From positions 641,977 to 705,976 of the forward strand of contig DDTK01000011.1 in NCBI GenBank assembly GCA_002344065.1: a DNA stretch of 64,000 nucleotides, in the 5' to 3' direction. The position numbers were made by a program, and so were the translations under genes. The DNA is from Flammeovirgaceae bacterium UBA2366 (lineage in GTDB: Bacteria > Bacteroidota > Bacteroidia > Cytophagales > Cyclobacteriaceae). Shown here piece after piece: positions 1 to 64,000 of the stretch. Each line of letters starts with the position of its first letter. Positions within the stretch are counted from its first letter, which is position 1. The notes beneath the pieces were generated by a model. That model saw only the letters and a list, made by a program, of their open reading frames with translations. It did no database searches and had not been told where the DNA came from.

Positions 1-108
1 GCGATGAGCGAGGCCTGGGAAGAAGGGAAAATCAAAGAAAATGACGTAATTTGTTTAGCCGCATTTGGCAGTGGCTTTACGTGGGCTTCTGCTTTAATAC
101 GGTGGTAA
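1..108 (+). CDS. fabH: 3-oxoacyl-ACP synthase III, C-terminal fragment (gene begins upstream of the window)
   Basis: Frame 1 reads ...ICLAAFGSGFTWASALIRW followed by TAA at 106-108. This closely matches the conserved FabH C-terminus (AFGGGFTWGSALVRF in E. coli). Confidence 0.7.
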   Translation, partial: AMSEAWEEGKIKENDVICLAAFGSGFTWASALIRW

Positions 109-111
109 AAT

Positions 112-226
112 AATTCAGGATTCAAAATTTATAATTCAAGATTAAAGGGCGTTTACTCATGATGCCTAAGTCATGTAAAAAGTCTAAGAATTTTAAATAT
201 TGAATCTTGAATCTTGAATCTTGAAA
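112..226. repeat. Imperfect inverted-repeat element whose arms have a 7-bp period (ATTCAGG/ATTCAAA/ATTCAAG ... TGAATCT x3)
   Basis: The left arm at 112-144 is (ATTCAnn)n. The right arm at 185-226 contains TGAATCT in tandem three times (201-221). The arms are mutually complementary around a ~40-bp core. Related elements lie at 56726-56808 and 59713-59782. Confidence 0.6.
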
Positions 227-233
227 CAACCCC

Positions 234-458
234 ATGAAAACATCAACCTACAACCCCAGTCCCCTTGAGGTAGATTTTGCAAATGCTTTGTTCATCCTTC
301 AAAAAGAGTTGGAAAAGCACTTGCAGGATAATCACATTGTTAATGTGGAAACACAACTCAATCGCGACAATCCTTCCGTAAAATTCAGTTTACTGGATAA
401 AGATGGTGACCCCCACGAGGTAGTGCTGCGGGTGATCCAAATACCGGATAAATTTTAG
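234..458 (+). CDS. Hypothetical small protein (74 aa)
   Basis: ATG-initiated ORF in an otherwise empty gap, bounded by a repeat upstream and a palindrome downstream. I recognise no family. Confidence 0.4.
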   Translation: MKTSTYNPSPLEVDFANALFILQKELEKHLQDNHIVNVETQLNRDNPSVKFSLLDKDGDPHEVVLRVIQIPDKF

Positions 459-476
459 GATGAAATTATCTCTACA

Positions 477-503
477 CCTCTAAGATCTTAAAGATCTTAG
501 AGG
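477..503. repeat. Perfect 27-bp palindrome (13-bp arms) between convergent genes; possible bidirectional terminator or protein site
   Basis: CCTCTAAGATCTT-A-AAGATCTTAGAGG read directly. No flanking T-run. Confidence 0.5.
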
Positions 504-524
504 CATAAGACAGTTACTTAACTC

Positions 525-3485
525 CTATTGATTTGGAGCTTCCAGGTTTATTTTCCGTTGCTTTTCATACCCAAAAATCTCATCCAACGAAAGCTCTTTC
601 ACTTTACCATATTTCGACAGATCTTTCAGGTTAACCTTATCCCGACTTGTTATCAGCACCAGGTTGTACTTTTTGTTTTTGATGTTTTCTTCCTGAAATT
701 TTTTAATATCGGCCAAGGTCATATTCTTCACTTGCTCATAAACATCCTTACGAATATCATAATTTAATCCACGCTTTTCAGCGGTAAGGTAATTGAACAA
801 TACACTTTGCTTAACAATGCGCTCACTTTCAATCACACTTAATACGGCTTCTTTAGCTTCCTTAAAACCATCTTCGGTTTCGGGCATGGTATAAATAATG
901 TTACGCAATGCATTTAATGACTCCGCCTGTTTGTCGGCCTGTGTACCAATGTAACCAAAGAATGAATCTGTTCCGGAGGCCTTTGACGCAGTCTGGTAGG
1001 ATGTAAATGTTCCGTATGCCAAACCCTGTGCTTCGCGTAACTCGCGAAATACCTGTGAGCCCATGTACTCATTATACAACCGGCTGTACGGCATCTTGGC
1101 CTTATCGAACTTATCGCCTTTAATCATGAATACCGCTTCTGTCTGCACCATATCGTAATGTGTCCAGTATACAGCGGGATCGGTTACATCCACCATAGCA
1201 AAATCACGCGCAGGCGGAACGTCATTTAAGGTTTCAGGCAACACGTGTAACCTTTGAAGCGAAGCCAGTAACGTTTGATCATTCAGTGGACCATAGTACA
1301 ATACTTTGTGCTTCATTTTTGTGAAACCCTTAATGATATTAACCAACTCATCGGCTTGAAGTTTACGCAGGTCGCTGTTGCTCAGCACATTGGTAAAGGG
1401 GGAATTTGCCCCATACAAACCATAGTTCATAAGACCATCAAACATGATTGCATATTTATCCTTTTTGGTGTCATCACGTTTCTTGAAAATATCATCAATC
1501 ATATTTTTTAATGCTTGCTCATCGGCCTTTGCATTCGTGAGCAAGTCTTCCATAATAGCAATGGACTTATCCATATTTTCAGAAAGACCTTCCAGCGTAA
1601 TATACGTTTGGTCTTCTGCGGCAAAAACACTAAAGCCACATCCAATTTTATATAATTCCTTTTTTATGTCTTCGGCTGATAATTTATCCGTGCCCAAAAA
1701 TTCAAGATATTCAACAGCCACCCGAAACTTTGGATCATTATTCGTACCTGCATCCAGCAGGTAATACAGTCTGAATAAATCATTCTCTTTATTTTGATTG
1801 TACAATACCGGAACATCTTGCCGCAAAGACAGCTTGCGTATATCCTTTTCATAATCCAGGAATACCGGCTGCAATTTATCTACTGGTTTTTTTGAAATGG
1901 CTTCATGAAAAGGTGACCGATCCTCTTTATTCAGAACCACCTTGGTAATGGAGGGTTTCACCACCTTTTTTTCATTCGGATCCTTTCCCGTTACCTTTTT
2001 GATCAGGATGTAATTATTTCCATAATGTTCGTTGGCAAATTTCACCACATCCTCCTTTTTAAATTTGCGAAGTGCTTCAATCTCTCCAACATAAGTTGCC
2101 CAATCCATTCCATTGGTAAAAGCTGTTACCATTTCATCCGAACGTGCGTAGTTGTTTTCGTACCCACGGATTTTATTCTTTTTTAAATCGTTCACCACCG
2201 CATCGAGCAGCCAATCTTCAAAATCACCTTTCTTCACCAATTCAATTTGCTCAAGAAATAAGTCCCGAACCTGATCAAGCGTTTGTCCTTCCTTAGGTTT
2301 ACCATTAAACACATGCAGGTTATAGTCATTAATATCATAAACAAATGAACCGGGCTCTATAACGCGTTGTTTTTGTTTTAGGTTAATATCGATCAATCCT
2401 GCCTTTGAGTTTGCCAGAATCATATCGGTTAACCGAAGCAACTGGTACTCTTTTGAGTTGCGGCCCGGAAACCGATACGCCATATATATCCATTCGGCAT
2501 CCGGACCGATTACTTCAACTTCTGTTGGTGAAATTATCGGAGCTTCTTCCACCACATTCCACGGCTCAAGCGATTCATTAGCCTCCCAGTCAGAAAAATA
2601 CTTATCTACCAGCGCAATAGTTTTATCATAGTCCAGGTCACCGCTTAAACAAACAGCCACATTGTTCGGCCGATAATACTTTGTAAAATAGTTTTTGATT
2701 TCTGTTATAGAAGGGTTCTTCAGGTGGTCAATGGTGCCAATAACAGTTTGTGTACCATATGGATGCTTTTTAAAAGCTGCCTCAAACATGGCTTCAAAAC
2801 TTTTCCAATAGTCGTTATCCAGGCTTCCGTTCTTTTCTTCATACACGGCTTCCAACTCTGTATGAAACAGGCGTGGCACAATAGTACGGAAGCGACTGGC
2901 TTCGATCTGCAACCAATTGTCCAACTGGTTAGCGGGTATATCATTGATGTAAACGGTTCGATCTTCCGTGGTATAGGCATTCAAGCCACGACCACCAAGT
3001 TCCGTAATCATTTTATCATACTCACTGGCGATGGCCAGTTTTGCGGCATCATTGGAGTATTGATCAATCTTCTTATAATAATTCACCCGTTCCATGGAAT
3101 CAGTAAGCGTACGGTAGTGCTCGAACATGCGCTCAATACTGTCAAGCATTACCTTCTCCTTCGCCCAATCCAATGTTCCGAACTCATCGCTTCCTTTAAA
3201 CATTATGTGCTCCAAATAATGAGCTAACCCAGTTGCATCGGCCGGATCATTCTTTCCGCCCGCTTTCACCGCTATTTGCGTATAAATTCTTGGGGCTGCA
3301 TTATACTGGCTCAGGTAAACCTTTAAGCCGTTTTTCAGGGTGTAAATGCGCGTTTGAAGCGGATCGTTGGTAACATACTCGTACGTATAACCTCCGCTTT
3401 CACCTGTTTTGGTTTCAAATTTTGCTTTTTCCGTGCAGGAAAGGACCGTCCAAATAAGGACACCGATGAGAAAGAATCTTTTCAT
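525..3485 (-). CDS. M16-family zinc metallopeptidase (insulinase/pitrilysin-like), lipoprotein
   Basis: 986-aa ORF with the HxxEH zinc motif (HYLEHIMFKG). N-terminal signal ends in LSC (lipobox-like). The length fits a two-unit M16 architecture. Confidence 0.9.
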   Translation of the reverse strand: MKRFFLIGVLIWTVLSCTEKAKFETKTGESGGYTYEYVTNDPLQTRIYTLKNGLKVYLSQYNAAPRIYTQIAVKAGGKNDPADATGLAHYLEHIMFKGSDEFGTLDWAKEKVMLDSIERMFEHYRTLTDSMERVNYYKKIDQYSNDAAKLAIASEYDKMITELGGRGLNAYTTEDRTVYINDIPANQLDNWLQIEASRFRTIVPRLFHTELEAVYEEKNGSLDNDYWKSFEAMFEAAFKKHPYGTQTVIGTIDHLKNPSITEIKNYFTKYYRPNNVAVCLSGDLDYDKTIALVDKYFSDWEANESLEPWNVVEEAPIISPTEVEVIGPDAEWIYMAYRFPGRNSKEYQLLRLTDMILANSKAGLIDINLKQKQRVIEPGSFVYDINDYNLHVFNGKPKEGQTLDQVRDLFLEQIELVKKGDFEDWLLDAVVNDLKKNKIRGYENNYARSDEMVTAFTNGMDWATYVGEIEALRKFKKEDVVKFANEHYGNNYILIKKVTGKDPNEKKVVKPSITKVVLNKEDRSPFHEAISKKPVDKLQPVFLDYEKDIRKLSLRQDVPVLYNQNKENDLFRLYYLLDAGTNNDPKFRVAVEYLEFLGTDKLSAEDIKKELYKIGCGFSVFAAEDQTYITLEGLSENMDKSIAIMEDLLTNAKADEQALKNMIDDIFKKRDDTKKDKYAIMFDGLMNYGLYGANSPFTNVLSNSDLRKLQADELVNIIKGFTKMKHKVLYYGPLNDQTLLASLQRLHVLPETLNDVPPARDFAMVDVTDPAVYWTHYDMVQTEAVFMIKGDKFDKAKMPYSRLYNEYMGSQVFRELREAQGLAYGTFTSYQTASKASGTDSFFGYIGTQADKQAESLNALRNIIYTMPETEDGFKEAKEAVLSVIESERIVKQSVLFNYLTAEKRGLNYDIRKDVYEQVKNMTLADIKKFQEENIKNKKYNLVLITSRDKVNLKDLSKYGKVKELSLDEIFGYEKQRKINLEAPNQ

Positions 3486-3683
3486 ACCTATGGGGTTAGT
3501 GGAAATCTAAAGTAATGAAAACATCTAACGGTGAAAATGGGTATTTATGCTATCCCCTGAGGCTTTTAAACTAAATTCCTAAACATTACATTACATCCTC
3601 CACAACCTGACCTTTCAAATCCGTAATTTTCCGATCAATAAATGAGTGTATCAAATCTGCCATACCGTGCGTTAAATTGAATT

Positions 3684-5342
3684 ATGGAATACGTGAAGAA
3701 GAGATTGAAATTTTTTGTAGCCATTACCCTGTTGGGTGCTGTTGCCTTAGCGTTTACTCCCCCCGCTGACCGTTACTTCGAAATTGCCAAAAACCTCGAC
3801 ATTTTTGCCACCCTGTTTAAGGAAGTAAATGCACTGTACGTTGATGATGTTAACCCCAACCTCCTGGTAAAAACCGGCATTGATGCCATGCTTGAATCCC
3901 TTGATCCGTATACTAACTACATCCCGGAAGATCAGGTGGAGGATTTCAGAACCATGAACACCGGACAATACGGTGGCATTGGCGCCATTACACGTGAGTT
4001 GGGAGATCGCACCGTAGTTACGATGATCATGGAAGGATTTGCCGCTCAAAAAGGTGGTTTAAAAATTGGCGATGAGATAGTAAAGATAAATCAGGTAGAG
4101 CTAAGTAATATATCCAGAAGGGAAGCCGGTAACCTTATGCGCGGCCAGGTAGGTGAAGCGGTAACCTTGACCGTGAAAAGAATTGGTCATGAAAACCCGA
4201 TTAAGCTTGAGTTTAAGCGCGAGAAAATTAAACTGAATAACGTACCCTTTTCAGGGATGCTCGATAACAACATTGCTTATATCAAGCTAACGGAGTTCAC
4301 ACCTGATGCCGGTAAAAACGTACGGGCTGCATTCACCAAACTCAAAGAAAAAAATCCTAAAGGTGTTGTTCTGGATCTGCGTGATAATCCTGGCGGATTA
4401 TTAATGGAAGCCGTGAATGTTTGCAATGTATTCTTACCCAAAGGTAAAAAGGTGGTGAGTACAAAGGGTAAGATTACCGACCAGAACGCTACCTATTCTA
4501 CCCTTGATAACCCGTTAGATCTGGAAATTCCGGTAGTGGTTCTTATCAACAGAGGCAGTGCATCTGCTTCTGAAATTGTGGCGGGCACCCTACAGGATTA
4601 TGACCGAGCCATAATAATTGGTGAGCGGTCATTCGGAAAAGGTTTGGTACAGGTGCCCCGCCCACTTTCGTACAATGCGCAGGTAAAGATTACAACAGCA
4701 AAATATTATACCCCTACAGGCCGGTGTATTCAAGTGCTGGATTACACCCATAGACGTGAAGATGGCAGCGTTGCCTCCATTCCGGATTCTCTTAAAAATG
4801 TTTTCAAAACAACCAACGGAAGAACGGTATACGATGGCGGTGGCATTGAGCCTGACATTCAGGTTGTACAGGTGGAGGCGCATCCGGTATCACAAACCTT
4901 ATTTGAGCAGGGTTATATTTTTGATTTTTCAACACAGTATGTCTACAATCGAAATAGCCAGCCCGATCCTAAAAGTTTCACGTTAACAACGGAAGAGTAT
5001 CAGCAATTTGTGACGTGGATGAAAGGTAAAAAATACAGCTACGAATCCGTGATCGATAAACAATTAATCAGACTGGGAGAAGAAGCTAAACGCGAGCGCT
5101 ATTATGCAGAATTAAAAACCCAGCTTGATCAGATAAAATCCAGGGTAGAAGAAAATAAGAAGAATGAATTAATGATCTATAAGGATCAGATAAAATCGCT
5201 TCTGGAAGAAGATATTATCGCGCGCTATCATTATGAGCGTGGAGTAGTGGAAATAAGCTTCAAGTATGATCAGGATCTCAAAAAATCAACTGAGATCTTA
5301 ACCAACACAGCTCAGTACAAGAAAATGCTGAATATTCATTAA
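3684..5342 (+). CDS. S41-family C-terminal processing (tail-specific) peptidase with PDZ domain
   Basis: 552-aa ORF with a PDZ-like segment (GGLKIGDEIVKIN), the S41 catalytic-serine region (NRGSASASEIVAG) and an N-terminal TM/signal. Confidence 0.9.
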   Translation: MEYVKKRLKFFVAITLLGAVALAFTPPADRYFEIAKNLDIFATLFKEVNALYVDDVNPNLLVKTGIDAMLESLDPYTNYIPEDQVEDFRTMNTGQYGGIGAITRELGDRTVVTMIMEGFAAQKGGLKIGDEIVKINQVELSNISRREAGNLMRGQVGEAVTLTVKRIGHENPIKLEFKREKIKLNNVPFSGMLDNNIAYIKLTEFTPDAGKNVRAAFTKLKEKNPKGVVLDLRDNPGGLLMEAVNVCNVFLPKGKKVVSTKGKITDQNATYSTLDNPLDLEIPVVVLINRGSASASEIVAGTLQDYDRAIIIGERSFGKGLVQVPRPLSYNAQVKITTAKYYTPTGRCIQVLDYTHRREDGSVASIPDSLKNVFKTTNGRTVYDGGGIEPDIQVVQVEAHPVSQTLFEQGYIFDFSTQYVYNRNSQPDPKSFTLTTEEYQQFVTWMKGKKYSYESVIDKQLIRLGEEAKRERYYAELKTQLDQIKSRVEENKKNELMIYKDQIKSLLEEDIIARYHYERGVVEISFKYDQDLKKSTEILTNTAQYKKMLNIH

Positions 5343-5356
5343 TACCTCACTCCTCT

Positions 5357-5422
5357 TGTCAGGTTGAGCTTGTCGAAACCAGTTTTTAGTGCATAAAACC
5401 CTTCGACAAACTCAGCTTGACA
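5357..5422. repeat. Palindromic intergenic repeat (21-nt arms, 18/21 complementary)
   Basis: TGTCAGGTTGAGCTTGTCGAA ... TTCGACAAACTCAGCTTGACA. It resembles the 'FDKLSLT'-translating REP-like repeats common in Bacteroidota intergenic DNA. Confidence 0.6.
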
Positions 5423-5467
5423 GATGAAAGTAAATTGAGTTGTATTAAATTAATGATGTTACGCATT

Positions 5468-5554
5468 CAAACTTTGTGTTCCTTAGTGTCTTGGTGTCTT
5501 CGTGGCAAAAATCGCGGAATAATAGCCACGAAGGCACAAAGCCACGAAAGTTTG
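5468..5554. repeat. Second palindromic intergenic repeat built from (T)TCGTGGC/TTAGTGTC/TTGGTGTC subunits
   Basis: CAAACTTTGTGTTCCTTAGTGTCTTGGTGTCTTCGTGGC ... GCCACGAAGGCACAAAGCCACGAAAGTTTG, with complementary arms around a ~17-nt loop. Confidence 0.6.
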
Positions 5555-5601
5555 ACGAAGAAAGATTTCAAGAATACAAAACCATGCGTAACATCAGTAA
5601 A

Positions 5602-7089
5602 TTACTTTCCGTATAGCTTTTTCGCCTCCGCTTCAAATTTATCGCCAGGCTTCCAGGTAGGAGCTGCCGGATTATTTGCCAGCAACACATTGGCGTATAC
5701 ATACGCCCTGTAATATTTTATCAGGTAATTAAAATCAAGAGATGACACCTCATCTGCCGGTTGATGGTAGTACTTTAATAATTCTTCATCAAAGGCTTTT
5801 GTACCCGGAGCAAAGGTAATGGCCGGCACACCTTTCACAGCAAAGTTGTAGTTGTCCGATCGTTCAAACAGATTTTGTTCCGGCACAGGATCTATGGTGG
5901 CTTTAATTCCAAAAGCCGAACAAGCCTTTGCCAGATCAGTTTCTGCTGTAGTGCGTTCCATTCCAATAATGGTAGCAATGGTAACATCATTGTAGCCTGC
6001 ACCATCACAGTTAAAATTAAAAACTGTTTTGTTCATGGGCACCACCGGATTTTCGGCATAGTACTTACTGCCGAGTAAACCCTTCTCCTCCCCTGTTAAG
6101 GCAATAAATAACACGGAGCGTTTAGGAGGATATTGCGCCAGGTACTTGGCGGTTGAAATTAATCCGACAACACCAATGGCATTGTCACGTGCACCATTAA
6201 AGATCGAGTCGGGCTTGCCGGTATTCTTCACACCCACATGATCGTAATGCGCTGATACCACCAGAAACTCGTTCTTCAACTTAGGATCAGTTCCCTCAAT
6301 CATACCAATAACATTCCGGGTGGGGACAGGCTCAGTTTTTACACCTTCAATTTTAAGCGATCCCGACAAGGAGCCATCCTTAATTTTTTTCAAGGCATCA
6401 GCATCACTGTCTTTTAGCCATACATGTGTTGTATTTCCACTGTTGGATGATTTTACGCGCATGGAAACATTGCTGGCAAAAAAATTTACCAATGCCGGCC
6501 ATGGCACTTGCGGAGAAGCAAAGATTTCGATTAAGCCCGCAGCACCGGCATTCTTCGCATCCTGAAACTTTCCACCTGCCGCGCTAAAAATAGCCATCGG
6601 ATTTCCTCCCGAATCTTTCGTGCCGGCCAGCGCAATCACCATTTTCCCTTTTACATTAGCTTGATTCAATTCTTCTGTAGAACCATAACCCACATAAACA
6701 AAATCACCCTTCCACTCCTGATTGCCGCCTTCAAACAGAATAAAATCATCTTTGAATTTAAAAATATCTCCACCAAGCGATAACTCACCTGCTTTAGCCG
6801 GATGAGCATTTTCAAGCGCGACCGGTTGGTAATAATTAGACAGGCCCGGTGCAGTTTTTAATCCGAAAATTTTAAACTGAGAGGCAATATAGTTAGCGGC
6901 TATTTCAAGTTCTGGCGATCCCGTATCACGTCCACGCATTTCATCTGAAGCCAGAAATGTTAAGTGTGCTTCAACTTCGGGTGAGGTAATAAGTTTAGTG
7001 ACTTCAGCGACCGGATTTTTCTGTGCCCAGCCAAAGCCGGAAACAAGAAATAACATGACCAGTAAAAGGCATTTTTTTGAATTCATCAT
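5602..7089 (-). CDS. M28-family aminopeptidase with PA (protease-associated) insert, secreted
   Basis: 495 aa with a signal peptide. Conserved DEMRGRDTGSPE, SAHYDHVG, NGARDNAIG and GEEKGLLGS metal-ligand/catalytic regions typical of M28. Confidence 0.85.
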   Translation of the reverse strand: MMNSKKCLLLVMLFLVSGFGWAQKNPVAEVTKLITSPEVEAHLTFLASDEMRGRDTGSPELEIAANYIASQFKIFGLKTAPGLSNYYQPVALENAHPAKAGELSLGGDIFKFKDDFILFEGGNQEWKGDFVYVGYGSTEELNQANVKGKMVIALAGTKDSGGNPMAIFSAAGGKFQDAKNAGAAGLIEIFASPQVPWPALVNFFASNVSMRVKSSNSGNTTHVWLKDSDADALKKIKDGSLSGSLKIEGVKTEPVPTRNVIGMIEGTDPKLKNEFLVVSAHYDHVGVKNTGKPDSIFNGARDNAIGVVGLISTAKYLAQYPPKRSVLFIALTGEEKGLLGSKYYAENPVVPMNKTVFNFNCDGAGYNDVTIATIIGMERTTAETDLAKACSAFGIKATIDPVPEQNLFERSDNYNFAVKGVPAITFAPGTKAFDEELLKYYHQPADEVSSLDFNYLIKYYRAYVYANVLLANNPAAPTWKPGDKFEAEAKKLYGK

Positions 7090-7110
7090 AGCGTGGAGAT
7101 TAGTTTAAAT

Positions 7111-8586
7111 TTAGTTACGATTATAAAGTTTCTTTCCTGCTTCTTCATACTTATCACCATTGTTCCAAAACGGTGGGATTTGTTCATTGGCTAACAACGA
7201 GACTGCATAAACAAAGGTTCTGTAGAACCGGGTCAGGTAGTCAAAATCAAGTGTGGATACCTCGTCCGCCTGACGGTGGTAATATTTACGGATTTCATCA
7301 TCCATTTTTGCAAGACCAGGTTGGAGCTTAATGGCAGGAATTCCTTTTGCGGCAAAGGAAACCTGATCAGAACGTTCATAAGAACCCTCTTTCTGATCTG
7401 GGTCTCCGCCTACACGAAGTCCGAATGCCTTGGCGGCAACTCTTAATTTTTCATCAGCCGATGTTCTTCCCAAACTTATACTGGTTACGATGGATTTGTC
7501 ATTATATCCTACACCATCGCAGTTAATATTCAATACATGCTTTTCCAGCGGCACCAATGGATGATCAACGTACCATCGGCTGCCCAGCAAACCTTTTTCT
7601 TCTGACGTGACCGACACTAAAAGTACCGAACGTTTGGGTGGGTATTGACTCAGGTATTTTGCGATCTGCAGTAGCGCTACCGTACCAATGGCATTATCAC
7701 GCGCTCCGTTAAAAATTGAATCCTGATTTCCGGTTGGTTTCCCAACACCAATATGATCATAGTGGGCGGTTACAATAATATACTCTTCTCTAAGTTTTGG
7801 GTCTGTTCCCTGTATCATTCCTGCAACATTTCTGCCGGGCACCGGTTCACGCTTTTGCCCACCTACAGAAAGACTACCTGTAATCTTATCTCCTTCCTTG
7901 AAGTTGATCTTCTTAACATCAGCGGGTTTTAGCCAAACATGCGGTTGTGCTGAACCCTGCACCTGCAAGACCCAGCGCGGCCCTCCGGTAAAAAAATTCA
8001 CAAGTGTTGGAAATGGAATTTGTGAAAAGGTTAAAAACTCAACAAGCCCCTCCCCCCCATGGGCAACTACATCCAAATATTTTGTATTGCTGGCTGTAAA
8101 GACTTTGTTGATATTATCTGCCTCTTTTGACCCTGCCAATGCCAGCACCATTTTACCGGTGATATCAACTTTATCAAGCTCTTCAGCAGAACCATACCCC
8201 ACGTAAACAAATTCGCCATTCCAGGTTGAGTTGGCGCCACCTAAAACCAAAAGACTTTCCTTAAACTGAAAAGCATCATCACCAATAGTGGCCGTTCCTG
8301 AATTGGCTGGCGTTGACTTTTCAAGATTTACCGGCTGAAAAAAACCGGGCGCACCGGGTAAGGTTTTCAGGCCATGTTGATGAAACCAGGTGGCAATGTA
8401 ATTGCCGGCAATTTTTAATTCGGGAGAGCCCGTATCCCGTCCGCGCATTTCATCTGCAGCCAAAAAGGTTAGGTGTGCTTCTGATTCGTTTCGGGTGATA
8501 AGTTGCGTAACACTGCTAACCGTTTTTTTCTGACCAAAAGCGGTGAGGGTTAAAAGCACCCCAATCACATATAGGATTTTTTTCAT
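7111..8586 (-). CDS. M28-family aminopeptidase, tandem paralog of 5602-7089
   Basis: 491 aa, colinear with its neighbour along the full length (for example AHLTFLAADEMRGRDTGSPELKIAGNYIA versus AHLTFLASDEMRGRDTGSPELEIAANYIA). Confidence 0.85.
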   Translation of the reverse strand: MKKILYVIGVLLTLTAFGQKKTVSSVTQLITRNESEAHLTFLAADEMRGRDTGSPELKIAGNYIATWFHQHGLKTLPGAPGFFQPVNLEKSTPANSGTATIGDDAFQFKESLLVLGGANSTWNGEFVYVGYGSAEELDKVDITGKMVLALAGSKEADNINKVFTASNTKYLDVVAHGGEGLVEFLTFSQIPFPTLVNFFTGGPRWVLQVQGSAQPHVWLKPADVKKINFKEGDKITGSLSVGGQKREPVPGRNVAGMIQGTDPKLREEYIIVTAHYDHIGVGKPTGNQDSIFNGARDNAIGTVALLQIAKYLSQYPPKRSVLLVSVTSEEKGLLGSRWYVDHPLVPLEKHVLNINCDGVGYNDKSIVTSISLGRTSADEKLRVAAKAFGLRVGGDPDQKEGSYERSDQVSFAAKGIPAIKLQPGLAKMDDEIRKYYHRQADEVSTLDFDYLTRFYRTFVYAVSLLANEQIPPFWNNGDKYEEAGKKLYNRN

Positions 8587-8613
8587 AAGCGTTAAAACTA
8601 AGGATTTTTAAAC

Positions 8614-8655
8614 CCAATAAAAAAGCGGAAGGCCCATTACAGGCATTCCGCTTTT
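8614..8655 (-). terminator. Rho-independent terminator after the type III glutamine synthetase gene
   Basis: On the minus strand: AAGCGGAA-(15-nt loop)-TTCCGCTT followed by TTTTTATT. Confidence 0.7.
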
Positions 8656-8675
8656 CGTTAGGTTTAGGTTAATAC

Positions 8676-10838
8676 TTAACGAAGGAACAAAAGTTCCCGG
8701 TATTTTACAAGAGGCCAGTCCTCATCATCAATCAAAAGTTCGAGATCATCCACAGCATCGCGTATAGTATCAAAATATTTTTCCTTGATATCATCGCAAT
8801 AACCAATAGCCCGTTTGTGTGTATCGGTAATCTTGTTAAGCCGTTTACGCTCTTCAATCATCTGGCGAACATTGTTTTTTAGTATACCAATAAGTTCATT
8901 TATCTCCTTTATGGTTTGAATAACAGCTTTATTATCAATACCCAAACCTTTCAAACCATTGGCATTAGCTATCAACTTGTTTTGATAAGCAATAGCCGTG
9001 GGCACAATGTGGTTCATGGCCAGATCGCCCATAACCCGCGCTTCAATTTGAATCCGTTTCATGTAAGCCTCCAGTCTGATCTCGTTTCGTGCTTCCAATT
9101 CGGCTTTGGTCAACACATTGTGACGCTTATACATATCCACAGTTTTGTCGGTCAAGTAAGCATCCAGCGCACGCGGCATATTTTTAATATTGCTCAGTTT
9201 TCGTTTGGCTGCTTCTTTCACCCAGGCCTCAGAATAACCATCGCCCTCAAAACGAATGTCTTTCGACTCTTTGATGTATTTCCGTAACACATTTACAATA
9301 GCTAACCGCTTTTCAGTACCCTTTTCAATTTCTTTAGATACCGCTTCATGGAATTTGGTTAGCTGATCGGCCACGATAAGATTCAAAGCCGTCATGGGTA
9401 CAGCACAGTTATCGCTTCCACCCACAGCACGGAATTCAAATTTGTTACCGGTAAAAGCAAAAGGTGAAGTACGGTTACGATCAGTAGCATCCAGAATGAT
9501 CTCCGGAATCTGATCGATACCTAACTTCATATACATATTGTCGCCCTTTTCAATTTTCACATTACCTTTCTTCTCCAACTCATCCAATACGGCCGTCATT
9601 TGTGAACCGATAAAAACAGACATGATAGCCGGAGGTGCTTCGTTGGCTCCAAGGCGGTGATCGTTACCCGCTGTAGCGATACTGGCTCTTAACAAGTCGG
9701 CATGCTCATGAACAGCTTTGATCGTATTCACAAAGAAAGTGAGGAACATGAGGTTATCACGAGCGCTGCTGGATGGCGCAAACAGGTTTACGCCCGTATC
9801 AGTAATCAGCGACCAGTTGTTGTGCTTTCCTGTTCCGTTTAATCCGGCAAAAGGCTTTTCATGAAATAACACTTTTAAGTTATGACGCTCGGCTACGCGC
9901 CACATCACATCCATCAATAATTGGTTGTGATCGTTGGCTACGTTTACCTCTTCAAATAGAGGAGCAACCTCAAACTGGCTTGGTGCAACTTCATTGTGAC
10001 GGGTACGAACCGGTATACCAAGTTTCCACGCCTCAACTTCAAACTCCTTCATAAAATCATATACACGCGAAGGAATAGACGCAAAATAGTGATCTTCCAT
10101 TTGCTGACCACGCGCAGGTGCATGACCAAACACGGAACGGCCACCCATTACCAGATCAGGGCGTGCCATATACAAACCCTTATCAACAACAAAATATTCC
10201 TGTTCGCAACCCAGTGAAGCTTTTACCGATTGGACATCCTTATCAAAAAACTGACTCACCTTGGTTGCGGCTACATCAACTGCCTTAAGCGCTTTCAAAA
10301 GCGGTCCTTTAGCATCCAGCGTTTCGCCTGTATAGGAAACAAATACCGTAGGAATGCAAAGTGTCTTTCCGTAAAGAAACATGGGTGATGTTGGATCCCA
10401 TGCCGTATAGCCACGCGCTTCAAAGGTGGTGCGGATACCTCCACTTGGGAAGGAGGAAGCATCAGGTTCTTGCTGAACCAATTCGCTGCCCTTAAATTTT
10501 TCAATTCCAGCCAATGCATCGAAAAATGAATCGTGCTTTTCGGCAGTACCACCGGTTAGGGGTTGAAACCAGTGTGTGAAATGGGATGCTCCTTTGTTTA
10601 AAGCCCAGCTTTTCACAGCTGAAGCTACCGCATCGGCTGTGTCTTCATCGATTTTTTCATGAAACTTAATTGCCTGGCTTACCTTTTTATATACCGATGG
10701 AGAAAGAGATGCCCGCATTTGATCCATGCTGAACACATTTTCGCCAAAGAAATCAGATACCCTCGGAGCAGGCAAATCCATATGCATCCGGGGAATGTCA
10801 TTTAAACGCTTTAAAGCTTCAAATCGTAAGTGCGCCAT
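8676..10838 (-). CDS. glnN: Glutamine synthetase type III
   Basis: 720-aa ORF, the size typical of GSIII. It shows the N-terminal GSIII-type region and a GS catalytic core (NGTGKHNNWS, HRLGANEAPP). Confidence 0.9.
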   Translation of the reverse strand: MAHLRFEALKRLNDIPRMHMDLPAPRVSDFFGENVFSMDQMRASLSPSVYKKVSQAIKFHEKIDEDTADAVASAVKSWALNKGASHFTHWFQPLTGGTAEKHDSFFDALAGIEKFKGSELVQQEPDASSFPSGGIRTTFEARGYTAWDPTSPMFLYGKTLCIPTVFVSYTGETLDAKGPLLKALKAVDVAATKVSQFFDKDVQSVKASLGCEQEYFVVDKGLYMARPDLVMGGRSVFGHAPARGQQMEDHYFASIPSRVYDFMKEFEVEAWKLGIPVRTRHNEVAPSQFEVAPLFEEVNVANDHNQLLMDVMWRVAERHNLKVLFHEKPFAGLNGTGKHNNWSLITDTGVNLFAPSSSARDNLMFLTFFVNTIKAVHEHADLLRASIATAGNDHRLGANEAPPAIMSVFIGSQMTAVLDELEKKGNVKIEKGDNMYMKLGIDQIPEIILDATDRNRTSPFAFTGNKFEFRAVGGSDNCAVPMTALNLIVADQLTKFHEAVSKEIEKGTEKRLAIVNVLRKYIKESKDIRFEGDGYSEAWVKEAAKRKLSNIKNMPRALDAYLTDKTVDMYKRHNVLTKAELEARNEIRLEAYMKRIQIEARVMGDLAMNHIVPTAIAYQNKLIANANGLKGLGIDNKAVIQTIKEINELIGILKNNVRQMIEERKRLNKITDTHKRAIGYCDDIKEKYFDTIRDAVDDLELLIDDEDWPLVKYRELLFLR

Positions 10839-10992
10839 AGTGGTTGTTTTTGGGTGTAATTTGGCGCCAAAGGTATATTATTTTTGAAAAAATGGGATAA
10901 ATTTTACCCTACTTAATAAAATTTTTGATAGAAAATATAAAATCTGGGTTTCAATTTAATTCAAGCGGTTGAAAACGCTGAAAATTCAACTA

Positions 10993-11766
10993 TCAGGGTT
11001 TCTGTTTCGATGCTGCCACTTGAAATTGTTCATCGTAGTCGGGATGCAGGGTACCCAGCCACCTATCCCAGAATAAAAAGTACAACCCATAATTTCCCTT
11101 AAAATACTGATGATGCATATTGTGATTTACAGAGGTGTTGATCCATCGGCCAACCAAACTTTTCGCAAAACCTTTTGGGTATAGCTCATAGCCAAGATGA
11201 CCATATACATTATAAATCATCATAAACAATAAAAAGATACCAATAGCCAGGGGATGAACGGGAAATAAGAACGCTACCAGCACAATAATTCCTGCTTCCA
11301 ACACCGCCTCCAATGGATGAAAAGCCATGGCTGCCCACGGTGAAGGATTGGTAGATAAGTGATGGACCCGATGTACATATTTATAAACTGACTTATGGTG
11401 GATGAGCCGATGCATCCAATAAAAGTACGTGTCGTGCAGAAAAATGATCAGGATTACACTCGCGGCCAGGTAGCCCCATCCGTAGTCACTTACTTTATAA
11501 TACACTTGCGTATAGCTTGCAAGTGGAGTCAGAAATACCGCAAAGCCAACGCCAGCAAAAATAAATGAGGTGAGAATGGAATAGATAATCTCCCGAACAT
11601 AGTCTTTACTTAGCGGAAACCGACTTTGAATCTTCCTGAACTGCCAGGCGTGTCTTTTAATTACATAGAAAATAAGAAAGGCTGCAGAAGCAAGAATCAG
11701 GTACCGGAGAAATACAACGGTGAGAATTGCCCAAAAACTTTTTGTGCCGATCAGGTAGAAACTCAT
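10993..11766 (-). CDS. Fatty acid hydroxylase / sterol desaturase family membrane protein
   Basis: Multi-TM protein with histidine boxes HRLIHH, HRVHH and HNMHH. Confidence 0.8.
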   Translation of the reverse strand: MSFYLIGTKSFWAILTVVFLRYLILASAAFLIFYVIKRHAWQFRKIQSRFPLSKDYVREIIYSILTSFIFAGVGFAVFLTPLASYTQVYYKVSDYGWGYLAASVILIIFLHDTYFYWMHRLIHHKSVYKYVHRVHHLSTNPSPWAAMAFHPLEAVLEAGIIVLVAFLFPVHPLAIGIFLLFMMIYNVYGHLGYELYPKGFAKSLVGRWINTSVNHNMHHQYFKGNYGLYFLFWDRWLGTLHPDYDEQFQVAASKQKP

Positions 11767-11777
11767 ATGCGAAATAA

Positions 11778-11806
11778 CAAAAAAATCCCGGCTCCATGGC
11801 CGGGAA
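11778..11806 (-). terminator. Rho-independent terminator downstream of 11813-12493
   Basis: On the minus strand: TCCCGG-(loop)-CCGGGA followed by TTTTTTTG. Confidence 0.65.
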
Positions 11807-11812
11807 TTTTCG

Positions 11813-12493
11813 TTAACTCGATTTTCTTACAGAACCACCGCTGCTGGAGTTGGTATTCGTTTTCATAGGATTACCCCGGTAGCGGATATCGGCCCCGCTA
11901 CTGGCACGCGCATCAATTTTTTGCGATACAGAAATTCTGATCGATCCGGCACTGCTGGCGCTACAATCAGCTTCTTCAGTCTCCAGGTCGTACCCGCCAA
12001 TTTTTGCTGCGCTGCTGGCCTCCAACTCCACCCGCTTCGCCTTTCCCCTCAGTTCCAGTTCTGCAGCACTGGAAACACTGGCCGTTAAGGATTCAACATC
12101 AACCCCTATATCAATAGAACCGGCACTGGAGGCACTCAGGGATAATGATCTTGTTTTAATGATTTCATCAGCATAAATACTGGATGCAGAGCTACATGAA
12201 ATCTTTGTAAGTTCTACATAGGTTACGTATACCTTAACCGTGCGCGTCCGGTTATACCGTCCTTCCGCCATCTGAATTTTGAGGTAGTCTCCCGAAACCT
12301 CAGTAATAACATTTTTAATATCGGTACCCGATACCTCAACCCGTACACTTTCTTTGCTGCCCTTTTTAAGGTAAACATCAATCCCCGCTGAAGATTTGAT
12401 ACCGCGGAATGAGCCGACATTCCGGTTTTCAGATTCCTGTGCATACAAAATGGAACCCATCAAGAGAAAGACTAAAACCATTGACTTCTTCAT
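11813..12493 (-). CDS. DUF2807 / GIN-domain (putative adhesin head-like) secreted protein
   Basis: 226 aa with a signal peptide. Repeated 'SSAG/SSAA...I' beta-strand repeats ending in ...GGSVRK, characteristic of DUF2807 proteins. Confidence 0.65.
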   Translation of the reverse strand: MKKSMVLVFLLMGSILYAQESENRNVGSFRGIKSSAGIDVYLKKGSKESVRVEVSGTDIKNVITEVSGDYLKIQMAEGRYNRTRTVKVYVTYVELTKISCSSASSIYADEIIKTRSLSLSASSAGSIDIGVDVESLTASVSSAAELELRGKAKRVELEASSAAKIGGYDLETEEADCSASSAGSIRISVSQKIDARASSGADIRYRGNPMKTNTNSSSGGSVRKSS

Positions 12494-12643
12494 AATGCTT
12501 ATTTTGATCTAAAGACAAGCGCCCCATACAGGGGTTGCATGACGGCTTAAAACGGTTGATTTTTTTGCAAGTGTATCAAAACATTGTAATTTTAGCTATA
12601 TTTCAACGATTTTAGAAGCGAATATAAACCAGCTGAAACGCAT

Positions 12644-13048
12644 ATGTCATTAAACACTAAAGCAGAACTTAATACTCTTATCAATTTAGCTGCCAGTGAC
12701 AGTAAAATTGAAGATCGTGAATCCAAGCTGATTCACATGATTGGAAAGGCTAATGGATTGACCGCAGATGAGGTTCAGGAAATGATTAATAAGCCTAAAC
12801 CCATCACCGATCTTTCGGCTATGACCAATGACGAAAAGTTTGAACACCTGTACTACCTCATTCAGATGATGAAAATGGATGGCCAGGTTTTCAGAAGCGA
12901 GATTATTTTTTGTGAATCCATTGCCGAGAAGCTAGGGTATAAGAAAGCTGTTGTAGGCGAGATGTCACAACACATCTATAGCGACCCATCCATTACAGCC
13001 GATCGGGAAATGCTCAGAAAGAAAGCTGAGAAATACATCCGGGACTAA
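12644..13048 (+). CDS. TerB-like (tellurite-resistance TerB fold) small protein
   Basis: 134 aa. The paired helical segments (DSKIEDRESKLIHMIG; DGQVFRSEIIFCESIAEKLG) resemble TerB-family repeats. This is a weak call. Confidence 0.45.
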   Translation: MSLNTKAELNTLINLAASDSKIEDRESKLIHMIGKANGLTADEVQEMINKPKPITDLSAMTNDEKFEHLYYLIQMMKMDGQVFRSEIIFCESIAEKLGYKKAVVGEMSQHIYSDPSITADREMLRKKAEKYIRD

Positions 13049-13067
13049 TTCAACCAAACCTATAACT

Positions 13068-13098
13068 CAAAATCCTGGCACAATCGCCAGGATTTTTC
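13068..13098. terminator. Bidirectional hairpin terminator between convergent genes
   Basis: AAAATCCTGGC-ACAATC-GCCAGGATTTTT: an 11-bp perfect stem with an A-run before it and a T-run after it. Confidence 0.75.
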
Positions 13099-13107
13099 TA
13101 TTTACGA

Positions 13108-14826
13108 TCAGTCCTTCTTCGCAAACACCACTTTACCACCGAAAATCGTCATGTTTACTTCGGCCTTCAGAATATCCTGTTCATCACATTGCATAATATC
13201 CTGATCAAGCACTACAAAATCAGCGAGCTTACCTTTTTCAATTGAGCCCTTTATATTTTCTTCAAATGCACCGTAGGCAGCATCCAGGGTATACGAGCGT
13301 AAAGCCTGTGCACGGGTCATTTTCTCATCCGGTTCATAACCTCCCTCCGGTTCACCCTTTAATGTTTTGCGTGATACGGACGCATAAAAACTTGGTATTG
13401 GGTTGACCGGTTCAACAGGCGCATCGGTTCCGTTCACAATGGTAGCTCCTGATTTCAGTAACGACTGCCACATGTATGCGCCTTCTTTAATCCGCTTCTC
13501 CCCTAACCGCTCAATGGCCCAGGGCCTGTCGCTTGACATATGAATAGCTTGCATGGCAGGTATTACGCCCAACTTTCCAAAGCGGGGAATATCGTTGGGA
13601 TGCAAGTGTTGTGCATGTTCAATTCGAAAACGATGATCCTTTTTTTCTGGATTTTCGTTTATGGCTGTTTCATATCGGTTTAAAATTTCCTGATTGGCCC
13701 GGTCACCAATGGCATGTGCACAAACCTGAAAGCCTGATTTCAAAGCCAGTCGTGAAACGGAAAGTACCGTATCCATGGGATAGGTTGCCATACCATAAAA
13801 ATCGGGACGATCGGTATAGGGCTCAAGCAACCAAGCACCTCGTGAACCTAAGGCACCATCGCAATTCAGTTTTACAGATCGTATGGTTAACAGATTTCCG
13901 GAGTCAATCTCCGGGCCTTTTTTAAACCATTCATGAATCAGGTCATGATCCCATCCGGTTAACATAACATATAAGCGCACCCCAAGTTTACCTTGATCTT
14001 TAAACGATTTGAATAATTCAATATTCTCACGGGATACACCCGCATCATGAAAACTGGTAATGCCATTACGCCAGCATGCCTGTATAGCCAGCTCCAACGC
14101 CTGAGCATCTCTATCCTCTTCATCATCCGGAATAAACCGCGAAACCAATCCCATAGCACGTTCATTAAAAATGCCGGTAGGGTTTCCCAATTCATCGCGC
14201 AAAATTTCACCACCATCTTCTGAAATATCCTGAATAATCTCCTTGGAGAGTTGATTAACACCGGCTACTTCCATGGCCTTGGCATTGGCCAAGGCGGCAT
14301 GTCCACTGGCATGGCGTAAAAAAACAGGGTTGTTGGGCGATACTTCGCTAAGCTTATGATGTGTCTGAAATCCTTTGACCATTATATCAGGCTTCGTATC
14401 CCATTTATCCTGGTGCCAACCCCGACCTAAAATCCATTGTCCGGGTTGCGCTTTCTCGGCAGCCTCTTTTACTTTCTCAATCAATTCATCATAACTTTTT
14501 ACATACATCAAATCCAGGTTGAGCTCATTATACCCAACACCCATAAAATGACCATGACCTTCAATGAAACCAGGTGTCATTATCCTTCCTTCAAGATCAA
14601 TTACCTGAGTAGTTTTACCAATGAATTTCTGCACCTCTTCCTCGCTTCCTGCAAAAGTAATTTTATCACCTGTTACAGCTACAGCCTCCACTTCTGGCTG
14701 CTTATCGTTTACGGTATAAATCTTGCCACCCAATACAACCAGATCGGCCGGTTCAATACCTGAACCACAGCCTGTAAAAAGGATAGTTATGTAAAGTGAA
14801 CATGTGAAAAGAATAGCCTTCTTCAT
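13108..14826 (-). CDS. Amidohydrolase-family (amidohydrolase_3 type) metal-dependent hydrolase, lipoprotein
   Basis: 572 aa with lipobox FTGC and an HGH metal motif (IEGHGHFMG). The C-terminal 'ADFVVLD' segment is typical of this family. Confidence 0.85.
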   Translation of the reverse strand: MKKAILFTCSLYITILFTGCGSGIEPADLVVLGGKIYTVNDKQPEVEAVAVTGDKITFAGSEEEVQKFIGKTTQVIDLEGRIMTPGFIEGHGHFMGVGYNELNLDLMYVKSYDELIEKVKEAAEKAQPGQWILGRGWHQDKWDTKPDIMVKGFQTHHKLSEVSPNNPVFLRHASGHAALANAKAMEVAGVNQLSKEIIQDISEDGGEILRDELGNPTGIFNERAMGLVSRFIPDDEEDRDAQALELAIQACWRNGITSFHDAGVSRENIELFKSFKDQGKLGVRLYVMLTGWDHDLIHEWFKKGPEIDSGNLLTIRSVKLNCDGALGSRGAWLLEPYTDRPDFYGMATYPMDTVLSVSRLALKSGFQVCAHAIGDRANQEILNRYETAINENPEKKDHRFRIEHAQHLHPNDIPRFGKLGVIPAMQAIHMSSDRPWAIERLGEKRIKEGAYMWQSLLKSGATIVNGTDAPVEPVNPIPSFYASVSRKTLKGEPEGGYEPDEKMTRAQALRSYTLDAAYGAFEENIKGSIEKGKLADFVVLDQDIMQCDEQDILKAEVNMTIFGGKVVFAKKD

Positions 14827-14978
14827 CGTAGTAATATTTATGTGCTTAATGTTAAGTATATTTTAATTGAAAACTAAGCAGACTTATCTTTATGCGCTTG
14901 TTTAAGGATAGGCGGGTTAATTATGCACAAGGATATTTTTAAAAAGTACAAAGTGAGTACAACGCTAAAAAATAAATT

Positions 14979-15689
14979 ATGAAACTGATCTCCTGCACCC
15001 TGATAATTGTATTGTTTTCAATAATGGCAAAAGCACAGGATTTCGGTCTTTCGTTTTCCTATTTCATCCCGAAAAATGGTTACTTCTCCACACCCATAAG
15101 TCCGTTTTCCATTCGGGGAATTGGTTTCAACCTGAATAATTTTATTGCTGTTGAAACCGGTGCTTCACTTTACCGCATGTCTGGTCTGAATGTTAAGGGC
15201 CTTCCGTTCGAAACCAAAAACCCCTTGGTAGGTCCGAATTTCACCATCTTTATTCCTGCCGAATTAGTATTTGAATTGAAAGGCAATAACATTCAGTTTG
15301 ATATAAAGGGTGGTGGCTTTTTTTTCTACGGGTTTGATCAGAAAATACTATACGGCAATATGGATCGCGCTATGCGCGAATTTTACCAGTTGGAAATTGT
15401 GAATGCCGACCTTACCTATGAAAACAAACCCGGCTTCGGTTATCATGTTGGAGCGGAGCTGACCTTATATGTTACGCAACAGGTGGGTGTATCGCTTGAG
15501 TGTAACTACCTGGTGGGGCAATCTTCATTTCCATTAATGGGTAGCTTTACGGGAGGCACTGGAAGTACCATTGAAACTACGCCTGTCAATTATCCGGATG
15601 CAAAAATTGACCTGACTGGTCTGGAGTTTTCTATTGGATTAATCTTCAGCTCTGGCGGTGGCGCAGCACCAAAGAAAAGAAGACGATAG
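14979..15689 (+). CDS. Putative outer-membrane beta-barrel protein
   Basis: 236 aa with a signal peptide. Alternating hydrophobic/aromatic beta-strand pattern with glycine-rich turns. Unusual basic tail (PKKRRR). Confidence 0.45.
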   Translation: MKLISCTLIIVLFSIMAKAQDFGLSFSYFIPKNGYFSTPISPFSIRGIGFNLNNFIAVETGASLYRMSGLNVKGLPFETKNPLVGPNFTIFIPAELVFELKGNNIQFDIKGGGFFFYGFDQKILYGNMDRAMREFYQLEIVNADLTYENKPGFGYHVGAELTLYVTQQVGVSLECNYLVGQSSFPLMGSFTGGTGSTIETTPVNYPDAKIDLTGLEFSIGLIFSSGGGAAPKKRRR

Positions 15690-15690
15690 T

Positions 15691-17055
15691 CTACTCTATA
15701 GCCAAGCCATTCACAAACCGCACTACTCTGCTCTGTGGCCATTCGGGTTCTATCCGCTTAAGGTAATGATTAGCTTTTTCAAACTCCATAAATTTACCTG
15801 TATAAAAAAACGTAACACCATCTGCGTTCAGCACGCTGTCCAGGCCGTGAGGAAATGCGTCTGCCTTTTCTAATACAGAATAAACCTCTTCACTGTTTCT
15901 CGCTTCCCGTAAACGAACCGCATATGTGATAACTGTATCTGACGGAATTTCCATTAGCTCTGAAATTCCTTGGTTATACTTTCCCAGCAGTTTCCTTGAA
16001 TCGTCAATAAATGTTTTAAAAGCCAATTTTGATGGTTCATCTTTGATAAAATTGGTTGCATCATTTTCAAATGTTGATACTGGTAAAACATAAAAACTTC
16101 GTTTGCTATCAGTTGTTCGATAAACCCATTGCAACCGGTAGTTCGCGGTATCGATAGTGGTTACAGAAACGGTATCGGTAATAATTTTCTTCAGCTCCAC
16201 CTGAAGCATAGCTCCTCCATCCCGGTAACGGGGCCGTTGCCCCGACACAAAGTTACCGAGTGAATAGACCACCAATTGATTCTCTTCCTTTCGCCACTCC
16301 ATAGGCTGAAGCACATGAGGGTGCGCCCCAATCACCAACTGGGCCCCATGCCTAAAGCAAAATTCAGTAAGCTGTCTCTGCTGTTTTGTTGGTTGGTTTT
16401 CATACTCGTTGCCCCAATGCATAAAAACAATAGTAGCATCAGGTTGCAGTTCACGGGCACGTACAAGATCTTTTCGTATTAGTGCAGTATCAATGGGGTT
16501 TACAATATTGGGCTTTGTTACCGGAATCCCATTTGTACCATAGGTATAATTAAGCAATGCCAGTTTGAATCCATTTTTATGAATCAGCAACGGATAGTCA
16601 TTCATTCTCTCTACGGTATCCGTAAATGTGCCGGTATGTATAAGCTTAAGGCTGTCCAAAACTCTGATGGTTCGCTCCAGTCCTTTCTTTCTACGGTCAA
16701 CACTATGGTTGTTGGCGGTGACCAAAACATCCACACCAACTTGTTTTAAAGCCACGGCCAGTTCATCAGGCGCGCTGAATTGCGGATAACCCGTATAGGG
16801 TTTACCCGCCAGGGTTAACTCCAGGTTGCCTATGGTAAGATCAACGGATTGAAAATATGGTTTAAGAAATTGAAAACAATCTGTATAATCATGCTTACCG
16901 GTTTTTGAATGGTAGGCGGCATTAATCTGCGTTTCATGCTGCATAATATCACCAAGAAATAACAAGGAAATCCGTGCAGTATCCTGTGCGTTGATGAACT
17001 GCGCACAAAGAACCAGCAGTGAAAAAATTAAACCCTTATAAATTACAGATTTCAT
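15691..17055 (-). CDS. CapA-family metallophosphoesterase-like protein with a C-terminal extra domain
   Basis: 454 aa with a signal peptide and CapA hallmarks LLFLGDIMQHE, GNLEL and TANNHSVD. Confidence 0.75.
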   Translation of the reverse strand: MKSVIYKGLIFSLLVLCAQFINAQDTARISLLFLGDIMQHETQINAAYHSKTGKHDYTDCFQFLKPYFQSVDLTIGNLELTLAGKPYTGYPQFSAPDELAVALKQVGVDVLVTANNHSVDRRKKGLERTIRVLDSLKLIHTGTFTDTVERMNDYPLLIHKNGFKLALLNYTYGTNGIPVTKPNIVNPIDTALIRKDLVRARELQPDATIVFMHWGNEYENQPTKQQRQLTEFCFRHGAQLVIGAHPHVLQPMEWRKEENQLVVYSLGNFVSGQRPRYRDGGAMLQVELKKIITDTVSVTTIDTANYRLQWVYRTTDSKRSFYVLPVSTFENDATNFIKDEPSKLAFKTFIDDSRKLLGKYNQGISELMEIPSDTVITYAVRLREARNSEEVYSVLEKADAFPHGLDSVLNADGVTFFYTGKFMEFEKANHYLKRIEPEWPQSRVVRFVNGLAIE

Positions 17056-17058
17056 TCT

Positions 17059-17697
17059 TCAAATTTTTATTACTGTATTATCAGCAATGGCAAATAGCTG
17101 ATCTTCTTTTTTAGGTTGTATACGTGAAAGTCCTGTAAACATACCAAAAGCCGGCAGATAGCCTTGTTGTTCGCCAAAGTAAAAACAAGGCAACATAATT
17201 CTTTGCTTTCCTCTGCCGGAAAGCTGAACCCCGGGATGAATATGACCGGAAATTGTATAAACCCCGGGAAGATGCTTCTCGGTTGGAAAATGTGAAAACA
17301 AAAAAGTATCCAATTGCAAACCTTCGCCATGAAGAATAATATTGCTTCGGGTGTATTGATGGTTGGTTAAAATATCATGATTACCGGTCACCAATTCAAA
17401 TGAAAGTTGTGTAAACGAACGTGTAAACTGGCCAACTATTTCCCAATCATAGTTATAATGGCTATGAAAAAGATCACCAATGCAAATCATCCTTTGGGGT
17501 TTTACCAGTTGCACCAGCTCGATTAACGTTTCCCAGTTTTTGTCATTGGCCTTTGGAGGCACGGGTATGCCAGCCTTTCGGAAATGATTTACCTTCCCCA
17601 AATGCATATCGGCCAATAATAACATGCTCTGCTTTTTCCACCACACAGCACGTTGTGGAAGAAGTGTAAATGTTTCGTTAAAAATGGTAACTTCCAT
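17059..17697 (-). CDS. pdeM: Ligase-associated DNA damage response metallophosphoesterase PdeM
   Basis: 212 aa with motifs LLLADMHLGK, IGDLFHS, GNHD, GHIHPG and LPAFGMFTG in the order characteristic of PdeM. Confidence 0.8.
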   Translation of the reverse strand: MEVTIFNETFTLLPQRAVWWKKQSMLLLADMHLGKVNHFRKAGIPVPPKANDKNWETLIELVQLVKPQRMICIGDLFHSHYNYDWEIVGQFTRSFTQLSFELVTGNHDILTNHQYTRSNIILHGEGLQLDTFLFSHFPTEKHLPGVYTISGHIHPGVQLSGRGKQRIMLPCFYFGEQQGYLPAFGMFTGLSRIQPKKEDQLFAIADNTVIKI

Positions 17698-17750
17698 AAT
17701 CGTACATGTAGAAGTAAAAGTGGTAACTTACCCTTCTTTAAAATTTTTGT

Positions 17751-18497
17751 ATGTCAAAAGTATTGCTTCTTTCAAGTTTCATTTTCATGTCCTCCCTGTT
17801 GTTTGCACAGAATTTATCTGAATTTAAAAAACTTGAATTTATCACTCCGCAAGATACACTTCCTTACCGTTTACTATTTCCTGAAAATATCGCATCCGAT
17901 AAGAAATATCCGCTTGTGATCTTTCTTCATGGCTCAGGCGAACGCGGACGCGATAACGAGCAAAACCTGAAATACATCACTGACTTGTTTCTGAATACAG
18001 CCAACAGAAATACATTTCCAGCCTATGTTGTTGTGCCGCAGTGCCCCAAGGATAAGCGTTGGGCGCCTCAAGACTGGTATGGTAAAGTAGAAGAACCAGC
18101 ATCGTTGGTTATGACCTTGCTGGATTCATTGGTACAGCACGAATCCGTTGACCCAAACAGGATTTACCTTATGGGCCTTTCCATGGGAGGATTTGGCACG
18201 TGGTATCTTATCACACGTTTCCCCAATACGTTTGCCGCAGCCGTTCCCATTTGTGGAGGTGGAGATTGGAATCAGGCGAAGGCATTAAGCCATATCCCGC
18301 TGTGGATATTTCACGGAAAAAAGGATGAGGTTGTGCTGCCTGAACAAAGTAGAAAGATGGTTCACGCCTTGAAAAAAGCAGGAGCTAAACCCCGTTATAC
18401 GGAATACAAAAAAGTTGGACACGACAGCTGGACACCCGCACTGAAAGAACCCCAATTACTCAACTGGTTATTCAACCAACATTTATCGGGCAATTAA
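17751..18497 (+). CDS. Alpha/beta hydrolase (carboxylesterase / prolyl-oligopeptidase-type serine hydrolase), secreted
   Basis: 248 aa with a signal peptide, LHGSGERG, nucleophile elbow GLSMGG and a late GHDSW histidine. Confidence 0.75.
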   Translation: MSKVLLLSSFIFMSSLLFAQNLSEFKKLEFITPQDTLPYRLLFPENIASDKKYPLVIFLHGSGERGRDNEQNLKYITDLFLNTANRNTFPAYVVVPQCPKDKRWAPQDWYGKVEEPASLVMTLLDSLVQHESVDPNRIYLMGLSMGGFGTWYLITRFPNTFAAAVPICGGGDWNQAKALSHIPLWIFHGKKDEVVLPEQSRKMVHALKKAGAKPRYTEYKKVGHDSWTPALKEPQLLNWLFNQHLSGN

Positions 18498-18608
18498 GCT
18501 CAAAAGCAAATAAATAGGAGTATCTAAAGCATTTCGGTTTCATAAAATATTTAACATTACGGTAATATTGGAGAATGTTTTTCAGGACAACTTTACCCCC
18601 TTACAACT

Positions 18609-19778
18609 GTGGCTAAACACCCCATGCTTAAACCTGATGTTACTGTTAAAAGAAGGAAAAACGTAAGTGAAGTTCCTTACCTGAACCTCCTTGAATGGGC
18701 CACAAAAGAGCGGACATTCCTTATCCTGATTGGTTTAGCCTTTATCCTGGCAGCCTTTGCCACATTCAATGGAAAAACAGCCATGTGGTTTGGTTTTCTG
18801 TTTGCCGCCTATGCTGCCGTAGCAAATGACAGCATTCAATCGCTGGGAACGTTTATAGAAAGTAACAAAGACAAACGGTGGTATGTGCTGTGGTTGTTTA
18901 CGGGCTTAATCATGTTAGGCACCCTTACGTTCAGCTTCATCTATTTTAATGGTGACGTTACCTACCAACGTTTGCTGGACAATGAGGGTAATACCAAATA
19001 TCCATTCGATGAACAATTTTCCTATTTCCAGATTATTGCTCCAGTAGTATTACTGATTCTGACAAGGCTTCGCATGCCCGTATCCACAACGTTTTTATTG
19101 CTAAGCGTTTTCAGTGCAGATACCAGTGGCATTACCTCAGTGGTATGGAAAAGTGTATCCGGTTATATACTCGCGTTTGTTATTTCTTTTTTGATTTGGT
19201 ATTTCGGATTTGATCTGATCCGAAAATATTTCAAAAAAAGAAAAGCACATTTCGGATGGACCATTACGCAATGGGTTGTCAGTGGATCGCTATGGTCGGT
19301 TTGGCTCATGCAGGATGGCGCAAACATTGCGGTGTTTCTGCCACGAACGCTCGAGCTTTGGCAGTTCATAATTTTTGTGGGTACTATTTTCTTTGGTTTA
19401 GGCTTGCTCTTCTATTTAAGGGGTGACAAAATACAGCAGGTAGTTAGCGAAAAAGTAAGGATTTCGGATGTGCGTGCAGCTACCCTTATTGACTTTACTT
19501 ATGTGTTGCTATTGATTTATAAACTTTTTGTAAGTACCATACCTATGAGTACAACCTGGGTATTTCTGGGAACCATTGGCGGACGGGAGATGGCCGTAAG
19601 TCTATCCAGAAAAAAGAAGGGCTTTAAACATAAAGGAAAAGCCTTAAAAATTATCGGGCGTGATTTTCTGTATGCCACCATCGGACTGGTGATCTCAGTT
19701 GCCCTTGCATCAGGTGCGAACCCTACCATACGCAACAAAGTTATTGAGTATTTAACCGATCTATTTACTCTCGGATAA
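18609..19778 (+). CDS. Polytopic membrane protein with divergent PiT/PHO4-like motifs
   Basis: 389 aa starting at GTG (alternative ATG at 18624) with about 9-10 hydrophobic segments. ANDSIQSLGTF, PVSTTF and PMSTTW faintly echo PiT GANDxxN / PxSTTH motifs. Confidence 0.5.
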   Translation: MAKHPMLKPDVTVKRRKNVSEVPYLNLLEWATKERTFLILIGLAFILAAFATFNGKTAMWFGFLFAAYAAVANDSIQSLGTFIESNKDKRWYVLWLFTGLIMLGTLTFSFIYFNGDVTYQRLLDNEGNTKYPFDEQFSYFQIIAPVVLLILTRLRMPVSTTFLLLSVFSADTSGITSVVWKSVSGYILAFVISFLIWYFGFDLIRKYFKKRKAHFGWTITQWVVSGSLWSVWLMQDGANIAVFLPRTLELWQFIIFVGTIFFGLGLLFYLRGDKIQQVVSEKVRISDVRAATLIDFTYVLLLIYKLFVSTIPMSTTWVFLGTIGGREMAVSLSRKKKGFKHKGKALKIIGRDFLYATIGLVISVALASGANPTIRNKVIEYLTDLFTLG

Positions 19779-20574
19779 GCAGAACAGGCACTTCAACATG
19801 GGTTGTAAGTTGATGTGCGGGTGCGGGTGAAAATAACTTCTCTAACAAACTGTAATTGCGATTGATGGTGCAAAGCAGATCAACATTATTTGCGTTTACA
19901 TACTTCACTACGTTTTCTACTGTATCATCGTGCTGTGCTGGTAATACCTTTACCTCCATCGCATATGCAGCATTAAACTTATCCACCCATTCAGAAATCT
20001 GTTTACCCTTAGCCTGACTACCTCGGATATTCAATACCGACAATTCCTGTGACGTTTTTTTAAGTATCTCAATGAACGGTTCAAACTCCCGAAGATCAAA
20101 TGACTTCATATCGGTGGCCAACACAGCCTTGTTCGGAACTTTTGGATTATGGGAGCCTGGAACAACCAGAACCGGAACTTTGGTATTTTTAGTAATGAAT
20201 GTCAAGAGGCTGTCCTTCCCCGGCTGACGCTCGGTATTTCTGCCCATTACAATTACATTGGGCTTCACTTTTTCAATTTGCTTTAAGAGATTAAATTGAA
20301 CATTACCCACCAGTATTTCTTCCTCCACTACAATTCCTTCCAACGAAATAATTTCACGCAATGATTTCATCTTTTCGTTAACCTTTCGTGTCAAACGATC
20401 AAGACTCCAGGTTACCACAACAGGATTCTCTGACTCGGGCACTTCATTCAGGTCAATAACATGGCCCAACACTACTTTTCCCTCCGCAAAGCGAGCAAGC
20501 ATGGTTGCATACTGCAACGCGTTGAGTGAACACTCAGAGAAATCAACCGGCACGTAATAGGTTAGCTTCTTCAT
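19765..20574 (-). CDS. Universal stress protein, tandem UspA domains
   Basis: 269 aa, two USP-like halves (VPVDFSE...VPVLVVP; ...VPVLLIRE). Confidence 0.75.
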   Translation of the reverse strand: MKKLTYYVPVDFSECSLNALQYATMLARFAEGKVVLGHVIDLNEVPESENPVVVTWSLDRLTRKVNEKMKSLREIISLEGIVVEEEILVGNVQFNLLKQIEKVKPNVIVMGRNTERQPGKDSLLTFITKNTKVPVLVVPGSHNPKVPNKAVLATDMKSFDLREFEPFIEILKKTSQELSVLNIRGSQAKGKQISEWVDKFNAAYAMEVKVLPAQHDDTVENVVKYVNANNVDLLCTINRNYSLLEKLFSPAPAHQLTTHVEVPVLLIRE

Positions 20575-20580
20575 GACCGT

Positions 20581-22203
20581 TTATTGTTTGGTATCCAATT
20601 CAAGTTCTTCAACATGATCCTTTCCATTCCCATTTTTCACGGTATGTTTTCGGTTTTCACGAATCAGCTCAACATCAATATTTTTGGCTTTAGCCTGATT
20701 TTTAAAATCTTCAATAATCTCCATCACATCGTAATCGATATGCACTGATTTACTCATGTCGATGGTTACTTTGGTGCCTTCACGCACACGGCTTAACTCC
20801 TTCTTAATACTACCTTTATTTAAGAAGACTACTTCTTCGGCCAATGTCATTTTCACTTCGTCTTCACCGCTATTTGATTTTTCTTTGTGCATATAATGCG
20901 AATTTTTATAGCTGTTTCGCAGAAGAATAATTACAGCCACGGCCACACCTATACCGATACCTTTCAATAAATCCGTAAACACAACACCTAAAACAGTAGC
21001 CATAAAGGGAAGAAACTGACTCCAGCCTAACCGGGCCATTTCTCTGAACATGGATGGTTTCGCAAGCTTATAGCCAACCACTAATAGTACAGCTGCCAGA
21101 ACAGAGAGCGGAACAAGGTTAAGAACACCGGGAATAGCGACCACGCATAAAAGCAGCAAGAAGCCATGCAGAATGGCTGACATTTTTGTTTTACCACCCG
21201 ATTGGATATTAGCAGAACTACGAAGTATAACCTGTGTAACAGGAATTCCACCTATAAGCCCTGACAGCATATTACCACTACCCTGCGCAATCAATTCCCT
21301 GTTGGTATTGGTTGTGCGTTTGTACGGATCGAGTTTATCGGTAGCCTCAACTGAAAGCAGGGTTTCAATACTGGCTACTATGGCTAATGTAAAGGCGACT
21401 ACCCAAACCTCCTGACTTAATACGGCTGAGAAATCAGGCAACGTAAACTGCCCCAAAAAACTAGTAAAGCTATCAGCAACGGGAACGGAAACCAGATGGT
21501 CACCACTCAATGACCACTGAGGCAGAAATGCTGTGGTTAAAGATTGATAAATAATACCAACCACTACTGCTACCAGCGGACCTGGAATTAGTTTAAAAAT
21601 CTGATGCCTTTTTGTTAACACTAAATCCCACAATAAAATAATGCCCAATGCTATTGCGCTGATAAGTACAGCGGGTGGAGTAATGGCATCAACCATGTAA
21701 AGCAATTCGGAAAACGTATTGTGTCCATCGGCCTGAGTAAATGAAAGATCTCCTTCATAGTCGGCATCATACCCAAAGGCATGCGGGATTTGTTTTAAGA
21801 TGATGATGATACCAATAGCGGTAAGCATGCCCTTAATCACCGATGTTGGAAAGTAGTAGCCAATGATACCGGCCCGCGCAAAACCTAAACCAATTTGGAT
21901 AAGGCCAGCCAGTACCACTGCTACCAGAAATACTTCGAATGATCCAAGTTGTTGAATGGCGGTTAACACAATAACCGTTAACCCCGCGGCAGGGCCACTA
22001 ACACCTAACTGAGAATTACTGATGGAGGCAACCACTATACCACCCACTACACCGGCAATTACACCCGAAAATAAAGGCGCTCCGCTCGCCAATGCAATGC
22101 CTAAACACAGTGGCAAGGCCACAAAAAATACTACCAGACTGGCCGGAAAATCATAACGTAGTGATGAAAATAATCCCTTTCTATCGTATCCATTCGAACT
22201 CAT
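20581..22203 (-). CDS. SulP-family anion transporter with C-terminal STAS domain
   Basis: 540 aa, polytopic, with SulP signature regions (ALASGAPL, NRELIAQGSGNMLSGLIGG) and a soluble STAS-like tail. Confidence 0.9.
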   Translation of the reverse strand: MSSNGYDRKGLFSSLRYDFPASLVVFFVALPLCLGIALASGAPLFSGVIAGVVGGIVVASISNSQLGVSGPAAGLTVIVLTAIQQLGSFEVFLVAVVLAGLIQIGLGFARAGIIGYYFPTSVIKGMLTAIGIIIILKQIPHAFGYDADYEGDLSFTQADGHNTFSELLYMVDAITPPAVLISAIALGIILLWDLVLTKRHQIFKLIPGPLVAVVVGIIYQSLTTAFLPQWSLSGDHLVSVPVADSFTSFLGQFTLPDFSAVLSQEVWVVAFTLAIVASIETLLSVEATDKLDPYKRTTNTNRELIAQGSGNMLSGLIGGIPVTQVILRSSANIQSGGKTKMSAILHGFLLLLCVVAIPGVLNLVPLSVLAAVLLVVGYKLAKPSMFREMARLGWSQFLPFMATVLGVVFTDLLKGIGIGVAVAVIILLRNSYKNSHYMHKEKSNSGEDEVKMTLAEEVVFLNKGSIKKELSRVREGTKVTIDMSKSVHIDYDVMEIIEDFKNQAKAKNIDVELIRENRKHTVKNGNGKDHVEELELDTKQ

Positions 22204-22372
22204 ATATCAACGCTTTTAGTACCCTGCAAATACTCATATAGGCATTAAGCTGACGTTAGAGTTACATTAAAATCCGATTAGAAATGCCTATTAGGCATAG
22301 CCGAAAACAGCTTTTTCCTTGCGGATCAACAACTGTAGAAGGAATTGGAAGCTAAAGCATGTAGAAACAAAC

Positions 22373-23734
22373 CTATGTTAGCTGAAGTACCGGAAGTATT
22401 ATTTTCACCATAGTTCCTTTATTTAATTCCGATTGGACTTCAAATTTTCCGGCATGAAGCTCAATGATCTTTACCGTTAATGGGATACCGATACCTGTTC
22501 CTCGTATCTTACGAACATTATCAGCCCTGAAAAACGGCTGGGTGATTTTTGGAATATCTGCAGCAGCAATGCCTACCCCCTGATCTTTAACTGAAATAAC
22601 AATGTGTTCTGCCAAACGCTCAACATCCACCTCAACCGGTGCATTATGCGAGAACTTACTGGCGTTATCGAAAATGTTGATAATAGCTGTTTGCAATAAA
22701 TTCATATTGCCGCTAACAGAAAGATTTCGTAAGTCGGCATGGATGTCAAAATTGAACCGAACCTGATTATCCGGATCCAGTAAATCAAATTTCTTTTTCG
22801 ATTCCAGTAACAGTTTTGACAGGGTAATGATTTCAACCTTAAGATCGGCCAGGTTATAACTTACCGTAGAGAGCTGCAGTAAATTATTTACAAGCATATT
22901 TAGCCGATCAGCTTCTGATTGAATGGTTTTTAAAGATTCCTGGTATTCTTTTGCCGGCCTGTCTTTATCCAGTGCCAAATCCGCCTCGCCAATAATGACG
23001 GTAAGCGGATTGCGTATTTCATGCGAGGCATTGGCTACAAATAATTTCTGTGCATGAAAGGCTTCATCAAGCCTGTCAAGTAAGCGGTTAAATGCCAGCG
23101 CCAACTGACCAATTTCATCATCGGGGTTAAACACGCGTAACCTTTCATGCAGGTTGCTGACGCTAATCGTATTAGCCTTTTTAATTTTGGCCGAGATGGG
23201 TGATAATATACGGTTGGACATGTAGTAACTCATGCTCATCATAATCACCACACCAATAACGAGTGCTGTAACCAAAATAGTGCGCAAATTTTTCATCACG
23301 TTAATACCCACAAGATCTACCGCAACAATTAACACCGCATAATCGCCACCGGATAGTCTGAATATTCGGCCTGCTCCCTGTCGGTTTTCAAATGAGTAGT
23401 ACGCTACTCCGGCACTTTCCAATTGATCAATAAATTCAACCGGATAAACGTATTTAAGAGAATCGCGCCAGCCGTCCGTAATCTGAATAACTTCCTCTGT
23501 TTCTTCTGGTAGAATATTCAGAAACTGTTCACGAATAAGTTCATATGATTCTTCGGTAAAACTTGCCCGCTCCAGAAACATTTTCTCGGTTATATCTACC
23601 CGCTTCATCAAGCGGATGTTAAACTCCTTTTGGCGATACTGAGCAGAGAAATAGTACACTGAAATGCCGAAGGCCAATAGCACCAGCGATGATGTTATTC
23701 CAAAAAAAATGGAAAGTCTATGCCTGATCTTCAC
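22373..23734 (-). CDS. Sensor histidine kinase (two TMs, periplasmic loop, HAMP, HisKA, HATPase_c)
   Basis: H-box ANASHEIRNPLT and G-boxes DQGVGI / GTGIGI. I prefer the GTG start at 23734 (MKIRHRLSIFF...). It gives a 17-nt overlap with the upstream response regulator. The ATG at 23770 offered by the track would overlap by 53 nt. Confidence 0.85.
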   Translation of the reverse strand: MKIRHRLSIFFGITSSLVLLAFGISVYYFSAQYRQKEFNIRLMKRVDITEKMFLERASFTEESYELIREQFLNILPEETEEVIQITDGWRDSLKYVYPVEFIDQLESAGVAYYSFENRQGAGRIFRLSGGDYAVLIVAVDLVGINVMKNLRTILVTALVIGVVIMMSMSYYMSNRILSPISAKIKKANTISVSNLHERLRVFNPDDEIGQLALAFNRLLDRLDEAFHAQKLFVANASHEIRNPLTVIIGEADLALDKDRPAKEYQESLKTIQSEADRLNMLVNNLLQLSTVSYNLADLKVEIITLSKLLLESKKKFDLLDPDNQVRFNFDIHADLRNLSVSGNMNLLQTAIINIFDNASKFSHNAPVEVDVERLAEHIVISVKDQGVGIAAADIPKITQPFFRADNVRKIRGTGIGIPLTVKIIELHAGKFEVQSELNKGTMVKIILPVLQLT

Positions 23735-24407
23735 GGTCAGTATCTTTAATGCAATACCCCATACCCACAACGGTTTTAATCAGTGGTGTTGGGAAATCAT
23801 GATCGATTTTTTTTCGCAGGTAATTGATATAAACATCCACCACGTTGGTTCCTAAATCGTGGTTGATATCCCAAACGTTTTCCAGAATATCTGTGCGGGA
23901 AACTACCCGGTTCTTATTCAGCAAAAGATATTCGAGCAATCTAAACTCGCGGGCGGTGAGATCAATTCGTTTACCGCTGCGAAAAACTTCCTTGGCATCT
24001 GAATCGAGTTTTAAATCGTCAACCAATAAGGTCTTGTTTACGAGTATCTTCCTTCGTGCCAGGGCCTGCACCCTTGCCATCAACTCCTTAAACTTAAAGG
24101 GTTTGGTCAGGTAATCATCAGCACCAATAGTGAGCCCATCCACAATATCGTCAGTCGTTCCTAAGGCTGTAAGCATCAACACCGGGGTATGATCACCATG
24201 TTCCTGACGTAATTTTTTGCACACTTCCAAACCGTTCATTCCGGGCATAACAATATCCAGAATGATAACATCATACGTTTCACTCAGCGCCATACTCAAG
24301 CCCGTAACCCCATCAAAAGCTTGTGCTACCTGAAAGCCATTCTCTTCCAGTCCTTTACGAATAAAGGAGGCAACATGCTGCTCATCTTCAATTAATAAAA
24401 TCTTCAC
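23718..24407 (-). CDS. OmpR/PhoB-family response regulator
   Basis: 229 aa with a receiver domain (acidic pocket, D in ILDIVMPG) and a winged-helix output domain (LTAREFRLLEYL...GMGY). Confidence 0.9.
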   Translation of the reverse strand: MKILLIEDEQHVASFIRKGLEENGFQVAQAFDGVTGLSMALSETYDVIILDIVMPGMNGLEVCKKLRQEHGDHTPVLMLTALGTTDDIVDGLTIGADDYLTKPFKFKELMARVQALARRKILVNKTLLVDDLKLDSDAKEVFRSGKRIDLTAREFRLLEYLLLNKNRVVSRTDILENVWDINHDLGTNVVDVYINYLRKKIDHDFPTPLIKTVVGMGYCIKDTDREDQA

Positions 24408-24467
24408 CCGATATGATTTTAATTCCTCAAGTTACAAAATTGAGCAGAGATTAGGCGTGTGAAGACC

Positions 24468-26297
24468 CTAATGCCGGTTAAACTGACAGGAAATACCAGC
24501 CTTAAACCAACGCCCCGGCATAGTTACCAGGTTTGTTTCTTTATACGTTACATCAAAAATGTTGGTAACATCAACAAACATGTTCACACCGTTTTTCTGC
24601 CAGGAGATTCTTGAATCAACAAGCGAATAATCAGGCATGGTAACACGATTGTTATAACGATAATAAATAGTATGGCGAAAATGCTTCCCATAAGCCAGGA
24701 GAACCGAGGTAACAAGCTGGTGCTTCAGATTTTCCAAGGCATATCGGGAATATGCCTGATCGGTGCTCTTCTCTGCATCTATGAAAGTATACCCAAGATC
24801 AAGCGTGCGAATAAAACCCCTGTTTTCAAAAGGTATTATGGTTGCATTCAGATCAACTCCTTTCATCAAAACACCGGCAAGATTTTCAGGTCGCCACGGA
24901 TCTGTTTCAACATCTTTTGTCCAGTCAATGATGTTCTTGCCATCGCGAACAAAATAAGCCACCTGGCCAGACATCCATTTTACATTCAATAACTTAATTC
25001 CCGCCTCATAGGAAACTGCAAACTCAGGTTCTAAAAACGGATTTCCTTCGTTTGCCGGATCACTGTAATATAAATCGGTATAGGTAGGTACCCGATAGGT
25101 GTATCCCCAATTACCATAAGCTTTTAAGTTTTTATTTATCAGATACCCTGCGTCTATTCCCGGAAAAAAATTCAAACCAAAATCGGAATAGTAATTAAGC
25201 TGAATACCAGGGGTGATGTCCCATTTACTTTGATTGAATTCAAAACGTTGTTCAGCAAACATGGTGAACACCGTACGGTTATGGTCACCCAGATTTGTAC
25301 TGGCAAGCCATAAATGATTGAGATCAATGCCTAACCCTGCCGCTCCCAATTTATTCTGAAATGTTCCGTTGGCTTCATAGCCAGCCGTATTTCCTGTATG
25401 AAGATTTCGGTATGCGGTAGGATTTTTCCAATTAAACACATAGTCATCACTGTTCTTTCGCCAATAAAGCCGATGGTTTAAAGAAAAATTTTCACCCGGT
25501 TTGGTTTGCAGATTTAACGCCACCAAACTGGTTTGAATGGATTCGCGCTGATCCTGAAAGGCTGAACTTGCATAAAACCCGTTGGCACCAAACGTACGAT
25601 CGGTTAAACCTGCCAGCACATTCCACTTACCTATACTATTTTTCCATGCGGATTGATAAAAATAATTTGATATCACATAATCGGTGTTGTATTGATAACC
25701 ATCCGAAACATCGCGGCTGGCTGACAGGTAATGGCTGGTACCCGCTTTATCGTGTAACGCACCAGACACCCGGACGCCTCCCAAACCAAAATCGCCCGCC
25801 ATAGCGGATACTTTTACAAAATCATTTTCGGGAACTTTAGTGATAATGTTAATCGCTCCCGCAAAAGCATTTTGCCCGAATATACGGGCAGCCGGACCCT
25901 TTAAGATTTCTATGCGTTCAACATTTTCGATATCGATGGGCAGGTTTAACGAATGATGCCCGGTTTGTGGATCACTGATCTTAATTCCGTTAATCAAAAT
26001 TAAAACCTGGTCAAATGTACTACCCCGAATACTTGCATCGGCCTGCACACCATTGGCACCACGCTGGCGAATGTCAACACCTGGAATATAATGCAACACA
26101 TCATTCACGCTTAGTGAGGGTGTTTGTGCCAGTGTCGTTCCTTGCAGGATTATAATGGAGGCAGACGTTTCGTTAAAACCTGTCTGAATCCGGTTAGCAT
26201 GTATGGGCACTTCCTCTAAAAGCCGAACACTATCTTGCTGTTGAAAGCTATAACCAAAAAATGGAAAACCTAAACTTAAAAATATAAGTGCGCGCAT
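24468..26297 (-). CDS. TonB-dependent receptor (small, ~610 aa)
   Basis: Plug-domain motifs (IEILKGPAARIFGQNAFAGAINI) and a C-terminal beta-barrel ending in an aromatic residue. The start is set to the ATG at 26297 (MRALIFLSLGF, a signal peptide). The ORF-track start at 26393 would overlap the divergent gene. Confidence 0.85.
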   Translation of the reverse strand: MRALIFLSLGFPFFGYSFQQQDSVRLLEEVPIHANRIQTGFNETSASIIILQGTTLAQTPSLSVNDVLHYIPGVDIRQRGANGVQADASIRGSTFDQVLILINGIKISDPQTGHHSLNLPIDIENVERIEILKGPAARIFGQNAFAGAINIITKVPENDFVKVSAMAGDFGLGGVRVSGALHDKAGTSHYLSASRDVSDGYQYNTDYVISNYFYQSAWKNSIGKWNVLAGLTDRTFGANGFYASSAFQDQRESIQTSLVALNLQTKPGENFSLNHRLYWRKNSDDYVFNWKNPTAYRNLHTGNTAGYEANGTFQNKLGAAGLGIDLNHLWLASTNLGDHNRTVFTMFAEQRFEFNQSKWDITPGIQLNYYSDFGLNFFPGIDAGYLINKNLKAYGNWGYTYRVPTYTDLYYSDPANEGNPFLEPEFAVSYEAGIKLLNVKWMSGQVAYFVRDGKNIIDWTKDVETDPWRPENLAGVLMKGVDLNATIIPFENRGFIRTLDLGYTFIDAEKSTDQAYSRYALENLKHQLVTSVLLAYGKHFRHTIYYRYNNRVTMPDYSLVDSRISWQKNGVNMFVDVTNIFDVTYKETNLVTMPGRWFKAGISCQFNRH

Positions 26298-26380
26298 AAA
26301 ATGGTTGATAAAGTTCGTGCGAATATAGGTGAATGCACGAGTTTGTAAAATGTTGATACCTTTACAAAATTCTGTAGAAC

Positions 26381-27019
26381 ATGCTCTGCCCACTTTGCCA
26401 ACATGCCGATAGTCTGATCGCTACACAGGGAGCAGATGAACGAACGTATTTACGCTGCCCCCGATGCTATCTTATTTTTACAAAGCAACATCTTACACGG
26501 GCAGAAGAAGAAGCGCGGTACCGTACACACCAAAACGGTCCGCAACATGATGGTCATGTGAATTTTCTAAACCGGGCTATAACACCTGCTCTAGCTTATT
26601 TAACTAAAACCCAACAAGGACTTGATTATGGGTGCGGTCCAGTACCTACCCTTTCCACTATTCTGAAAGAAAAGCATGGCATAACCTGCGATGATTATGA
26701 TCCGATATTTTACCCCAAAACACCTGCAGGTAACTATGATTTCATTTTCAGTACGGAATGTTTCGAACACTTTTTCTCACCGGCAAAAGAAATCGCACGG
26801 ATTAAAGAACTTTTAAAGCCTCAAGGCCTACTTATTATTATGTCAGAATTGTGGAGAGATAAAACAGATTTACCAACATGGTATTATTTCAGGGATAAGA
26901 CTCATGTGAGTTTTTATCACGCTTCAACCTTTGATTATATCGCTGGTAGCTTCGGATTTGTGCAGCTGTCATGTACGGATGATCGGGTAATCATTTTAAA
27001 AGATAACAGACCGCGTTAG
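26381..27019 (+). CDS. Class I SAM-dependent methyltransferase with an N-terminal CxxC...CxxC zinc ribbon
   Basis: 212 aa with CPLC...CPRC, then methyltransferase motif I (LDYGCGPV) and the post-I acidic residue. Confidence 0.7.
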   Translation: MLCPLCQHADSLIATQGADERTYLRCPRCYLIFTKQHLTRAEEEARYRTHQNGPQHDGHVNFLNRAITPALAYLTKTQQGLDYGCGPVPTLSTILKEKHGITCDDYDPIFYPKTPAGNYDFIFSTECFEHFFSPAKEIARIKELLKPQGLLIIMSELWRDKTDLPTWYYFRDKTHVSFYHASTFDYIAGSFGFVQLSCTDDRVIILKDNRPR

Positions 27020-27029
27020 TCTTGCTTCT

Positions 27030-27572
27030 TTAACTCAGCAGAAATAGAAAAATCAACGGAAAAATTATTCCTACCAGCGCAAACTTCCAGCCCCTGCGTC
27101 TAAAACTGTTTTCACCCTTTACAATAAACATTCCGGTACCGGCAATCACGAGCATAGCCACACCGAATACATCGGAATAGTATATCCACCACTTGCTGGT
27201 ATCCACATGCAGGATGGTCATCTGCCCCAGCACCGGAGTAATTTTATAGTGAACTATAGAGCCTGCCCCCGTAGTAATGTCCACATCCACATCATGGTTA
27301 ACATAAGAAATACGTAAATTATTTCCATTCAGGGCAAACCTCCGCAGGTTATCAGTAATATTCTGTTGCTGTGTAAAAGACGCAATGAAAGCATCATTGA
27401 CAGAATCTTTATGAACAGGTGCAACTGTAATTTCCTTGATTTCGGCTTTGTAACGCCTGGGGTGCCATGCCTGGCGATGGTTCAAGAATATTCCGGAAAA
27501 AGAAAAGGCAATGATCAAGCCCAGGTAGAAGTATGCGATATCGCGGTGCGTGTTACGAGCAGTGAGTTTCAT
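27030..27572 (-). CDS. PepSY-associated TM-helix domain protein
   Basis: 180 aa. The N-terminal TM is followed by GIFLNHRQAWH, with C-terminal TMs. This is a typical partner of TonB-dependent receptor loci. Confidence 0.6.
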   Translation of the reverse strand: MKLTARNTHRDIAYFYLGLIIAFSFSGIFLNHRQAWHPRRYKAEIKEITVAPVHKDSVNDAFIASFTQQQNITDNLRRFALNGNNLRISYVNHDVDVDITTGAGSIVHYKITPVLGQMTILHVDTSKWWIYYSDVFGVAMLVIAGTGMFIVKGENSFRRRGWKFALVGIIFPLIFLFLLS

Positions 27573-27612
27573 GTGTTTGAAGATTTAAAGGGGCGAAAGT
27601 AGAGTAAAAAAA

Positions 27613-28326
27613 TTAATCCAGTAAAGTCAACTCAAGCTTTCTGAACTCCACTTCCGATCCTTCGGCCTGCAAGGCTAACTGACCCTTACTGGCGGTACAG
27701 TTCGTTCCACGATTTACCAAATCCCCATTCACCCACACCTTTATTTCATTTCCTGCACACTCAATGATCATGGTGTTCCATTCACCCAACGGGTTTTCCG
27801 ATCCATCGGTAAGATTAACAATGCGCCTTGCCTTACCTTCTGTAATACCCCACTCCTCTTTCGGGCCACGCCTGGCTTCCATATCCGGCACGGTGATATC
27901 CTCCACAATAACCCAAAAATCACCAGCGTTTTCGTGCATCATCTGCACTTCTACAGACTTCGGAAACATACTGTACAATGCGCGAGATTTTGAAACATGA
28001 ACCAGCACACCGCAGTTGCCCGGCTCACCGGCAAAGCGATACTCCACTTCCAATCTGTAATTCTCAAACACACTATCCGTGATCAGGTGTCCGCGGGGTT
28101 CGCCTAAGCTTACCAACATACCCTCACGTACAACAAAAGGAGATTGGATATCACTGGTGTCCATAGCCGGAACATCAACATGCCAGCCGGCAAGGTCTGT
28201 TCCGTTGAAAAGTTGAATGGTTTTGTTGTTGCTTTCTTTGGTAGGTTGGCAAGCGAAAATTAAAAGCAGCACTAGCGCAGTGGCAAATGACTTAATTAAT
28301 AATTTATAACTGATGTTGTTGAACAT
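27613..28326 (-). CDS. DUF1080 (3-keto-disaccharide hydrolase-like) secreted protein
   Basis: 237 aa with LFNGTDLAGWH near the N-terminus and ...GQLALQAEGSEVEFRKLEL at the C-terminus, both hallmark DUF1080 strands. Confidence 0.75.
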   Translation of the reverse strand: MFNNISYKLLIKSFATALVLLLIFACQPTKESNNKTIQLFNGTDLAGWHVDVPAMDTSDIQSPFVVREGMLVSLGEPRGHLITDSVFENYRLEVEYRFAGEPGNCGVLVHVSKSRALYSMFPKSVEVQMMHENAGDFWVIVEDITVPDMEARRGPKEEWGITEGKARRIVNLTDGSENPLGEWNTMIIECAGNEIKVWVNGDLVNRGTNCTASKGQLALQAEGSEVEFRKLELTLLD

Positions 28327-28525
28327 ATATGATTTTTGGTATTAACGGTTTATAAAAATAATAAATCTGTTGGCAAATGGAAGGTGATCTTACTAAAGAA
28401 TAAATAACCTTAAGGTAATGAATTCCCTCTCCAATAAGGGATAAAATTTTGCGGTATATTTACTCCTTCAAATCCAATCTACAAACCTATATTTTGATCC
28501 TATAAAATAATTCACCCCAAAACAC

Positions 28526-30004
28526 ATGAGGCACCATCATTTTAAATCGATCACATTGATCGCACTTATTCTCTTCAGTTCATTTGGACGAACTCTTAGT
28601 GCGCAACCTAATCCTTCATACAATAAGAAAATAGAGGAACGAATCGCACGGGTTGAACGAAGCCTTGGTGAGGCCATAAAAACCGATAATAACCCGATTC
28701 TTTTACAGGAACGTATGAAATTTTACAATGTGCCGGGGGTTAGTATTGCTGTTATTAAAGACTATAAACTTGAATGGGCCCGTGGTTATGGGTTTGCCGA
28801 CAAGGAGCAGTCTATACCAGTCACAACGCAAACATTGTTTCAGGCCGCCTCCATCAGTAAATCACTGAATGCTGTTGGTGTGTTAAAACTTGCACAAAAC
28901 GGAAAGGTTAATTTAGATGCAGACATAAACACGTACCTAAACACCTGGAAATTTCCCTACGATTCTGCCAAAGGAAAAAAGATCATTACCCTCAGGAACA
29001 TACTCAGCCATACAGCAGGTACTTCCGTGCATGGTTTTCGTGGTTATGCTGCAGGTGAAGAAATCCCAGGCATCACTCAAATTCTTAATGGGGAAAAACC
29101 AGCCAACAGTCAGCCTGTGCGCTCGCTTTTTGATGCCGGCACTAAATATCAGTATTCGGGAGGCGGAACAACCATTTCACAACTTGTGGTGATGGATGTT
29201 ACTCATCTGCCTTATGATCAGTACGCCCAGAAAAATGTTCTCGATCCATTAGGTATGAAAAGTAGTTTTTACACCATACCTTCTAAGGAACAAAAGTTAT
29301 CACTTCTTGCCACAGGCTACCGCTCGGATGGTAATCCAGTGAAGGGTCAATACCATGTATATCCGGAACAGGCGGCAGCATCATTGTGGACCAATCCTAT
29401 TGAACTGAGCAACTTCATCACTGAACTACAGCTTGCTTATGTGGGTAAATCTAAAAAAGTACTTTCAAAGGAGTGGGCCACCGCCATGATAACACCCGTT
29501 ATGAACGATGCTGCATTGGGAACATTCATCCGAACGGCAGGTGACGAAAAGTACTTCTCACATGGCGGAGCAAATGAAGGCTTTCGTTGCATCTACATCG
29601 GGAGTGTAGAGAACGGGAATGGTGCCGTGGTAATGGTGAACTCTGACAACGGCAATATTCTCCAGGAAATTCTTAACAGTATTGCAACCGTTTATAGCTG
29701 GAAGGATTTTTATAAACCTGAAATTCGCATTGTGGTGCAGATACCAGACGATGTACTCGACAGCTATGTTGGTGAATACGCGATCAGTGAACAATTCAAA
29801 ATTGCTATCAGGCGTAATGGAAAAGCGCTGAAGGCACAGGCCACCAATCAGCCTGAAGTTGATCTCTTTGCTGAAGCACAGAACAAGTTCTTCTTAAAAG
29901 TGACGCGTGCACAAATTGAGTTTGTAAAAGATGATAACAATGCCATCACCAAGTTGATTCTTCACCAAAATGGTCAGGCGATGGAAGGTATTCGCGTGAA
30001 GTAA
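28526..30004 (+). CDS. Serine hydrolase, beta-lactamase/PBP4* family, with an extra C-terminal domain
   Basis: 492 aa with a signal peptide, the SxxK motif (ASISKSL) and a YSGGG region. Confidence 0.85.
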   Translation: MRHHHFKSITLIALILFSSFGRTLSAQPNPSYNKKIEERIARVERSLGEAIKTDNNPILLQERMKFYNVPGVSIAVIKDYKLEWARGYGFADKEQSIPVTTQTLFQAASISKSLNAVGVLKLAQNGKVNLDADINTYLNTWKFPYDSAKGKKIITLRNILSHTAGTSVHGFRGYAAGEEIPGITQILNGEKPANSQPVRSLFDAGTKYQYSGGGTTISQLVVMDVTHLPYDQYAQKNVLDPLGMKSSFYTIPSKEQKLSLLATGYRSDGNPVKGQYHVYPEQAAASLWTNPIELSNFITELQLAYVGKSKKVLSKEWATAMITPVMNDAALGTFIRTAGDEKYFSHGGANEGFRCIYIGSVENGNGAVVMVNSDNGNILQEILNSIATVYSWKDFYKPEIRIVVQIPDDVLDSYVGEYAISEQFKIAIRRNGKALKAQATNQPEVDLFAEAQNKFFLKVTRAQIEFVKDDNNAITKLILHQNGQAMEGIRVK

Positions 30005-30018
30005 GAAATTGAAAGGAC

Positions 30019-30792
30019 TTAATTCCACCAACTTAGCGGCAGTGTTAACTCTCCAATGTTGTTAATCACCAGGTCGGGTTTAAAGGCATAGTTATTAAGG
30101 TCTTCTCTTTTAGAAATACCCGATAATACAAGAATGGTTTTATAGCCCATCTGTACGCCTCCGCGGATATCGGTTTCCATAGTATCACCGATCACGGTTG
30201 TATTCGCGGTCTCCAATCCAATAAACTTGCGCGCAGACCGCATCATTACCGGACTGGGCTTGCCGGTAACAAATGCTTTTTTTCCTGTAGCTTCTTCTAT
30301 CATAGCTGCCGTAGCTGCTATGCCCAAATTGTTCCAGCCTTTTTGTTTGGGTGAAGGGTCGCGGTTGGTGGCAATCAGTTTTGCACCTTCTAATATCATA
30401 TCCACGGCACGCTGCACCATCTCCAGCGTAAAATTTCTTCCCTCGCCCAGCACGACAAAGTCAGGTTCAGTATCTACCATCACCAAACCCTGATCATGCA
30501 AGCTGGATAACAATCCACCCTCTCCCAATACATACACAGTTCCTTTTGGTGCCTGACTTGAAATAAACGAAGCTGTGGCCATGGCGCTGGTGTAGATATG
30601 TTTTTCAGATACCACAATACCGAGGCGTTTCAGTTTGCGAACCACTTCCAGGCTGGTACGCTGACTGTTGTTGGTCATAAAGGTAAAAGGTATATCCTGC
30701 TTGACCAGATTGGTGATAAACGTATCGGCACCGGGTATCAATTTATCTCCACCATAGATCACACCATCCATGTCGATTAAAAGTCCATGCAT
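30019..30792 (-). CDS. HAD-IIA family sugar-phosphatase-like hydrolase (NagD-like)
   Basis: 257 aa with motif I LIDMDGV, TNNS, and the C-terminal GDTMETDI. Confidence 0.85.
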   Translation of the reverse strand: MHGLLIDMDGVIYGGDKLIPGADTFITNLVKQDIPFTFMTNNSQRTSLEVVRKLKRLGIVVSEKHIYTSAMATASFISSQAPKGTVYVLGEGGLLSSLHDQGLVMVDTEPDFVVLGEGRNFTLEMVQRAVDMILEGAKLIATNRDPSPKQKGWNNLGIAATAAMIEEATGKKAFVTGKPSPVMMRSARKFIGLETANTTVIGDTMETDIRGGVQMGYKTILVLSGISKREDLNNYAFKPDLVINNIGELTLPLSWWN

Positions 30793-30963
30793 ACAATAAA
30801 AATTTTTACGATGTAAGATACTTAATTATTGTGAGGAGTTGTGGAGTGGAGTCAACAGCAAAATAAGAATCACCAGACAGATCTTTCCGGAAGATCAATT
30901 CAATCGATTGAGAAGCGGTAGCTTAACCAAAAAGTAAAATAAAAATTATCTATCCCTTTCGGG

Positions 30964-31338
30964 TCAACTTCTTCTGAGATGATGCACAGTTAAAAGGGAA
31001 ACAATCAAAAACGGAATGGTTGAGAATACTATCCGGTAGTTTAATCCGATTATCCCGATCATAAACATAAAAATCAATAACACGGCAATGCCTGCCATGC
31101 CGGTATAGGTCAATACTTTACCCGGACGCTTTTGAAATAACGTAATGAGTAGTAGTGCCTGCCCCACTAACGGAAGTATAGTAAACGGGTGTACTGACGA
31201 AACGGGATCGATAAATAGTTTTGAAATCACTTCGGCCTCAGCCTGAAATAAAAAAACCGAATTGTCTTTACCCCATTCCAGGTAACCGAAAAGGGAGGTC
31301 ATTATGAGCAGGCCATTGAGTATTTTGCCTTTCATCAT
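30964..31338 (-). CDS. Small membrane protein (4 predicted TM segments)
   Basis: 124 aa, hydrophobic throughout. I recognise no family. Confidence 0.45.
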   Translation of the reverse strand: MMKGKILNGLLIMTSLFGYLEWGKDNSVFLFQAEAEVISKLFIDPVSSVHPFTILPLVGQALLLITLFQKRPGKVLTYTGMAGIAVLLIFMFMIGIIGLNYRIVFSTIPFLIVSLLTVHHLRRS

Positions 31339-31354
31339 TTGCCGGGCATTCAGG

Positions 31355-31777
31355 TTAGTCCTTATACTTCTTTTGTATGTACCGGATGGTCTCCTTCATC
31401 AGCTTTGTTAACTTCTGCTCATCAATATCTGAAAGCTTATTGATGTAAATACATGCCTTTCCCATTTTGTATTTGCCAAAGTCTGTTAGTAGATGTTCGT
31501 GTTCCTTTAGGCCGGTGAATACATACAGTGAAATAGCCGCCTTTCTTGGTGAAAATCCGATCAGCGGTGCTTCGCCCTCATGCCCACTTTCATATTTGTA
31601 ATGATACTTTCCAAAGCCAATAATACTTGGCCCCCACATCTTTGGTTTATGGCCTGAAATGTTTTGCATCAATTTTAACAACTCCAGGCTATCCTTTTTC
31701 TTTTGCTCGGTGTTGGCAAATTCATGAATAAAGTCAATGACATTTTTACTTGTTTCGGTGGTTTTATTCGTTGCCAT
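31355..31777 (-). CDS. DUF1801 (YdhG-like) domain protein
   Basis: 140 aa. The pattern ...MWGPSIIGFGKYHYKYESGHEGE...ISLYV... is typical of DUF1801. Confidence 0.6.
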   Translation of the reverse strand: MATNKTTETSKNVIDFIHEFANTEQKKKDSLELLKLMQNISGHKPKMWGPSIIGFGKYHYKYESGHEGEAPLIGFSPRKAAISLYVFTGLKEHEHLLTDFGKYKMGKACIYINKLSDIDEQKLTKLMKETIRYIQKKYKD

Positions 31778-31838
31778 TTCTTTTGCGAATTAAAATTATT
31801 GCTGATGGTACTTTTTAAAACTTATTGGCATTGAAGAA

Positions 31839-32795
31839 TTATTTCAATTTCTCCAAAAATACGGGAGCCAACTGCGATTTGTAGGTTGAATCAGTAAGCT
31901 GCTTCACTTCCTTAGTTTCCCAGTTCAATAAGAAAATATCATATCGACTTTCGGCTGCATCCGAACCGTTATACGTAAGCCATTTACCATCTGAACTCCA
32001 GTCGTGCCAGCCTTCTGATTTTGGATTATCAACTAATTTCCATTGCCTTGTCCCATCCGGGGTTATAGCAAAAATGCTGTTCTTTCCATCCTGTTTTGAA
32101 ACATAAGATATAAAATTTTCTGTAGGATGCCATTTCGCAGAACCTGCTTTGTAACCGTATTCTTTTGCCGATGGATTATCCATCGGATAATGTGTAAGTT
32201 GACGCATATTGGATCCATCAGCATTCATCAGGTATAATTCTTCTGGTGTCTCGCGGTCACGCTTGTTCTTTTTATAACTAACAACAATCTGCTTACCATC
32301 CGGAGAAAAGCATGGATCGCGGTAAAAGGCCGCTGTATCATTGGTAAGTTGCTTATACGTTCCATCTTCCGTATTCACAATAAAAAGTTGAAGGCGAGTA
32401 TACCGATCTGGCCGCGCTGATACCACCATCTCTTTACCATTATTTCGACTGCTCATCCAACTGTCTTCCAGACGAAGGTCACTGACTTTTCGAACGTTGT
32501 TGCCATCCGTATCGGTTTCATACAAGAAAAAATGACGATAAGCTGTATCGCGATCACTGATAAAAAACAAGCGATCTTTATAGGCGTAATATGTCCATGC
32601 CACATCATCGTTGTTGATGATGTTTTTCTTTCCTGATCCATCAAAGTTCATATGGATAATTTCCCAATCATCCTTTGTAGTATCTGGAATGTGAATGTTA
32701 TAGGCAATGGTGTACAGTTTTTCATTTCCCGTACCCTTAGGTTTGCAGGCACTGATAACCAAGATGGCAAGAGCCATAAAAACAAGGTATTTCAT
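31839..32795 (-). CDS. TolB-like / PD40 beta-propeller lipoprotein
   Basis: Repeated PD40-like units (FSPDGKQIV, WHPTENFISYVS, WSSDGKWLTYN). The preferred start is the ATG at 32795 (MKYLVFMALAILVISAC lipobox); the track start at 32822 is also possible. Confidence 0.7.
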   Translation of the reverse strand: MKYLVFMALAILVISACKPKGTGNEKLYTIAYNIHIPDTTKDDWEIIHMNFDGSGKKNIINNDDVAWTYYAYKDRLFFISDRDTAYRHFFLYETDTDGNNVRKVSDLRLEDSWMSSRNNGKEMVVSARPDRYTRLQLFIVNTEDGTYKQLTNDTAAFYRDPCFSPDGKQIVVSYKKNKRDRETPEELYLMNADGSNMRQLTHYPMDNPSAKEYGYKAGSAKWHPTENFISYVSKQDGKNSIFAITPDGTRQWKLVDNPKSEGWHDWSSDGKWLTYNGSDAAESRYDIFLLNWETKEVKQLTDSTYKSQLAPVFLEKLK

Positions 32796-32843
32796 ACAAG
32801 AGTTGGAAATTGGTTTAAACACCTAAAGTACTCAATTTATCTA

Positions 32844-35495
32844 CTACTTATAAGCTACCGACATCTTTAGAATACGATCCTTCAACTGTTCACTGGTGAG
32901 TTTATCACGGCTAAGCCTGTCAACCATAATCGGAAAAGCAAAGGGCGTGGGCTTCTCTGGTCGCATCATGATTATTTTTTGATGGTTGATGCGGTCAAGG
33001 GCTTTACGCAACCGTGCTTCTTCCAGTTGAAAATCCATTACCTCTTCATACGCTTGCCGGAATAATAAATTATGCGCTTCATATTCGTGAAACACTTCAA
33101 AAAAAAGTTGGGAGGAAGATTGCAGGTGTCGGTCTTTTATCGGTTTACCCGGATAACCTTTAAACACCAATCCGGCAATGGAAGCTATGTCACGAAATTT
33201 TCTGCGGGCCATTTCGGTCGAGTTTATGCTGGACTGAATGTCCTTCATCAGTTCTTCGGTACCCAGCACGTTGGTTTCCACGGCTTCTTCAATCGGAATT
33301 TCCTGGTCGCTTAAAAGTTCAAAACCATAATCGTTCATAGCAATGGAAAAGGTGATGGGCTTGATCTTCGCGATGCGATACGCCACCAGCGCGGCCATGC
33401 CTTCATGCACGGCCCGACCTTCAAACGGGTACATCACCACATGGTGTCCTTCACCAGTTTCAAAATACTCAATAAGAAAATCACGTTTGCCCGGCAGGTG
33501 CGATCGCGACTTCTGTAAATCAAACAGAGGTTTTAAAAACGTAAGCTCTTCATCGTGCTCGTTTCCTTCCACTACTTCGTTAAGCTTATTACGAATGAGC
33601 TCGCTCAGTTGCGAGGATAAGGGCATCCTTCCACCCTGCCACGAAGGCACCAACCCCGATTTGCGTTTGCTTTTGCGCACCTGTGCTTCCATATCTTTTA
33701 TGCGCACCAGTTCCAGCACCTGGCCGGCAAACCAAAACGTATCCCCCGGATTTAACCGCGAAATAAAATACTCTTCAATGGTGCCCAGGTATTTTCCGGT
33801 AACGTACTTCACATGAAGTGATGTGTCGCCCACAATGGTGCCGATGGAAAGCCGGTGGCGTTGGGCAATCCTCCGGTCTTCTACTTTATAACGTCCATCT
33901 TTTTCAATAATCACTTTGCGGTATTCATCATAAGCCTGCAATGAGTCGCCACCGGTGGTAATAAAGTTGAGCATCCACTCCCACTCTTCATCGCTGATGC
34001 TGTTATAACTGAAGGTCGACCGGATCTCCTTTAAAATTTCATCGGGATAAAAACCATCCGACACGGCCAGCGTAACCAGGTATTGCATCAGCACATCAAA
34101 CGAGCGGATGTAGGGAATACGCTCCTCCACAATTCCTTTATCGATTGCTTCGCGCAATGCTGCGGCTTCCATCAACTCCAACGAATGTGTAGGAACAAAA
34201 TAAATCCGGCTCACGGCACCCGGCTGGTGACCACTGCGACCGGCACGCTGCAAGAAACGGGCAACACCTTTCGGACTGCCTACCTGTATTACTGTTTCCA
34301 CCGGACGGAAGTCGACCCCTAAATCCAAACTGGAAGTGCACACCACAGCTTTTAACTTACCATCATATAGTTGATCTTCCACCCAGTTGCGCATCTCTTT
34401 ACTGATTGACCCATGATGCATGGCGATAAGCCCTGAAAGCTCAGGTGCTTTGTCCAGCATTTTCTGATACCAAATCTCTGCGAAAGAACGTGTGTTGGTG
34501 AAGATGAGTGTGCTGGTGCTGCCCTTTACAATTTCTATCACCTTATCAAGCAATTGAATACCCAGGTGTCCCGCCCAGGGCATGGTTTCTACGGAGTCGG
34601 GCAAAACCGAAATGACTTCAACCTGCTTTTTGATGTCAGCTTTAATAAATATGGCGTCATTGCGAGAGAGTCCCGATGATAATTGGGACGACCGAAGCAA
34701 TCCCATTTCAGTTAAACCCATTCGGGATTGCTTCGCCCCGCTTTGTTGCGGGACTCGCAATGACGACTCCGAAGTGATTGATTCACCTACCAATATCTCA
34801 ATTGCCTGCTCCATATTGCCGATGGTTGCTGAAATACCCCATACTTTTAGTTGTGATGTTATCGTTCGTAAACGGGAGAGCGCCAACTCTACCTGCACCC
34901 CGCGTTTTGAGCCCATCAACTCGTGCCACTCATCGGCTACCACTACTTTCAACTCTTTAAAAAAATCAACGTAGTTTTTTTGGGCCAGCAGCAGGTGCAG
35001 ACTTTCAGGTGTGATAATGAGAAACTCCGGAGGTTTTGATTTCTGACGTTCACGATCTTTTGTAGAAGTATCACCCGACCGCACGCCTACTTTCCAGTTT
35101 AAGCCCAATCCTTCGATGGCACGGTTGGCCGAAAGTTCTATTTCTTTGGAAAGCGCCCGGATGGGTGTAATCCACAAAGCCTGTAAGCCCTGATTTCTTT
35201 TGGATAATTGATCAGGGTGGTCCCGTATAAACTCAAGCAGAATGGGTAATAATAAGGAGTACGTTTTACCACTTCCTGTAGGAGCATTTATTAGCCCACT
35301 TTTGCCTGCCAGGTAGGCTTGCCATGCCTCTCGCTGAAACGCAAAAGGCGTCCAGCCTTTCTGTTGAAACCAGTCTTCAGCAGGTTTTATGGTAGGTGTG
35401 CTTTTCACAGGCGGGAAGTTATCATGAAAAGCTATACTATTGAATTTTACACCGGCCTGGTTTGAATCAATCCCAAAACCAACTTGGTGAAACAT
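32844..35495 (-). CDS. lhr: Lhr-like DEXH-box helicase of the 'ligase-associated DNA damage response' type
   Basis: Motif I NAPTGSGKT, motif II VVADEWHE, motif III SAT, motif VI QRAGRSGH, and a long Lhr-type C-terminal domain. The start is set to the ATG at 35495. The 98 codons upstream in the track ORF overlap the divergent carH-like gene and show no helicase features. Confidence 0.85.
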   Translation of the reverse strand: MFHQVGFGIDSNQAGVKFNSIAFHDNFPPVKSTPTIKPAEDWFQQKGWTPFAFQREAWQAYLAGKSGLINAPTGSGKTYSLLLPILLEFIRDHPDQLSKRNQGLQALWITPIRALSKEIELSANRAIEGLGLNWKVGVRSGDTSTKDRERQKSKPPEFLIITPESLHLLLAQKNYVDFFKELKVVVADEWHELMGSKRGVQVELALSRLRTITSQLKVWGISATIGNMEQAIEILVGESITSESSLRVPQQSGAKQSRMGLTEMGLLRSSQLSSGLSRNDAIFIKADIKKQVEVISVLPDSVETMPWAGHLGIQLLDKVIEIVKGSTSTLIFTNTRSFAEIWYQKMLDKAPELSGLIAMHHGSISKEMRNWVEDQLYDGKLKAVVCTSSLDLGVDFRPVETVIQVGSPKGVARFLQRAGRSGHQPGAVSRIYFVPTHSLELMEAAALREAIDKGIVEERIPYIRSFDVLMQYLVTLAVSDGFYPDEILKEIRSTFSYNSISDEEWEWMLNFITTGGDSLQAYDEYRKVIIEKDGRYKVEDRRIAQRHRLSIGTIVGDTSLHVKYVTGKYLGTIEEYFISRLNPGDTFWFAGQVLELVRIKDMEAQVRKSKRKSGLVPSWQGGRMPLSSQLSELIRNKLNEVVEGNEHDEELTFLKPLFDLQKSRSHLPGKRDFLIEYFETGEGHHVVMYPFEGRAVHEGMAALVAYRIAKIKPITFSIAMNDYGFELLSDQEIPIEEAVETNVLGTEELMKDIQSSINSTEMARRKFRDIASIAGLVFKGYPGKPIKDRHLQSSSQLFFEVFHEYEAHNLLFRQAYEEVMDFQLEEARLRKALDRINHQKIIMMRPEKPTPFAFPIMVDRLSRDKLTSEQLKDRILKMSVAYK
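34655..34765. repeat. Nested palindromic repeat element (111 bp) lying in frame inside the helicase CDS
   Basis: Outer arms CGTCATTGCGAG (34655-34666) / CTCGCAATGACG (34754-34765). Second tier GAGTCCCG / CGGGACTC. Inner arms CGAAGCAATCCC (34693-34704) / GGGATTGCTTCG (34724-34735). It translates as SLRVPQQSGAKQSRMGLTEMGLLRSSQLSSGLSRND, the peptide signature of a widespread Bacteroidota intergenic repeat family. Confidence 0.75.
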
Positions 35496-35513
35496 TATTT
35501 GGGTATCTCTGTT

Positions 35514-35521
35514 TACATTTG
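35514..35521 (+). promoter_or_regulatory. Candidate Bacteroidota -7 box (TACATTTG) for the carH-like gene
   Basis: Matches TAnnTTTG 17 nt upstream of the ATG at 35538. I found no well-spaced -33 TTG. Confidence 0.3.
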
Positions 35522-35537
35522 AAAACCGATCTGATCC

Positions 35538-36416
35538 ATGGGCCAGTACTCTATTAAAGAACTCGAAAAGCTTTCCGGCATAAAAGCCCACACCATACGC
35601 ATCTGGGAAAAGCGGCACCACATTGTTGAGCCCCAACGCACCGATACCAACATCAGGCTGTACTCCGATGCAGATTTGAAGAAGATTATCAATGTTTCCC
35701 TGCTCAACACCAACGGGATCAAAATCTCCCACATTGCCGACATGACGCTGGAGGAAATAAACGGCAAAATCCTCGAGCTCAGCGAGCATAATACCGATAC
35801 GGTAATTTTCATAGACCAGTTAATTGTAGCCATGGTTGACCTTGACGAAGGGAAATTTGAAAAGCTTTTATCGGGTTTAATACTTCGCTTTGGCTTTGAG
35901 CGAACAGTTGTCGAAATAATTTACCCCTTCATGGAAAAAATTGGGGTACTGTGGCAAACCGAAAATGTTACCCCGGCACAGGAACACTTTATTTCCCATC
36001 TGATCAGACAAAAACTGATTGTAGCCATTGACGGATTATCCGTAATTCCAACCATACCAAAACGGGTATTACTTTACTTGCCTGAAAATGAATGGCATGA
36101 GTTAGGTCTCCTGTTCTACCATTACATTGTGCGCAAGGCAGGCTATAAAACTATTTACCTAGGACAGAGTGTGCCCTTCAAAGACGTAATCAGTGTTTCA
36201 GAAGCGCAACAACCTGATATTATTATTACGAGTATAATCAGCTCTCCTTTCGGAACAAAGGTGGAAGAATACCTCAGACAGCTGGCTACTGCCTTCCCAG
36301 CCAAGAAAGTTCTTGTTTCGGGGTATCAAACCAGGCATCTGGAAAAAAATAATTTCAAAAACATTGAGATTTTCCGAAACGTGCTGGATCTCAAGCAATT
36401 GTTATCTATTTCTTAA
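35538..36416 (+). CDS. carH: CarH/LitR-type MerR-family regulator with a B12-binding photoreceptor domain
   Basis: N-terminal MerR helix-turn-helix (YSIKELEKLSGIKAHTIRIWEKR). The Wx9EH motif is read directly (W-QTENVTPAQ-EH). The cobalamin lower-ligand motif ExHxxG (EWHELG) is followed about 41 residues later by S-I-I. The gene sits upstream of carotenoid genes. Confidence 0.85.
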   Translation: MGQYSIKELEKLSGIKAHTIRIWEKRHHIVEPQRTDTNIRLYSDADLKKIINVSLLNTNGIKISHIADMTLEEINGKILELSEHNTDTVIFIDQLIVAMVDLDEGKFEKLLSGLILRFGFERTVVEIIYPFMEKIGVLWQTENVTPAQEHFISHLIRQKLIVAIDGLSVIPTIPKRVLLYLPENEWHELGLLFYHYIVRKAGYKTIYLGQSVPFKDVISVSEAQQPDIIITSIISSPFGTKVEEYLRQLATAFPAKKVLVSGYQTRHLEKNNFKNIEIFRNVLDLKQLLSIS

Positions 36417-36423
36417 AGTATTT

Positions 36424-36516
36424 TTGTTTAACTGAAAATGAATTTATTTAAACAATTTTACTCTAATTAGCGTATATATCTTGTTTTTGTTAAACTTTTA
36501 ACTAATTTTGTTAAAC
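36424..36516 (+). promoter_or_regulatory. Cluster of TTGTT(T)AAAC-type repeats; candidate CarH/LitR operator
   Basis: TTTGTTAAAC occurs at 36486-36495 and 36507-36516 (21 bp apart), with a degenerate TTTTTAAC between them. TTGTTTAAC (36424-36432) and the inverted TTTAAACAA (~36447-36455) lie further upstream. Confidence 0.35.
36481..36510 (+). promoter_or_regulatory. Candidate Bacteroidota sigmaA-type promoter (-33 TTG, -7 TAATTTTG) for the sigma/crt operon
   Basis: TTG at 36481-36483, a 19-nt spacer, then TAATTTTG at 36503-36510 (TAnnTTTG consensus). The ATG is at 36531. Confidence 0.4.
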
Positions 36517-36530
36517 AAACAGCAAGAGCC

Positions 36531-37031
36531 ATGACAGCACTAGAATTCGATTATCAGATTGCCAGCCTGCGCCCCACATTAAAAACTTTCACCCGCAGAT
36601 TCACCAATGACAGAGAAGAGTCGCACGACCTGGTGCAGGACACCATTCTCAAGGCGCTCACGTACCGCACCAAGTTTCGTGAAAATACTAACCTTAAAGG
36701 GTGGCTCTTCACTATTATGCGTAACACGTTCATCAATAACTACCGGAAAAATCAGCGTGCCAAAACATCGCATGACGATACTAAAGAGTTGTACTTCCTG
36801 AACGTGGAAGACACGCACACCTTTAACTCCCCGGGATCAAACTTCGAGTATAAAGACATCTGGAACCAGGTGAACAGCTTACGCGATGAATTGCTTGTGC
36901 CGTTTAAGATGCACACCTCTGGTTACAAGTATCATGAGATTGCCGAACACCTCAACATACCGATTGGCACGGTGAAGAATCGGATTTTTCATGCACGTAA
37001 AGAAATACAAGGTAAGTTGGCCGGATATTGA
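36531..37031 (+). CDS. ECF-type RNA polymerase sigma-70 family factor (LitS/CarQ-like by context)
   Basis: 166 aa with region 2 (DLVQDTILKAL...GWLFTIMRNTFINNYRK) and region 4 (YKYHEIAEHLNIPIGTVKNRIFHARKEI). Confidence 0.85.
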   Translation: MTALEFDYQIASLRPTLKTFTRRFTNDREESHDLVQDTILKALTYRTKFRENTNLKGWLFTIMRNTFINNYRKNQRAKTSHDDTKELYFLNVEDTHTFNSPGSNFEYKDIWNQVNSLRDELLVPFKMHTSGYKYHEIAEHLNIPIGTVKNRIFHARKEIQGKLAGY

Positions 37032-37074
37032 TTATCTTGAATAGCTGAAAAAAAGATTTGGCCGGTAAAATCAC

Positions 37075-38556
37075 ATGAAAAAAGTTGCTGTTATAGGTTC
37101 AGGTTTTGCCGGATTATCCGCTGCTTGTCATCTTGCCAAAGCAGGCTACTCAGTAACTGTTTTTGAAAAAAACAGCACCCCGGGCGGACGCGCCAGGAAA
37201 TTTGAAGCCCAGGGATTTACTTTTGATATGGGGCCCAGCTGGTACTGGATGCCCGATGTATTTGAAAAGTTCTTTGCAGCCTTCGGCAAGAAACCATCCG
37301 ACTATTATACACTAGAACGATTGGATCCATCCTATCGGATTTATTACTCGGCTGAGGAACAACTCGATATTCCTTCCGGCATTGATGCCCTTTGCAAGAT
37401 GTTTGACCGGCTTGAGCCCGGCAGCAGTAAAAATCTCTTGAAATTTCTGGAGGAAGGAAAATACAAATATGAAATCGGGATTAATGAACTGGTTTATAAA
37501 CCTGGTTTGTCACTTTTAGAATTGGCCGATCCCAAATTAATGACCGGAGTTTTTAAACTACATGTCTTTCAATCCATATCCACATACGTTAGAAAATATT
37601 TTAAAGAAAAGAAGTTAATCCAGTTACTGGAATTTCCGGTATTGTTTCTGGGAGCAACCCCTCAAAAAACTCCCGCGCTATACAGTTTAATGAACTATGC
37701 TGATATGGCTTTAGGAACCTGGTATCCGCAGGGTGGCATGCATAAAATTATTGAAGGCATGGTACAACTGGCAACTGAGCTTGGGGTAACATTTGAATTC
37801 AATAGTGCCGTTCAACACTTGGAATTAAATGCAGTGAAGGCAAAAGGTGTAATGGTTAATAACCAATTCAGACCTTTCGACTACATCATTGCCGGTGCGG
37901 ATTATCATCATGTAGAGCAAACCCTGATACCGGAATCCTTCAGACGTTACGATGCCTCATATTGGGATAACAGGGTAATGGCACCTTCAAGCCTTATCTT
38001 CTACCTGGGGCTTAACAAAAAACTTGATGGGGTTCTTCATCACACACTATTCTTCGATCAGGATTTCGGCAAACATTCAGAAGAGATTTACGAAAACCCG
38101 CAGTGGCCTAGCAGTCCTCAGTTTTATATCAGTTGTCCATCCAAAACAGATGCCACCGTTGCACCTGCCGGTCATGAAAATGTTTTTATTCTTATACCGG
38201 TAGCGCCCGGTTTAAAGGATGATGAAACTACTCGTGAGCACTACTTTAACCTGGTAATGGAACGCTTTGAGAAAATGACCGGGCAATCCATTCGCGACAG
38301 TGTTGTATTTAAGCGTAGCTATGCCCATAATGATTTTATGGCTGATTATAATTCCTTTAAAGGAAATGCCTACGGATTAGCCAACACCTTGCTGCAAACA
38401 GCAAATCTTAAACCCAGTATGGTAAACAAAAAAATAAAAAACCTGTTTTATACAGGGCAATTAACCGTGCCAGGGCCGGGTGTACCCCCTTCCCTGATTT
38501 CGGGACAGGTAGTTGCTGGAGAGTTGGTAAAACGGGATAAAAAGTATAAACAATGA
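37075..38556 (+). CDS. crtI: Phytoene desaturase
   Basis: 493 aa with the N-terminal FAD fold VAVIGSGFAGLSAA...EKNSTPGGRA and the C-terminal CrtI signature (FYTGQLTVPGPGVP). Confidence 0.9.
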   Translation: MKKVAVIGSGFAGLSAACHLAKAGYSVTVFEKNSTPGGRARKFEAQGFTFDMGPSWYWMPDVFEKFFAAFGKKPSDYYTLERLDPSYRIYYSAEEQLDIPSGIDALCKMFDRLEPGSSKNLLKFLEEGKYKYEIGINELVYKPGLSLLELADPKLMTGVFKLHVFQSISTYVRKYFKEKKLIQLLEFPVLFLGATPQKTPALYSLMNYADMALGTWYPQGGMHKIIEGMVQLATELGVTFEFNSAVQHLELNAVKAKGVMVNNQFRPFDYIIAGADYHHVEQTLIPESFRRYDASYWDNRVMAPSSLIFYLGLNKKLDGVLHHTLFFDQDFGKHSEEIYENPQWPSSPQFYISCPSKTDATVAPAGHENVFILIPVAPGLKDDETTREHYFNLVMERFEKMTGQSIRDSVVFKRSYAHNDFMADYNSFKGNAYGLANTLLQTANLKPSMVNKKIKNLFYTGQLTVPGPGVPPSLISGQVVAGELVKRDKKYKQ

Positions 38557-38578
38557 GATTGATTAACTTTACTTCGTA

Positions 38579-39415
38579 ATGAAAGAACTTTACGACAAAG
38601 TTGCTATTCGATGCAGCCAGTTAACCACCCGGGCTTACAGTACCTCTTTTTCGTTAGGTATTCTGTGTCTTAAAAAAGAATTGCGCAATCCGATTTACAG
38701 TATTTATGGTTTTGTCAGGTTTGCTGATGAGATTGTAGACACCTTTCACGACTACAATAAGCAGGACTTATTCATGCGTTTTAAGGAGGAGACCTATAAA
38801 GCCATTGAAGATGGTATAAGCCTGAATCCCATCCTTCACAGTTTTCAGGAAACAGTACGAAAATATTCTATCGACCGTTCTTCCATTGATTTGTTTTTGC
38901 GCAGCATGGAAATGGATCTGAGTTTGAAAAGCTACGATCAGGAGGGTTTAAAGGAATATATTTTGGGCTCGGCAGAAGTGGTGGGTTTAATGTGCCTGCG
39001 TGTATTTGTAAAAGGTGACGATGCCTCGTATGAAAAACTCAAACCCATGGCCATGAGCCTGGGTTCAGCGTTTCAAAAAATAAATTTTCTCCGCGACCTG
39101 AATGCCGACTTCCTGCATATGGGACGTTCCTATTTTCCAGGATTAGATTTTGAAAAATTTGATGATGCCAAAAAAACGGAAATTGAAGAAAGCATCAAGA
39201 TAGATTTTGAAGAAGGTCTAAAAGGTATTAAACTGCTGCCCCGGTCTTCTCGCTTCGGGGTGTATGTAGCTTACGTTTATTATACAGCCCTCTTCAATAA
39301 GATAAAAAATACACCTTGCGAGCGCGTACTGGAAAGTCGGATACGCATTCGCAACAGGCACAAAGCCACCCTTCTGGCCTACTCCTACGTTAAACACCAA
39401 CTGAATCTGATCTGA
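38579..39415 (+). CDS. crtB: Phytoene synthase
   Basis: 278 aa, squalene/phytoene synthase family: YGFVRFADEIVD (Asp-rich 1), GSAEVVG, and INFLRDLNAD (Asp-rich 2 region). Confidence 0.9.
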   Translation: MKELYDKVAIRCSQLTTRAYSTSFSLGILCLKKELRNPIYSIYGFVRFADEIVDTFHDYNKQDLFMRFKEETYKAIEDGISLNPILHSFQETVRKYSIDRSSIDLFLRSMEMDLSLKSYDQEGLKEYILGSAEVVGLMCLRVFVKGDDASYEKLKPMAMSLGSAFQKINFLRDLNADFLHMGRSYFPGLDFEKFDDAKKTEIEESIKIDFEEGLKGIKLLPRSSRFGVYVAYVYYTALFNKIKNTPCERVLESRIRIRNRHKATLLAYSYVKHQLNLI

Positions 39416-39945
39416 TGGAGGAGTACGTTATTTTAGTGGACGAGCATGACAACGAATTGGGCGCCATGGAAAAAATGGAAGCCCATATAAAAGGTGTTTT
39501 ACATCGTGCTTTTTCCGTGCTCGTATTCAACACGAAAGGTGAAATGCTGATTCAAAGACGGGCCGATTGTAAATACCACAGCGCAGGTTTGTGGACAAAC
39601 ACATGTTGTAGTCACCCACGGGCTGGCGAGGAGATTGAAGAAGCAGCCCAACGCAGACTCAGGGAAGAAATGGGGCTTAATCTTCAACCGGAAAAAGCCT
39701 ATTCCTTTATTTATAGAATTGAACTGGATGGCGGACTGATAGAGAATGAGCTAGATCATGTGTTAATCGCCACATACGATGGCGAGCCCGTGCTTAACCC
39801 GGAAGAAGCGCAGGACTGGAAGTATATCAGTTTTTCTGCGTTAAAAGCCCGAATGAAATCCCATCCGCAAGAATTCACGCATTGGTTCAAACTGATTGTC
39901 AATCACCCAGAACTGAATGCTTTGGTAACAGCCTTGCCGATTTGA
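39415..39945 (+). CDS. idi: Isopentenyl-diphosphate delta-isomerase, type 1 (Nudix)
   Basis: 176 aa with HRAFSVLVFN and TNTCCSHPRAGE (catalytic Cys region) plus a Nudix-like E-rich helix. The start overlaps the crtB stop by 1 nt (TGATG). Confidence 0.9.
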   Translation: MEEYVILVDEHDNELGAMEKMEAHIKGVLHRAFSVLVFNTKGEMLIQRRADCKYHSAGLWTNTCCSHPRAGEEIEEAAQRRLREEMGLNLQPEKAYSFIYRIELDGGLIENELDHVLIATYDGEPVLNPEEAQDWKYISFSALKARMKSHPQEFTHWFKLIVNHPELNALVTALPI

Positions 39946-39990
39946 ACATACACACGGTCTGCTTGTTATAATTCAAAAATCCAAGTACCT

Positions 39991-40158
39991 ATGTTCTCTT
40001 TTCTAAAAAAAGATCCGATCAACAATCTTGAAAATAAGCGTAAAAAATTACTGGAAGAGGCGATGCACATTCAGCGCTCAGGCGACCTGAAATTATACGC
40101 AGTTAAGATGGAAGCCATTGACAAACTGGAAAAGGAAATTGAAGCGCTTCGAAAATGA
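39991..40158 (+). CDS. Small helical protein (55 aa), Lacal_2735/DUF6435-like; absent from the ORF track because it is under 60 aa
   Basis: Hand-translated: MFSFLKKDPINNLENKRKKLLEEAMHIQRSGDLKLYAVKMEAIDKLEKEIEALRK, with a TGA stop at 40156-40158. It resembles a small-protein family recurrently annotated in Bacteroidota; this is from memory and not verified. Confidence 0.55.
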   Translation: MFSFLKKDPINNLENKRKKLLEEAMHIQRSGDLKLYAVKMEAIDKLEKEIEALRK

Positions 40159-41464
40159 TGCGGGCATTCAGGCCGTTGATGCAAATACTTGCCTTTTCTG
40201 GATGCGCAGGGATTTGCGGCTTCACGACAATGCCGGCCTATACCATGCCTTAAAAGAAAACAGCTCCGTACTGCCTGTTTTTATTTTTGATACTACCATC
40301 CTTGATAAACTGGATGATCCGGCCGATGCACGGGTGGAGTTTATTCATCAATCGCTCTACCTGATCAAGGAAGAACTTGAGGCCATTGGTTCTTCCCTGC
40401 TGGTACTTCATGGCAATCCGGAAGATATTTTTAAAACACTTGAACCCAAATCGGTTTACACCAACAACGATTACGAGCCCTACGCCCGCCAGCGTGATGA
40501 TGCCGTGAAGAAAATCCTCGGGTTAAAGAACATCGAATTTAAAGCATTCAAAGACCAGGTTATCTTCGAAAAAGCTGAAATCGTTAAAGATGATGGCAAG
40601 CCCTATACAGTCTATACACCATACAGCAAAAAATGGAAGGCCACATTGAAGCCAGAACACTACCGCAGCTTCAAAAATGAAGATCACTTTGATCATTTTA
40701 AAAAGATCAAAACGCTTCCGTTCCCAACACTTAAAGACATCGGATTTAAGCCATCCGGGCTGACTTTTCCGGAACGAAAAATCCGGCAAAGCATCATTGA
40801 GAAATACCACCTTCAGCGTGATTTGCCTGCTATTGAAAGCACCTCGCGCCTGAGTGTTCACCTACGCTTTGGTACCATAAGCATTCGCAAACTGGTTCAA
40901 GTAGCCCTTCAGAAAAATGAAAAGTGGTTAAATGAATTGATCTGGCGCGATTTCTACCATATGATTCTATGGCACTTTCCAACCGTTGAAAGAGCATTTA
41001 AGCCTGCTTACGATCGAATTGAGTGGCGCAACAATCCTGAAGAATTTAAGGCCTGGTGTGAGGGTAAAACGGGTTACCCCATTGTTGATGCCGGCATGCG
41101 TGAACTTAACGCCACGGGTTTTATGCACAACCGTGTACGCATGATTGTAGCAAGCTTTCTCACTAAACATTTACTGATCGACTGGCGATGGGGCGAAGCA
41201 TACTTTGCCAAAAAACTTCTCGACTTTGATTTAGCGGCTAACAATGGCGGCTGGCAATGGGCTGCAGGCTCAGGTTGTGACGCAGCACCTTACTTTCGTG
41301 TTTTTAACCCTTACATCCAGACGGAAAAATTCGATCCGGAAAATAAGTATATCAAAAAATGGATACCGGAATTTGGCACAAAGGATTATCCTAAACCGAT
41401 AGTAGAGCATGCCTTCGCACGCGACCGGGTATTAGCCGTATACAAAGAAGCACTTAACACATAG
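40118..41464 (+). CDS. Cryptochrome/photolyase-family protein (class I CPD photolyase or Cry-DASH type)
   Basis: FWMRRDLRLHDNAGL N-terminal alpha/beta domain. FAD domain with TSRLSVHLRFGTIS, LIWRDFY, TGYPIVDAGMREL, GFMHNRVRMIVASF and GGWQWAAGSGCDAAPYFRVFNP. The start is uncertain: the TTG at 40118 and the TTG at 40139 both overlap the small ORF. Confidence 0.85.
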   Translation: MTNWKRKLKRFENDAGIQAVDANTCLFWMRRDLRLHDNAGLYHALKENSSVLPVFIFDTTILDKLDDPADARVEFIHQSLYLIKEELEAIGSSLLVLHGNPEDIFKTLEPKSVYTNNDYEPYARQRDDAVKKILGLKNIEFKAFKDQVIFEKAEIVKDDGKPYTVYTPYSKKWKATLKPEHYRSFKNEDHFDHFKKIKTLPFPTLKDIGFKPSGLTFPERKIRQSIIEKYHLQRDLPAIESTSRLSVHLRFGTISIRKLVQVALQKNEKWLNELIWRDFYHMILWHFPTVERAFKPAYDRIEWRNNPEEFKAWCEGKTGYPIVDAGMRELNATGFMHNRVRMIVASFLTKHLLIDWRWGEAYFAKKLLDFDLAANNGGWQWAAGSGCDAAPYFRVFNPYIQTEKFDPENKYIKKWIPEFGTKDYPKPIVEHAFARDRVLAVYKEALNT

Positions 41465-41467
41465 TTC

Positions 41468-41620
41468 ATGCGTGGTGTAAAGAAATCTGATCTGCCGGAA
41501 AAAATTTGTGTTGTGTGCAACCGACCGTTTACCTGGCGCAAAAAATGGGAGAAGGTATGGAATGAAGTAAAATACTGCAGCGACCGTTGCCGGAGTTCAA
41601 AAACTCCGTCATTATGCTGA
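41468..41620 (+). CDS. DUF2256 zinc-ribbon protein (50 aa); absent from the ORF track
   Basis: Hand-translated: [50 protein letters not shown], with a stop at 41618-41620. CxxC...Cx3C and the FTWRKKW...VKYCS.RCR pattern match DUF2256. Confidence 0.75.
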
Positions 41621-41670
41621 ATCTGAGCCATAGCGCATAACCTTACAGCGTCCTGCGTGTTTGATCTAGC

Positions 41671-43134
41671 ATGGATGTTTCCATGATTTTCCCCCATCAA
41701 TTGTTCAAATCAAATCCTGCCCTGAAAAAAGGACGGAACACCATACTTATTGAAGAAGATCTGTTCTTTACGCACCATCCGTTTCATAAACAAAAGCTGG
41801 TTCTTCACCGGGCCTCCATGAAAAGCTATGAAAAGCAGTTGGAGAAGAAAGGCATAAACATCTCGTACATCGAAAACGAAAAGGGAAAAACACTTTCGAA
41901 ACTATTTAACAAGCTGAACAAAACAGGTGTAACTTCTATTCACTACACCGATACCGTTGATTACTTATTGGAACGCAGGTTAAATCGTTATGCCGGGAAG
42001 TGCGGAATAAAATTGATTCAATACCCCTCTCCTAACTTCATTTGCTCCGAAGATTTTATTCATACCTTCTTCAGCAAAAAGAAACGCTATTTTCAAACCG
42101 ATTTTTACATTGAATTAAGAAAACAAAACAACATTTTAATTGATAAAGGTACTCCCGAAGGTGGATCATGGACCTACGATGTATTGAACCGAAAGCGATT
42201 ACCATCAGCTATTTCAATCCCTGCCCGACAGACATTATCCGAGAATTCATTTGTTGTTGAAGCAAAAAAATATGTAGAGAAGAATTTCCCTGAACACTAC
42301 GGATCGGTTGAAGATTTCAACTACCCCATAAACTGTGAACAAGCCGGGCAAACGCTTGATAAATTTATAGCTGATTACTTTAGTCAGTATGGTGATTACC
42401 AGGATGCCATCGATAAAGAAGACTCCTTTCTTTTTCATTCTGTGTTAACACCCAGTTTGAATATTGGTTTACTTCAGCCCGAAGACATTTTAGATGAGGC
42501 AATAAAAGCTTACACCAGAAAAAGAATTCCGCTTAACTCGGTTGAAGGATTTGTTCGGCAAATATTAGGTTGGCGGGAATTTATTCGATCTGTCTACATC
42601 CGTGAAGGTGTTCGTGAACGAACCACCAACTACTTTAACCATCATCGAAAAATTCCAACATCATTCTACACCGGAACAACGGGCATTGGGCCGGTTGATG
42701 CAGTAATTAAGCGCATACTTAAAACCGGGTATGCCAATCACATTGAACGACTAATGATTCTTGGAAATTTTATGTTACTCTGCGGATTTCACCCGGATGA
42801 CATTTATAAATGGTTTATGGAACTGTTTATCGATGCTTACGACTGGGTTATGGTACCCAACGTGTATGGTATGAGCCAGTTTGCGGATGGCGGGTTGATG
42901 GCAACCAAACCTTATATCAGTGGATCGAATTATATCTTAAAGATGAGTCACTATAAAAAAGGAGAATGGTGCAACATTTGGGATGGCCTGTACTGGAAAT
43001 TTATTGATACGCATAAAGAATTATTTATCAAAAACCCAAGGATGAGCATGATGGCAAAGCTTTTGGAAAAAATGGATTCATCCAGGCGAAAAAAACTTTT
43101 CCACGCGGCTGACAACTTCCTTAAATCAGTATGA
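41671..43134 (+). CDS. FeS-BCP / (6-4) photolyase-like cryptochrome-photolyase family protein (COG3046 type)
   Basis: 487 aa. The N-terminus (IFPHQLF...ILIEEDLFF...HKQKLVLHRASM) and C-terminal half (GWREFIR, GYANHIERLMILGNF, DAYDWVMVPNVYGMSQFADGG, YISGSNYILKMS) are typical of PhrB/CryB-type proteins. Confidence 0.8.
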   Translation: MDVSMIFPHQLFKSNPALKKGRNTILIEEDLFFTHHPFHKQKLVLHRASMKSYEKQLEKKGINISYIENEKGKTLSKLFNKLNKTGVTSIHYTDTVDYLLERRLNRYAGKCGIKLIQYPSPNFICSEDFIHTFFSKKKRYFQTDFYIELRKQNNILIDKGTPEGGSWTYDVLNRKRLPSAISIPARQTLSENSFVVEAKKYVEKNFPEHYGSVEDFNYPINCEQAGQTLDKFIADYFSQYGDYQDAIDKEDSFLFHSVLTPSLNIGLLQPEDILDEAIKAYTRKRIPLNSVEGFVRQILGWREFIRSVYIREGVRERTTNYFNHHRKIPTSFYTGTTGIGPVDAVIKRILKTGYANHIERLMILGNFMLLCGFHPDDIYKWFMELFIDAYDWVMVPNVYGMSQFADGGLMATKPYISGSNYILKMSHYKKGEWCNIWDGLYWKFIDTHKELFIKNPRMSMMAKLLEKMDSSRRKKLFHAADNFLKSV

Positions 43135-43616
43135 TGAAAAGCCTGCGCAAAAAACCCTGGAACCGAGTTGATCAACCCGTGTACAGCATCGCAAGCAAAG
43201 CCGGTGGTCAGGCAAATATGAACATCTGTTCGTATGTTACACCTGTCTCGATGAAACCCAAGCAGTTTATTGTTGCCATCTACAAAAATACCTTAACACT
43301 GGAACTGGTCAGGAAAAACCCTGAATTTATATTGCAATATCTGACCCGCGATCAACACCGATTAATTACTCTGCTAGGGAAAAAGTCTGGTTATTCCATA
43401 GACAAAATTCAACGACTGAAAAACAAGGTTGAATCTTTCAATGATTTTGTAGTCTTAAAAGATTGCCTGGCGTATGTTCACTTGAAGGCTGTGGCCTGGC
43501 TTGATGGAGGCGACCATTGGTGTGCCCTCTGCAATGTTATTGCCTATAAAAATATACAGGAAGCCGTACCGTTAACGCTTGATTACCTTCGGGATAAAAA
43601 AATTATCTCAGCATGA
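43131..43616 (+). CDS. Flavin reductase-like (split-barrel FMN-binding) domain protein
   Basis: 161 aa. The pattern ...NMNICSYVTPVSMKPKQFIVAIYKNTLTLELV... resembles the flavin reductase/HpaC-like fold. ATGA start/stop overlaps at both ends. Confidence 0.6.
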   Translation: MMKSLRKKPWNRVDQPVYSIASKAGGQANMNICSYVTPVSMKPKQFIVAIYKNTLTLELVRKNPEFILQYLTRDQHRLITLLGKKSGYSIDKIQRLKNKVESFNDFVVLKDCLAYVHLKAVAWLDGGDHWCALCNVIAYKNIQEAVPLTLDYLRDKKIISA

Positions 43617-44719
43617 TTACGTCCGTAAAGTCATTGAAGGAATTAAACAACGACATTGACCGGCTCGACCCGGTGGCGTATGGCCAAACCCGAAACTACC
43701 TCGATGGTGCCGTCAGCAAGCTATCTCCCTATATTAGTCGTGGTTTTATTACACTACCCTACCTGAAAGACCGGATACTATCACGTGTTTCCTTACCCGA
43801 TGCCGAATCATTTATTTACGAATTATGCTGGCGGGAATATTTTCAACGCATCTGGTTTGCGCAAGGCGATAAAATATTTACCGACTTTAAAAATAAACAA
43901 CTACCTATTGCGCATTACCACTTGCCTCAGGTACTGCTGGAAGCAACCACAGGAATTCACGTAATCGATGAGCAACTTAAATCACTTTATTCTTCCGGTT
44001 ATATGCATAATCATGCGCGCATGTACATCGCATCATTGGCGTGCAATATAGCCCGGGCACATTGGTTGGTTCCTTCACGCTGGCTATACTATCATTTATT
44101 GGATGGCGATCTGGCCAGCAATGCGCTTAGCTGGCAGTGGGTGGCTGGTACATTCAGCTCAAAAAAATATTACTTTAACCAAAACAACGTGAATACCTAC
44201 AGCCGGACTGTACAGCAGCATACCTTCATGGATTTTTCATACGAAGAAATTATGAAAATGAACACCCCACCTGCTTTACAAGAAACATCTGAACTTACGC
44301 TTAAAACTATCCTGCCAAAACCTACATCCTTATCGCTTGATTATACCAAATCACTTTTCCTGTACACTTCGTATACCCTCGATCCACAGTGGCGTACCAA
44401 TACAAATGCCAACCGTCTACTTGTGCTTGAACCCTCTCATTTTAATTCGTTTCCTGTATCGGATAACGCTTTAAACTTTATCCTTTCCTTGGCAGAAAAA
44501 ATAAATGACCTTCAGGTTTATGTGGGCGAAGTGACCAACCTGCCCGGCCTGGAGGAATTTCCGGAAATTATCAGTAAACAGCACCCGACAACCCAACACT
44601 TTCCGGGACATAAAGATGAGCCAGCGTGGATGTTTCCGGAGGTTCCGGAGCCTCGCGGATCCTTCACAGGATTTTGGAAAAGTTGTGAAAAAGTATTGAT
44701 AAGGAACACACCCATATGA
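43613..44719 (+). CDS. Photolyase-homology protein with only the FAD-binding helical domain plus a ~150-aa C-terminal domain
   Basis: 368 aa. It begins directly with the FAD-domain entry motif (YGQTRNYLDGAVSKLSPYISRGFI). ELCWREYFQ, GYMHNHARMYIASL and LLDGDLASNALSWQWVAGT follow. No N-terminal alpha/beta antenna domain is present. Confidence 0.75.
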   Translation: MITSVKSLKELNNDIDRLDPVAYGQTRNYLDGAVSKLSPYISRGFITLPYLKDRILSRVSLPDAESFIYELCWREYFQRIWFAQGDKIFTDFKNKQLPIAHYHLPQVLLEATTGIHVIDEQLKSLYSSGYMHNHARMYIASLACNIARAHWLVPSRWLYYHLLDGDLASNALSWQWVAGTFSSKKYYFNQNNVNTYSRTVQQHTFMDFSYEEIMKMNTPPALQETSELTLKTILPKPTSLSLDYTKSLFLYTSYTLDPQWRTNTNANRLLVLEPSHFNSFPVSDNALNFILSLAEKINDLQVYVGEVTNLPGLEEFPEIISKQHPTTQHFPGHKDEPAWMFPEVPEPRGSFTGFWKSCEKVLIRNTPI

Positions 44720-46155
44720 AATCGCTAACCATTTTACTTACCGGTTCAACTGGCTATATCGGCAGGCGTTTATTGCCGGTGTTGCTCGAACAAGGGCATC
44801 ATATCATTTGTCTCGTTCGTGATAAGCGCAGGTTCGATTTCGAAGATTTTTCGGATGAGCATCAGCAACACCTGTCGGTAGTGGAAGCTGACCTGAATAA
44901 TCCGGATACGTTAAAGCAGCTGCCAAAAGAGATTGACCTGGCCTACTACCTTGTTCATTCCATGAGCACCTCGGAAGATTTTCTGGCACTCGAACAGAAA
45001 TCAGCGGAAACATTTGTAGGCTACATTAACCAAACTACAGCTAAACAAATTATTTACCTCAGCGGAATTGTAAACGATCCTTCTCTCTCTAAACACCTGA
45101 GCTCCAGAAAAAATGTAGAAGATATTTTAAGTCAGTCTACAGCCCGTTTAACCGTATTGCGCGCTGCAATTATTATTGGTTCCGGAAGTGCCTCATTCGA
45201 AATCATCCGCGATCTGGTGGAGAAGCTACCGGTAATGATTGCACCCAAATGGCTGAAAAGTCGCTGCCAACCTATTGGCATTCGAAATGTTATTGAGTAC
45301 CTGATTGGTGTGATTTTAAAAGAAGAAACATTCGGACAGTCTTTTGATATTGGCGGACCAGACATAGTTACTTACAAAGAAATGCTGATGGGCTATGCGC
45401 GTGTACGCGGATTGAAACGCTGGATCATTCCGGTGCCGGTGTTATCACCGCAGCTCTCTTCACACTGGCTTTATTTTGTTACGTCAACATCCTTCACGCT
45501 GGCCAAAAGTCTGGTGAGCAGTTTAAAAAATGAAGTTATCTGTTCCGACAATCGTATCCAGGCAATTGTTCCTCTAAAATTACTTAACTACGAAGAAACG
45601 TTACGCTTAACACTCGATCGCATTCAGCAACGGCTGGTAATTTCAAGTTGGAAAGATGCAGTTCCTACCGATGCCATCGATCAAAACTTTCTGAACTATA
45701 TTGAAGTACCCACCTTTGGCTGTTTCAATGATAAGCGAACCATAACGTTTAACCGGCCTAAAGAAGAGGTTATTGACAACATCTGGAAAATCGGAGGAGA
45801 CCAGGGGTGGTATTATGGTAACTGGATGTGGCGCATACGCGGATTCGTTGATAAACTTTTTGGAGGCGTGGGGTTAAGGCGCGGACGAAGAAATGCCACT
45901 GATTTGAAGGCGGGTGATGCCCTCGATTTTTGGCGGGTATTGCTGGCCGATAAGAAAAACGGAAGGCTACTGCTCTATGCCGAAATGAAATTACCCGGAG
46001 AAGCCTGGCTGGAGTTCAAAATTCAGGAAAATATTTTAGTTCAAACGGCAACATTTCGACCACTCGGTCTGTGGGGACGTATTTACTGGTACGCTGTGCT
46101 CCCCTTTCATGGCCTTATTTTTCCCGGCATGATCAGAAACATTGTACGGGTTTAG
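44716..46155 (+). CDS. NAD(P)-binding SDR/NmrA-like domain fused to DUF2867
   Basis: 479 aa with Rossmann LLTGSTGYIGRRL. The C-terminal region (GDALDFWRV...LYAEMKLPGEAWLEF) is typical of DUF2867. Confidence 0.75.
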   Translation: MKSLTILLTGSTGYIGRRLLPVLLEQGHHIICLVRDKRRFDFEDFSDEHQQHLSVVEADLNNPDTLKQLPKEIDLAYYLVHSMSTSEDFLALEQKSAETFVGYINQTTAKQIIYLSGIVNDPSLSKHLSSRKNVEDILSQSTARLTVLRAAIIIGSGSASFEIIRDLVEKLPVMIAPKWLKSRCQPIGIRNVIEYLIGVILKEETFGQSFDIGGPDIVTYKEMLMGYARVRGLKRWIIPVPVLSPQLSSHWLYFVTSTSFTLAKSLVSSLKNEVICSDNRIQAIVPLKLLNYEETLRLTLDRIQQRLVISSWKDAVPTDAIDQNFLNYIEVPTFGCFNDKRTITFNRPKEEVIDNIWKIGGDQGWYYGNWMWRIRGFVDKLFGGVGLRRGRRNATDLKAGDALDFWRVLLADKKNGRLLLYAEMKLPGEAWLEFKIQENILVQTATFRPLGLWGRIYWYAVLPFHGLIFPGMIRNIVRV

Positions 46156-46169
46156 GTGTTCCTGTAGTG

Positions 46170-46649
46170 ATGAAAATTTATAACCTGAAACGAACCCAGT
46201 TTTTACCCATTTCCTTGCAGGAAGCCTGGGATTTCTTTTCCAGCCCGGCCAATCTTTCCAAAATCACCCCCGAACATATGGGTTTTAATATCCTATATAT
46301 GTCTGGCGGACCCAAAATGTATCCCGGTCAGGTAATCCGATACATTGTTTACGGTCTGCCCGGAATACCCATGAACTGGATGACCGAAATTACCCATGTT
46401 CAGGAGCCCTACTATTTCGTAGATGAACAGCGTTTTGGACCGTATGCATTGTGGCACCACCAACATCATTTTAAGGAAGTTGATGGTGGAGTGGAAATGA
46501 CGGATGAGGTTAATTACGCCATACCACTTGGGCTCCTTGGCCGTCTGGCCAATTGGTTATTTGTAGGGCGCGAGGTAAATCGTATTTTTGAGCACCGTTA
46601 TCAGGTGTTGGAGAAATATTTTAACGATAGGATAGCAGAGCCGGCATGA
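46170..46649 (+). CDS. SRPBCC-superfamily (START/cyclase-dehydrase-like) protein
   Basis: The start is set to the ATG at 46170 (MKIYNLKRTQFLPISLQEAWDFF...), which removes the overlap with 44716-46155. The size (~159 aa) and N-terminal pattern fit SRPBCC/COG4276-like proteins. Confidence 0.65.
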   Translation: MKIYNLKRTQFLPISLQEAWDFFSSPANLSKITPEHMGFNILYMSGGPKMYPGQVIRYIVYGLPGIPMNWMTEITHVQEPYYFVDEQRFGPYALWHHQHHFKEVDGGVEMTDEVNYAIPLGLLGRLANWLFVGREVNRIFEHRYQVLEKYFNDRIAEPA

Positions 46650-47137
46650 GTATTTCATTAATTATAATTTGTTCCCTTATTGTCATTGCCACTTTTTTGT
46701 TCTGGGAGTTTGTAGCATGGTTTACCCATAAGTACATTATGCATGGTGTATTGTGGATTTGGCACAAATCACATCACACGGTACATGATCATGCTTTGGA
46801 AAAAAACGATTGGTTTGCTGTTGTGTTCAGCCTGCCCTCTATTGGTTTGTTTTGGTTTTCCTCCGCTACCAACAATGCCTACTTATTCGCGGTAGCTCTT
46901 GGCATTCTTTGCTACGGATTGTTCTATCTTGTTTTTCACGATGTAATCGTTCACCAGCGCGTGAAATGGCGCCCGGCTAAACGGAGCAAATATTTACAAC
47001 GGATGATTAATGCTCATTACGTACATCATGCCAAGCATACCAAAGAAGGTTGCGAAGCTTTTGGTTTCCTGTATGCTCCCAAAAAATACGAGCCTAAAAA
47101 ATTTGTATTAAAAACCGAAAGACAAGAAACCCAGTAA
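46646..47137 (+). CDS. crtZ: Beta-carotene 3-hydroxylase
   Basis: 163 aa with TMs and His boxes HKYIMHG, HKSHH, HDVIVHQR and HYVHH in CrtZ order. ATGA overlap with the upstream gene. Confidence 0.85.
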   Translation: MSISLIIICSLIVIATFLFWEFVAWFTHKYIMHGVLWIWHKSHHTVHDHALEKNDWFAVVFSLPSIGLFWFSSATNNAYLFAVALGILCYGLFYLVFHDVIVHQRVKWRPAKRSKYLQRMINAHYVHHAKHTKEGCEAFGFLYAPKKYEPKKFVLKTERQETQ

Positions 47138-47139
47138 CG

Positions 47140-47844
47140 GTGTTTAACGAGCGCTATCTCTACTTGTCGTTAGATTTGCTTTCTATAAGCTTACCATTTA
47201 TCTATAGCTTCTATTCCCCTGCACCCTTTTATAAAAAATGGAAAAATCTGTGGATTGCTATTCTTATACCTGCTCTGTTTTTTATTGTGTGGGATGAGTG
47301 GTTTACCCAAATGGGTGTGTGGGGATTTAATCCGCGGTATCTTACCGGAATCTATATTGGAAGTTTACCGCTGGAAGAAGTTCTGTTCTTTATTTGCATT
47401 CCCTATGCCTGTGTGTTCACCTATCATGCGCTGAACTATCTGATAAAGAAAGATTACTTCGGTCCGTATCAAACAAAAATAACCTGGATATTGGTTGCCG
47501 CTTTAATTATTCTTGGAGCTATCCATTACGACAAATGGTATACAGCCGTAACCTTTTTTCTGCTGGCAGCCTATCTGATCCTACTGATCGTTTTCATTAA
47601 ACCGGATTATCTAGGACGTTTTTATTTTGCCTACTTGTTTATACTTGTACCTTTCTTTATTGTGAACGGAATACTAACCGGTAGTTTTATAGAAGAACAG
47701 GTTGTATGGTATAACCCAGCTGAACAGATTGATTTTCGCATGGGTACAATTCCGTTTGAAGATACCTTTTACGGCATGCTGCTGATTGTGATGAATGTTT
47801 CGATTTTAGAATACCTGCAAAAAAGAAAAATCCCGCAAGGTTAA
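47140..47844 (+). CDS. crtY: Lycopene cyclase-domain protein (fused CrtYc/Yd heterodimeric-type lycopene beta-cyclase)
   Basis: 234 aa starting at GTG, 2 nt after the crtZ stop. It is polytopic and has two copies of the PLEE/PFED-type motif (LPLEEVLFF; IPFEDTFYG) expected of lycopene cyclase domains. Confidence 0.75.
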   Translation: MFNERYLYLSLDLLSISLPFIYSFYSPAPFYKKWKNLWIAILIPALFFIVWDEWFTQMGVWGFNPRYLTGIYIGSLPLEEVLFFICIPYACVFTYHALNYLIKKDYFGPYQTKITWILVAALIILGAIHYDKWYTAVTFFLLAAYLILLIVFIKPDYLGRFYFAYLFILVPFFIVNGILTGSFIEEQVVWYNPAEQIDFRMGTIPFEDTFYGMLLIVMNVSILEYLQKRKIPQG

Positions 47845-47860
47845 CTTGTGGGATTTTGTA
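47826..47860 (+). terminator. Rho-independent terminator closing the light-response operon
   Basis: AAAAATCCCGCAAG-GTTAA-CTTGTGGGATTTT followed by GTAT. The stem has one G-U pair and overlaps the last codons of the cyclase gene. Confidence 0.7.
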
Positions 47861-47879
47861 TGCTATACGGTATTAATTC

Positions 47880-48170
47880 CTAACCAATAATTTCAACTTC
47901 CTTTACCTTCTTTTCCTTTTTAGCCTTTAAACCATTTAGAGGCTTGGCTGCCTTCTTTTCAGCTTTTGCCGCTTTCTTTTCGGCCTTAATAGCCTTTTTC
48001 TTTGCTTCTTTATTATCCTTAACAACTGCAGAAGCCAGCTTTTTTGATGATTTGCTGATTAACTTTTTAACCTTTTTGGATGGCTTAGGATCTTCCAAGG
48101 TCACCACTTCGTTAATAGTACCCGCGAATTTATTCTTCAAGTCCTTTTTCAATGCTTTCGTTTTATTCAT
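47880..48170 (-). CDS. Lysine/alanine-rich histone H1-like small basic protein
   Basis: 96 aa with KKAIKAEKKAAKAEKKAAK repeats. The composition resembles bacterial histone-H1-like proteins. The antisense ORF at 47944-48192 is a low-complexity shadow. Confidence 0.55.
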   Translation of the reverse strand: MNKTKALKKDLKNKFAGTINEVVTLEDPKPSKKVKKLISKSSKKLASAVVKDNKEAKKKAIKAEKKAAKAEKKAAKPLNGLKAKKEKKVKEVEIIG

Positions 48171-48296
48171 AAAATTATCAATTGGGTCTTGAAGGTAGCG
48201 AATGTTGCCAACAGGTTAACCGTCTTAACAATAATTTAATATTGGAAAAGGTAATATCTTCATAGTAAACGAGTTAGAGGTTATTACCAATTATCA

Positions 48297-50705
48297 TTAT
48301 TCGTAACGCAATGATGTCGCTGCATTGGAATGGGCTGCCTTAATAGCCTGAAAACCGATGGTTAATGAGGCTACAACAAAGGCCATTAAGCCTGCCAATA
48401 CAAAAACCAATACATTCAGCTCTATCCGGTAAGCAAACCCTGCCAGCCATTGCCCCATAAAGTACCAGGCCGGAACCACAGCCAGTACAAAAGAAACAGC
48501 CACCAGCACCATAAATTCCTTAGATAAAGTGAGTACCAGGCGCGGTACAGAAGCCCCCATAGCTTTACGGATTCCAATTTCCTTGGTCCGTTGTTCGGTA
48601 AGAAACGCAGCCAATGCAAACAAGCCGAGACAGGCTATGAATATGGCCAGGGAAGAGAACACGGTAAACAGATCACGCATGCGCATCTCCGCTCTGAAAA
48701 GTGCATCAAAATCCTGATCGAGAAAACTGTATTCCAAAGGAATACCAGGGGCAAACTCTTTCCACAAGGTTTCAATTTTTGCCGTTGTCTCCGAAGGACT
48801 TCCTTCATAGCGCACCATAAGCTGGCGTGATACATCAATCAGTTGTATCACCAATGGTCGCACCTGGTTCTTCAACGATTCATAGTTGAAATCTTCAATT
48901 ACGCCAATAACGGTAATCTTCTTTGGCTGATCTCCACTAAAATCCAATATCTCAGAACCTACTGCTGTTTCCATAGTCCAGCCTAATTCACGAACGGCCG
49001 ATTCGTTAATCACACAGGCAGATGAATCTGAAGCCAGGTCTTGTGAAAAATATCGTCCTTCTTTTATGTTGAATTTCATAACTGCCTGATGATTCCAATC
49101 GGTAAAATAAGATGCCAGTAACCGATCTTGTTCAGACCCCGCAATTCTGAATACGTTAATATTATTAATTCCTGGAAAAAGATTGTTGGTGTACGATGAT
49201 GCTGTGATGCCGGAAAGCTGATCCAGTCTGTCTTTAAAACCTTTACGGCTTTCACCAATGTTGCGCATGTTCTGAATGGTGATTACCCGGTTTTTATCAA
49301 TGCCCAGGTTTCTATCCTGCATAAAGTTGAGTTGCTGAAACACCACAAGTGTTGCAGCAATTAGAAAAATGGAAACGCTGAACTGCACCACAACCAAAAA
49401 ACTTCGAACACCTTTGGTTTTCATACCAGAGCGTAATTTTCCTTTCAATACTTCCACCGGGTTGAAGGAGGTAAGATACAGGGCAGGGTAACTGCCGGCC
49501 AGTAAACCAACCAGTACAACCAGAGCGGATGCTATCAGGAAAAAATCAGTACTCAATAACGTGTTAAACGTTAAGGACTTCCCTGCCAGTACATTGAATG
49601 AAGGCAATAACAACCAGGCCAGTACACAGGCAAGGACCATTGCAATGAAGCTGTATATAAAAGACTCTGCAAGAAATTGCCCTACTAACTGGTTACGAAC
49701 TGAGCCTAACGTTTTACGTAACCCTACCTCTTTTGCCCTTCCGGCTGAACGGGCTGTGGAAAGGTTCATAAAATTGATACACGCAATAATCAGAATGAAT
49801 AAACCTACGGCAATAAAAATGTACACATACTTGATATCACCTGCAGGTTCAGGGTCGCCCTCCAGTTTGCTGCGAAGGTGAGTATCAACCATTGGGTATA
49901 CAAAGTAGCTATACTTACCACCTTGCTCCTTAAATTGTTCATAGGTAAGACCAAGCTGTTCAATCTCCGGGCCCACATGCTTAATTACAATTTCCTCCAG
50001 ACGTGCATCAACAGACGCAGGATCAGCACGATTATCCATCTTAACATAGGTAAACAATGAATTGCCTGTCCATCCTTTATAGATTTGATTATCTACCGTA
50101 CTAAATGACAGCAAGGCATGAAATTGAAAATGCGAATTAAAGGGCGGTATTTTGGCAACACCCGTAACCTTGAAGGATTTCTTGTCTGGCCCGATGGTAA
50201 GCAGCTTGCCTAAGGCGGGTTCATTGTCAAAATATTTCTTGGCCAGGTCTTCGGTAATGACAACAGAATTCGGTTCGGTGAGCATTGTGTTGACATCTCC
50301 TTCTACCAATTCAAAACTGAAAAAAGAAAAGAAGTTAGAGTCAGCATAAAATATTTTCTTCTCACTGAATGATTTATCCCCGAACGTAAAAACAACTGTA
50401 TTCGATGCAGGCCAAATTCTGGTGTAATCCGTAATACCGGGGATTTCCTCTTTCATTGTGCGACCTACCGGATAACAAGAATTGCTAACATTAAACTCCT
50501 GGCCGGCCATTCTACCCATTAACCCAACGCGGTAAATTTTATCGGCATCCTTATGAAATCGATCAAAACTCAATTCATCTTTTACATAAATAAAAATAAA
50601 GAGGCAGGCGGTCACACCAACCGTTAAGCCTGCGATGTTAATGGCCGAGAAAAACCTGTACTTAAGGATATTCCGGATGGCAATGGTGAGGTAGTTACGA
50701 AACAT
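48297..50705 (-). CDS. ABC transporter permease, double MacB_PCD+FtsX type (~800 aa), paralog 3
   Basis: The N-terminus MFRNYLTIAIRNILKYRFFSAINIAGLTVG is typical of this family. It has two FtsX-type 4-TM modules. Confidence 0.9.
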   Translation of the reverse strand: MFRNYLTIAIRNILKYRFFSAINIAGLTVGVTACLFIFIYVKDELSFDRFHKDADKIYRVGLMGRMAGQEFNVSNSCYPVGRTMKEEIPGITDYTRIWPASNTVVFTFGDKSFSEKKIFYADSNFFSFFSFELVEGDVNTMLTEPNSVVITEDLAKKYFDNEPALGKLLTIGPDKKSFKVTGVAKIPPFNSHFQFHALLSFSTVDNQIYKGWTGNSLFTYVKMDNRADPASVDARLEEIVIKHVGPEIEQLGLTYEQFKEQGGKYSYFVYPMVDTHLRSKLEGDPEPAGDIKYVYIFIAVGLFILIIACINFMNLSTARSAGRAKEVGLRKTLGSVRNQLVGQFLAESFIYSFIAMVLACVLAWLLLPSFNVLAGKSLTFNTLLSTDFFLIASALVVLVGLLAGSYPALYLTSFNPVEVLKGKLRSGMKTKGVRSFLVVVQFSVSIFLIAATLVVFQQLNFMQDRNLGIDKNRVITIQNMRNIGESRKGFKDRLDQLSGITASSYTNNLFPGINNINVFRIAGSEQDRLLASYFTDWNHQAVMKFNIKEGRYFSQDLASDSSACVINESAVRELGWTMETAVGSEILDFSGDQPKKITVIGVIEDFNYESLKNQVRPLVIQLIDVSRQLMVRYEGSPSETTAKIETLWKEFAPGIPLEYSFLDQDFDALFRAEMRMRDLFTVFSSLAIFIACLGLFALAAFLTEQRTKEIGIRKAMGASVPRLVLTLSKEFMVLVAVSFVLAVVPAWYFMGQWLAGFAYRIELNVLVFVLAGLMAFVVASLTIGFQAIKAAHSNAATSLRYE

Positions 50706-50776
50706 AATATGTGATTTTGGTTAACGTAATAAGTTGGTTTGCTGTGATGAGATGCTAATTAATACTATAGGGTTGC

Positions 50777-53206
50777 TTATTCGCTTTTTAAATTTTCAAC
50801 CGGATTGACAAAAGCAGCCTGTATAGTCTGAGAACCGATGGTAAGCCCTCCAAACAGAAGCAATACAGTTACACCAAATAAGATGGTAAGAGCATCAACA
50901 GACACATGAAAGTCAAAATTCTGCAACCAGAAATTATTGATAAAATAGGCTGCTGGTATAGCCAGCGCCATCGCCAACAACAGTATGGACACATAACCTT
51001 TTGAAAGAATAAGCACCAAAGATTGATTACTGCTGCCCAATACCTTTCGTAAGGCAATCTCTTTCTTACGGGTTTCTACCGTGTAGGTAGCCATGCCCAG
51101 TAAACCCAGGCAGGAAATAACAATAGCGAGGAATGCTACAAAGCCAAGAATTTTTACCAGTGTACCAAATACAATGTTGTAGAGTTCATTCATCTCTTCA
51201 TCAAAAGCCCGGATATCCGATTTTAACTCTGGAAATAATGAAGCCCACGATGCTTCGATCTTCTCCTTAACGGATACATAATCACCGGTGTAACTTACCT
51301 GAATTAAGCTGAATTCATCAGGGTTATACATCAAGGCCATAGGACCCAATTTATCGGCAAACATTTGATGATTGTAGTCCTTGACCACACCAATGATTTG
51401 CTTCTCCGTTGAGTCGGGTTGATTAATTAATATTTGTCCGATCGCATCCAGGTTAGAACCATACTGAAATGAACGGACCGCTTCTTCATTAATCACAATA
51501 AAATTCTTGTTTGATTCACCGGCACCGGCATCGAAGAAACGACCTGCCACCAACTCAATATCCATGTTCTGCAGATAATCTTCATCTACAGAAAAATAAT
51601 TCATACTCGTCCAGTCGGCATCAGTTAATGATTTTTTAAACCCATGGCCATAAACAATTCCTGCTGAAGGGATATGTGAAACTGCCGACACGCTGTTTAT
51701 GCCCGATAATTTTTTCAACTCATTTTTTACAACACTCTTGTCTGTCTCTCCGGTTCTAACTATGATTTTATTGGTTGTATTAAAACCTTTATCATAATTC
51801 ATAAACAATTGAAGTTGATTGTAGACTACTGTTACGGTGATAATAAAAATCAGTGACAAGGTAAATTGTGCTACCAGCAATGTCTTCCGCAGCCCCATCT
51901 TCGACATGAGCCTGGAGTTGCCTAAATTTTTAAGAACTTTTACAGGCTGAAAACCTGATAACACACCGGCTGGAAACAAGCCCGCGATGGTACCAACAGC
52001 GACAGCAAAAAAAAGAAAGAGTGCGTATACAAAATAATTTCCCTGCAAATCCCACTTCAGCGCACGCGCAAAAGCAAGCTCCAACATGTAAGGCTTTATC
52101 AACATCAACATACCTATAGCCAGCAACAGGGCAAAAAGCGCTACCACTACCGACTCACTTAAGAACTGAGTGAAAATCTGCCACCGGGCGGCACCTGTGA
52201 CTTTTCGAACACCAATTTCGCGCGCACGACCAAGAGAACGTGCAATGGAAAGATTAGTGAAATTGAAGCATGATGTTATTAATACGATTGCTGCAATTGC
52301 TGACATAAAATATATAATAATCCAAGGCATGAAAGGGCCGATAGGGTTATTGAGCATCTCACCCGGGGTAATTGACATCAATGACTGTGTTGAAAATTTT
52401 ACCGGCCTTGTATCGGGATTAGGAAGCTCTGTAAAATGATCATCATAAATTTTATCCAGGGCCACCTGAATATCCGCTGGGGTTTTTCCTTTCTCGAGCA
52501 TCACATAAACCCAGCCCATGGTAAAATTGTACCAATTGTCCAGGTCTTTACTGAATTTACCCACGGCAGTTAAACTGGAAACGGTACTGATACTGGCAAA
52601 TGCATCCACCGCAATATGCGATTTATGACCATTGTCTTTGATTACTCCGGTAACGGTGTAGATGCCAAGATCACCTACTTTAAATGTTTCGCCTACCGGG
52701 TTTTCCTGTTTGAATAATTTCTCAGCTGTTTCTTTTGTTAGGACAACTGAATACGGATCGCGAAGCGCTGTTTTTGGATTTCCATACTCCAATTCATAAT
52801 GAAACAGTTCAAGAATTTCCGCGTCAACGAAATATCCACTCACCGGAATATTCACATCATAGCCGGGTTCCAGTTCCATCCAGCCATTGCCAAAGCCACG
52901 CATGATGCGAACGGCTTTCTCTATACCCGTATATTTAGTCAGCAACTCATCACGCACAGGCAACGTTGCTGTAGCGTAAGGATTACCAATTTCCAGTCTG
53001 TTGTTTGGGTCGACCTGGCGTGTAGTGATCCGGTAAATTCTGTCTCTATCCGGGTTAAAGCGGTCATACATCATCTGATCAGCCACCAGCATCATTATGG
53101 CCATGCATATCGACATGGCTACGGCCAACCCAAAAATGTTGATGAACGAGAATACACGGTGCTTCAGAATATTCCGAATAGCAACAGTGAAGTAGTTTTT
53201 AAGCAT
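50777..53206 (-). CDS. ABC transporter permease, double MacB_PCD+FtsX type, paralog 2
   Basis: MLKNYFTVAIRNILKHRVFSFINIFGLAVA..., with the same architecture as its neighbours. Confidence 0.9.
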   Translation of the reverse strand: MLKNYFTVAIRNILKHRVFSFINIFGLAVAMSICMAIMMLVADQMMYDRFNPDRDRIYRITTRQVDPNNRLEIGNPYATATLPVRDELLTKYTGIEKAVRIMRGFGNGWMELEPGYDVNIPVSGYFVDAEILELFHYELEYGNPKTALRDPYSVVLTKETAEKLFKQENPVGETFKVGDLGIYTVTGVIKDNGHKSHIAVDAFASISTVSSLTAVGKFSKDLDNWYNFTMGWVYVMLEKGKTPADIQVALDKIYDDHFTELPNPDTRPVKFSTQSLMSITPGEMLNNPIGPFMPWIIIYFMSAIAAIVLITSCFNFTNLSIARSLGRAREIGVRKVTGAARWQIFTQFLSESVVVALFALLLAIGMLMLIKPYMLELAFARALKWDLQGNYFVYALFLFFAVAVGTIAGLFPAGVLSGFQPVKVLKNLGNSRLMSKMGLRKTLLVAQFTLSLIFIITVTVVYNQLQLFMNYDKGFNTTNKIIVRTGETDKSVVKNELKKLSGINSVSAVSHIPSAGIVYGHGFKKSLTDADWTSMNYFSVDEDYLQNMDIELVAGRFFDAGAGESNKNFIVINEEAVRSFQYGSNLDAIGQILINQPDSTEKQIIGVVKDYNHQMFADKLGPMALMYNPDEFSLIQVSYTGDYVSVKEKIEASWASLFPELKSDIRAFDEEMNELYNIVFGTLVKILGFVAFLAIVISCLGLLGMATYTVETRKKEIALRKVLGSSNQSLVLILSKGYVSILLLAMALAIPAAYFINNFWLQNFDFHVSVDALTILFGVTVLLLFGGLTIGSQTIQAAFVNPVENLKSE

Positions 53207-53331
53207 ACCAAACCAGGTTAGGAAATTTACAAAATTAACGAGCAGGTTAAGGAAGGTATGACTTAGACGTACACGCTGACTATAGGTTACAGGTTTAATG
53301 CCTGTAACTTAAATTTTATTGGCATTTGCAT

Positions 53332-55716
53332 TTACTCATCCCGCAACACATTCACCGGGTTCATGCGTGCAGTGTTATAAGTTTTCAATGCCACCGTTAA
53401 GGCCGAGGCCGACAATACAATCAACGAAGAAACCAACATAGCTGTAAATGTGGCCTTTTGATAAAACTTCCAGATGCTGCTCATCAGCATATCTGACATC
53501 CAAAATCCTCCGGCAGCACCCAAAGCACAAGCCACCAGCAGAATAATGGCGAATTCAGTATTAATAACCCGTGATATATTGGTGATGGATGCTCCTAAAA
53601 CTTTGCGCACGCCAATTTCTTTCATCTTTTTAATAATATTCAACGACACCAGTGTGAATAATCCGGTTATCGAAAGAAGAACTGCTACTACCCCCAGGAA
53701 GACAAACATTTTAACAATATTGGTATTTACAGTTATTGCTTCAACATTTGAATCGGACATATAGCGGCTTCCAAATTTTCGGTAAGGAAAAACTTCCTTC
53801 CATTTAGCTTCCATGTACTCGTTTACAGCTACAATCTTATCAACTGGTGCACTTACTAACAGATGCTTATATTTTTCAGGGCCACTAGCACGGATCATCA
53901 AAGGCTCCATTTCTCGCCATAACCCATTAGTATAAACATCTTTTACAACGCCAATAACATAGAACTTTGCCGTATCCATCCACACAATTTCTTTACCGAT
54001 GGGCTTATCCCATCCAAACTTTGAGGCCAGGCGTTGTGTAATAATTACGGACTCCTTACGGTCAGTTTCGGAATCAGCCATAAAATCCCTGCCTTCAACA
54101 AGGGTAAGTCCTGCTGTTTTCAGATAGCCATCACCCACATTAATGATATCCACTTCAATCTCTGTTCCTTCATGCTTGATTGGATCATTGTAATAGTTGG
54201 AAAAAAAGTGATGCTCCGATCCGGCAATGGAAATAACATCAGGATTTTGCGTCATAACATCGCGCAGGGTATTGTATTCTGCCTCGCTGTTTACCCAGGT
54301 AAACAGCACTTCTTTTTGGTTAAAGCCCAGATCGAACTCACGCTGGTACTGCGCATTTTCTGTAAATGCGATACTGCATACAATACCGATAAGCGATATG
54401 GCAAACTGAAGCGACAATAAAATGCGTGTGAAATAATTGGTACCGCCAAATTTCAATTTTCCTTTCAGGATGGATGTCGGCTGGAATTTACTGATGTAAA
54501 ACGCAGGGTAACTTCCGGCCAGTAAACCGGTAAAGAAAAGTATGCCGATCATGACAAACAGAAAATCAGGTTTACCGAAATAATCGGTGGTAAGTTTCAT
54601 GTATGGCCATAGAGAATTAAACGCAGGAATCAACAACCAGTCAGCAATCGCCATCCCGATCAACAGCGAAATGAAGCACACCATCATGGTTTCACCAATA
54701 AACTGGAACATTAACTGCCCGCGCATACTGCCCATGACTTTACGAATACCAATCTCCTTAAGTCTGCGTGAAGAAATAGCGATGGAGGTATTGGTTAGGT
54801 TAAAACATGCAATAAGTAATACAAAAATTGCCATAACAGCACATCCAACAACAGCAGCTATAGGTGATGCCTCGCGTGTCCACGTACCGGGTCGTTCAGC
54901 ATAGGTATCTCTCACAGCCATGCCTATAAAAGAATCCAGCTTATAACTTTTTATAATAAAGTCTTCACGAATCTTATTGTTATTTTCAACAAAGGGCAAT
55001 AATTGAGCTTCAATAGAAGCTATGCGTGCAGGGTTATCGAGCTGTAAAAACAGTGTGTTGCGGTAACGCCAACTCTTACCTTGTTCCAATTCGGACGCTG
55101 CTTCCCAATAATTTTCATACAAGGCAAAGGCCTCGTCATTAAAGCTTGAGTTGGTCGGGGGCAATTTAAACACTGCACCCACTTCAAATTCGCGAAGTTT
55201 ACCCTCTTGTAAAATGTGGGTAATAGGTTTACCCACTACATCGGTTGAATTAAACAAGCGAAGCGCGAGTTCATCACTAATGATCAGATTAGTTTTACTA
55301 TTGAGGGATGTTGGTGAGCCTTTGATGAACTCAAAAGTAAACATGGAGAAAAACTCAGGGTCAACATAGGATATCCTTGACCCAAAGATTTCGTCATTAA
55401 TCCGTAAATCCGCATATGTGTTGGAGTACCGTGTGCTAGCCTTTAAATCTTTGTTATTCTCCCGCACAATTTCGCCAAGGGGAACAGGTACCAGGCCATA
55501 TTCGGTGGTAGCACCCTGGAAATCGCGCACCATGTTAACCCGATAGATTTCAGGTGCATTTTTGTGATGATCATCAAAACTGGCATTAAAGTCGTAGTTG
55601 TACCAGGCGGTAATACAGCAGGCAATAGCAATGGCCATTCCCAGTATATTGATGAAGATGTAAACTTTGCTCTTCATCATACTGCGGAAGGTAATCAGTA
55701 AATAATTTTTTAACAT
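53332..55716 (-). CDS. ABC transporter permease, double MacB_PCD+FtsX type, paralog 1
   Basis: MLKNYLLITFRSMMKSKVYIFINILGMAIA..., with the same architecture. Confidence 0.9.
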   Translation of the reverse strand: MLKNYLLITFRSMMKSKVYIFINILGMAIAIACCITAWYNYDFNASFDDHHKNAPEIYRVNMVRDFQGATTEYGLVPVPLGEIVRENNKDLKASTRYSNTYADLRINDEIFGSRISYVDPEFFSMFTFEFIKGSPTSLNSKTNLIISDELALRLFNSTDVVGKPITHILQEGKLREFEVGAVFKLPPTNSSFNDEAFALYENYWEAASELEQGKSWRYRNTLFLQLDNPARIASIEAQLLPFVENNNKIREDFIIKSYKLDSFIGMAVRDTYAERPGTWTREASPIAAVVGCAVMAIFVLLIACFNLTNTSIAISSRRLKEIGIRKVMGSMRGQLMFQFIGETMMVCFISLLIGMAIADWLLIPAFNSLWPYMKLTTDYFGKPDFLFVMIGILFFTGLLAGSYPAFYISKFQPTSILKGKLKFGGTNYFTRILLSLQFAISLIGIVCSIAFTENAQYQREFDLGFNQKEVLFTWVNSEAEYNTLRDVMTQNPDVISIAGSEHHFFSNYYNDPIKHEGTEIEVDIINVGDGYLKTAGLTLVEGRDFMADSETDRKESVIITQRLASKFGWDKPIGKEIVWMDTAKFYVIGVVKDVYTNGLWREMEPLMIRASGPEKYKHLLVSAPVDKIVAVNEYMEAKWKEVFPYRKFGSRYMSDSNVEAITVNTNIVKMFVFLGVVAVLLSITGLFTLVSLNIIKKMKEIGVRKVLGASITNISRVINTEFAIILLVACALGAAGGFWMSDMLMSSIWKFYQKATFTAMLVSSLIVLSASALTVALKTYNTARMNPVNVLRDE

Positions 55717-55775
55717 GAACGAAAGGGTTGGTTACAGTATAAGACTCCCATCACACAATACAGGTTGCACTATTT

Positions 55776-55790
55776 CCAATAAAAGTGCCA
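55776..55790 (-). promoter_or_regulatory. Sigma54-like promoter element TGGCAC-N5-TTGG upstream of the permease genes
   Basis: The minus strand reads TGGCAC TTTTA TTGG, 60 nt upstream of the ATG at 55716. The pattern is the same as at 58097-58111. The canonical -12 element is TTGC. Confidence 0.4.
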
Positions 55791-55892
55791 GAAAAAGTTT
55801 GGCTTGAATTGAACAGCAACACTACATCTTCGCAGTTCATTTGTTCATTTACGAACAATTTGCTGTTCGTTTTCTAACAACTTTGCCTTGTT

Positions 55893-55924
55893 GAAAAATA
55901 AAAAACCCTGCTTACACAGGGTTT
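55893..55924 (-). terminator. Rho-independent terminator after the ABC ATPase gene
   Basis: On the minus strand: AACCCTG-TGTAAG-CAGGGTT followed by TTTTTTATTTTT. Confidence 0.75.
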
Positions 55925-55945
55925 AAAAATTTAAAAAGAGAAATA

Positions 55946-56635
55946 CTATATATGGAATTGCTCTTTAATATTCTCTGTTACCACTTTTCCATCGAACAGG
56001 TTCACAATACGGTGAGCATAGTTGGCATCGTAAGGCGAGTGCGTTACCATGATAATGGTTGTTCCTTCTTCATTTAATTGCGAAAGAAGCTTCATCACTT
56101 CTTCACCGTTGGCAGAATCCAGGTTACCAGTAGGTTCATCGGCAAGGATTACCTTTGGCTTGGCAACAATGGCACGTGAAATAGCCACACGCTGCTGCTG
56201 ACCACCGGAAAGTTGTTGCGGGAAGTGATTTCTGCGGTGCATAATGTTCATGCGCTCCAGCACTTCTTCAACACGTTGCTTGCGCTCAACTGCCGGAACT
56301 TTCATGTATAACAATGGAAGTTCAACATTTTCAAATACAGTAAGCTCATCAATCAGGTTAAAGCTTTGAAACACAAAACCGATGGAGCCCTTACGCAACT
56401 GCGCCCGTTGACGCTCAGAATATTTTGACACTTCATGCTCGCCAAAATGATATTCTCCGTTGGAGGGGTTATCGAGTAAACCAAGAATGTTCAGCAGGGT
56501 TGACTTTCCGCAACCGGAAGGACCCATAATGGCGACAAATTCGCCATCTTTTATTTCAAGGTTAATATTATTCAGTGCGGTTGTTTCTACTTCTTCAGTA
56601 GTGTATACCTTTTCAAGATTTTTTAATTTAATCAT
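55946..56635 (-). CDS. ABC transporter ATP-binding protein (MacB/LolD-type)
   Basis: 229 aa with Walker A GPSGCGKST, signature LSGGQQQRV and Walker B ILADEPTGNLD. Confidence 0.9.
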   Translation of the reverse strand: MIKLKNLEKVYTTEEVETTALNNINLEIKDGEFVAIMGPSGCGKSTLLNILGLLDNPSNGEYHFGEHEVSKYSERQRAQLRKGSIGFVFQSFNLIDELTVFENVELPLLYMKVPAVERKQRVEEVLERMNIMHRRNHFPQQLSGGQQQRVAISRAIVAKPKVILADEPTGNLDSANGEEVMKLLSQLNEEGTTIIMVTHSPYDANYAHRIVNLFDGKVVTENIKEQFHI

Positions 56636-56725
56636 GGTTTTGGCTATTTACGATTTATAGATGTTTTATGTAAGGAATTGGTTTCAAGTTTCTAAAACTC
56701 TTTTTTGTCTAAAAGGTTACATTTT

Positions 56726-56808
56726 GATTCAAGATTCAAAATTTGAGATTCAAGATTAATTTCGCTCATATTCATCTAATTCTGAATTTTGAACTTTGAA
56801 TTTTGAAT
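56726..56808. repeat. Inverted-repeat element with 7-bp periodic arms (GATTCAA... / TGAATTT TGAACTT TGAATTT TGAATTA)
   Basis: Read directly. Same family as 112-226 and 59713-59782. It lies inside the MFP-ATPase intergenic spacer and reaches the MFP stop codon. Confidence 0.6.
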
Positions 56809-58058
56809 TAATTTAAGACCAGCACTTCATTATTCCCAAAATTCTCATAGGAAGAGGTAATAATCCTGTCGCCAGGCTTTAGTCCTTCCAGTACTTCAAA
56901 GTGCTCGGTATTTTTTCTTCCCAGTTTGACGCTCCTTTTCACAGCGCGGTTACCATCAGCCTCAAGCACATACACCCAATTCCCGCCTGTATCTTTATAA
57001 AACCCACCTACCGGTAGTAATAATTCCTCTGAAGACTGACCTAATTCGATTCTCAACCTGAGTGACAATCCTCTGCGAATACCAGGAGGTGTTTCTCCGG
57101 TAAAATTCATATCCACCGGAAAGCGTCCGTTCAGTACATTGGGATACACGTAGGTAATCACCAGTCCGTAATCTTTACCGGCATAGTTGGTAGTAGCGCG
57201 TAATCCTTCTGAAATTCTGGGTAAATAAATCTCATCTATTTCAACTCTCACTTTATAGCTACCCACTACATCTACCTGACCAAGTCGTTGCCCCGGATTT
57301 ACGCTTTGCCCTACATCCAGTTGAGGTCGCGTAAGCTGACCTTCGATGGGTGCTCTCACCACCAGGTTATCCAGAATTTTTCCTACGTTTTCCAAACTTT
57401 GCAAAAGTTTCCGTTCACTTTGATCAAGCTGAACAATCTGTCTTAATCTATCCAATGAGTCTAACCGATATGCCTGATACGTGATTTCTTTGCGCTTAAG
57501 GTTAGCTAAATAATCCGCCTCAGTTCGTTCAAACTCCTGCTTTGCAATCAGTTGCTTATCAAAAAGTTGTTTCTGTCTTTCATACTGTGGTTTTAATGTA
57601 GCCAGTGCATTATCAATGGTAATTAAACTTTCCTGCTGGCGCAATGCATTCTGTGTAATCTGCAATCGTGTTTCACGAATCCGGTTAATACTTTGCGTCA
57701 GGTTAGATTCCTGGTCAAGGACGCTAATTTCGCGGTTAAGGTTGCTTAGCTCCAAAATAACATCGCCCGGCTTCAGCAAAGCACCACTTTCGGCCACCAC
57801 GCGCTTAATTGTGCCCCCTTCTACCGCGTCAAGATACACGGTGCGGCTTGGTTCAACCGTTCCGGTTTGTGGAATAAACTCCTGGAACACACCACGGCTA
57901 ACGGTTGAAATGGTAATCTTATCTTTTTCAACTTTTAACCTTGAACGCCTGTCGGCAAACAAAACCTGGTAGCCAACAAACACAACAAAAATTCCGATGC
58001 CACCAATGGTAGCAATTCGTTTCAAGGTCCAATTCTTCTTCTTTAACTGACGATCCAT
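56808..58058 (-). CDS. HlyD/MacA-type periplasmic adaptor (membrane fusion protein)
   Basis: 416 aa with an N-terminal TM, a long coiled-coil region, lipoyl/beta-barrel segments and a GDRIITS-type C-terminus. Confidence 0.85.
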   Translation of the reverse strand: MDRQLKKKNWTLKRIATIGGIGIFVVFVGYQVLFADRRSRLKVEKDKITISTVSRGVFQEFIPQTGTVEPSRTVYLDAVEGGTIKRVVAESGALLKPGDVILELSNLNREISVLDQESNLTQSINRIRETRLQITQNALRQQESLITIDNALATLKPQYERQKQLFDKQLIAKQEFERTEADYLANLKRKEITYQAYRLDSLDRLRQIVQLDQSERKLLQSLENVGKILDNLVVRAPIEGQLTRPQLDVGQSVNPGQRLGQVDVVGSYKVRVEIDEIYLPRISEGLRATTNYAGKDYGLVITYVYPNVLNGRFPVDMNFTGETPPGIRRGLSLRLRIELGQSSEELLLPVGGFYKDTGGNWVYVLEADGNRAVKRSVKLGRKNTEHFEVLEGLKPGDRIITSSYENFGNNEVLVLN

Positions 58059-58096
58059 TAATAAGGCTTAAAAAGTACTTGTTCGATCACCGTTTG

Positions 58097-58111
58097 CCAA
58101 CAAGCGTGCCA
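58097..58111 (-). promoter_or_regulatory. Sigma54-like promoter element TGGCAC-N5-TTGG upstream of the adaptor/ATPase genes
   Basis: The minus strand reads TGGCAC GCTTG TTGG (then CAAA), about 39 nt upstream of the ATG at 58058. Confidence 0.4.
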
Positions 58112-58178
58112 ACAGCCAGAAACCCTGAACCAGCAGGGTTTAGTAGCAAAAAAGAAGATTTATTCGTCCAGATGTGAA

Positions 58179-58203
58179 CGGACATGTCCGCATGCGGACA
58201 TAT
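58179..58203. promoter_or_regulatory. Overlapping perfect palindromes built from GGACAT half-sites; candidate enhancer-binding-protein site
   Basis: CGGACATGTCCG (58179-58190) overlaps GTCCGCATGCGGAC (58186-58199). A further ACGGACAT lies at ~58296-58303. Confidence 0.4.
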
Positions 58204-58264
58204 ATTTTCTTACCTTTAGAGGGGAATTGCCGTTTCCGCTTAATCTGAATCATAATGGGCTTTC

Positions 58265-58278
58265 GGTACCAACTTTGC
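58265..58278 (+). promoter_or_regulatory. Weak sigma54-like element GGTACC-N4-TTGC upstream of the regulator gene
   Basis: The GG (58265-58266)-N10-GC (58277-58278) spacing is correct. The ATG lies 38 nt downstream. The -24 box is degenerate (CGGTAC versus TGGCAC). Confidence 0.25.
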
Positions 58279-58315
58279 CAACAAACAGACCATTTACGGA
58301 CATAACTGCTCGACT

Positions 58316-59695
58316 ATGGAACAAAAGCATGGAAAGATTTTGATTGTTGATGACAATGAAGACTTGTTAAAAGCTGCCAAAATGTTTTTAAAGCGGCACT
58401 TCATTCAGGTAGATATAGAAAAAAACCCGGAGTCCATTCCCGCTTTAATGACACACGAAGATTACGATGTGATCCTACTCGACATGAACTTCACGAAAGA
58501 TGTAAGCAGCGGAAGTGAAGGGTATTACTGGCTGGAGAAAATTCTGGAATTGGACCCATCAGCTGTAGTTGTTCTTATTACAGCTTACGGGGATGTTCAG
58601 ATGGCCGTAAAGGCGATTAAAGCAGGCGCCACTGATTTTGTTTTAAAGCCCTGGGAAAATGAAAAACTGCTGGCTACGCTTTATTCCTCCATGCGTTTGC
58701 GCGAATCGCGCGATCAGGTAGAAACGCTGAAAATTCAAAACCAGGAAATCAACAAAGAACTGAATAACCGCTTCAGTGAAATCATCGGGCAAAGCCAGTC
58801 AATGCAACGCATTTTTCAAACTATAGACCGCGTAGCACAAACCGATGCCAACGTTTTGATATTGGGTGAAAATGGAACCGGTAAGGAAGTAATTGCACGG
58901 GCCATTCACCGCAATTCATCGCGTGCACGTGAGAATTTTGTAAGTGTGGATTTAGGATCCATTACCGAAACCCTTTTTGAAAGCGAGTTATTCGGTCATA
59001 AAAAAGGCGCATTTACTGATGCCAAGGAAGACCGGCCAGGCCGATTTGAATTAGCCAATGGAGGCACGCTATTTCTGGATGAAATCGGAAACCTTTCCAT
59101 GCCTTTGCAGGCAAAACTGCTCACTGTACTGCAAAATCGCAGAGTTAGTCGCGTTGGATCTAACAAAGAAACACCGGTTGACATCCGCTTGATTTGTGCA
59201 ACCAACATGCCGCTGTATGACATGGTAAAAGAAAACCGGTTCCGACAGGATTTGCTTTACCGAATCAATACTATTGAGGTTGAAATACCTCCGCTTCGCG
59301 AACGACTGGAGGACATACCACTACTCGCTAATCACTTTCTAAAACACTATGCCGAAAAGTATAGCAAAAATGTTATCAAAATAAGTGATGGCGCTGCTGC
59401 GCGCATGCACAAACATCCATGGCCAGGTAACATACGCGAACTGCAACACGCTATTGAACGTGCTGTCATTCTAAGCAATAGTCAGGTGTTACAACCCGAA
59501 GACTTTAACCTGACGGCTTCTTCTGCAAAAGAAGATGGGCAGCTAAGTCTGGAACAGTATAATCTTGAAGATGTGGAGAAGCTGTTGATCAGGAAAGTTC
59601 TGAAAAAACATAATGGCAACATCACGCAAGCTGCTTCAGAACTGGGCTTAACGCGGTCTTCACTGTACAGAAGATTAGAGAAACATGGACTTTAA
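58316..59695 (+). CDS. Sigma54-dependent response regulator (NtrC/AtoC-type enhancer-binding protein)
   Basis: 459 aa: receiver domain (DVILLDMNF), AAA+ domain (GENGTGKE, ESELFGH, GAFTDA loop) and a C-terminal Fis-type helix-turn-helix (NITQAASELGLTRSSLYRRL). Confidence 0.9.
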   Translation: MEQKHGKILIVDDNEDLLKAAKMFLKRHFIQVDIEKNPESIPALMTHEDYDVILLDMNFTKDVSSGSEGYYWLEKILELDPSAVVVLITAYGDVQMAVKAIKAGATDFVLKPWENEKLLATLYSSMRLRESRDQVETLKIQNQEINKELNNRFSEIIGQSQSMQRIFQTIDRVAQTDANVLILGENGTGKEVIARAIHRNSSRARENFVSVDLGSITETLFESELFGHKKGAFTDAKEDRPGRFELANGGTLFLDEIGNLSMPLQAKLLTVLQNRRVSRVGSNKETPVDIRLICATNMPLYDMVKENRFRQDLLYRINTIEVEIPPLRERLEDIPLLANHFLKHYAEKYSKNVIKISDGAAARMHKHPWPGNIRELQHAIERAVILSNSQVLQPEDFNLTASSAKEDGQLSLEQYNLEDVEKLLIRKVLKKHNGNITQAASELGLTRSSLYRRLEKHGL

Positions 59696-59712
59696 TTAAT
59701 TTATAAATATAT

Positions 59713-59782
59713 CAATTTGAAGATTTGAAAATGACTACATTAAAGCTATTAACCCATTTCAAAATACTCAAATTTTCAAATT
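59713..59782. repeat. Imperfect inverted repeat of the 7-bp-periodic TTGAA/TTCAA family
   Basis: CAATTTGAAGATTTGAAAATG ... CATTTCAAAATACTCAAATTTTCAAATT, between the regulator and kinase genes. Confidence 0.5.
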
Positions 59783-59785
59783 AAA

Positions 59786-61129
59786 ATGCTAAGCGACTTC
59801 CGGTCACGTGTCCTTCTTCGGGTTATACTAATCGGTTTATCGATTGCCCTGTTCATCTACATGCTCGGAAACGAGAACATGTTGTTTGCGGCTATCTTAA
59901 CCATCTTTATTATTATCCTTCAATTGGCAGAGCTTTTTCGCTTTGTCAGTCAGACCAACCGTAAACTCACGCGCTTCCTCGAATCGGTTAAATATTCCGA
60001 TTTTATTTCAGGTTTTACAGCCGACCATAAACTGGGTAAAAGCTTTAAAGATCTGAACATCGCTTTTAACGAAGTACTGGAGGCCTTTCGAAAAGCCCGT
60101 TCAGAAAAAGAAGAACACTGGCAATATTTGAACACAGTTGTTCAGCAAGTGCGTACCGGTATTTTGTCCTTTGATGCGGAGGGCAATATTCAATTAATCA
60201 ACGCTAATGCCCGAAAATTTATGAATGTACAGGCTATGCAGCGCATTCATGAATTGAAGGATAAAAACTCAAAACTCTATCACGCCATTATTGAAACCGA
60301 ATCCGGAAAGAGCAATCTATACAAAGGAAGCAATGAACTCTATCTAACCATTCAGGCAACAGAACTCAGGATACGTGGTAATGATGTACGGTTAATAACC
60401 CTACAAAATATCCAACCTGAATTACAAAAGCAGGAACTGGAGGCGTGGCAAAATCTAACCCGGGTATTGCGGCACGAAATCATGAATTCGATTACACCCA
60501 TTTCATCCCTTACATCAACGCTGAAGGATGTTTTGCGCTACGATTTACAGGAACGTGACGGGCACTATGAATTAAAAGCAGAGGGCGCAGCCGACTTAAA
60601 AGAGGGATTAGAGACTATCGAAAACCGAAGTAAAGGATTGATAAAATTTATTGATGCCTATCGTGAATATACTTCACTACCCAAGCCAAAGCTAAAATCA
60701 ATCCGGCTAAAAGATATGATTGAGAAGGTGGCTACCTTAATGAAACCGGAAATAAAAAGGAGCAACATCAATTTCAGATATTCCTGTTCTTCTGAATACC
60801 TGACTATTCAAGCCGATGAAGAAATGATTGAGCAGGTTTTAATTAACCTGTTAAAAAATGCCATTGAAGCCCTGGCTGAAACCGAAAATCCATCACTTGA
60901 ATTGCGGGGCGAATACGATGAGAGTTCAGTAAAAATAGTGGTGATTGACAATGGTGCCGGCATTATAAAAGAAGCTATTGATAAAATCTTTGTCCCCTTT
61001 TATACCACCAAACGAACCGGCTCCGGTATTGGCCTGAGCTTATCCCGTCAGATCATGCAAATGCATAATGGTTCTATCAGCGTGGAGTCAGCACCCGATG
61101 TTATGACCGTGTTTACGCTTAGATTTTAA
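59786..61129 (+). CDS. Sensor histidine kinase with two closely spaced TMs (no periplasmic domain), PAS-like region, HisKA and HATPase_c
   Basis: 447 aa. TM1 and TM2 are separated only by GNEN. H-box LRHEIMNSITPI, N-box LLKNAIEA, G-boxes DNGAGI / GSGIGLS. Confidence 0.85.
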   Translation: MLSDFRSRVLLRVILIGLSIALFIYMLGNENMLFAAILTIFIIILQLAELFRFVSQTNRKLTRFLESVKYSDFISGFTADHKLGKSFKDLNIAFNEVLEAFRKARSEKEEHWQYLNTVVQQVRTGILSFDAEGNIQLINANARKFMNVQAMQRIHELKDKNSKLYHAIIETESGKSNLYKGSNELYLTIQATELRIRGNDVRLITLQNIQPELQKQELEAWQNLTRVLRHEIMNSITPISSLTSTLKDVLRYDLQERDGHYELKAEGAADLKEGLETIENRSKGLIKFIDAYREYTSLPKPKLKSIRLKDMIEKVATLMKPEIKRSNINFRYSCSSEYLTIQADEEMIEQVLINLLKNAIEALAETENPSLELRGEYDESSVKIVVIDNGAGIIKEAIDKIFVPFYTTKRTGSGIGLSLSRQIMQMHNGSISVESAPDVMTVFTLRF

Positions 61130-61144
61130 GCAAAACAATAGCGA

Positions 61145-62161
61145 TTACTTTCTTACTCGTTTCACTGTCGATTTTTTCACATTAAAATATACTGATCCAG
61201 ACTCCTGTTTAACTCTTCCCATTCGCCCGCCCATGTTGGAGTATCTGAAATTACCTTCAACAGTCCCTGTAAGTGTACTTGCATCATCTAACACCACATT
61301 AAATTGTAATCTATACTCCCGAGATCCACTTAACTTGGTTATCACAACGGAACCACCGATGGCATTATAATCAGAGAATGTCTCGTAATCAACGTACTCA
61401 ATAATATCAAAGTAGTTTGTTCCGGTTGTCCCATAGGTAAATGTACCGGCTTGAAAGCCTGTAGTTCCTAGAGAAAATGCCTCGAAATAAAGTTCGTAGG
61501 TTTCATCGGTATCATAAATAATAAAGTCATAGTTATAATGCGTTCCGAATGAACCGTAATCCCTAATCTCACCAAAGTCGGCACTCCTACTGCTTCCATC
61601 AACCACAATATTTCCTGAAATATTAGGGGCACCTATATTAATGATTTCTATATCACCTGAATAGTTACCTTCAAGCTTTTTTCCTTCATTAGTGGTCACA
61701 TCAAATACAAAACTATACTTACTACCGGTAATCGTAACGGTTATTGTACCTCCCGTAATCTCAATCGGGTCTTTATTTTCATCGAAGAAAAATAATGTTC
61801 CATCTGTAAAAAGGTCTCCGGTGGGAATGGTTCCTGAGCCGTTATAATAGGTAAACGTTCCGCCTTGAAAATTTGCATTACCGGCTGAGTAAAGTTCAAG
61901 ATAAAGCCCAAACTCATAAACCGAATTGTTATCATCAGGATCAATCACCCGGTCAAAAAATAAAAAATCGGTATTGTTATACGTTATCGATCCTTGCTGA
62001 AAAGACCCGTAGTTTAAGCCAAAGGCAAATTCAAGTTTGTAATTTTTACCGTTATACCGTAAGGTGTTGACTGGAAATCCATCTTCATCTTTACTGCATG
62101 ACGAAACAAAGAACAGGGCGATTACCATCGCGCAAGTACTAATTTTAAAAAGGATTTTCAT
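61145..62161 (-). CDS. Hypothetical lipoprotein made of two homologous ~150-aa modules
   Basis: The preferred start is the ATG at 62161 (MKILFKISTCAMVIALFFVSSC lipobox). There is an internal duplication: YEFGLYLELYSAGNANFQGGTFTYYNGSGT...GGTITVTITGSKYSFVFDV versus YELYFEAFSLGTTGFQAGTFTYGTTGTNY...GGSVVITKLSGSREYRLQFNV. Confidence 0.6.
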   Translation of the reverse strand: MKILFKISTCAMVIALFFVSSCSKDEDGFPVNTLRYNGKNYKLEFAFGLNYGSFQQGSITYNNTDFLFFDRVIDPDDNNSVYEFGLYLELYSAGNANFQGGTFTYYNGSGTIPTGDLFTDGTLFFFDENKDPIEITGGTITVTITGSKYSFVFDVTTNEGKKLEGNYSGDIEIINIGAPNISGNIVVDGSSRSADFGEIRDYGSFGTHYNYDFIIYDTDETYELYFEAFSLGTTGFQAGTFTYGTTGTNYFDIIEYVDYETFSDYNAIGGSVVITKLSGSREYRLQFNVVLDDASTLTGTVEGNFRYSNMGGRMGRVKQESGSVYFNVKKSTVKRVRK

Positions 62162-62237
62162 TTTCGGGGGAGTTAAGACCTTTAAGGTAGGCAATTAATT
62201 TTGAATCACCCTGTTGGTTAGAAGCAGGATATAAGAA

Positions 62238-62732
62238 TTAACACAAATACTCATCCCACTCGTTTCCATGGTGGTCGGATAATTCTCTTAGAAAGAGCGA
62301 GTAGGTTGGTTTATGTGGTTTCTTATGTAGCGGCATACCGGCTTCTTCGGGGGTATAGTCACCTTTCTTTGCGTTGCACCTTTTACAGGCAGTCACCAGG
62401 TTTACCCAGGTGTGCTGCCCGCCTTTTGAACTTGGAATGATATGGTCTAATGTAAGGTCCTTCTTCGTACCACAATACTGGCACTCAAAATTATCGCGCT
62501 TAAAAATATTCTGCCGGGTAAGAGCCACGCCTTTGTAGGGTGCACGAACGTACCGGTTAAGCCGGATAACGGACGGCATAGGAAAAGTTTGCGTAACCGA
62601 ATGAAGCTTATGTCCATTGGCCGGACGAATCATTTCACTTTTGTTCAGGTATACCAGCAAAAAAGCACGCTGAACGGAGCAAACCATCAACGGACTAAAA
62701 TCCTGATTTAATACCAAAACCCTGCTATTCAT
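62238..62732 (-). CDS. HNH endonuclease family protein
   Basis: 164 aa with CQYCG...LTLDHIIPSSKGG...NLVTACKRCNAKK (HNH with zinc-binding Cys pairs). Confidence 0.8.
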   Translation of the reverse strand: MNSRVLVLNQDFSPLMVCSVQRAFLLVYLNKSEMIRPANGHKLHSVTQTFPMPSVIRLNRYVRAPYKGVALTRQNIFKRDNFECQYCGTKKDLTLDHIIPSSKGGQHTWVNLVTACKRCNAKKGDYTPEEAGMPLHKKPHKPTYSLFLRELSDHHGNEWDEYLC

Positions 62733-62812
62733 GCAGGTAAGTTAATGGCTATCCGCTTAGTATGCAAGATGGCGATTGCACCGGGCAGGAAAAACCGCAT
62801 TGAATTTTGTTC

Positions 62813-63610
62813 TTATTCCGAAAACATTCTTCGGATTCCCACCAATGAATGGGTATATATTTTTGTGTCCAGGTTCAGAATACCTTCCTCATTCAAATAA
62901 TCTATCCGCACCTTACCAAAAGCATGTATAATCTTATCCTTCTCCAGGAGTAAACCAACATGGTTGTTTGTATTGTTATTGCTTGTGAAAAAAATAAGGT
63001 CACCCGGCATAGCGTCAGCCAGGTTCTCAACTGACTTTCCTTGTCGGGATTGTTCCTCTATGGTACGACCCAGACGATAGCCACATATTTTATAAACCAT
63101 TTGTACAAGCCCGGAAGCATCAATACCAAAAGGATTTTTACCGCCCCATTGATAGGGCGCATTGAGGTATTTTAAGGCTACGTTTTTTAAAAATTCAACT
63201 TCCCGCTTTACCCCAAGGCTTTTGGAATCACCGTTAAAAGCAAACTGTTCTTCCATTTTAAATAACTCCGAACCTGAGATGGGAATTATGCTACCAATCA
63301 AAATCAGTAATGGACTTTTGTTATAGAGAATGCTGGACGTTAAGTCGGTGGCAATTTTAAAGTCAGCACGATTAATGTAATCATAATACTCTTTTGTTAC
63401 GGCATGGTGCTGATGAAGGTTAATCCAACCCTCGCATTGGTCATAATACATATATATACGAAGCCAGTTCCGATCCTTACTTACCTCATGCACTTCGTAA
63501 TGATCACCAAACAACAACTGACTTACCTGCTCTGCCTTATCAGAGGGTTCGGCTCGCATAGGCACCAGGCTCAACCGGCTTACACCGAAGTCAATATGAT
63601 TGCTGCTCAC
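62813..63610 (-). CDS. NlpC/P60 (C40) peptidase with an N-terminal SH3-like domain
   Basis: 265 aa. The C-terminal catalytic region has YQWGGKNPFGIDASGLV (Cys replaced in context by an 'DASG' variant) and NHVGLLL histidine. This is a typical dipeptidyl-peptidase VI-like layout. Confidence 0.7.
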   Translation of the reverse strand: MSSNHIDFGVSRLSLVPMRAEPSDKAEQVSQLLFGDHYEVHEVSKDRNWLRIYMYYDQCEGWINLHQHHAVTKEYYDYINRADFKIATDLTSSILYNKSPLLILIGSIIPISGSELFKMEEQFAFNGDSKSLGVKREVEFLKNVALKYLNAPYQWGGKNPFGIDASGLVQMVYKICGYRLGRTIEEQSRQGKSVENLADAMPGDLIFFTSNNNTNNHVGLLLEKDKIIHAFGKVRIDYLNEEGILNLDTKIYTHSLVGIRRMFSE

Positions 63611-63614
63611 CTGG

Positions 63615-64000
63615 TTAAAATTTAATACGACTAAGTTCCCGTTTCACATCACGTTCTTTTATGCTATCGCGCTTGTCATGAATTTTCTTTCCGCGCGCCA
63701 GCGCGATTTCCAATTTAGCAAATCCGCGATCATTAATAAAGAGGCGTACAGGCACCAAGGTAAGTCCTTTTTCTTCAACCTTTCCTTCCAGCTTTTTAAG
63801 TTCCGATCGTTTGAGCAGTAATTTTCGCTCACGCGCTGCTTCATGGTTATAGTGTGTGCCTTGTGCATAAGGATTTATGGTAATCGCTTTCACAAACAAT
63901 TCTCCATTATTAAAATAACAATAGCCATCCTGAAGATTAACCTTGCCCTCTTTAATTGACTTGATCTCCGTTCCCTTCAATACAAGTCCGGCAATGTATT
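63615..64000 (-). CDS. smpB: SsrA-binding protein, N-terminus beyond the window end
   Basis: [26 protein letters not shown]...[11 protein letters not shown]...[32 protein letters not shown] is the canonical SmpB pattern. The reading frame continues past 63980 to the window edge. Confidence 0.85.

Follow-up and report, generated by a model that had tools for sequence, protein, structure and literature searches.

A nested palindromic repeat resembling CGTC-tagged REPs as a probable in-frame insertion in a Lhr-like helicase gene of a Cyclobacteriaceae bacterium

The window, a stretch of 64,000 nucleotides from Flammeovirgaceae bacterium UBA2366, encodes a ligase-associated DNA damage response helicase (Table 1). 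The protein scored 1126 bits against NCBIfam TIGR04121 (cut-off 850), with the match broken into two stretches. The Pfam domains DEAD, Helicase_C, WH_Lhr and DEAD_assoc were identified and the protein was homologous to M. smegmatis Lhr (PDB 5V9X, 7LHL). The ORF is 981 amino acids long from the first ATG, the length also predicted by other gene callers. Alignment with orthologs favoured a GTG start at 35408, and the frame of 883 amino acids in the preliminary description was corrected to 854 amino acids. This frame was intact and all helicase motifs were conserved. The NCBI annotation in Cyclobacteriaceae MAGs gives an N-truncated protein of 656 amino acids starting at M199. At least 23 contigs of independent assemblies (NCBI, JGI, Logan and ENA) encoded an identical helicase protein.

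Table 1. Position of the helicase gene, the palindromic element and its parts in the window.
Feature	Coordinates	Strand	Basis or remark
Host gene, ligase-associated DNA damage response DEXH-box (Lhr-core-like) helicase, 854 aa from GTG	32844..35408	-	TIGR04121, Pfam, PDB homology
Inter-domain linker with insert	34655..34787	-	From last RecA1 helix after motif III (GISATIGN) to first RecA2 strand
111-bp nested palindromic element	34655..34765	-	Head-to-head dimer of two CGTC-tagged half units; 37 in-frame helicase codons; absent from orthologs
Outer arm, 5' side (gene orientation), CGTCATTGCGAG	34754..34765	-	Perfect 12-nt arm; holds CGTC tag
Local hairpin A (TCCCGC AACAAA GCGGGG), 5' half unit, between outer and inner arm	34736..34753	-	Folding
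Inner arm, 5' side (gene orientation), CGAAGCAATCCC	34724..34735	-	Perfect 12-nt arm
Central 19-nt loop, spacer separating both half units	34705..34723	-	Arm positions
Inner arm, 3' side (gene orientation), GGGATTGCTTCG	34693..34704	-	Perfect 12-nt arm
Local hairpin C region (GTCGTCCC AATTATCATC GGGAC TCT), 3' half unit	34667..34692	-	Folding
Outer arm, 3' side (gene orientation), CTCGCAATGACG	34655..34666	-	Perfect 12-nt arm
Opposite-strand ORF, 130 aa	34582..34974	+	Judged spurious, antisense to conserved helicase gene

The gene contains a 111-bp nested palindrome with perfect 12-bp outer and inner arms, as had been described, and both the inverted-repeat search and folding confirmed it. All 32 arm pairs were perfect in the window copy. 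The 8-nt arms of the proposed three-tier hairpin were also found and were perfect (34668-34675 and 34749-34756), but this tier overlaps the outer arm by 3 nt (CTC, 34754-34756), which rules out full formation of all three tiers at once. The minimum-energy fold was an outer stem around three local hairpins in both RNA and DNA folding. The RNA fold had an energy of -60.6 kcal/mol (z -6.5) and the DNA fold -35.2 and -35.7 kcal/mol (z -8.9 and -8.8), and no shuffled sequence equalled either. The half units are inverted, have the layout CGTC-ATTGCGAG ... GAAGCAAT-CCC and each carry an extra small hairpin. No other nested pair of 12-bp inverted repeats with perfect arms occurred in the window. With up to one mismatch allowed, each arm 12-mer was confined to the element sites in the 64 kb, and shuffles gave 0.2-0.3 matches.

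On the minus strand the 111 nt read as 37 codons, SLRVPQQSGAKQSRMGLTEMGLLRSSQLSSGLSRND, running from position 2 of codon 215 to position 1 of codon 252. The length of 111 nt and the open ORF upheld the earlier statement that the helicase frame is kept. The predicted junction peptides are ...ITSESSLRVPQQSGAK and ...GLSRNDAIFIK. The opposite strand had also been noted as open and the ORF there exists, but it carries no evidential weight because open frames are more numerous in copies of the repeat family (mean 3.3 of six) than in shuffles (2.2 of six), so that openness is a property of the family.

Orthologs of 824-826 amino acids with approximately 90% identity lacked the 37 residues, the outcome expected of an insertion when such an alignment was proposed as a check. 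The linker was 42 residues long in 66 of 110 orthologs, and the window linker minus the element is 41 residues. The alignments to TIGR04121 and PDB 5V9X were interrupted at the insertion site. Domain and structure alignments mapped the site between motif III and RecA2, where it had originally been placed. Residues 210-249 had a pLDDT of about 30 and lacked secondary structure in an AlphaFold model of modest quality (mean pLDDT 63.8), in which the adjoining RecA1 was well modelled. A disordered loop of this kind agrees with the suggestion that the linker could tolerate an insertion as a surface loop. As far as can be judged from sequence comparison, the element is supported as an in-frame insertion into a flexible inter-domain linker. 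The core of the preliminary description, an RPE-like palindromic repeat in frame in a tolerant linker, was supported by the orthologs, the site and the family copies.

The repeat family was scanned with the motif GTCATTGCGAG ... GAAGCAATCC ... GGATTGCTTC, of which GTCATTGCGAG is the last 11 bases of the outer arm CGTCATTGCGAG. The motif matched at least 120 genome stretches and also 85 viral contigs. The matches listed were mostly from Alphaproteobacteria, with some from Bacteroidota, Spirochaetes and Gammaproteobacteria; the taxa among them included Bradyrhizobium, sphingomonads, Rickettsiales, Coxiellaceae, Solimonas, Spirochaetaceae, Bacteroidales and Chitinophagales. None of the matches listed was a Cyclobacteriaceae record. 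More than 100 family dimers of 70-135 bp had the same head-to-head layout as the window element. Approximately 160 of 200 family copies had no spanning ORF and nearly all copies were intergenic. In high-GC genomes most ORFs spanning family copies look spurious, and in low-GC genomes the copies were located between genes. Several intergenic copies per 8-kb locus were present in Bradyrhizobium and others. The element had been called a common Bacteroidota intergenic repeat; it is mostly intergenic and occurs in some Bacteroidota, but among the matches listed it is mostly alphaproteobacterial. Because the arms of the palindrome match those of this phylum-spanning repeat family exactly, an origin in situ was rejected.

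A search for further copies had been suggested as a check, and family copies were found in other genomes, but neither the 64-kb window nor approximately 90 kb of loci from related Cyclobacteriaceae contained a second copy. The 111-mer had no BLASTN match in the PLSDB plasmids and a subfamily 20-mer had none in IMG/VR. A full phmmer search of a 42-amino-acid peptide against 1.84 billion representatives returned nothing at E <= 0.001. Searches of the literature with the arm sequences returned only unrelated primers. No Y1 transposase was detected in the window by tblastn. Among about 200 family-bearing loci one (L065) had a Y1 transposase homolog, which was 3.7 kb from the element and not flanking it.

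Several known systems were compared with the element. RPEs are reportedly selfish palindromic repeats lying in frame within Rickettsia genes. In-frame colonisation of proteins by RPEs, offered earlier as a precedent, is established in the literature. In REPINs a pair of inverted REP units is said to make up a single long hairpin, which is taken as the mobile unit. The window element shares this arrangement, whereas REPINs are GTAG-tagged and flank a RAYT gene and the element has a CGTC tag. Like RPEs as reviewed (PMC10969869), the element lies in frame in the gene of a functional protein, at a fold-compatible site and with several readable frames. It differs from them in sequence: at the peptide level, the listed peptides of RPE-4/CGTC-4 and RPE-6/CGTC-1 (VIPWLDHGI, SFLRKQES, DSRFRGND and others) are unlike that of the element. 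The host phylum and lifestyle also differ (here a free-living Cyclobacteriaceae), and RPEs occupy dozens of genes per Rickettsia genome compared to one copy in 64 kb here. Bacterial MITEs such as ERIC, BOX, Nezha, Correia/NEMIS and Coxiella QMITE1 are sometimes intragenic and translated (PMC10969869, PMC5896051). These are likewise small, non-autonomous structured repeats with some in-frame fusions. The ends of the element are 12-bp inverted repeats, for which neither derivation from an IS nor a target-site duplication or a partner transposase was recognised.

The closest resemblance in layout was to CGTC-tagged REPs. According to the published text (Di Nocera et al. 2013, BMC Genomics 14:522, PMC3733652), these are found in several phyla including Bacteroidetes, and RPE-4 and RPE-6 of Rickettsia belong to their superfamily. 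In the terms of that text, both the element and these REPs have a terminal CGTC tag at the outer end of each unit (CGTC...GACG in the window); the tag was also present on 158 family copies, which were retrieved with it. The stem begins with A-T pairs, here CGTC-ATTGC ... GCAAT-CCC, and is predicted in both half units. Also shared with the described REPs are head-head dimers with the tags outside and small stem-loops in the spacers, a dominance of Alphaproteobacteria with members in Bacteroidetes and Spirochaetes, a mainly intergenic location with occasional in-frame copies encoding 20-40 residues, the lack of a dedicated transposase and an intragenic excess in DNA-repair genes. The described unit has a stem of 8-9 bp and a loop of 4-5 nt, whereas the stem here is 5 bp (ATTGC/GCAAT). 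This stem closes a GCGAAGC mini-hairpin in canonical copies and a longer hairpin in the window copy. A canonical half unit folds at -2.7 kcal/mol (z approximately 0), and the window half units fold via the added internal hairpin at -9.2 and -7.3 kcal/mol. The short tail is described as CC(A/C) with an unpaired CCA consensus; most listed family copies have GAAGCAATCCA and a minority CCC or CCG. In the window, L004 and L127 copies (the last two described below) the tail is CCC and pairs with GGG in the dimer. The peptides read from these copies (SLR..SRND, RHCE..LAMT and VIAS..) are not in the published list of CGTC-1 to CGTC-4 intragenic peptides (PMC3733652). Compared with the published text and peptides, the element resembles the CGTC-tagged REP superfamily in the layout of its sequence. 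The in-frame event had been put forward as undescribed for this repeat family, and this was too strong, as CGTC REPs of several phyla including Bacteroidetes, and intragenic copies with a bias towards DNA-repair genes, already appear in the text of PMC3733652. In-frame palindromic insertion is a known kind of event, and the repeated hits of one linker in related species are the addition.

Related copies were found in two other Lhr-family genes. The ortholog L004 has an independent family copy in the same linker, in a different frame and in opposite orientation, and it ends in the outer-arm 12-mer CGTCATTGCGAG. The insertion points in the window and L004 are about 2 nt apart in homologous coordinates. 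The metagenome contig L127 has three copies within a full-length Lhr gene, two dimers and one single unit, at sites that differ from that in the window. L127 came from an unbiased DNA-pattern scan of metagenomes and L004 from inspection of orthologs. The subfamily signature GTCGTCCC is common to all three. The subfamily pattern had one match in the metagenome collection, which does not include the JGI contigs L216 and L217 that carry the pattern. Every subfamily copy observed was inside a Lhr-family gene, and none was seen in the flanks of the window, L004 and L127 copies. The L004 and L127 copies use other frames (RHCE.., VIAS..) and lie in opposite orientation, which argues against a function at the peptide level. 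Other palindromes were present in the same linker of L002, L005 (CP054185.1) and L006, with none in their flanks. No family copies were found in about 230 other Lhr-type homologs. No target motif or target-site duplication was found at the window, L004 and L127 junctions or among the 158 family copies.

The element was compared between lineages. L001 has very low overall divergence from the window, with a helicase dN/dS of 0.17. Its element has two uncompensated arm-breaking substitutions, which change the DNA fold from -35.2 to -26.1 kcal/mol. The L213 element has one substitution in a loop, and none of the changes in L001 or L213 was compensatory. Between the window and L213 the helicase had a dN of 0.009-0.012 and a dS of 0.38-0.48. 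The element had 1 difference in 111 nt and the flanks a dS of about 0.4, a misfit with simple neutral decay after one ancestral insertion. There were no synonymous changes in the element compared to about 11 expected from the flank dS. Between these two lineages the element is about 40-fold less diverged than the neutral expectation. The tract of low divergence matches the element in extent, running from -13 to +126. To account for this, a recent spread by recombination, gene conversion, re-insertion or constraint is needed. The helicase gene is visibly mosaic, and recombination is therefore able to explain the tract.

Constraint would be expected if the palindrome were selected at the DNA or RNA level to regulate the helicase, for instance by affecting the processing or stability of the mRNA, by acting as a roadblock to transcription or by binding a protein. 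The missing synonymous changes, the tight fit of the low-divergence tract to the element and the very stable structure are consistent with such a role. It is nevertheless very unlikely, given that L001 broke two arm pairs without compensation at very low overall divergence and that most orthologs lack the element. The loops are conserved as much as the stems, which points to a recent common origin rather than structural selection, and recombination in the mosaic gene is sufficient for the pattern. Function as a terminator or promoter was rejected because no such site was found at the element. Rfam gave no match for the whole window at gathering thresholds, and for the element at E up to 10 only the Brucella sRNA BSR0626 at 13.5 bits, which is chance level. 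An artefact or a non-translated insert, whether an assembly chimera, a pseudogenising insertion or an insert removed or bypassed at the RNA or translation level, is hardly credible. The truncated NCBI annotation shows that the locus disturbs pipelines, but an assembly artefact was rejected because many independent contigs carry the sequence. The open frame, the conserved motifs and a dN/dS far below 1 also stand against this reading, and a length that is a multiple of three with a stop-free frame would be unneeded if the insert were bypassed or spliced.

The location of the subfamily raises a different possibility, that it inserts or is retained preferentially in Lhr-family genes at inter-domain linkers through a mechanistic link. 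This could take the form of a hot spot, of genes acting as refuges from deletion, or of feedback of the hairpin on a helicase that processes such structures. The restriction of the window, L004 and L127 copies to Lhr-type genes is not predicted by a model of purely random insertion and tolerance, and L127 was recovered by an unbiased scan. The proximity of the window and L004 insertions despite their opposite orientations, and the other palindromes confined to the same linker, point the same way. So do the unexplained excess of intragenic CGTC REPs in DNA-repair genes and the REPs at the same site in Xanthomonas recB, both reported in the text of Di Nocera, De Gregorio & Rocco (2013, PMC3733652). 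Preferential colonisation is still improbable. L127 is the single truly unbiased draw, the L127 sites are unlike that in the window, the junctions have no conserved target sequence and none of the approximately 230 other Lhr-type homologs carries the family. An inter-domain linker is also the expected place of any tolerated indel. A broader proposal is that CGTC-type palindromes are no random passengers but seek out the inter-domain linkers of Lhr-family DNA-repair helicase genes in Bacteroidota, or persist there by selection and spread among them horizontally. It would fit the location of all observed subfamily copies in Lhr-type genes, the independent hits on one linker in several orthologs and the low divergence of the element between two lineages, but it is likewise regarded as improbable.

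In the explanation that we hold to be highly probable, a non-autonomous palindromic repeat of two inverted CGTC-tagged half units recently entered the coding sequence of the ligase-associated Lhr-like helicase and was kept because it was in frame, stop-free and in a tolerant linker. Its persistence would rest on a length that is a multiple of three, the use of a stop-free frame and a length-variable, disordered linker between RecA1 and RecA2. Under these conditions the element is predicted to be translated as a surface loop of 37 residues in a helicase under purifying selection. For the element itself, drift without any host function is most likely. By analogy with REPs and IS200/IS605, its hairpin in single-stranded DNA may be handled in trans, either by a HUH tyrosine transposase or by enzymes of replication or repair. 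Selection would evidently restrict insertions to the tolerant linker, since the same linker took up other palindromes in related species. Against this explanation, the 64-kb window and the flanks of related loci had no second copy, and no transposase, target motif or target-site duplication was found. The low divergence of the element from that of L213 and the location of all observed subfamily copies in Lhr-family genes also count against it.

With this finding, a free-living lineage of Bacteroidota joins those whose proteins are colonised in frame by palindromic repeats, and the repeat type appears to be unlisted among the intragenic CGTC REPs in the published peptide list (PMC3733652). In practical terms the insert upsets annotation, as seen in the 656-amino-acid NCBI call, the 981-amino-acid calls elsewhere and the split HMM matches. 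In one orthologous linker, sites without an insert stand beside two that received the same family independently and several with other palindromes. This clean natural series shows how structured selfish DNA can make a conserved enzyme vary in length and gain new surface loops. Preferential colonisation of Lhr-family genes, if true, would tie a structured selfish element functionally to a helicase that could act on such structures, and it might explain why intragenic REPs have long been noted to be in excess in DNA-repair genes. A genuine association with Lhr and other DNA-repair genes would open the bias left unexplained in 2013 to testing.

The 111-bp element at window positions 34655-34765 is a CGTC-type palindromic repeat dimer. 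It is a real, recent insertion, in frame in a DNA-repair helicase gene, where it lies in the tolerant linker joining the two RecA domains. The host ORF contains DEAD, Helicase_C, WH_Lhr and DEAD_assoc domains and scored 1126 bits against NCBIfam TIGR04121 ('ligase-associated DNA damage response DEXH box helicase'; cut-off 850). The TIGR04121 match was broken in two at the element, as was the alignment to the closest solved structures, M. smegmatis Lhr-core 5V9X and full-length Lhr 7LHL. The top database matches were Cyclobacteriaceae and Flammeovirgaceae MAG proteins. Because the orthologs begin at the equivalent of an internal GTG, the protein is probably 854 aa in length, rather than 981 aa or the 883 aa of the preliminary description. 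Public gene calls were of 656, 859, 883, 962 and 981 aa; the NCBI form (656 aa) begins at M199, shortly upstream of the element. The 981-aa ORF overlaps a divergent regulator gene. A conserved light/UV-type cluster adjoins the helicase and its gene order was maintained in four ortholog loci (L001, L003, L005 and L213). At the window locus the 'ligase-associated' helicase had no ligase, PdeM or exonuclease partner beside it.

Features of the element, its host gene and the loci compared
Feature	Locus	Position	Strand	Details
Outer arms	Window	within 34655-34765		perfect 12-nt, CGTCATTGCGAG / CTCGCAATGACG
Inner arms	Window	within 34655-34765		perfect 12-nt, CGAAGCAATCCC / GGGATTGCTTCG
8-nt arm pair	Window	within 34655-34765		GAGTCCCG / CGGGACTC
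Helicase ORF	Window	32844-35789	minus	981 aa from ATG at 35789
Probable helicase start (GTG)	Window	35408	minus	854 aa, ortholog alignment
MerR/B12-binding regulator gene	Window	35538-36416		divergent
Light/UV-type cluster	Window	35538-46155		MerR-B12 (CarH/LitR-like) regulator, ECF sigma factor, phytoene desaturase, phytoene synthase, NUDIX, photolyase/cryptochrome
Imperfect inverted repeats	Window	121-225 and 56734-56808		ATTCAAGATT/AATCTTGAAT-like units
Inverted 21-nt arms	Window	5446-5466 / 5584-5604		90% complementary, 117 nt apart
Linker palindrome	L002			CCCCCCTT/AAGGGGGG
Linker palindromes	L005			CACCTCCCTT/AAGGGAGGTG and TCCCCCCT/AGGGGGGA
IS200-like Y1 transposase gene (PF01797)	L005 (CP054185.1)	16289-16753		4 kb downstream of helicase
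Linker palindrome	L006			CCACTAAAAAC/GTTTTTAGTGG, nested 9-bp pair inside
In-frame family copy	L065	3453-3522		70 bp, reads RHCEALSAEAIQKEVDCFATLAMT, within 366-410-aa ORF without Pfam match
Y1_Tnp homolog	L065	7256-7717		3.7 kb from family copy
Full-length Lhr gene	L127	8845-13836	minus	1663 aa, signature match in frame inside

Helicase orthologs of 89-90% identity were 822-826 aa (mostly 824 or 826) and lacked the 37 residues encoded by the element. Linker length was measured from SATIGN (motif III) to PWAGH in 110 orthologs and was 42 residues in 66 of these. The window linker was 78 residues, or 41 with the 111 nt taken out. Judged by this alignment the segment is an insertion, as had been proposed, and its position between motif III and the second RecA domain was borne out by the lengthened linker and by the breaks in the TIGR04121 and 5V9X alignments. 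An assembly artefact was ruled out as the source since at least 23 contigs carried the exact protein, in assemblies taken from NCBI, JGI, Logan and ENA. AlphaFold2 gave a modest model from a 55-sequence alignment (mean pLDDT 63.8) in which RecA1 was well modelled and residues 210-249, bounded by a helix (199-207) and a strand (252-256), had a pLDDT of about 30 and no secondary structure. This disorder is consistent with the suggested surface loop, although the model is a modest one.

The perfect 12-bp outer and inner arms were found, and there was no second nested pair of perfect 12-bp inverted repeats in the 64 kb window. The arm 12-mers had no further window site at ≤1 mismatch (0.2-0.3 matches in shuffles). 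The RNA fold of the element was -60.6 kcal/mol (z -6.5) and the DNA fold about -35 kcal/mol on both strands alike (z about -8.8). The three-tier nested hairpin of the preliminary description was not upheld. Three bases of the 8-nt tier are common to the outer arm, so three strictly nested tiers were not predicted; the predicted ground state was three local hairpins inside the outer stem. The 111 nt read S-SLRVPQQSGAKQSRMGLTEMGLLRSSQLSSGLSRND-A on the minus strand. No terminator or promoter signal was found at the element and no Rfam family matched it. Neither a target motif nor a target-site duplication was found in 158 family copies or at the window, L004 and L127 junctions, and no transposase was associated with the element in the window or the family-bearing loci. 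Other inverted repeats were also seen in the window (see table), among them a different repeat with units at two distant places.

The insertion point was common to three alleles: those of the window (to which L215-L217 were identical), L001 and L213/L214. The L001 allele had two uncompensated arm-breaking substitutions, weakening the DNA fold from -35.2 to -26.1 kcal/mol. The L213/L214 allele had one substitution, in a hairpin loop. Helicase dN/dS was 0.17 against L001, while dN was 0.009-0.012 and dS 0.38-0.48 against L213; these values indicate that purifying selection still acts on the helicase. Three features argue for the element being a recent, functionless passenger: its arms are perfect, compensatory changes are absent, and related copies are read in other frames.

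The element differed from that of L213 at 1 of 111 nt, with flanking synonymous divergence of 0.38-0.67. The low-divergence tract spanned -13 to +126, counted from the element start, and therefore coincided with the element. Against L001 the element rate was about neutral. Taken jointly, the two comparisons do not fit one model of vertical descent and neutral decay. Because the helicase gene is clearly mosaic, the favoured explanation is that the insertion allele has spread recently by recombination. Low divergence from L213 may instead reflect gene conversion by unseen copies, a second insertion at this site or constraint at the nucleotide level. Differences from L001 were clustered, with 27 of 30 falling in the first third of the gene (codons 1-310), and the first 450 nt of L213 were 61-83% identical to the window, resembling the P0007 lineage, compared to 87-95% for the remainder. 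This pattern points to recombination within the gene.

A genome-collection scan with the pattern GTCATTGCGAG-N-GAAGCAATCC-N-GGATTGCTTC found the wider family in at least 120 genome stretches. Among the matches listed the majority were Alphaproteobacteria (Bradyrhizobium, sphingomonads, Rhodopseudomonas, Rickettsiales), with Gammaproteobacteria (Coxiellaceae, Berkiellales, Solimonas), Spirochaetaceae and a few Bacteroidota (Bacteroidales, Chitinophagales). About 160 of 200 listed copies had no spanning ORF; in high-GC genomes the spanning ORFs were mostly spurious-looking, and in low-GC genomes the copies were located between genes. One listed copy, in the Bacteroidales MAG L065, was apparently genuinely in frame. 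A Y1_Tnp homolog was also seen at this locus. The repeat had been called a common Bacteroidota intergenic one; mostly intergenic was correct, but the taxonomic label was too narrow. Other copies were likewise found for the family, but only one copy of the element was visible in the 64 kb window and the flanks of related loci. The pattern was present in 85 IMG/VR contigs, which could be vectors of the cross-phylum spread or misclassified host DNA. Among these viral or proviral contigs (L128-L207), some carry several copies in tandem, e.g., L183 and L187.

More than 100 copies were dimers of 70-135 bp with the layout CGTC-ATTGCGAG-(CGAAGC or GAGCGAAGCGAC)-GAAGCAAT-CCA, loop, inverse. Canonical dimers in L007-L126 were often heterodimers of a short half (CGAAGC) and a long half (GAGCGAAGCGAC), giving a bulged hairpin, and in some copies the outer arms were separated from the inner ones by an additional conserved hairpin module, CCAACGGGTC...GCCCGATGACAGGCTCCGCGA. 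The canonical half unit alone was not predicted to fold stably as DNA. It contains GCGAAGC, an unusually stable DNA mini-hairpin that is underrated by nearest-neighbour models.

The family resembles the CGTC-tagged REPs, as far as these are described by Di Nocera et al. (2013, PMC3733652): it has the CGTC tag, the AT-start stem and head-head dimers with tags outside, it has no dedicated transposase, and it occurs chiefly in Alphaproteobacteria but also in Bacteroidetes and Spirochaetes. A CC(A) tail is seen in most of the family copies listed, a minority having CCC or CCG; in the window, L004 and L127 the tail is CCC and pairs with GGG in the dimer. Each unit has a stem of 5 bp, as against 8-9 bp in theirs. 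Peptides from the element are missing in the intragenic peptide list published there for CGTC-1 to CGTC-4. For this reason the element, which probably works like a CGTC REP head-head dimer, is classed as probably an additional sequence type within the superfamily; membership of families 1-4 is not claimed. The same source equates R. conorii RPE-6 with CGTC-1 and RPE-4 with CGTC-4, and reports intragenic REPs to be over-represented in DNA-repair genes and different REPs at about the same site in Xanthomonas recB.

The same helicase linker carried an independent 114-bp family copy in L004 (ortholog P0028). Its 12-bp outer arms were identical and its inner arms were GAAGCAATCCCC. Oriented oppositely and read as RHCE...LAMT, this copy lay about 2 nt off the homologous position of the window insert. 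Unrelated perfect palindromes lay in frame in this linker in the ortholog loci L002, L005 and L006, with no second occurrence in 8-22 kb of flanks. The Y1 transposase gene of L005 was located within a type I restriction-modification locus. A metagenome scan with the subfamily signature GGGACGACCGAAGCAATCCC...GGGATTGCTTC, in a collection lacking some contigs known to carry the element, found one contig, L127, of probable Bacteroidota origin. Three inter-domain linkers of its Lhr gene contained family copies (two dimers and one single unit), and none was found elsewhere on the 14-kb locus. The 119 listed homologs were 1434-1572 aa (all but about ten 1440-1500) and lacked these inserts. The L127 Lhr exceeded its homologs in length by about 200 residues and also had long low-complexity inserts, one in the motif III-RecA2 linker.

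This kind of event is already known and the element is a fresh instance. It gains interest because this linker, and Lhr-family genes, have been colonised repeatedly, and because the conservation pattern (L213 versus L001) fits no single neutral-descent model.

Follow-up and report, generated by a model that had tools for sequence, protein, structure and literature searches.

Photolyases that carry no antenna domain were described in 2020-21 under two names for one architecture, NewPHL (Emmerich et al. 2020, NAR, PMC7736829) and SPL (Xu et al. 2021, MBE, PMC8476157). NewPHL repairs cyclobutane dimers in single-stranded DNA in a light-dependent manner with FAD as the sole chromophore, and the published traits of the class comprise the absent antenna domain, an ordered Z-domain of ~150 aa, a Trp dyad and, in a Bacteroidetes subgroup, the absence of four cysteines (PMC7736829, PMC8476157). 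An SPL gene adjoins a gene of the FeS-BCP family in Cyclobacterium marinum (PMC8476157), and the operon link between NewPHL/SPL and the prokaryotic 6-4 photolyase gene has likewise been published (PMC7736829, PMC8476157). FeS-BCPs are defined by four clustered cysteines that bind a 4Fe-4S cluster (C350, C438, C441, and C454 in PhrB), a set described as common to every FeS-BCP.

Here, I analysed a photolyase gene cluster within a stretch of 64,000 nucleotides (the window). Taken as a whole, the cluster is very probably best explained as a carotenoid/photolyase operon with genes for a 368-aa NewPHL/SPL photolyase, which falls in the Bacteroidetes subgroup, and for a facultative accessory of the PF01613 family (161 aa).

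Results

Gene order of the photolyase cluster

The features of the cluster are listed below with their coordinates in the window; a Cyclobacteriaceae MAG (L161) showed the same gene order.

35538-36416, + strand: MerR and B12-binding regulator (CarH/LitR type) at the head of the cluster, same order in L161
36531-37031, + strand: ECF sigma factor, also at the head of the cluster (joint span 35538-37031), same order in L161
37075-39945, + strand: carotenoid/isoprenoid genes (phytoene desaturase, phytoene synthase, NUDIX-type IPP isomerase)
40118-41464, + strand: canonical two-domain CPD photolyase, 448 aa (PF00875 and PF03441)
41468-41620, + strand: small Cys-rich ORF, 50 aa, DUF2256 by synteny with L161
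41671-43134, + strand: DPRP / prokaryotic 6-4 photolyase-family gene, 487 aa (PF04244 and 9hnk matches)
43131-43616, + strand: flavin-reductase-like gene, 161 aa (PF01613), start overlapping the DPRP stop and stop overlapping the NewPHL start
43613-44719, + strand: NewPHL/SPL-type photolyase gene, 368 aa, FAD domain N-terminal and Z-domain C-terminal
43613-44275, + strand: its catalytic all-helical FAD-binding domain, residues 1-221 (PF03441, 1dnp alignment, Foldseek)
44276-44716, + strand: its Z-domain, residues 222-368 (conservation, ordered alpha/beta model)
44716-46155, + strand: NAD(P)-binding SDR fused to DUF2867, 479 aa, start overlapping the NewPHL stop
46170-47844, + strand: SRPBCC-like protein, 163-aa protein at the crtZ position, and lycopene cyclase, at the end of the cluster

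The open reading frames of the 487-, 161-, 368- and 479-aa genes were confirmed at these coordinates, and all three of their consecutive junctions are ATGA start/stop overlaps. This bears out the overlaps that an earlier reading of the sequence alone (the sequence-only reading) had reported between the reductase-like gene and its two photolyase neighbours. The 163-aa protein at the crtZ position reads as a carotene hydroxylase and had no Pfam match. The 368-aa gene is placed as one putative cistron within a long operon that would combine carotenoid synthesis with three photolyase-family genes; the bacterium is Cyclobacteriaceae-like. Light probably induces this operon, to judge solely by the regulators encoded ahead of it, a MerR protein that depends on B12 and an ECF sigma factor. 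Scans for sigma-70 promoters and terminators gave background levels only and were uninformative.

By its sequence, the 448-aa CPD photolyase appears to be class I-like rather than DASH, with NCBIfam scores of 400 bits for TIGR03556 and 227 bits for crypto_DASH. A DASH cryptochrome was therefore rejected for this gene, and the rare co-occurrence of NewPHL with DASH consequently does not apply within the window. The true start of the 448-aa gene probably lies downstream of the TTG; the gene of a relative encodes 420 aa.

The 487-aa DPRP matched 9hnk with an E-value of 1.4e-90 and ten residues are deleted where Cys2-4 would lie. All four Fe-S cysteines are missing, both from this protein and from every homologue examined (0/4 in 77/77). 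The label 'FeS-BCP-like' that this gene had been given is therefore accurate at the level of the DPRP / prokaryotic 6-4 photolyase family only.

The flavin-reductase-like gene recurs beside photolyase genes

The 161-aa protein matched PF01613 (Flavin_Reduct) with an E-value of 2.9e-19 and 70.1 bits (cut-off 27), which confirms that the gene upstream of the 368-aa gene is flavin-reductase-like. It is a member of a small subfamily from Bacteroidota in which the motifs PWNR, S-M-x-P-K, GKKSG and G-D-H are conserved, and its S-x-x-P and GDH segments align with PheA2 and PH0856. Its best NCBIfam score was 31.5 bits against a cut-off of 340, below the level of the HpaC, HsaB and RutF equivalogs, and the cluster contains no gene for a partner oxygenase or monooxygenase.

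The sequence-only reading had proposed a possible partnership between this protein and the 368-aa photolyase homolog. A PF01613 gene was found at 34/80 NewPHL genome loci. The subfamily of the window lies directly upstream of NewPHL at 15/80 loci, and another PF01613 type, distant from the first and 204 aa long, is found within the same clusters at 21/80, with both types present at L042 and L078. Conversely, 26 of the 31 reductase-anchored metagenome loci with enough flanking sequence contained DPRP and/or NewPHL. At the other 5/31, no photolyase gene was present and the reductase is adjoined by an enolase-superfamily gene and a thioesterase gene. The 365-aa ORFs downstream of some reductases had been considered as divergent NewPHLs on account of their length, and were rejected as enolase-superfamily proteins. 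DUF2805 also recurs inside NewPHL clusters. Literature searches returned nothing relevant on a link between flavin reductases and photolyases, or on DUF2805.

At one syntenic site, reductase only (F), DPRP with reductase (D+F), reductase with NewPHL (F+N), D+N and D+F+N were all seen. The reductase is thus facultative: some loci have it without photolyases, and others have photolyases but no reductase. By gene neighbourhood, its association with the DPRP gene seems no looser than that with NewPHL. What stands of the proposed partnership is the recurrent neighbourhood with two distant PF01613 subfamilies, but not an obligate or exclusive pairing with NewPHL.

These combinations could also mean that the flavin-reductase-like gene is unrelated to photolyases and merely resides at a conserved chromosomal site around which photolyase genes were repeatedly inserted and lost. 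I regard this as rather unlikely, though with a real chance of being right. It would account for loci where the subfamily occurs as sdr< F mle te without a photolyase gene (L125, L146, L156, and others), and for those with D N and no F at the site (L005, L008, L012, L025, L026, L029, L077). However, the backbone differs in the lineage of the window and in others, where it is a carotenoid operon, yet the D-F-N order with its overlapping codons is kept (L082, L083). Moreover, in Flavobacteriia and elsewhere the second, distant PF01613 subfamily is found in corresponding places (D F2 N, P F2 D, N F2 D), which hitch-hiking at one site leaves unexplained. The reading of the reductase as a facultative accessory of the photolyase module is followed from here on.

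Domain architecture of the 368-aa protein

The 368-aa protein had 6595 homologues at E<=1e-5, and its gene is therefore regarded as real; the closest named homologues come from Cyclobacteriaceae, Chitinophagaceae, and Flagellimonas. The sole Pfam match was PF03441 (FAD_binding_7) at residues 67-200, covering profile positions 1-139/203 with an E-value of 4.7e-22, and neither PF00875 nor PF04244 was matched, so the antenna domain is absent, as had been claimed. Residues 8-189 align with positions ~220-413 of canonical photolyases of ~485 aa (6kii, 1np7), and the protein therefore begins at the start of the FAD-binding helical domain, again in line with the sequence-only reading. The ~150 residues said to follow the FAD domain correspond to ~147 conserved and confidently folded residues (222-368).

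The full-length model had a pLDDT of 96.2 and a pTM of 0.93, and in Foldseek only its FAD domain superposed on photolyases, over ~200-230 columns. There are three cysteines in total, at positions 72, 144 and 358; the four Fe-S cysteines of SPL subgroups C and Ac are absent, which matches SPL subgroup Ba. The assignment of the protein to NewPHL/SPL is based on its architecture and residues, together with the taxon and the operon context. It is predicted to be a light-driven, FAD-only enzyme, in which the N-terminal helical domain would hold both FAD and the lesion-binding residues.

The Z-domain and the question of a circular permutation

In the model, the Z-domain (residues 222-368) is ordered and of the alpha/beta type, built from five strands and three main helices, with a pLDDT of 93.2 when modelled alone and of 93-97 across the two models. 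Among 55 homologues, the invariant residues include W260, P281, P325 and W355, and the near-invariant ones W339, F341, P342 and F351. The published family has a conserved Trp and a GFF motif in its Z-domain; the candidate counterpart of GFF is only G-F-W in the 368-aa protein and S-F-x-x-F-W-K in the consensus of the lineage. Most likely, the Z-domain packs over the flavin in place of the missing antenna domain.

The sequence-only reading had noted a strand-helix pattern in this tail resembling the start of the neighbouring DPRP, and had raised the possibility of a circular permutation. The 368-aa protein would then be a permuted canonical photolyase, and the Z-domain a relocated antenna domain that perhaps still binds a chromophore. 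The five-stranded alpha/beta fold would fit, and the pattern is discernible by eye in the DPRP N-terminus. Emmerich et al. offer further points in its favour: their covariation analysis puts the Z-domain on the face of the FAD domain that is used by the antenna domain, a figure legend mentions a resemblance across the first 125 residues of the Z-domain, and they name 'domain swapping' as one of two scenarios.

The comparisons point the other way. A Foldseek search of the PDB with the isolated Z-domain gave 0 matches at E<=1e-3 and no photolyase among the top 50; the best matches were Rossmann-like SAM methyltransferases (E 0.026, TM 0.34). No Pfam family was matched by any of 37 Z-domains, even at E<=10. 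Aligning a Z-domain profile (108 sequences) to a DPRP N-domain profile (77 sequences) with hhalign gave a probability of 4% in a register that differs from the one proposed, compared to 0.3% for an SDR control, although this negative is weak evidence because the profiles are shallow (Neff 3.5-4.7). Searching 1.84 billion proteins with the Z-domain profile returned only 300 matches and no canonical photolyases. In addition, the two characterised NewPHLs have no antenna chromophore. The permutation was thus not borne out, and I consider it quite improbable. The Z-domain, which is modelled confidently, looks like a generic alpha/beta fold, and any kinship with the antenna domain would be very remote or purely topological.

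Active-site and electron-transfer residues

Residue correspondence was established by aligning residues 65-196 of the 368-aa protein to residues 269-404 of 1dnp (E. coli photolyase offset), and conservation was read among 55 homologues. The FAD domain carries E70, W73, N133, R136, M137, D164, N170, W174 and W176, which match the class I set of EcCPDI (E274, W277, N341, R344, M345, D372, N378, W382, W384), as well as W151. W73, N133, R136, D164, N170, W174 and W176 are invariant and M137 nearly so; position 70 is mostly E, with Q in some homologues. The Trp dyad W151 and W174 is present and invariant among homologues. The distal Trp of the triad is missing from the 368-aa protein, which has no Trp between W81 and W151. 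The spacing N133-W151-W174-W176 equals that of N151-W169-W192-W194 in DsNewPHL.

That the 368-aa protein might be a light sensor (a bacterial cryptochrome) regulating the carotenoid/photolyase operon rather than a repair enzyme is very unlikely: Xu et al. (PMC8476157) raise the possibility for SPLs with C-terminal extensions, the repair activity of characterised members is weak (PMC8476157), and the gene seems, from the regulators, to sit in a light-response operon, but the CPD-binding and catalytic residues are mostly invariant or nearly so (apart from E70), CPD repair is documented for the characterised members of NewPHL and SPL (PMC7736829, PMC8476157), and a dedicated photoreceptor-type regulator of the B12-MerR type is already present in the cluster.

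Discussion

For the 161-aa PF01613 protein, I propose the role of a facultative accessory of the photolyase module. The best guess is that this protein would reduce flavin with NAD(P)H and thereby help to keep photolyase flavins in, or return them to, the active reduced state. A flavin-reducing helper would suit NewPHL because NewPHL lacks one of the three electron-transfer tryptophans, and it would suit DPRP because DPRP has no Fe-S cluster. A bolder version is that two unrelated PF01613 branches were recruited in Bacteroidota clusters as dedicated 'photolyase reductases', in which NAD(P)H would regenerate FADH- without light for both NewPHL, with its Trp dyad only, and the Fe-S-less 6-4-type photolyase. 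I hold this version to be speculative, with the odds well against it. If true, it would be the first genetically defined answer to the question of how photolyase flavin is maintained in its reduced state in vivo. The recurrent reductase-like genes of two subfamilies, together with DUF2805, are in any case a concrete candidate for a dark flavin-reducing photolyase partner. The confident Z-domain model, in turn, argues against a simple antenna permutation and bears on the published debate on whether NewPHL/SPL is ancestral or derived.

[quoted passage not shown] The 161-aa protein has its PF01613 domain, along with the S-x-x-P and GDH segments, in common with NAD(P)H:flavin reductases of the HpaC/PheA2/RutF type and FMN-binding split-barrel proteins (1RZ0, 2R6V), but is very distant from these (PDB E about 1e-4), lies in a photolyase-gene context and has no monooxygenase partner nearby. 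The DPRP resembles, by description, the Fe-S-less prokaryotic 6-4 photolyases of 'subgroup M' (e.g. PromaPL; PMC9178010) in being full-length without the four cysteines.

The closest systems are the NewPHLs of Dinoroseobacter shibae (DsNewPHL) and Methylobacterium mesophilicum (MmNewPHL), which have the N-terminal FAD domain, the lack of an antenna and a C-terminal Z-domain of ~150 aa in common with the 368-aa protein. The active-site residues for CPDs are conserved at identical spacing, as is the Trp dyad, and a class I-type CPD photolyase gene and a prokaryotic 6-4 photolyase-family gene accompany the gene. In contrast to those two, the 368-aa protein is of a Bacteroidota lineage, and its Z-domain is divergent in sequence, with the lineage profile finding only 300 representative proteins. 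SPL subgroup 'Ba' (CmSPL of Cyclobacterium marinum) is of the same class and phylum, CmSPL even of the same family, Cyclobacteriaceae; likewise it has no four-cysteine Fe-S motif and a predicted operon with a FeS-BCP-family gene. As the class, its inverted topology and the 6-4 operon link are already published, the 368-aa photolyase itself adds little. Xu et al. (PMC8476157) mention neither the flavin-reductase-like gene between the two photolyase genes nor the DUF2805 gene, and the sole new part is the recurrence of such flavin-reductase-like genes beside NewPHL in the photolyase clusters of Bacteroidota.

Results

An antenna-less photolyase in a carotenoid/photolyase cluster

The 368-aa photolyase gene (NewPHL, a class also published as SPL) lies in a plus-strand cluster spanning roughly 35.5-47.8 kb, and the same gene order is found in a Cyclobacteriaceae MAG (locus L161).

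Features of the cluster, in order
35538-37031, +: MerR plus B12-binding (CarH/LitR-type) regulator and ECF sigma factor, cluster head
next after the ECF sigma factor, +: phytoene desaturase, phytoene synthase, IPP isomerase
39991-40158, +: 55-aa ORF, conserved, DUF6435 by synteny with L161
40118 (TTG-start reading), +: class I-type CPD photolyase (TIGR03556 400 bits vs DASH 227 bits)
41468-41620, +: 50-aa Cys-rich ORF, conserved, DUF2256-like by synteny with L161
41671-43134, +: DPRP, prokaryotic 6-4 photolyase family, 487 aa, PF04244 plus PF03441 (Pfam)
43131-43616, +: flavin reductase-like, 161 aa, PF01613 (Pfam)
43613-44719, +: NewPHL/SPL-type photolyase ORF, 368 aa, PF03441 only
44716-46155, +: SDR-DUF2867 fusion, 479 aa, NAD(P)-binding, directly downstream of NewPHL
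next, +: SRPBCC-like protein
before the lycopene cyclase, +: 163-aa protein at the crtZ position, assignment from sequence inspection, without a Pfam match
last in cluster, +: lycopene cyclase

Read from the TTG, the CPD photolyase gene shares sequence with the 55-aa ORF, so that its true start probably lies further downstream. The regulator and sigma factor at the head suggest B12-dependent light control, and light induction is predicted from these regulator genes only; taken as a whole, the cluster resembles an operon that responds to light and serves photoprotection and photorepair. Beside it, a large helicase of the Lhr type (DEAD, WH_Lhr, DEAD_assoc; 32844-35789, -) is divergently oriented, as in L161. 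A 96-aa lysine/alanine-rich ORF (47880-48170, -) carries KKAAKAEKKAAK repeats and resembles a histone H1-like protein; L161 has an ORF of equal length (96 aa), with no Pfam match.

All three junctions of the 487-, 161-, 368- and 479-aa genes read ATGA, each start overlapping the preceding stop, and the SDR-DUF2867 fusion is translationally coupled to NewPHL. In L081, which has the reductase's nearest metagenome relative, SDR-DUF2867 directly follows the reductase and NewPHL is absent.

The sequence-only reading had described the 368-aa protein as lacking the antenna domain, beginning at the FAD helical domain and carrying a C-terminal extension, which Pfam and PDB alignments bore out. PF03441 (photolyase FAD-binding) matched residues 67-200 (profile positions 1-139 of 203), while the antenna-domain families PF00875 and PF04244 had no Pfam match in the protein. 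Residues 8-189 aligned to ~220-413 of canonical photolyases and DASH cryptochromes in the PDB sequence search, so that the protein starts where the helical domain starts; ~147 residues lie beyond this domain.

Flavin reductase-like genes recur beside photolyase genes

The 161-aa protein falls within a small subfamily of Bacteroidota proteins with conserved motifs, for which a search with a reach limited by its word pre-filter returned 326 of 5.8 billion proteins. PheA2 and PH0856 align with its S-M-x-P-K and G-D-H segments, whereas none of the NCBIfam equivalog cut-offs is even approached by its scores. The loci also contain another PF01613 type, very distant from the first (204 aa, Pfam-confirmed, S-N-P-P motif), for example at L027:5331-5945, L030:5334-5948 and L039:5340-5954.

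Among 80 NewPHL-anchored genome loci (one per species), the window's subfamily was directly upstream of NewPHL in 15, and the 204-aa type was in the same clusters in 21, either in the DPRP-NewPHL gap or just upstream of DPRP. Either type was present in 34/80 loci, and both in two (L042, L078). Typical orders were D-F-N, D-F-u-N, D-F2-N, N-P-F2-D and N-F2-D (D, DPRP; F, window-type reductase; F2, 204-aa type; N, NewPHL; P, another photolyase; u, DUF2805). In a reductase-anchored set of 80 metagenome loci, DPRP directly preceded the reductase in 41 of the 64 assessable ones. Where enough flank was available (n=31), DPRP and NewPHL accompanied the reductase in 19 loci, the two plus another photolyase in 3, DPRP only in 2, NewPHL only in 2, and none in 5. 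The reductase is associated with DPRP at least as closely as with NewPHL.

One lineage has a divergent SDR gene on one side and an enolase-superfamily (MR/MLE) gene paired with a 4HBT thioesterase gene on the other, and the module of DPRP, reductase, DUF2805 and NewPHL that they enclose varies from locus to locus (L125, L146, L156, L123, L131, L005 and others). Every combination occurs at this site: F alone, D+F, F+N, D+N and D+F+N. From this presence/absence variation and the recurrent neighbourhood, the reductase-like proteins emerge as a component of the photolyase module that recurs but can be dispensed with. The DUF2805/TIGR03643 gene (~90 aa; L083:5477-5749, L042:5708-5983) is immediately upstream of NewPHL in 36/80 genome loci, often between flavin reductase and NewPHL, and is absent from the window; no DUF2805-photolyase link was found in the literature searched.

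The PF01613 genes could merely be hitch-hiking beside photolyase genes. However, two distant PF01613 branches hold equivalent positions on different chromosomal backbones, which argues for a functional link. The partnership proposed from the sequence is partly supported, as a recurrent gene neighbourhood, but it is facultative and tied to DPRP at least equally. The association is real at this level, and no description of a flavin reductase-photolyase link was found in the literature searched, including both founding papers of the class (PMC7736829, PMC8476157), neither of which mentions a flavin reductase. The favoured role for the functional link is a putative NAD(P)H-driven flavin reduction, which would keep the photolyase FAD in its active reduced state; that the protein is a dedicated dark 'photolyase reductase' seems improbable. 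The suggested 'trans antenna' function found no support.

The C-terminal tail shows no link to the antenna domain

An AlphaFold2 model of the 368-aa protein, built with 55 homologues, was of high confidence (pLDDT 96.2, pTM 0.93), and placed five strands (247-251, 266-272, 300-304, 319-322, 333-335) and three helices (274-279, 284-295, 351-365) in the tail. Against the PDB, Foldseek aligned ~200-230 columns of the full model, corresponding to the FAD domain only; neither this search nor the PDB sequence search had a NewPHL/SPL structure among its matches. The isolated tail also folded confidently (pLDDT 93.2).

A permuted photolyase alpha/beta domain had been raised as a possible origin of the tail, and Emmerich et al. 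(PMC7736829) too note a resemblance, with 'domain swapping' as one of their two scenarios. No support emerged for such a relocation of the antenna domain, which looks improbable: it failed every test run, all of them comparisons by chain-order-dependent methods. The isolated tail had no Foldseek match in the PDB at E<=1e-3, its best matches being SAM-methyltransferase Rossmann folds (E 0.026, TM 0.34), and photolyases were absent from the top 50. No Pfam model matched any of 37 tails, even at E<=10. Aligning the tail profile (108 sequences) to the DPRP N-domain profile (77 sequences) with hhalign gave a probability of 4%, in a register that differs from the alignment proposed earlier. Only 300 of 1.84 billion representative proteins were found with the tail profile; among the matches listed there were no canonical photolyases, the domain was C-terminal in every full-length protein (338-460 aa), and shorter ones were fragment-like. 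Given the lack of an antenna-domain link by any of these methods, the tail is, as modelled, a generic, fast-evolving alpha/beta domain.

Relation to known photolyases

The alignment of DPRP to solved bacterial 6-4 photolyases runs over the full length (9hnk, E 1.4e-90). All four Fe-S cysteines are absent from DPRP, and 10 residues are deleted at the Cys2-4 site, as in 77/77 homologues in the fetched Bacteroidota loci. It is no FeS-BCP under the original definition; it resembles, and probably is, the published Fe-S-less 'subgroup M' type of prokaryotic 6-4 photolyases.

[quoted passage not shown] 2020, PMC7736829). The same class was independently described as SPL, whose subgroup 'Ba' is mostly from Bacteroidetes and lacks the four Fe-S cysteines; in its representative, Cyclobacterium marinum, SPL and a FeS-BCP gene are predicted to share an operon (Xu et al. 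2021, PMC8476157). Residues 65-196 of the 368-aa protein align to 1dnp 269-404 (E. coli photolyase), and by this offset E70, W73, N133, R136, M137, D164, N170, W174 and W176 correspond to the catalytic/FAD-binding residues listed by Xu et al. (PMC8476157), most of them invariant in 55 homologues. The W151/W174 spacing equals that of W169/W192 in DsNewPHL. The stretch between W81 and W151 is free of Trp, so that the triad lacks its distal member. Among named homologues, the closest come from Cyclobacteriaceae, Chitinophagaceae and Flavobacteriaceae. Judged by architecture, residues, taxon and context, the protein fits the NewPHL/SPL class, its architecture being a published one and the gene very likely a new member.
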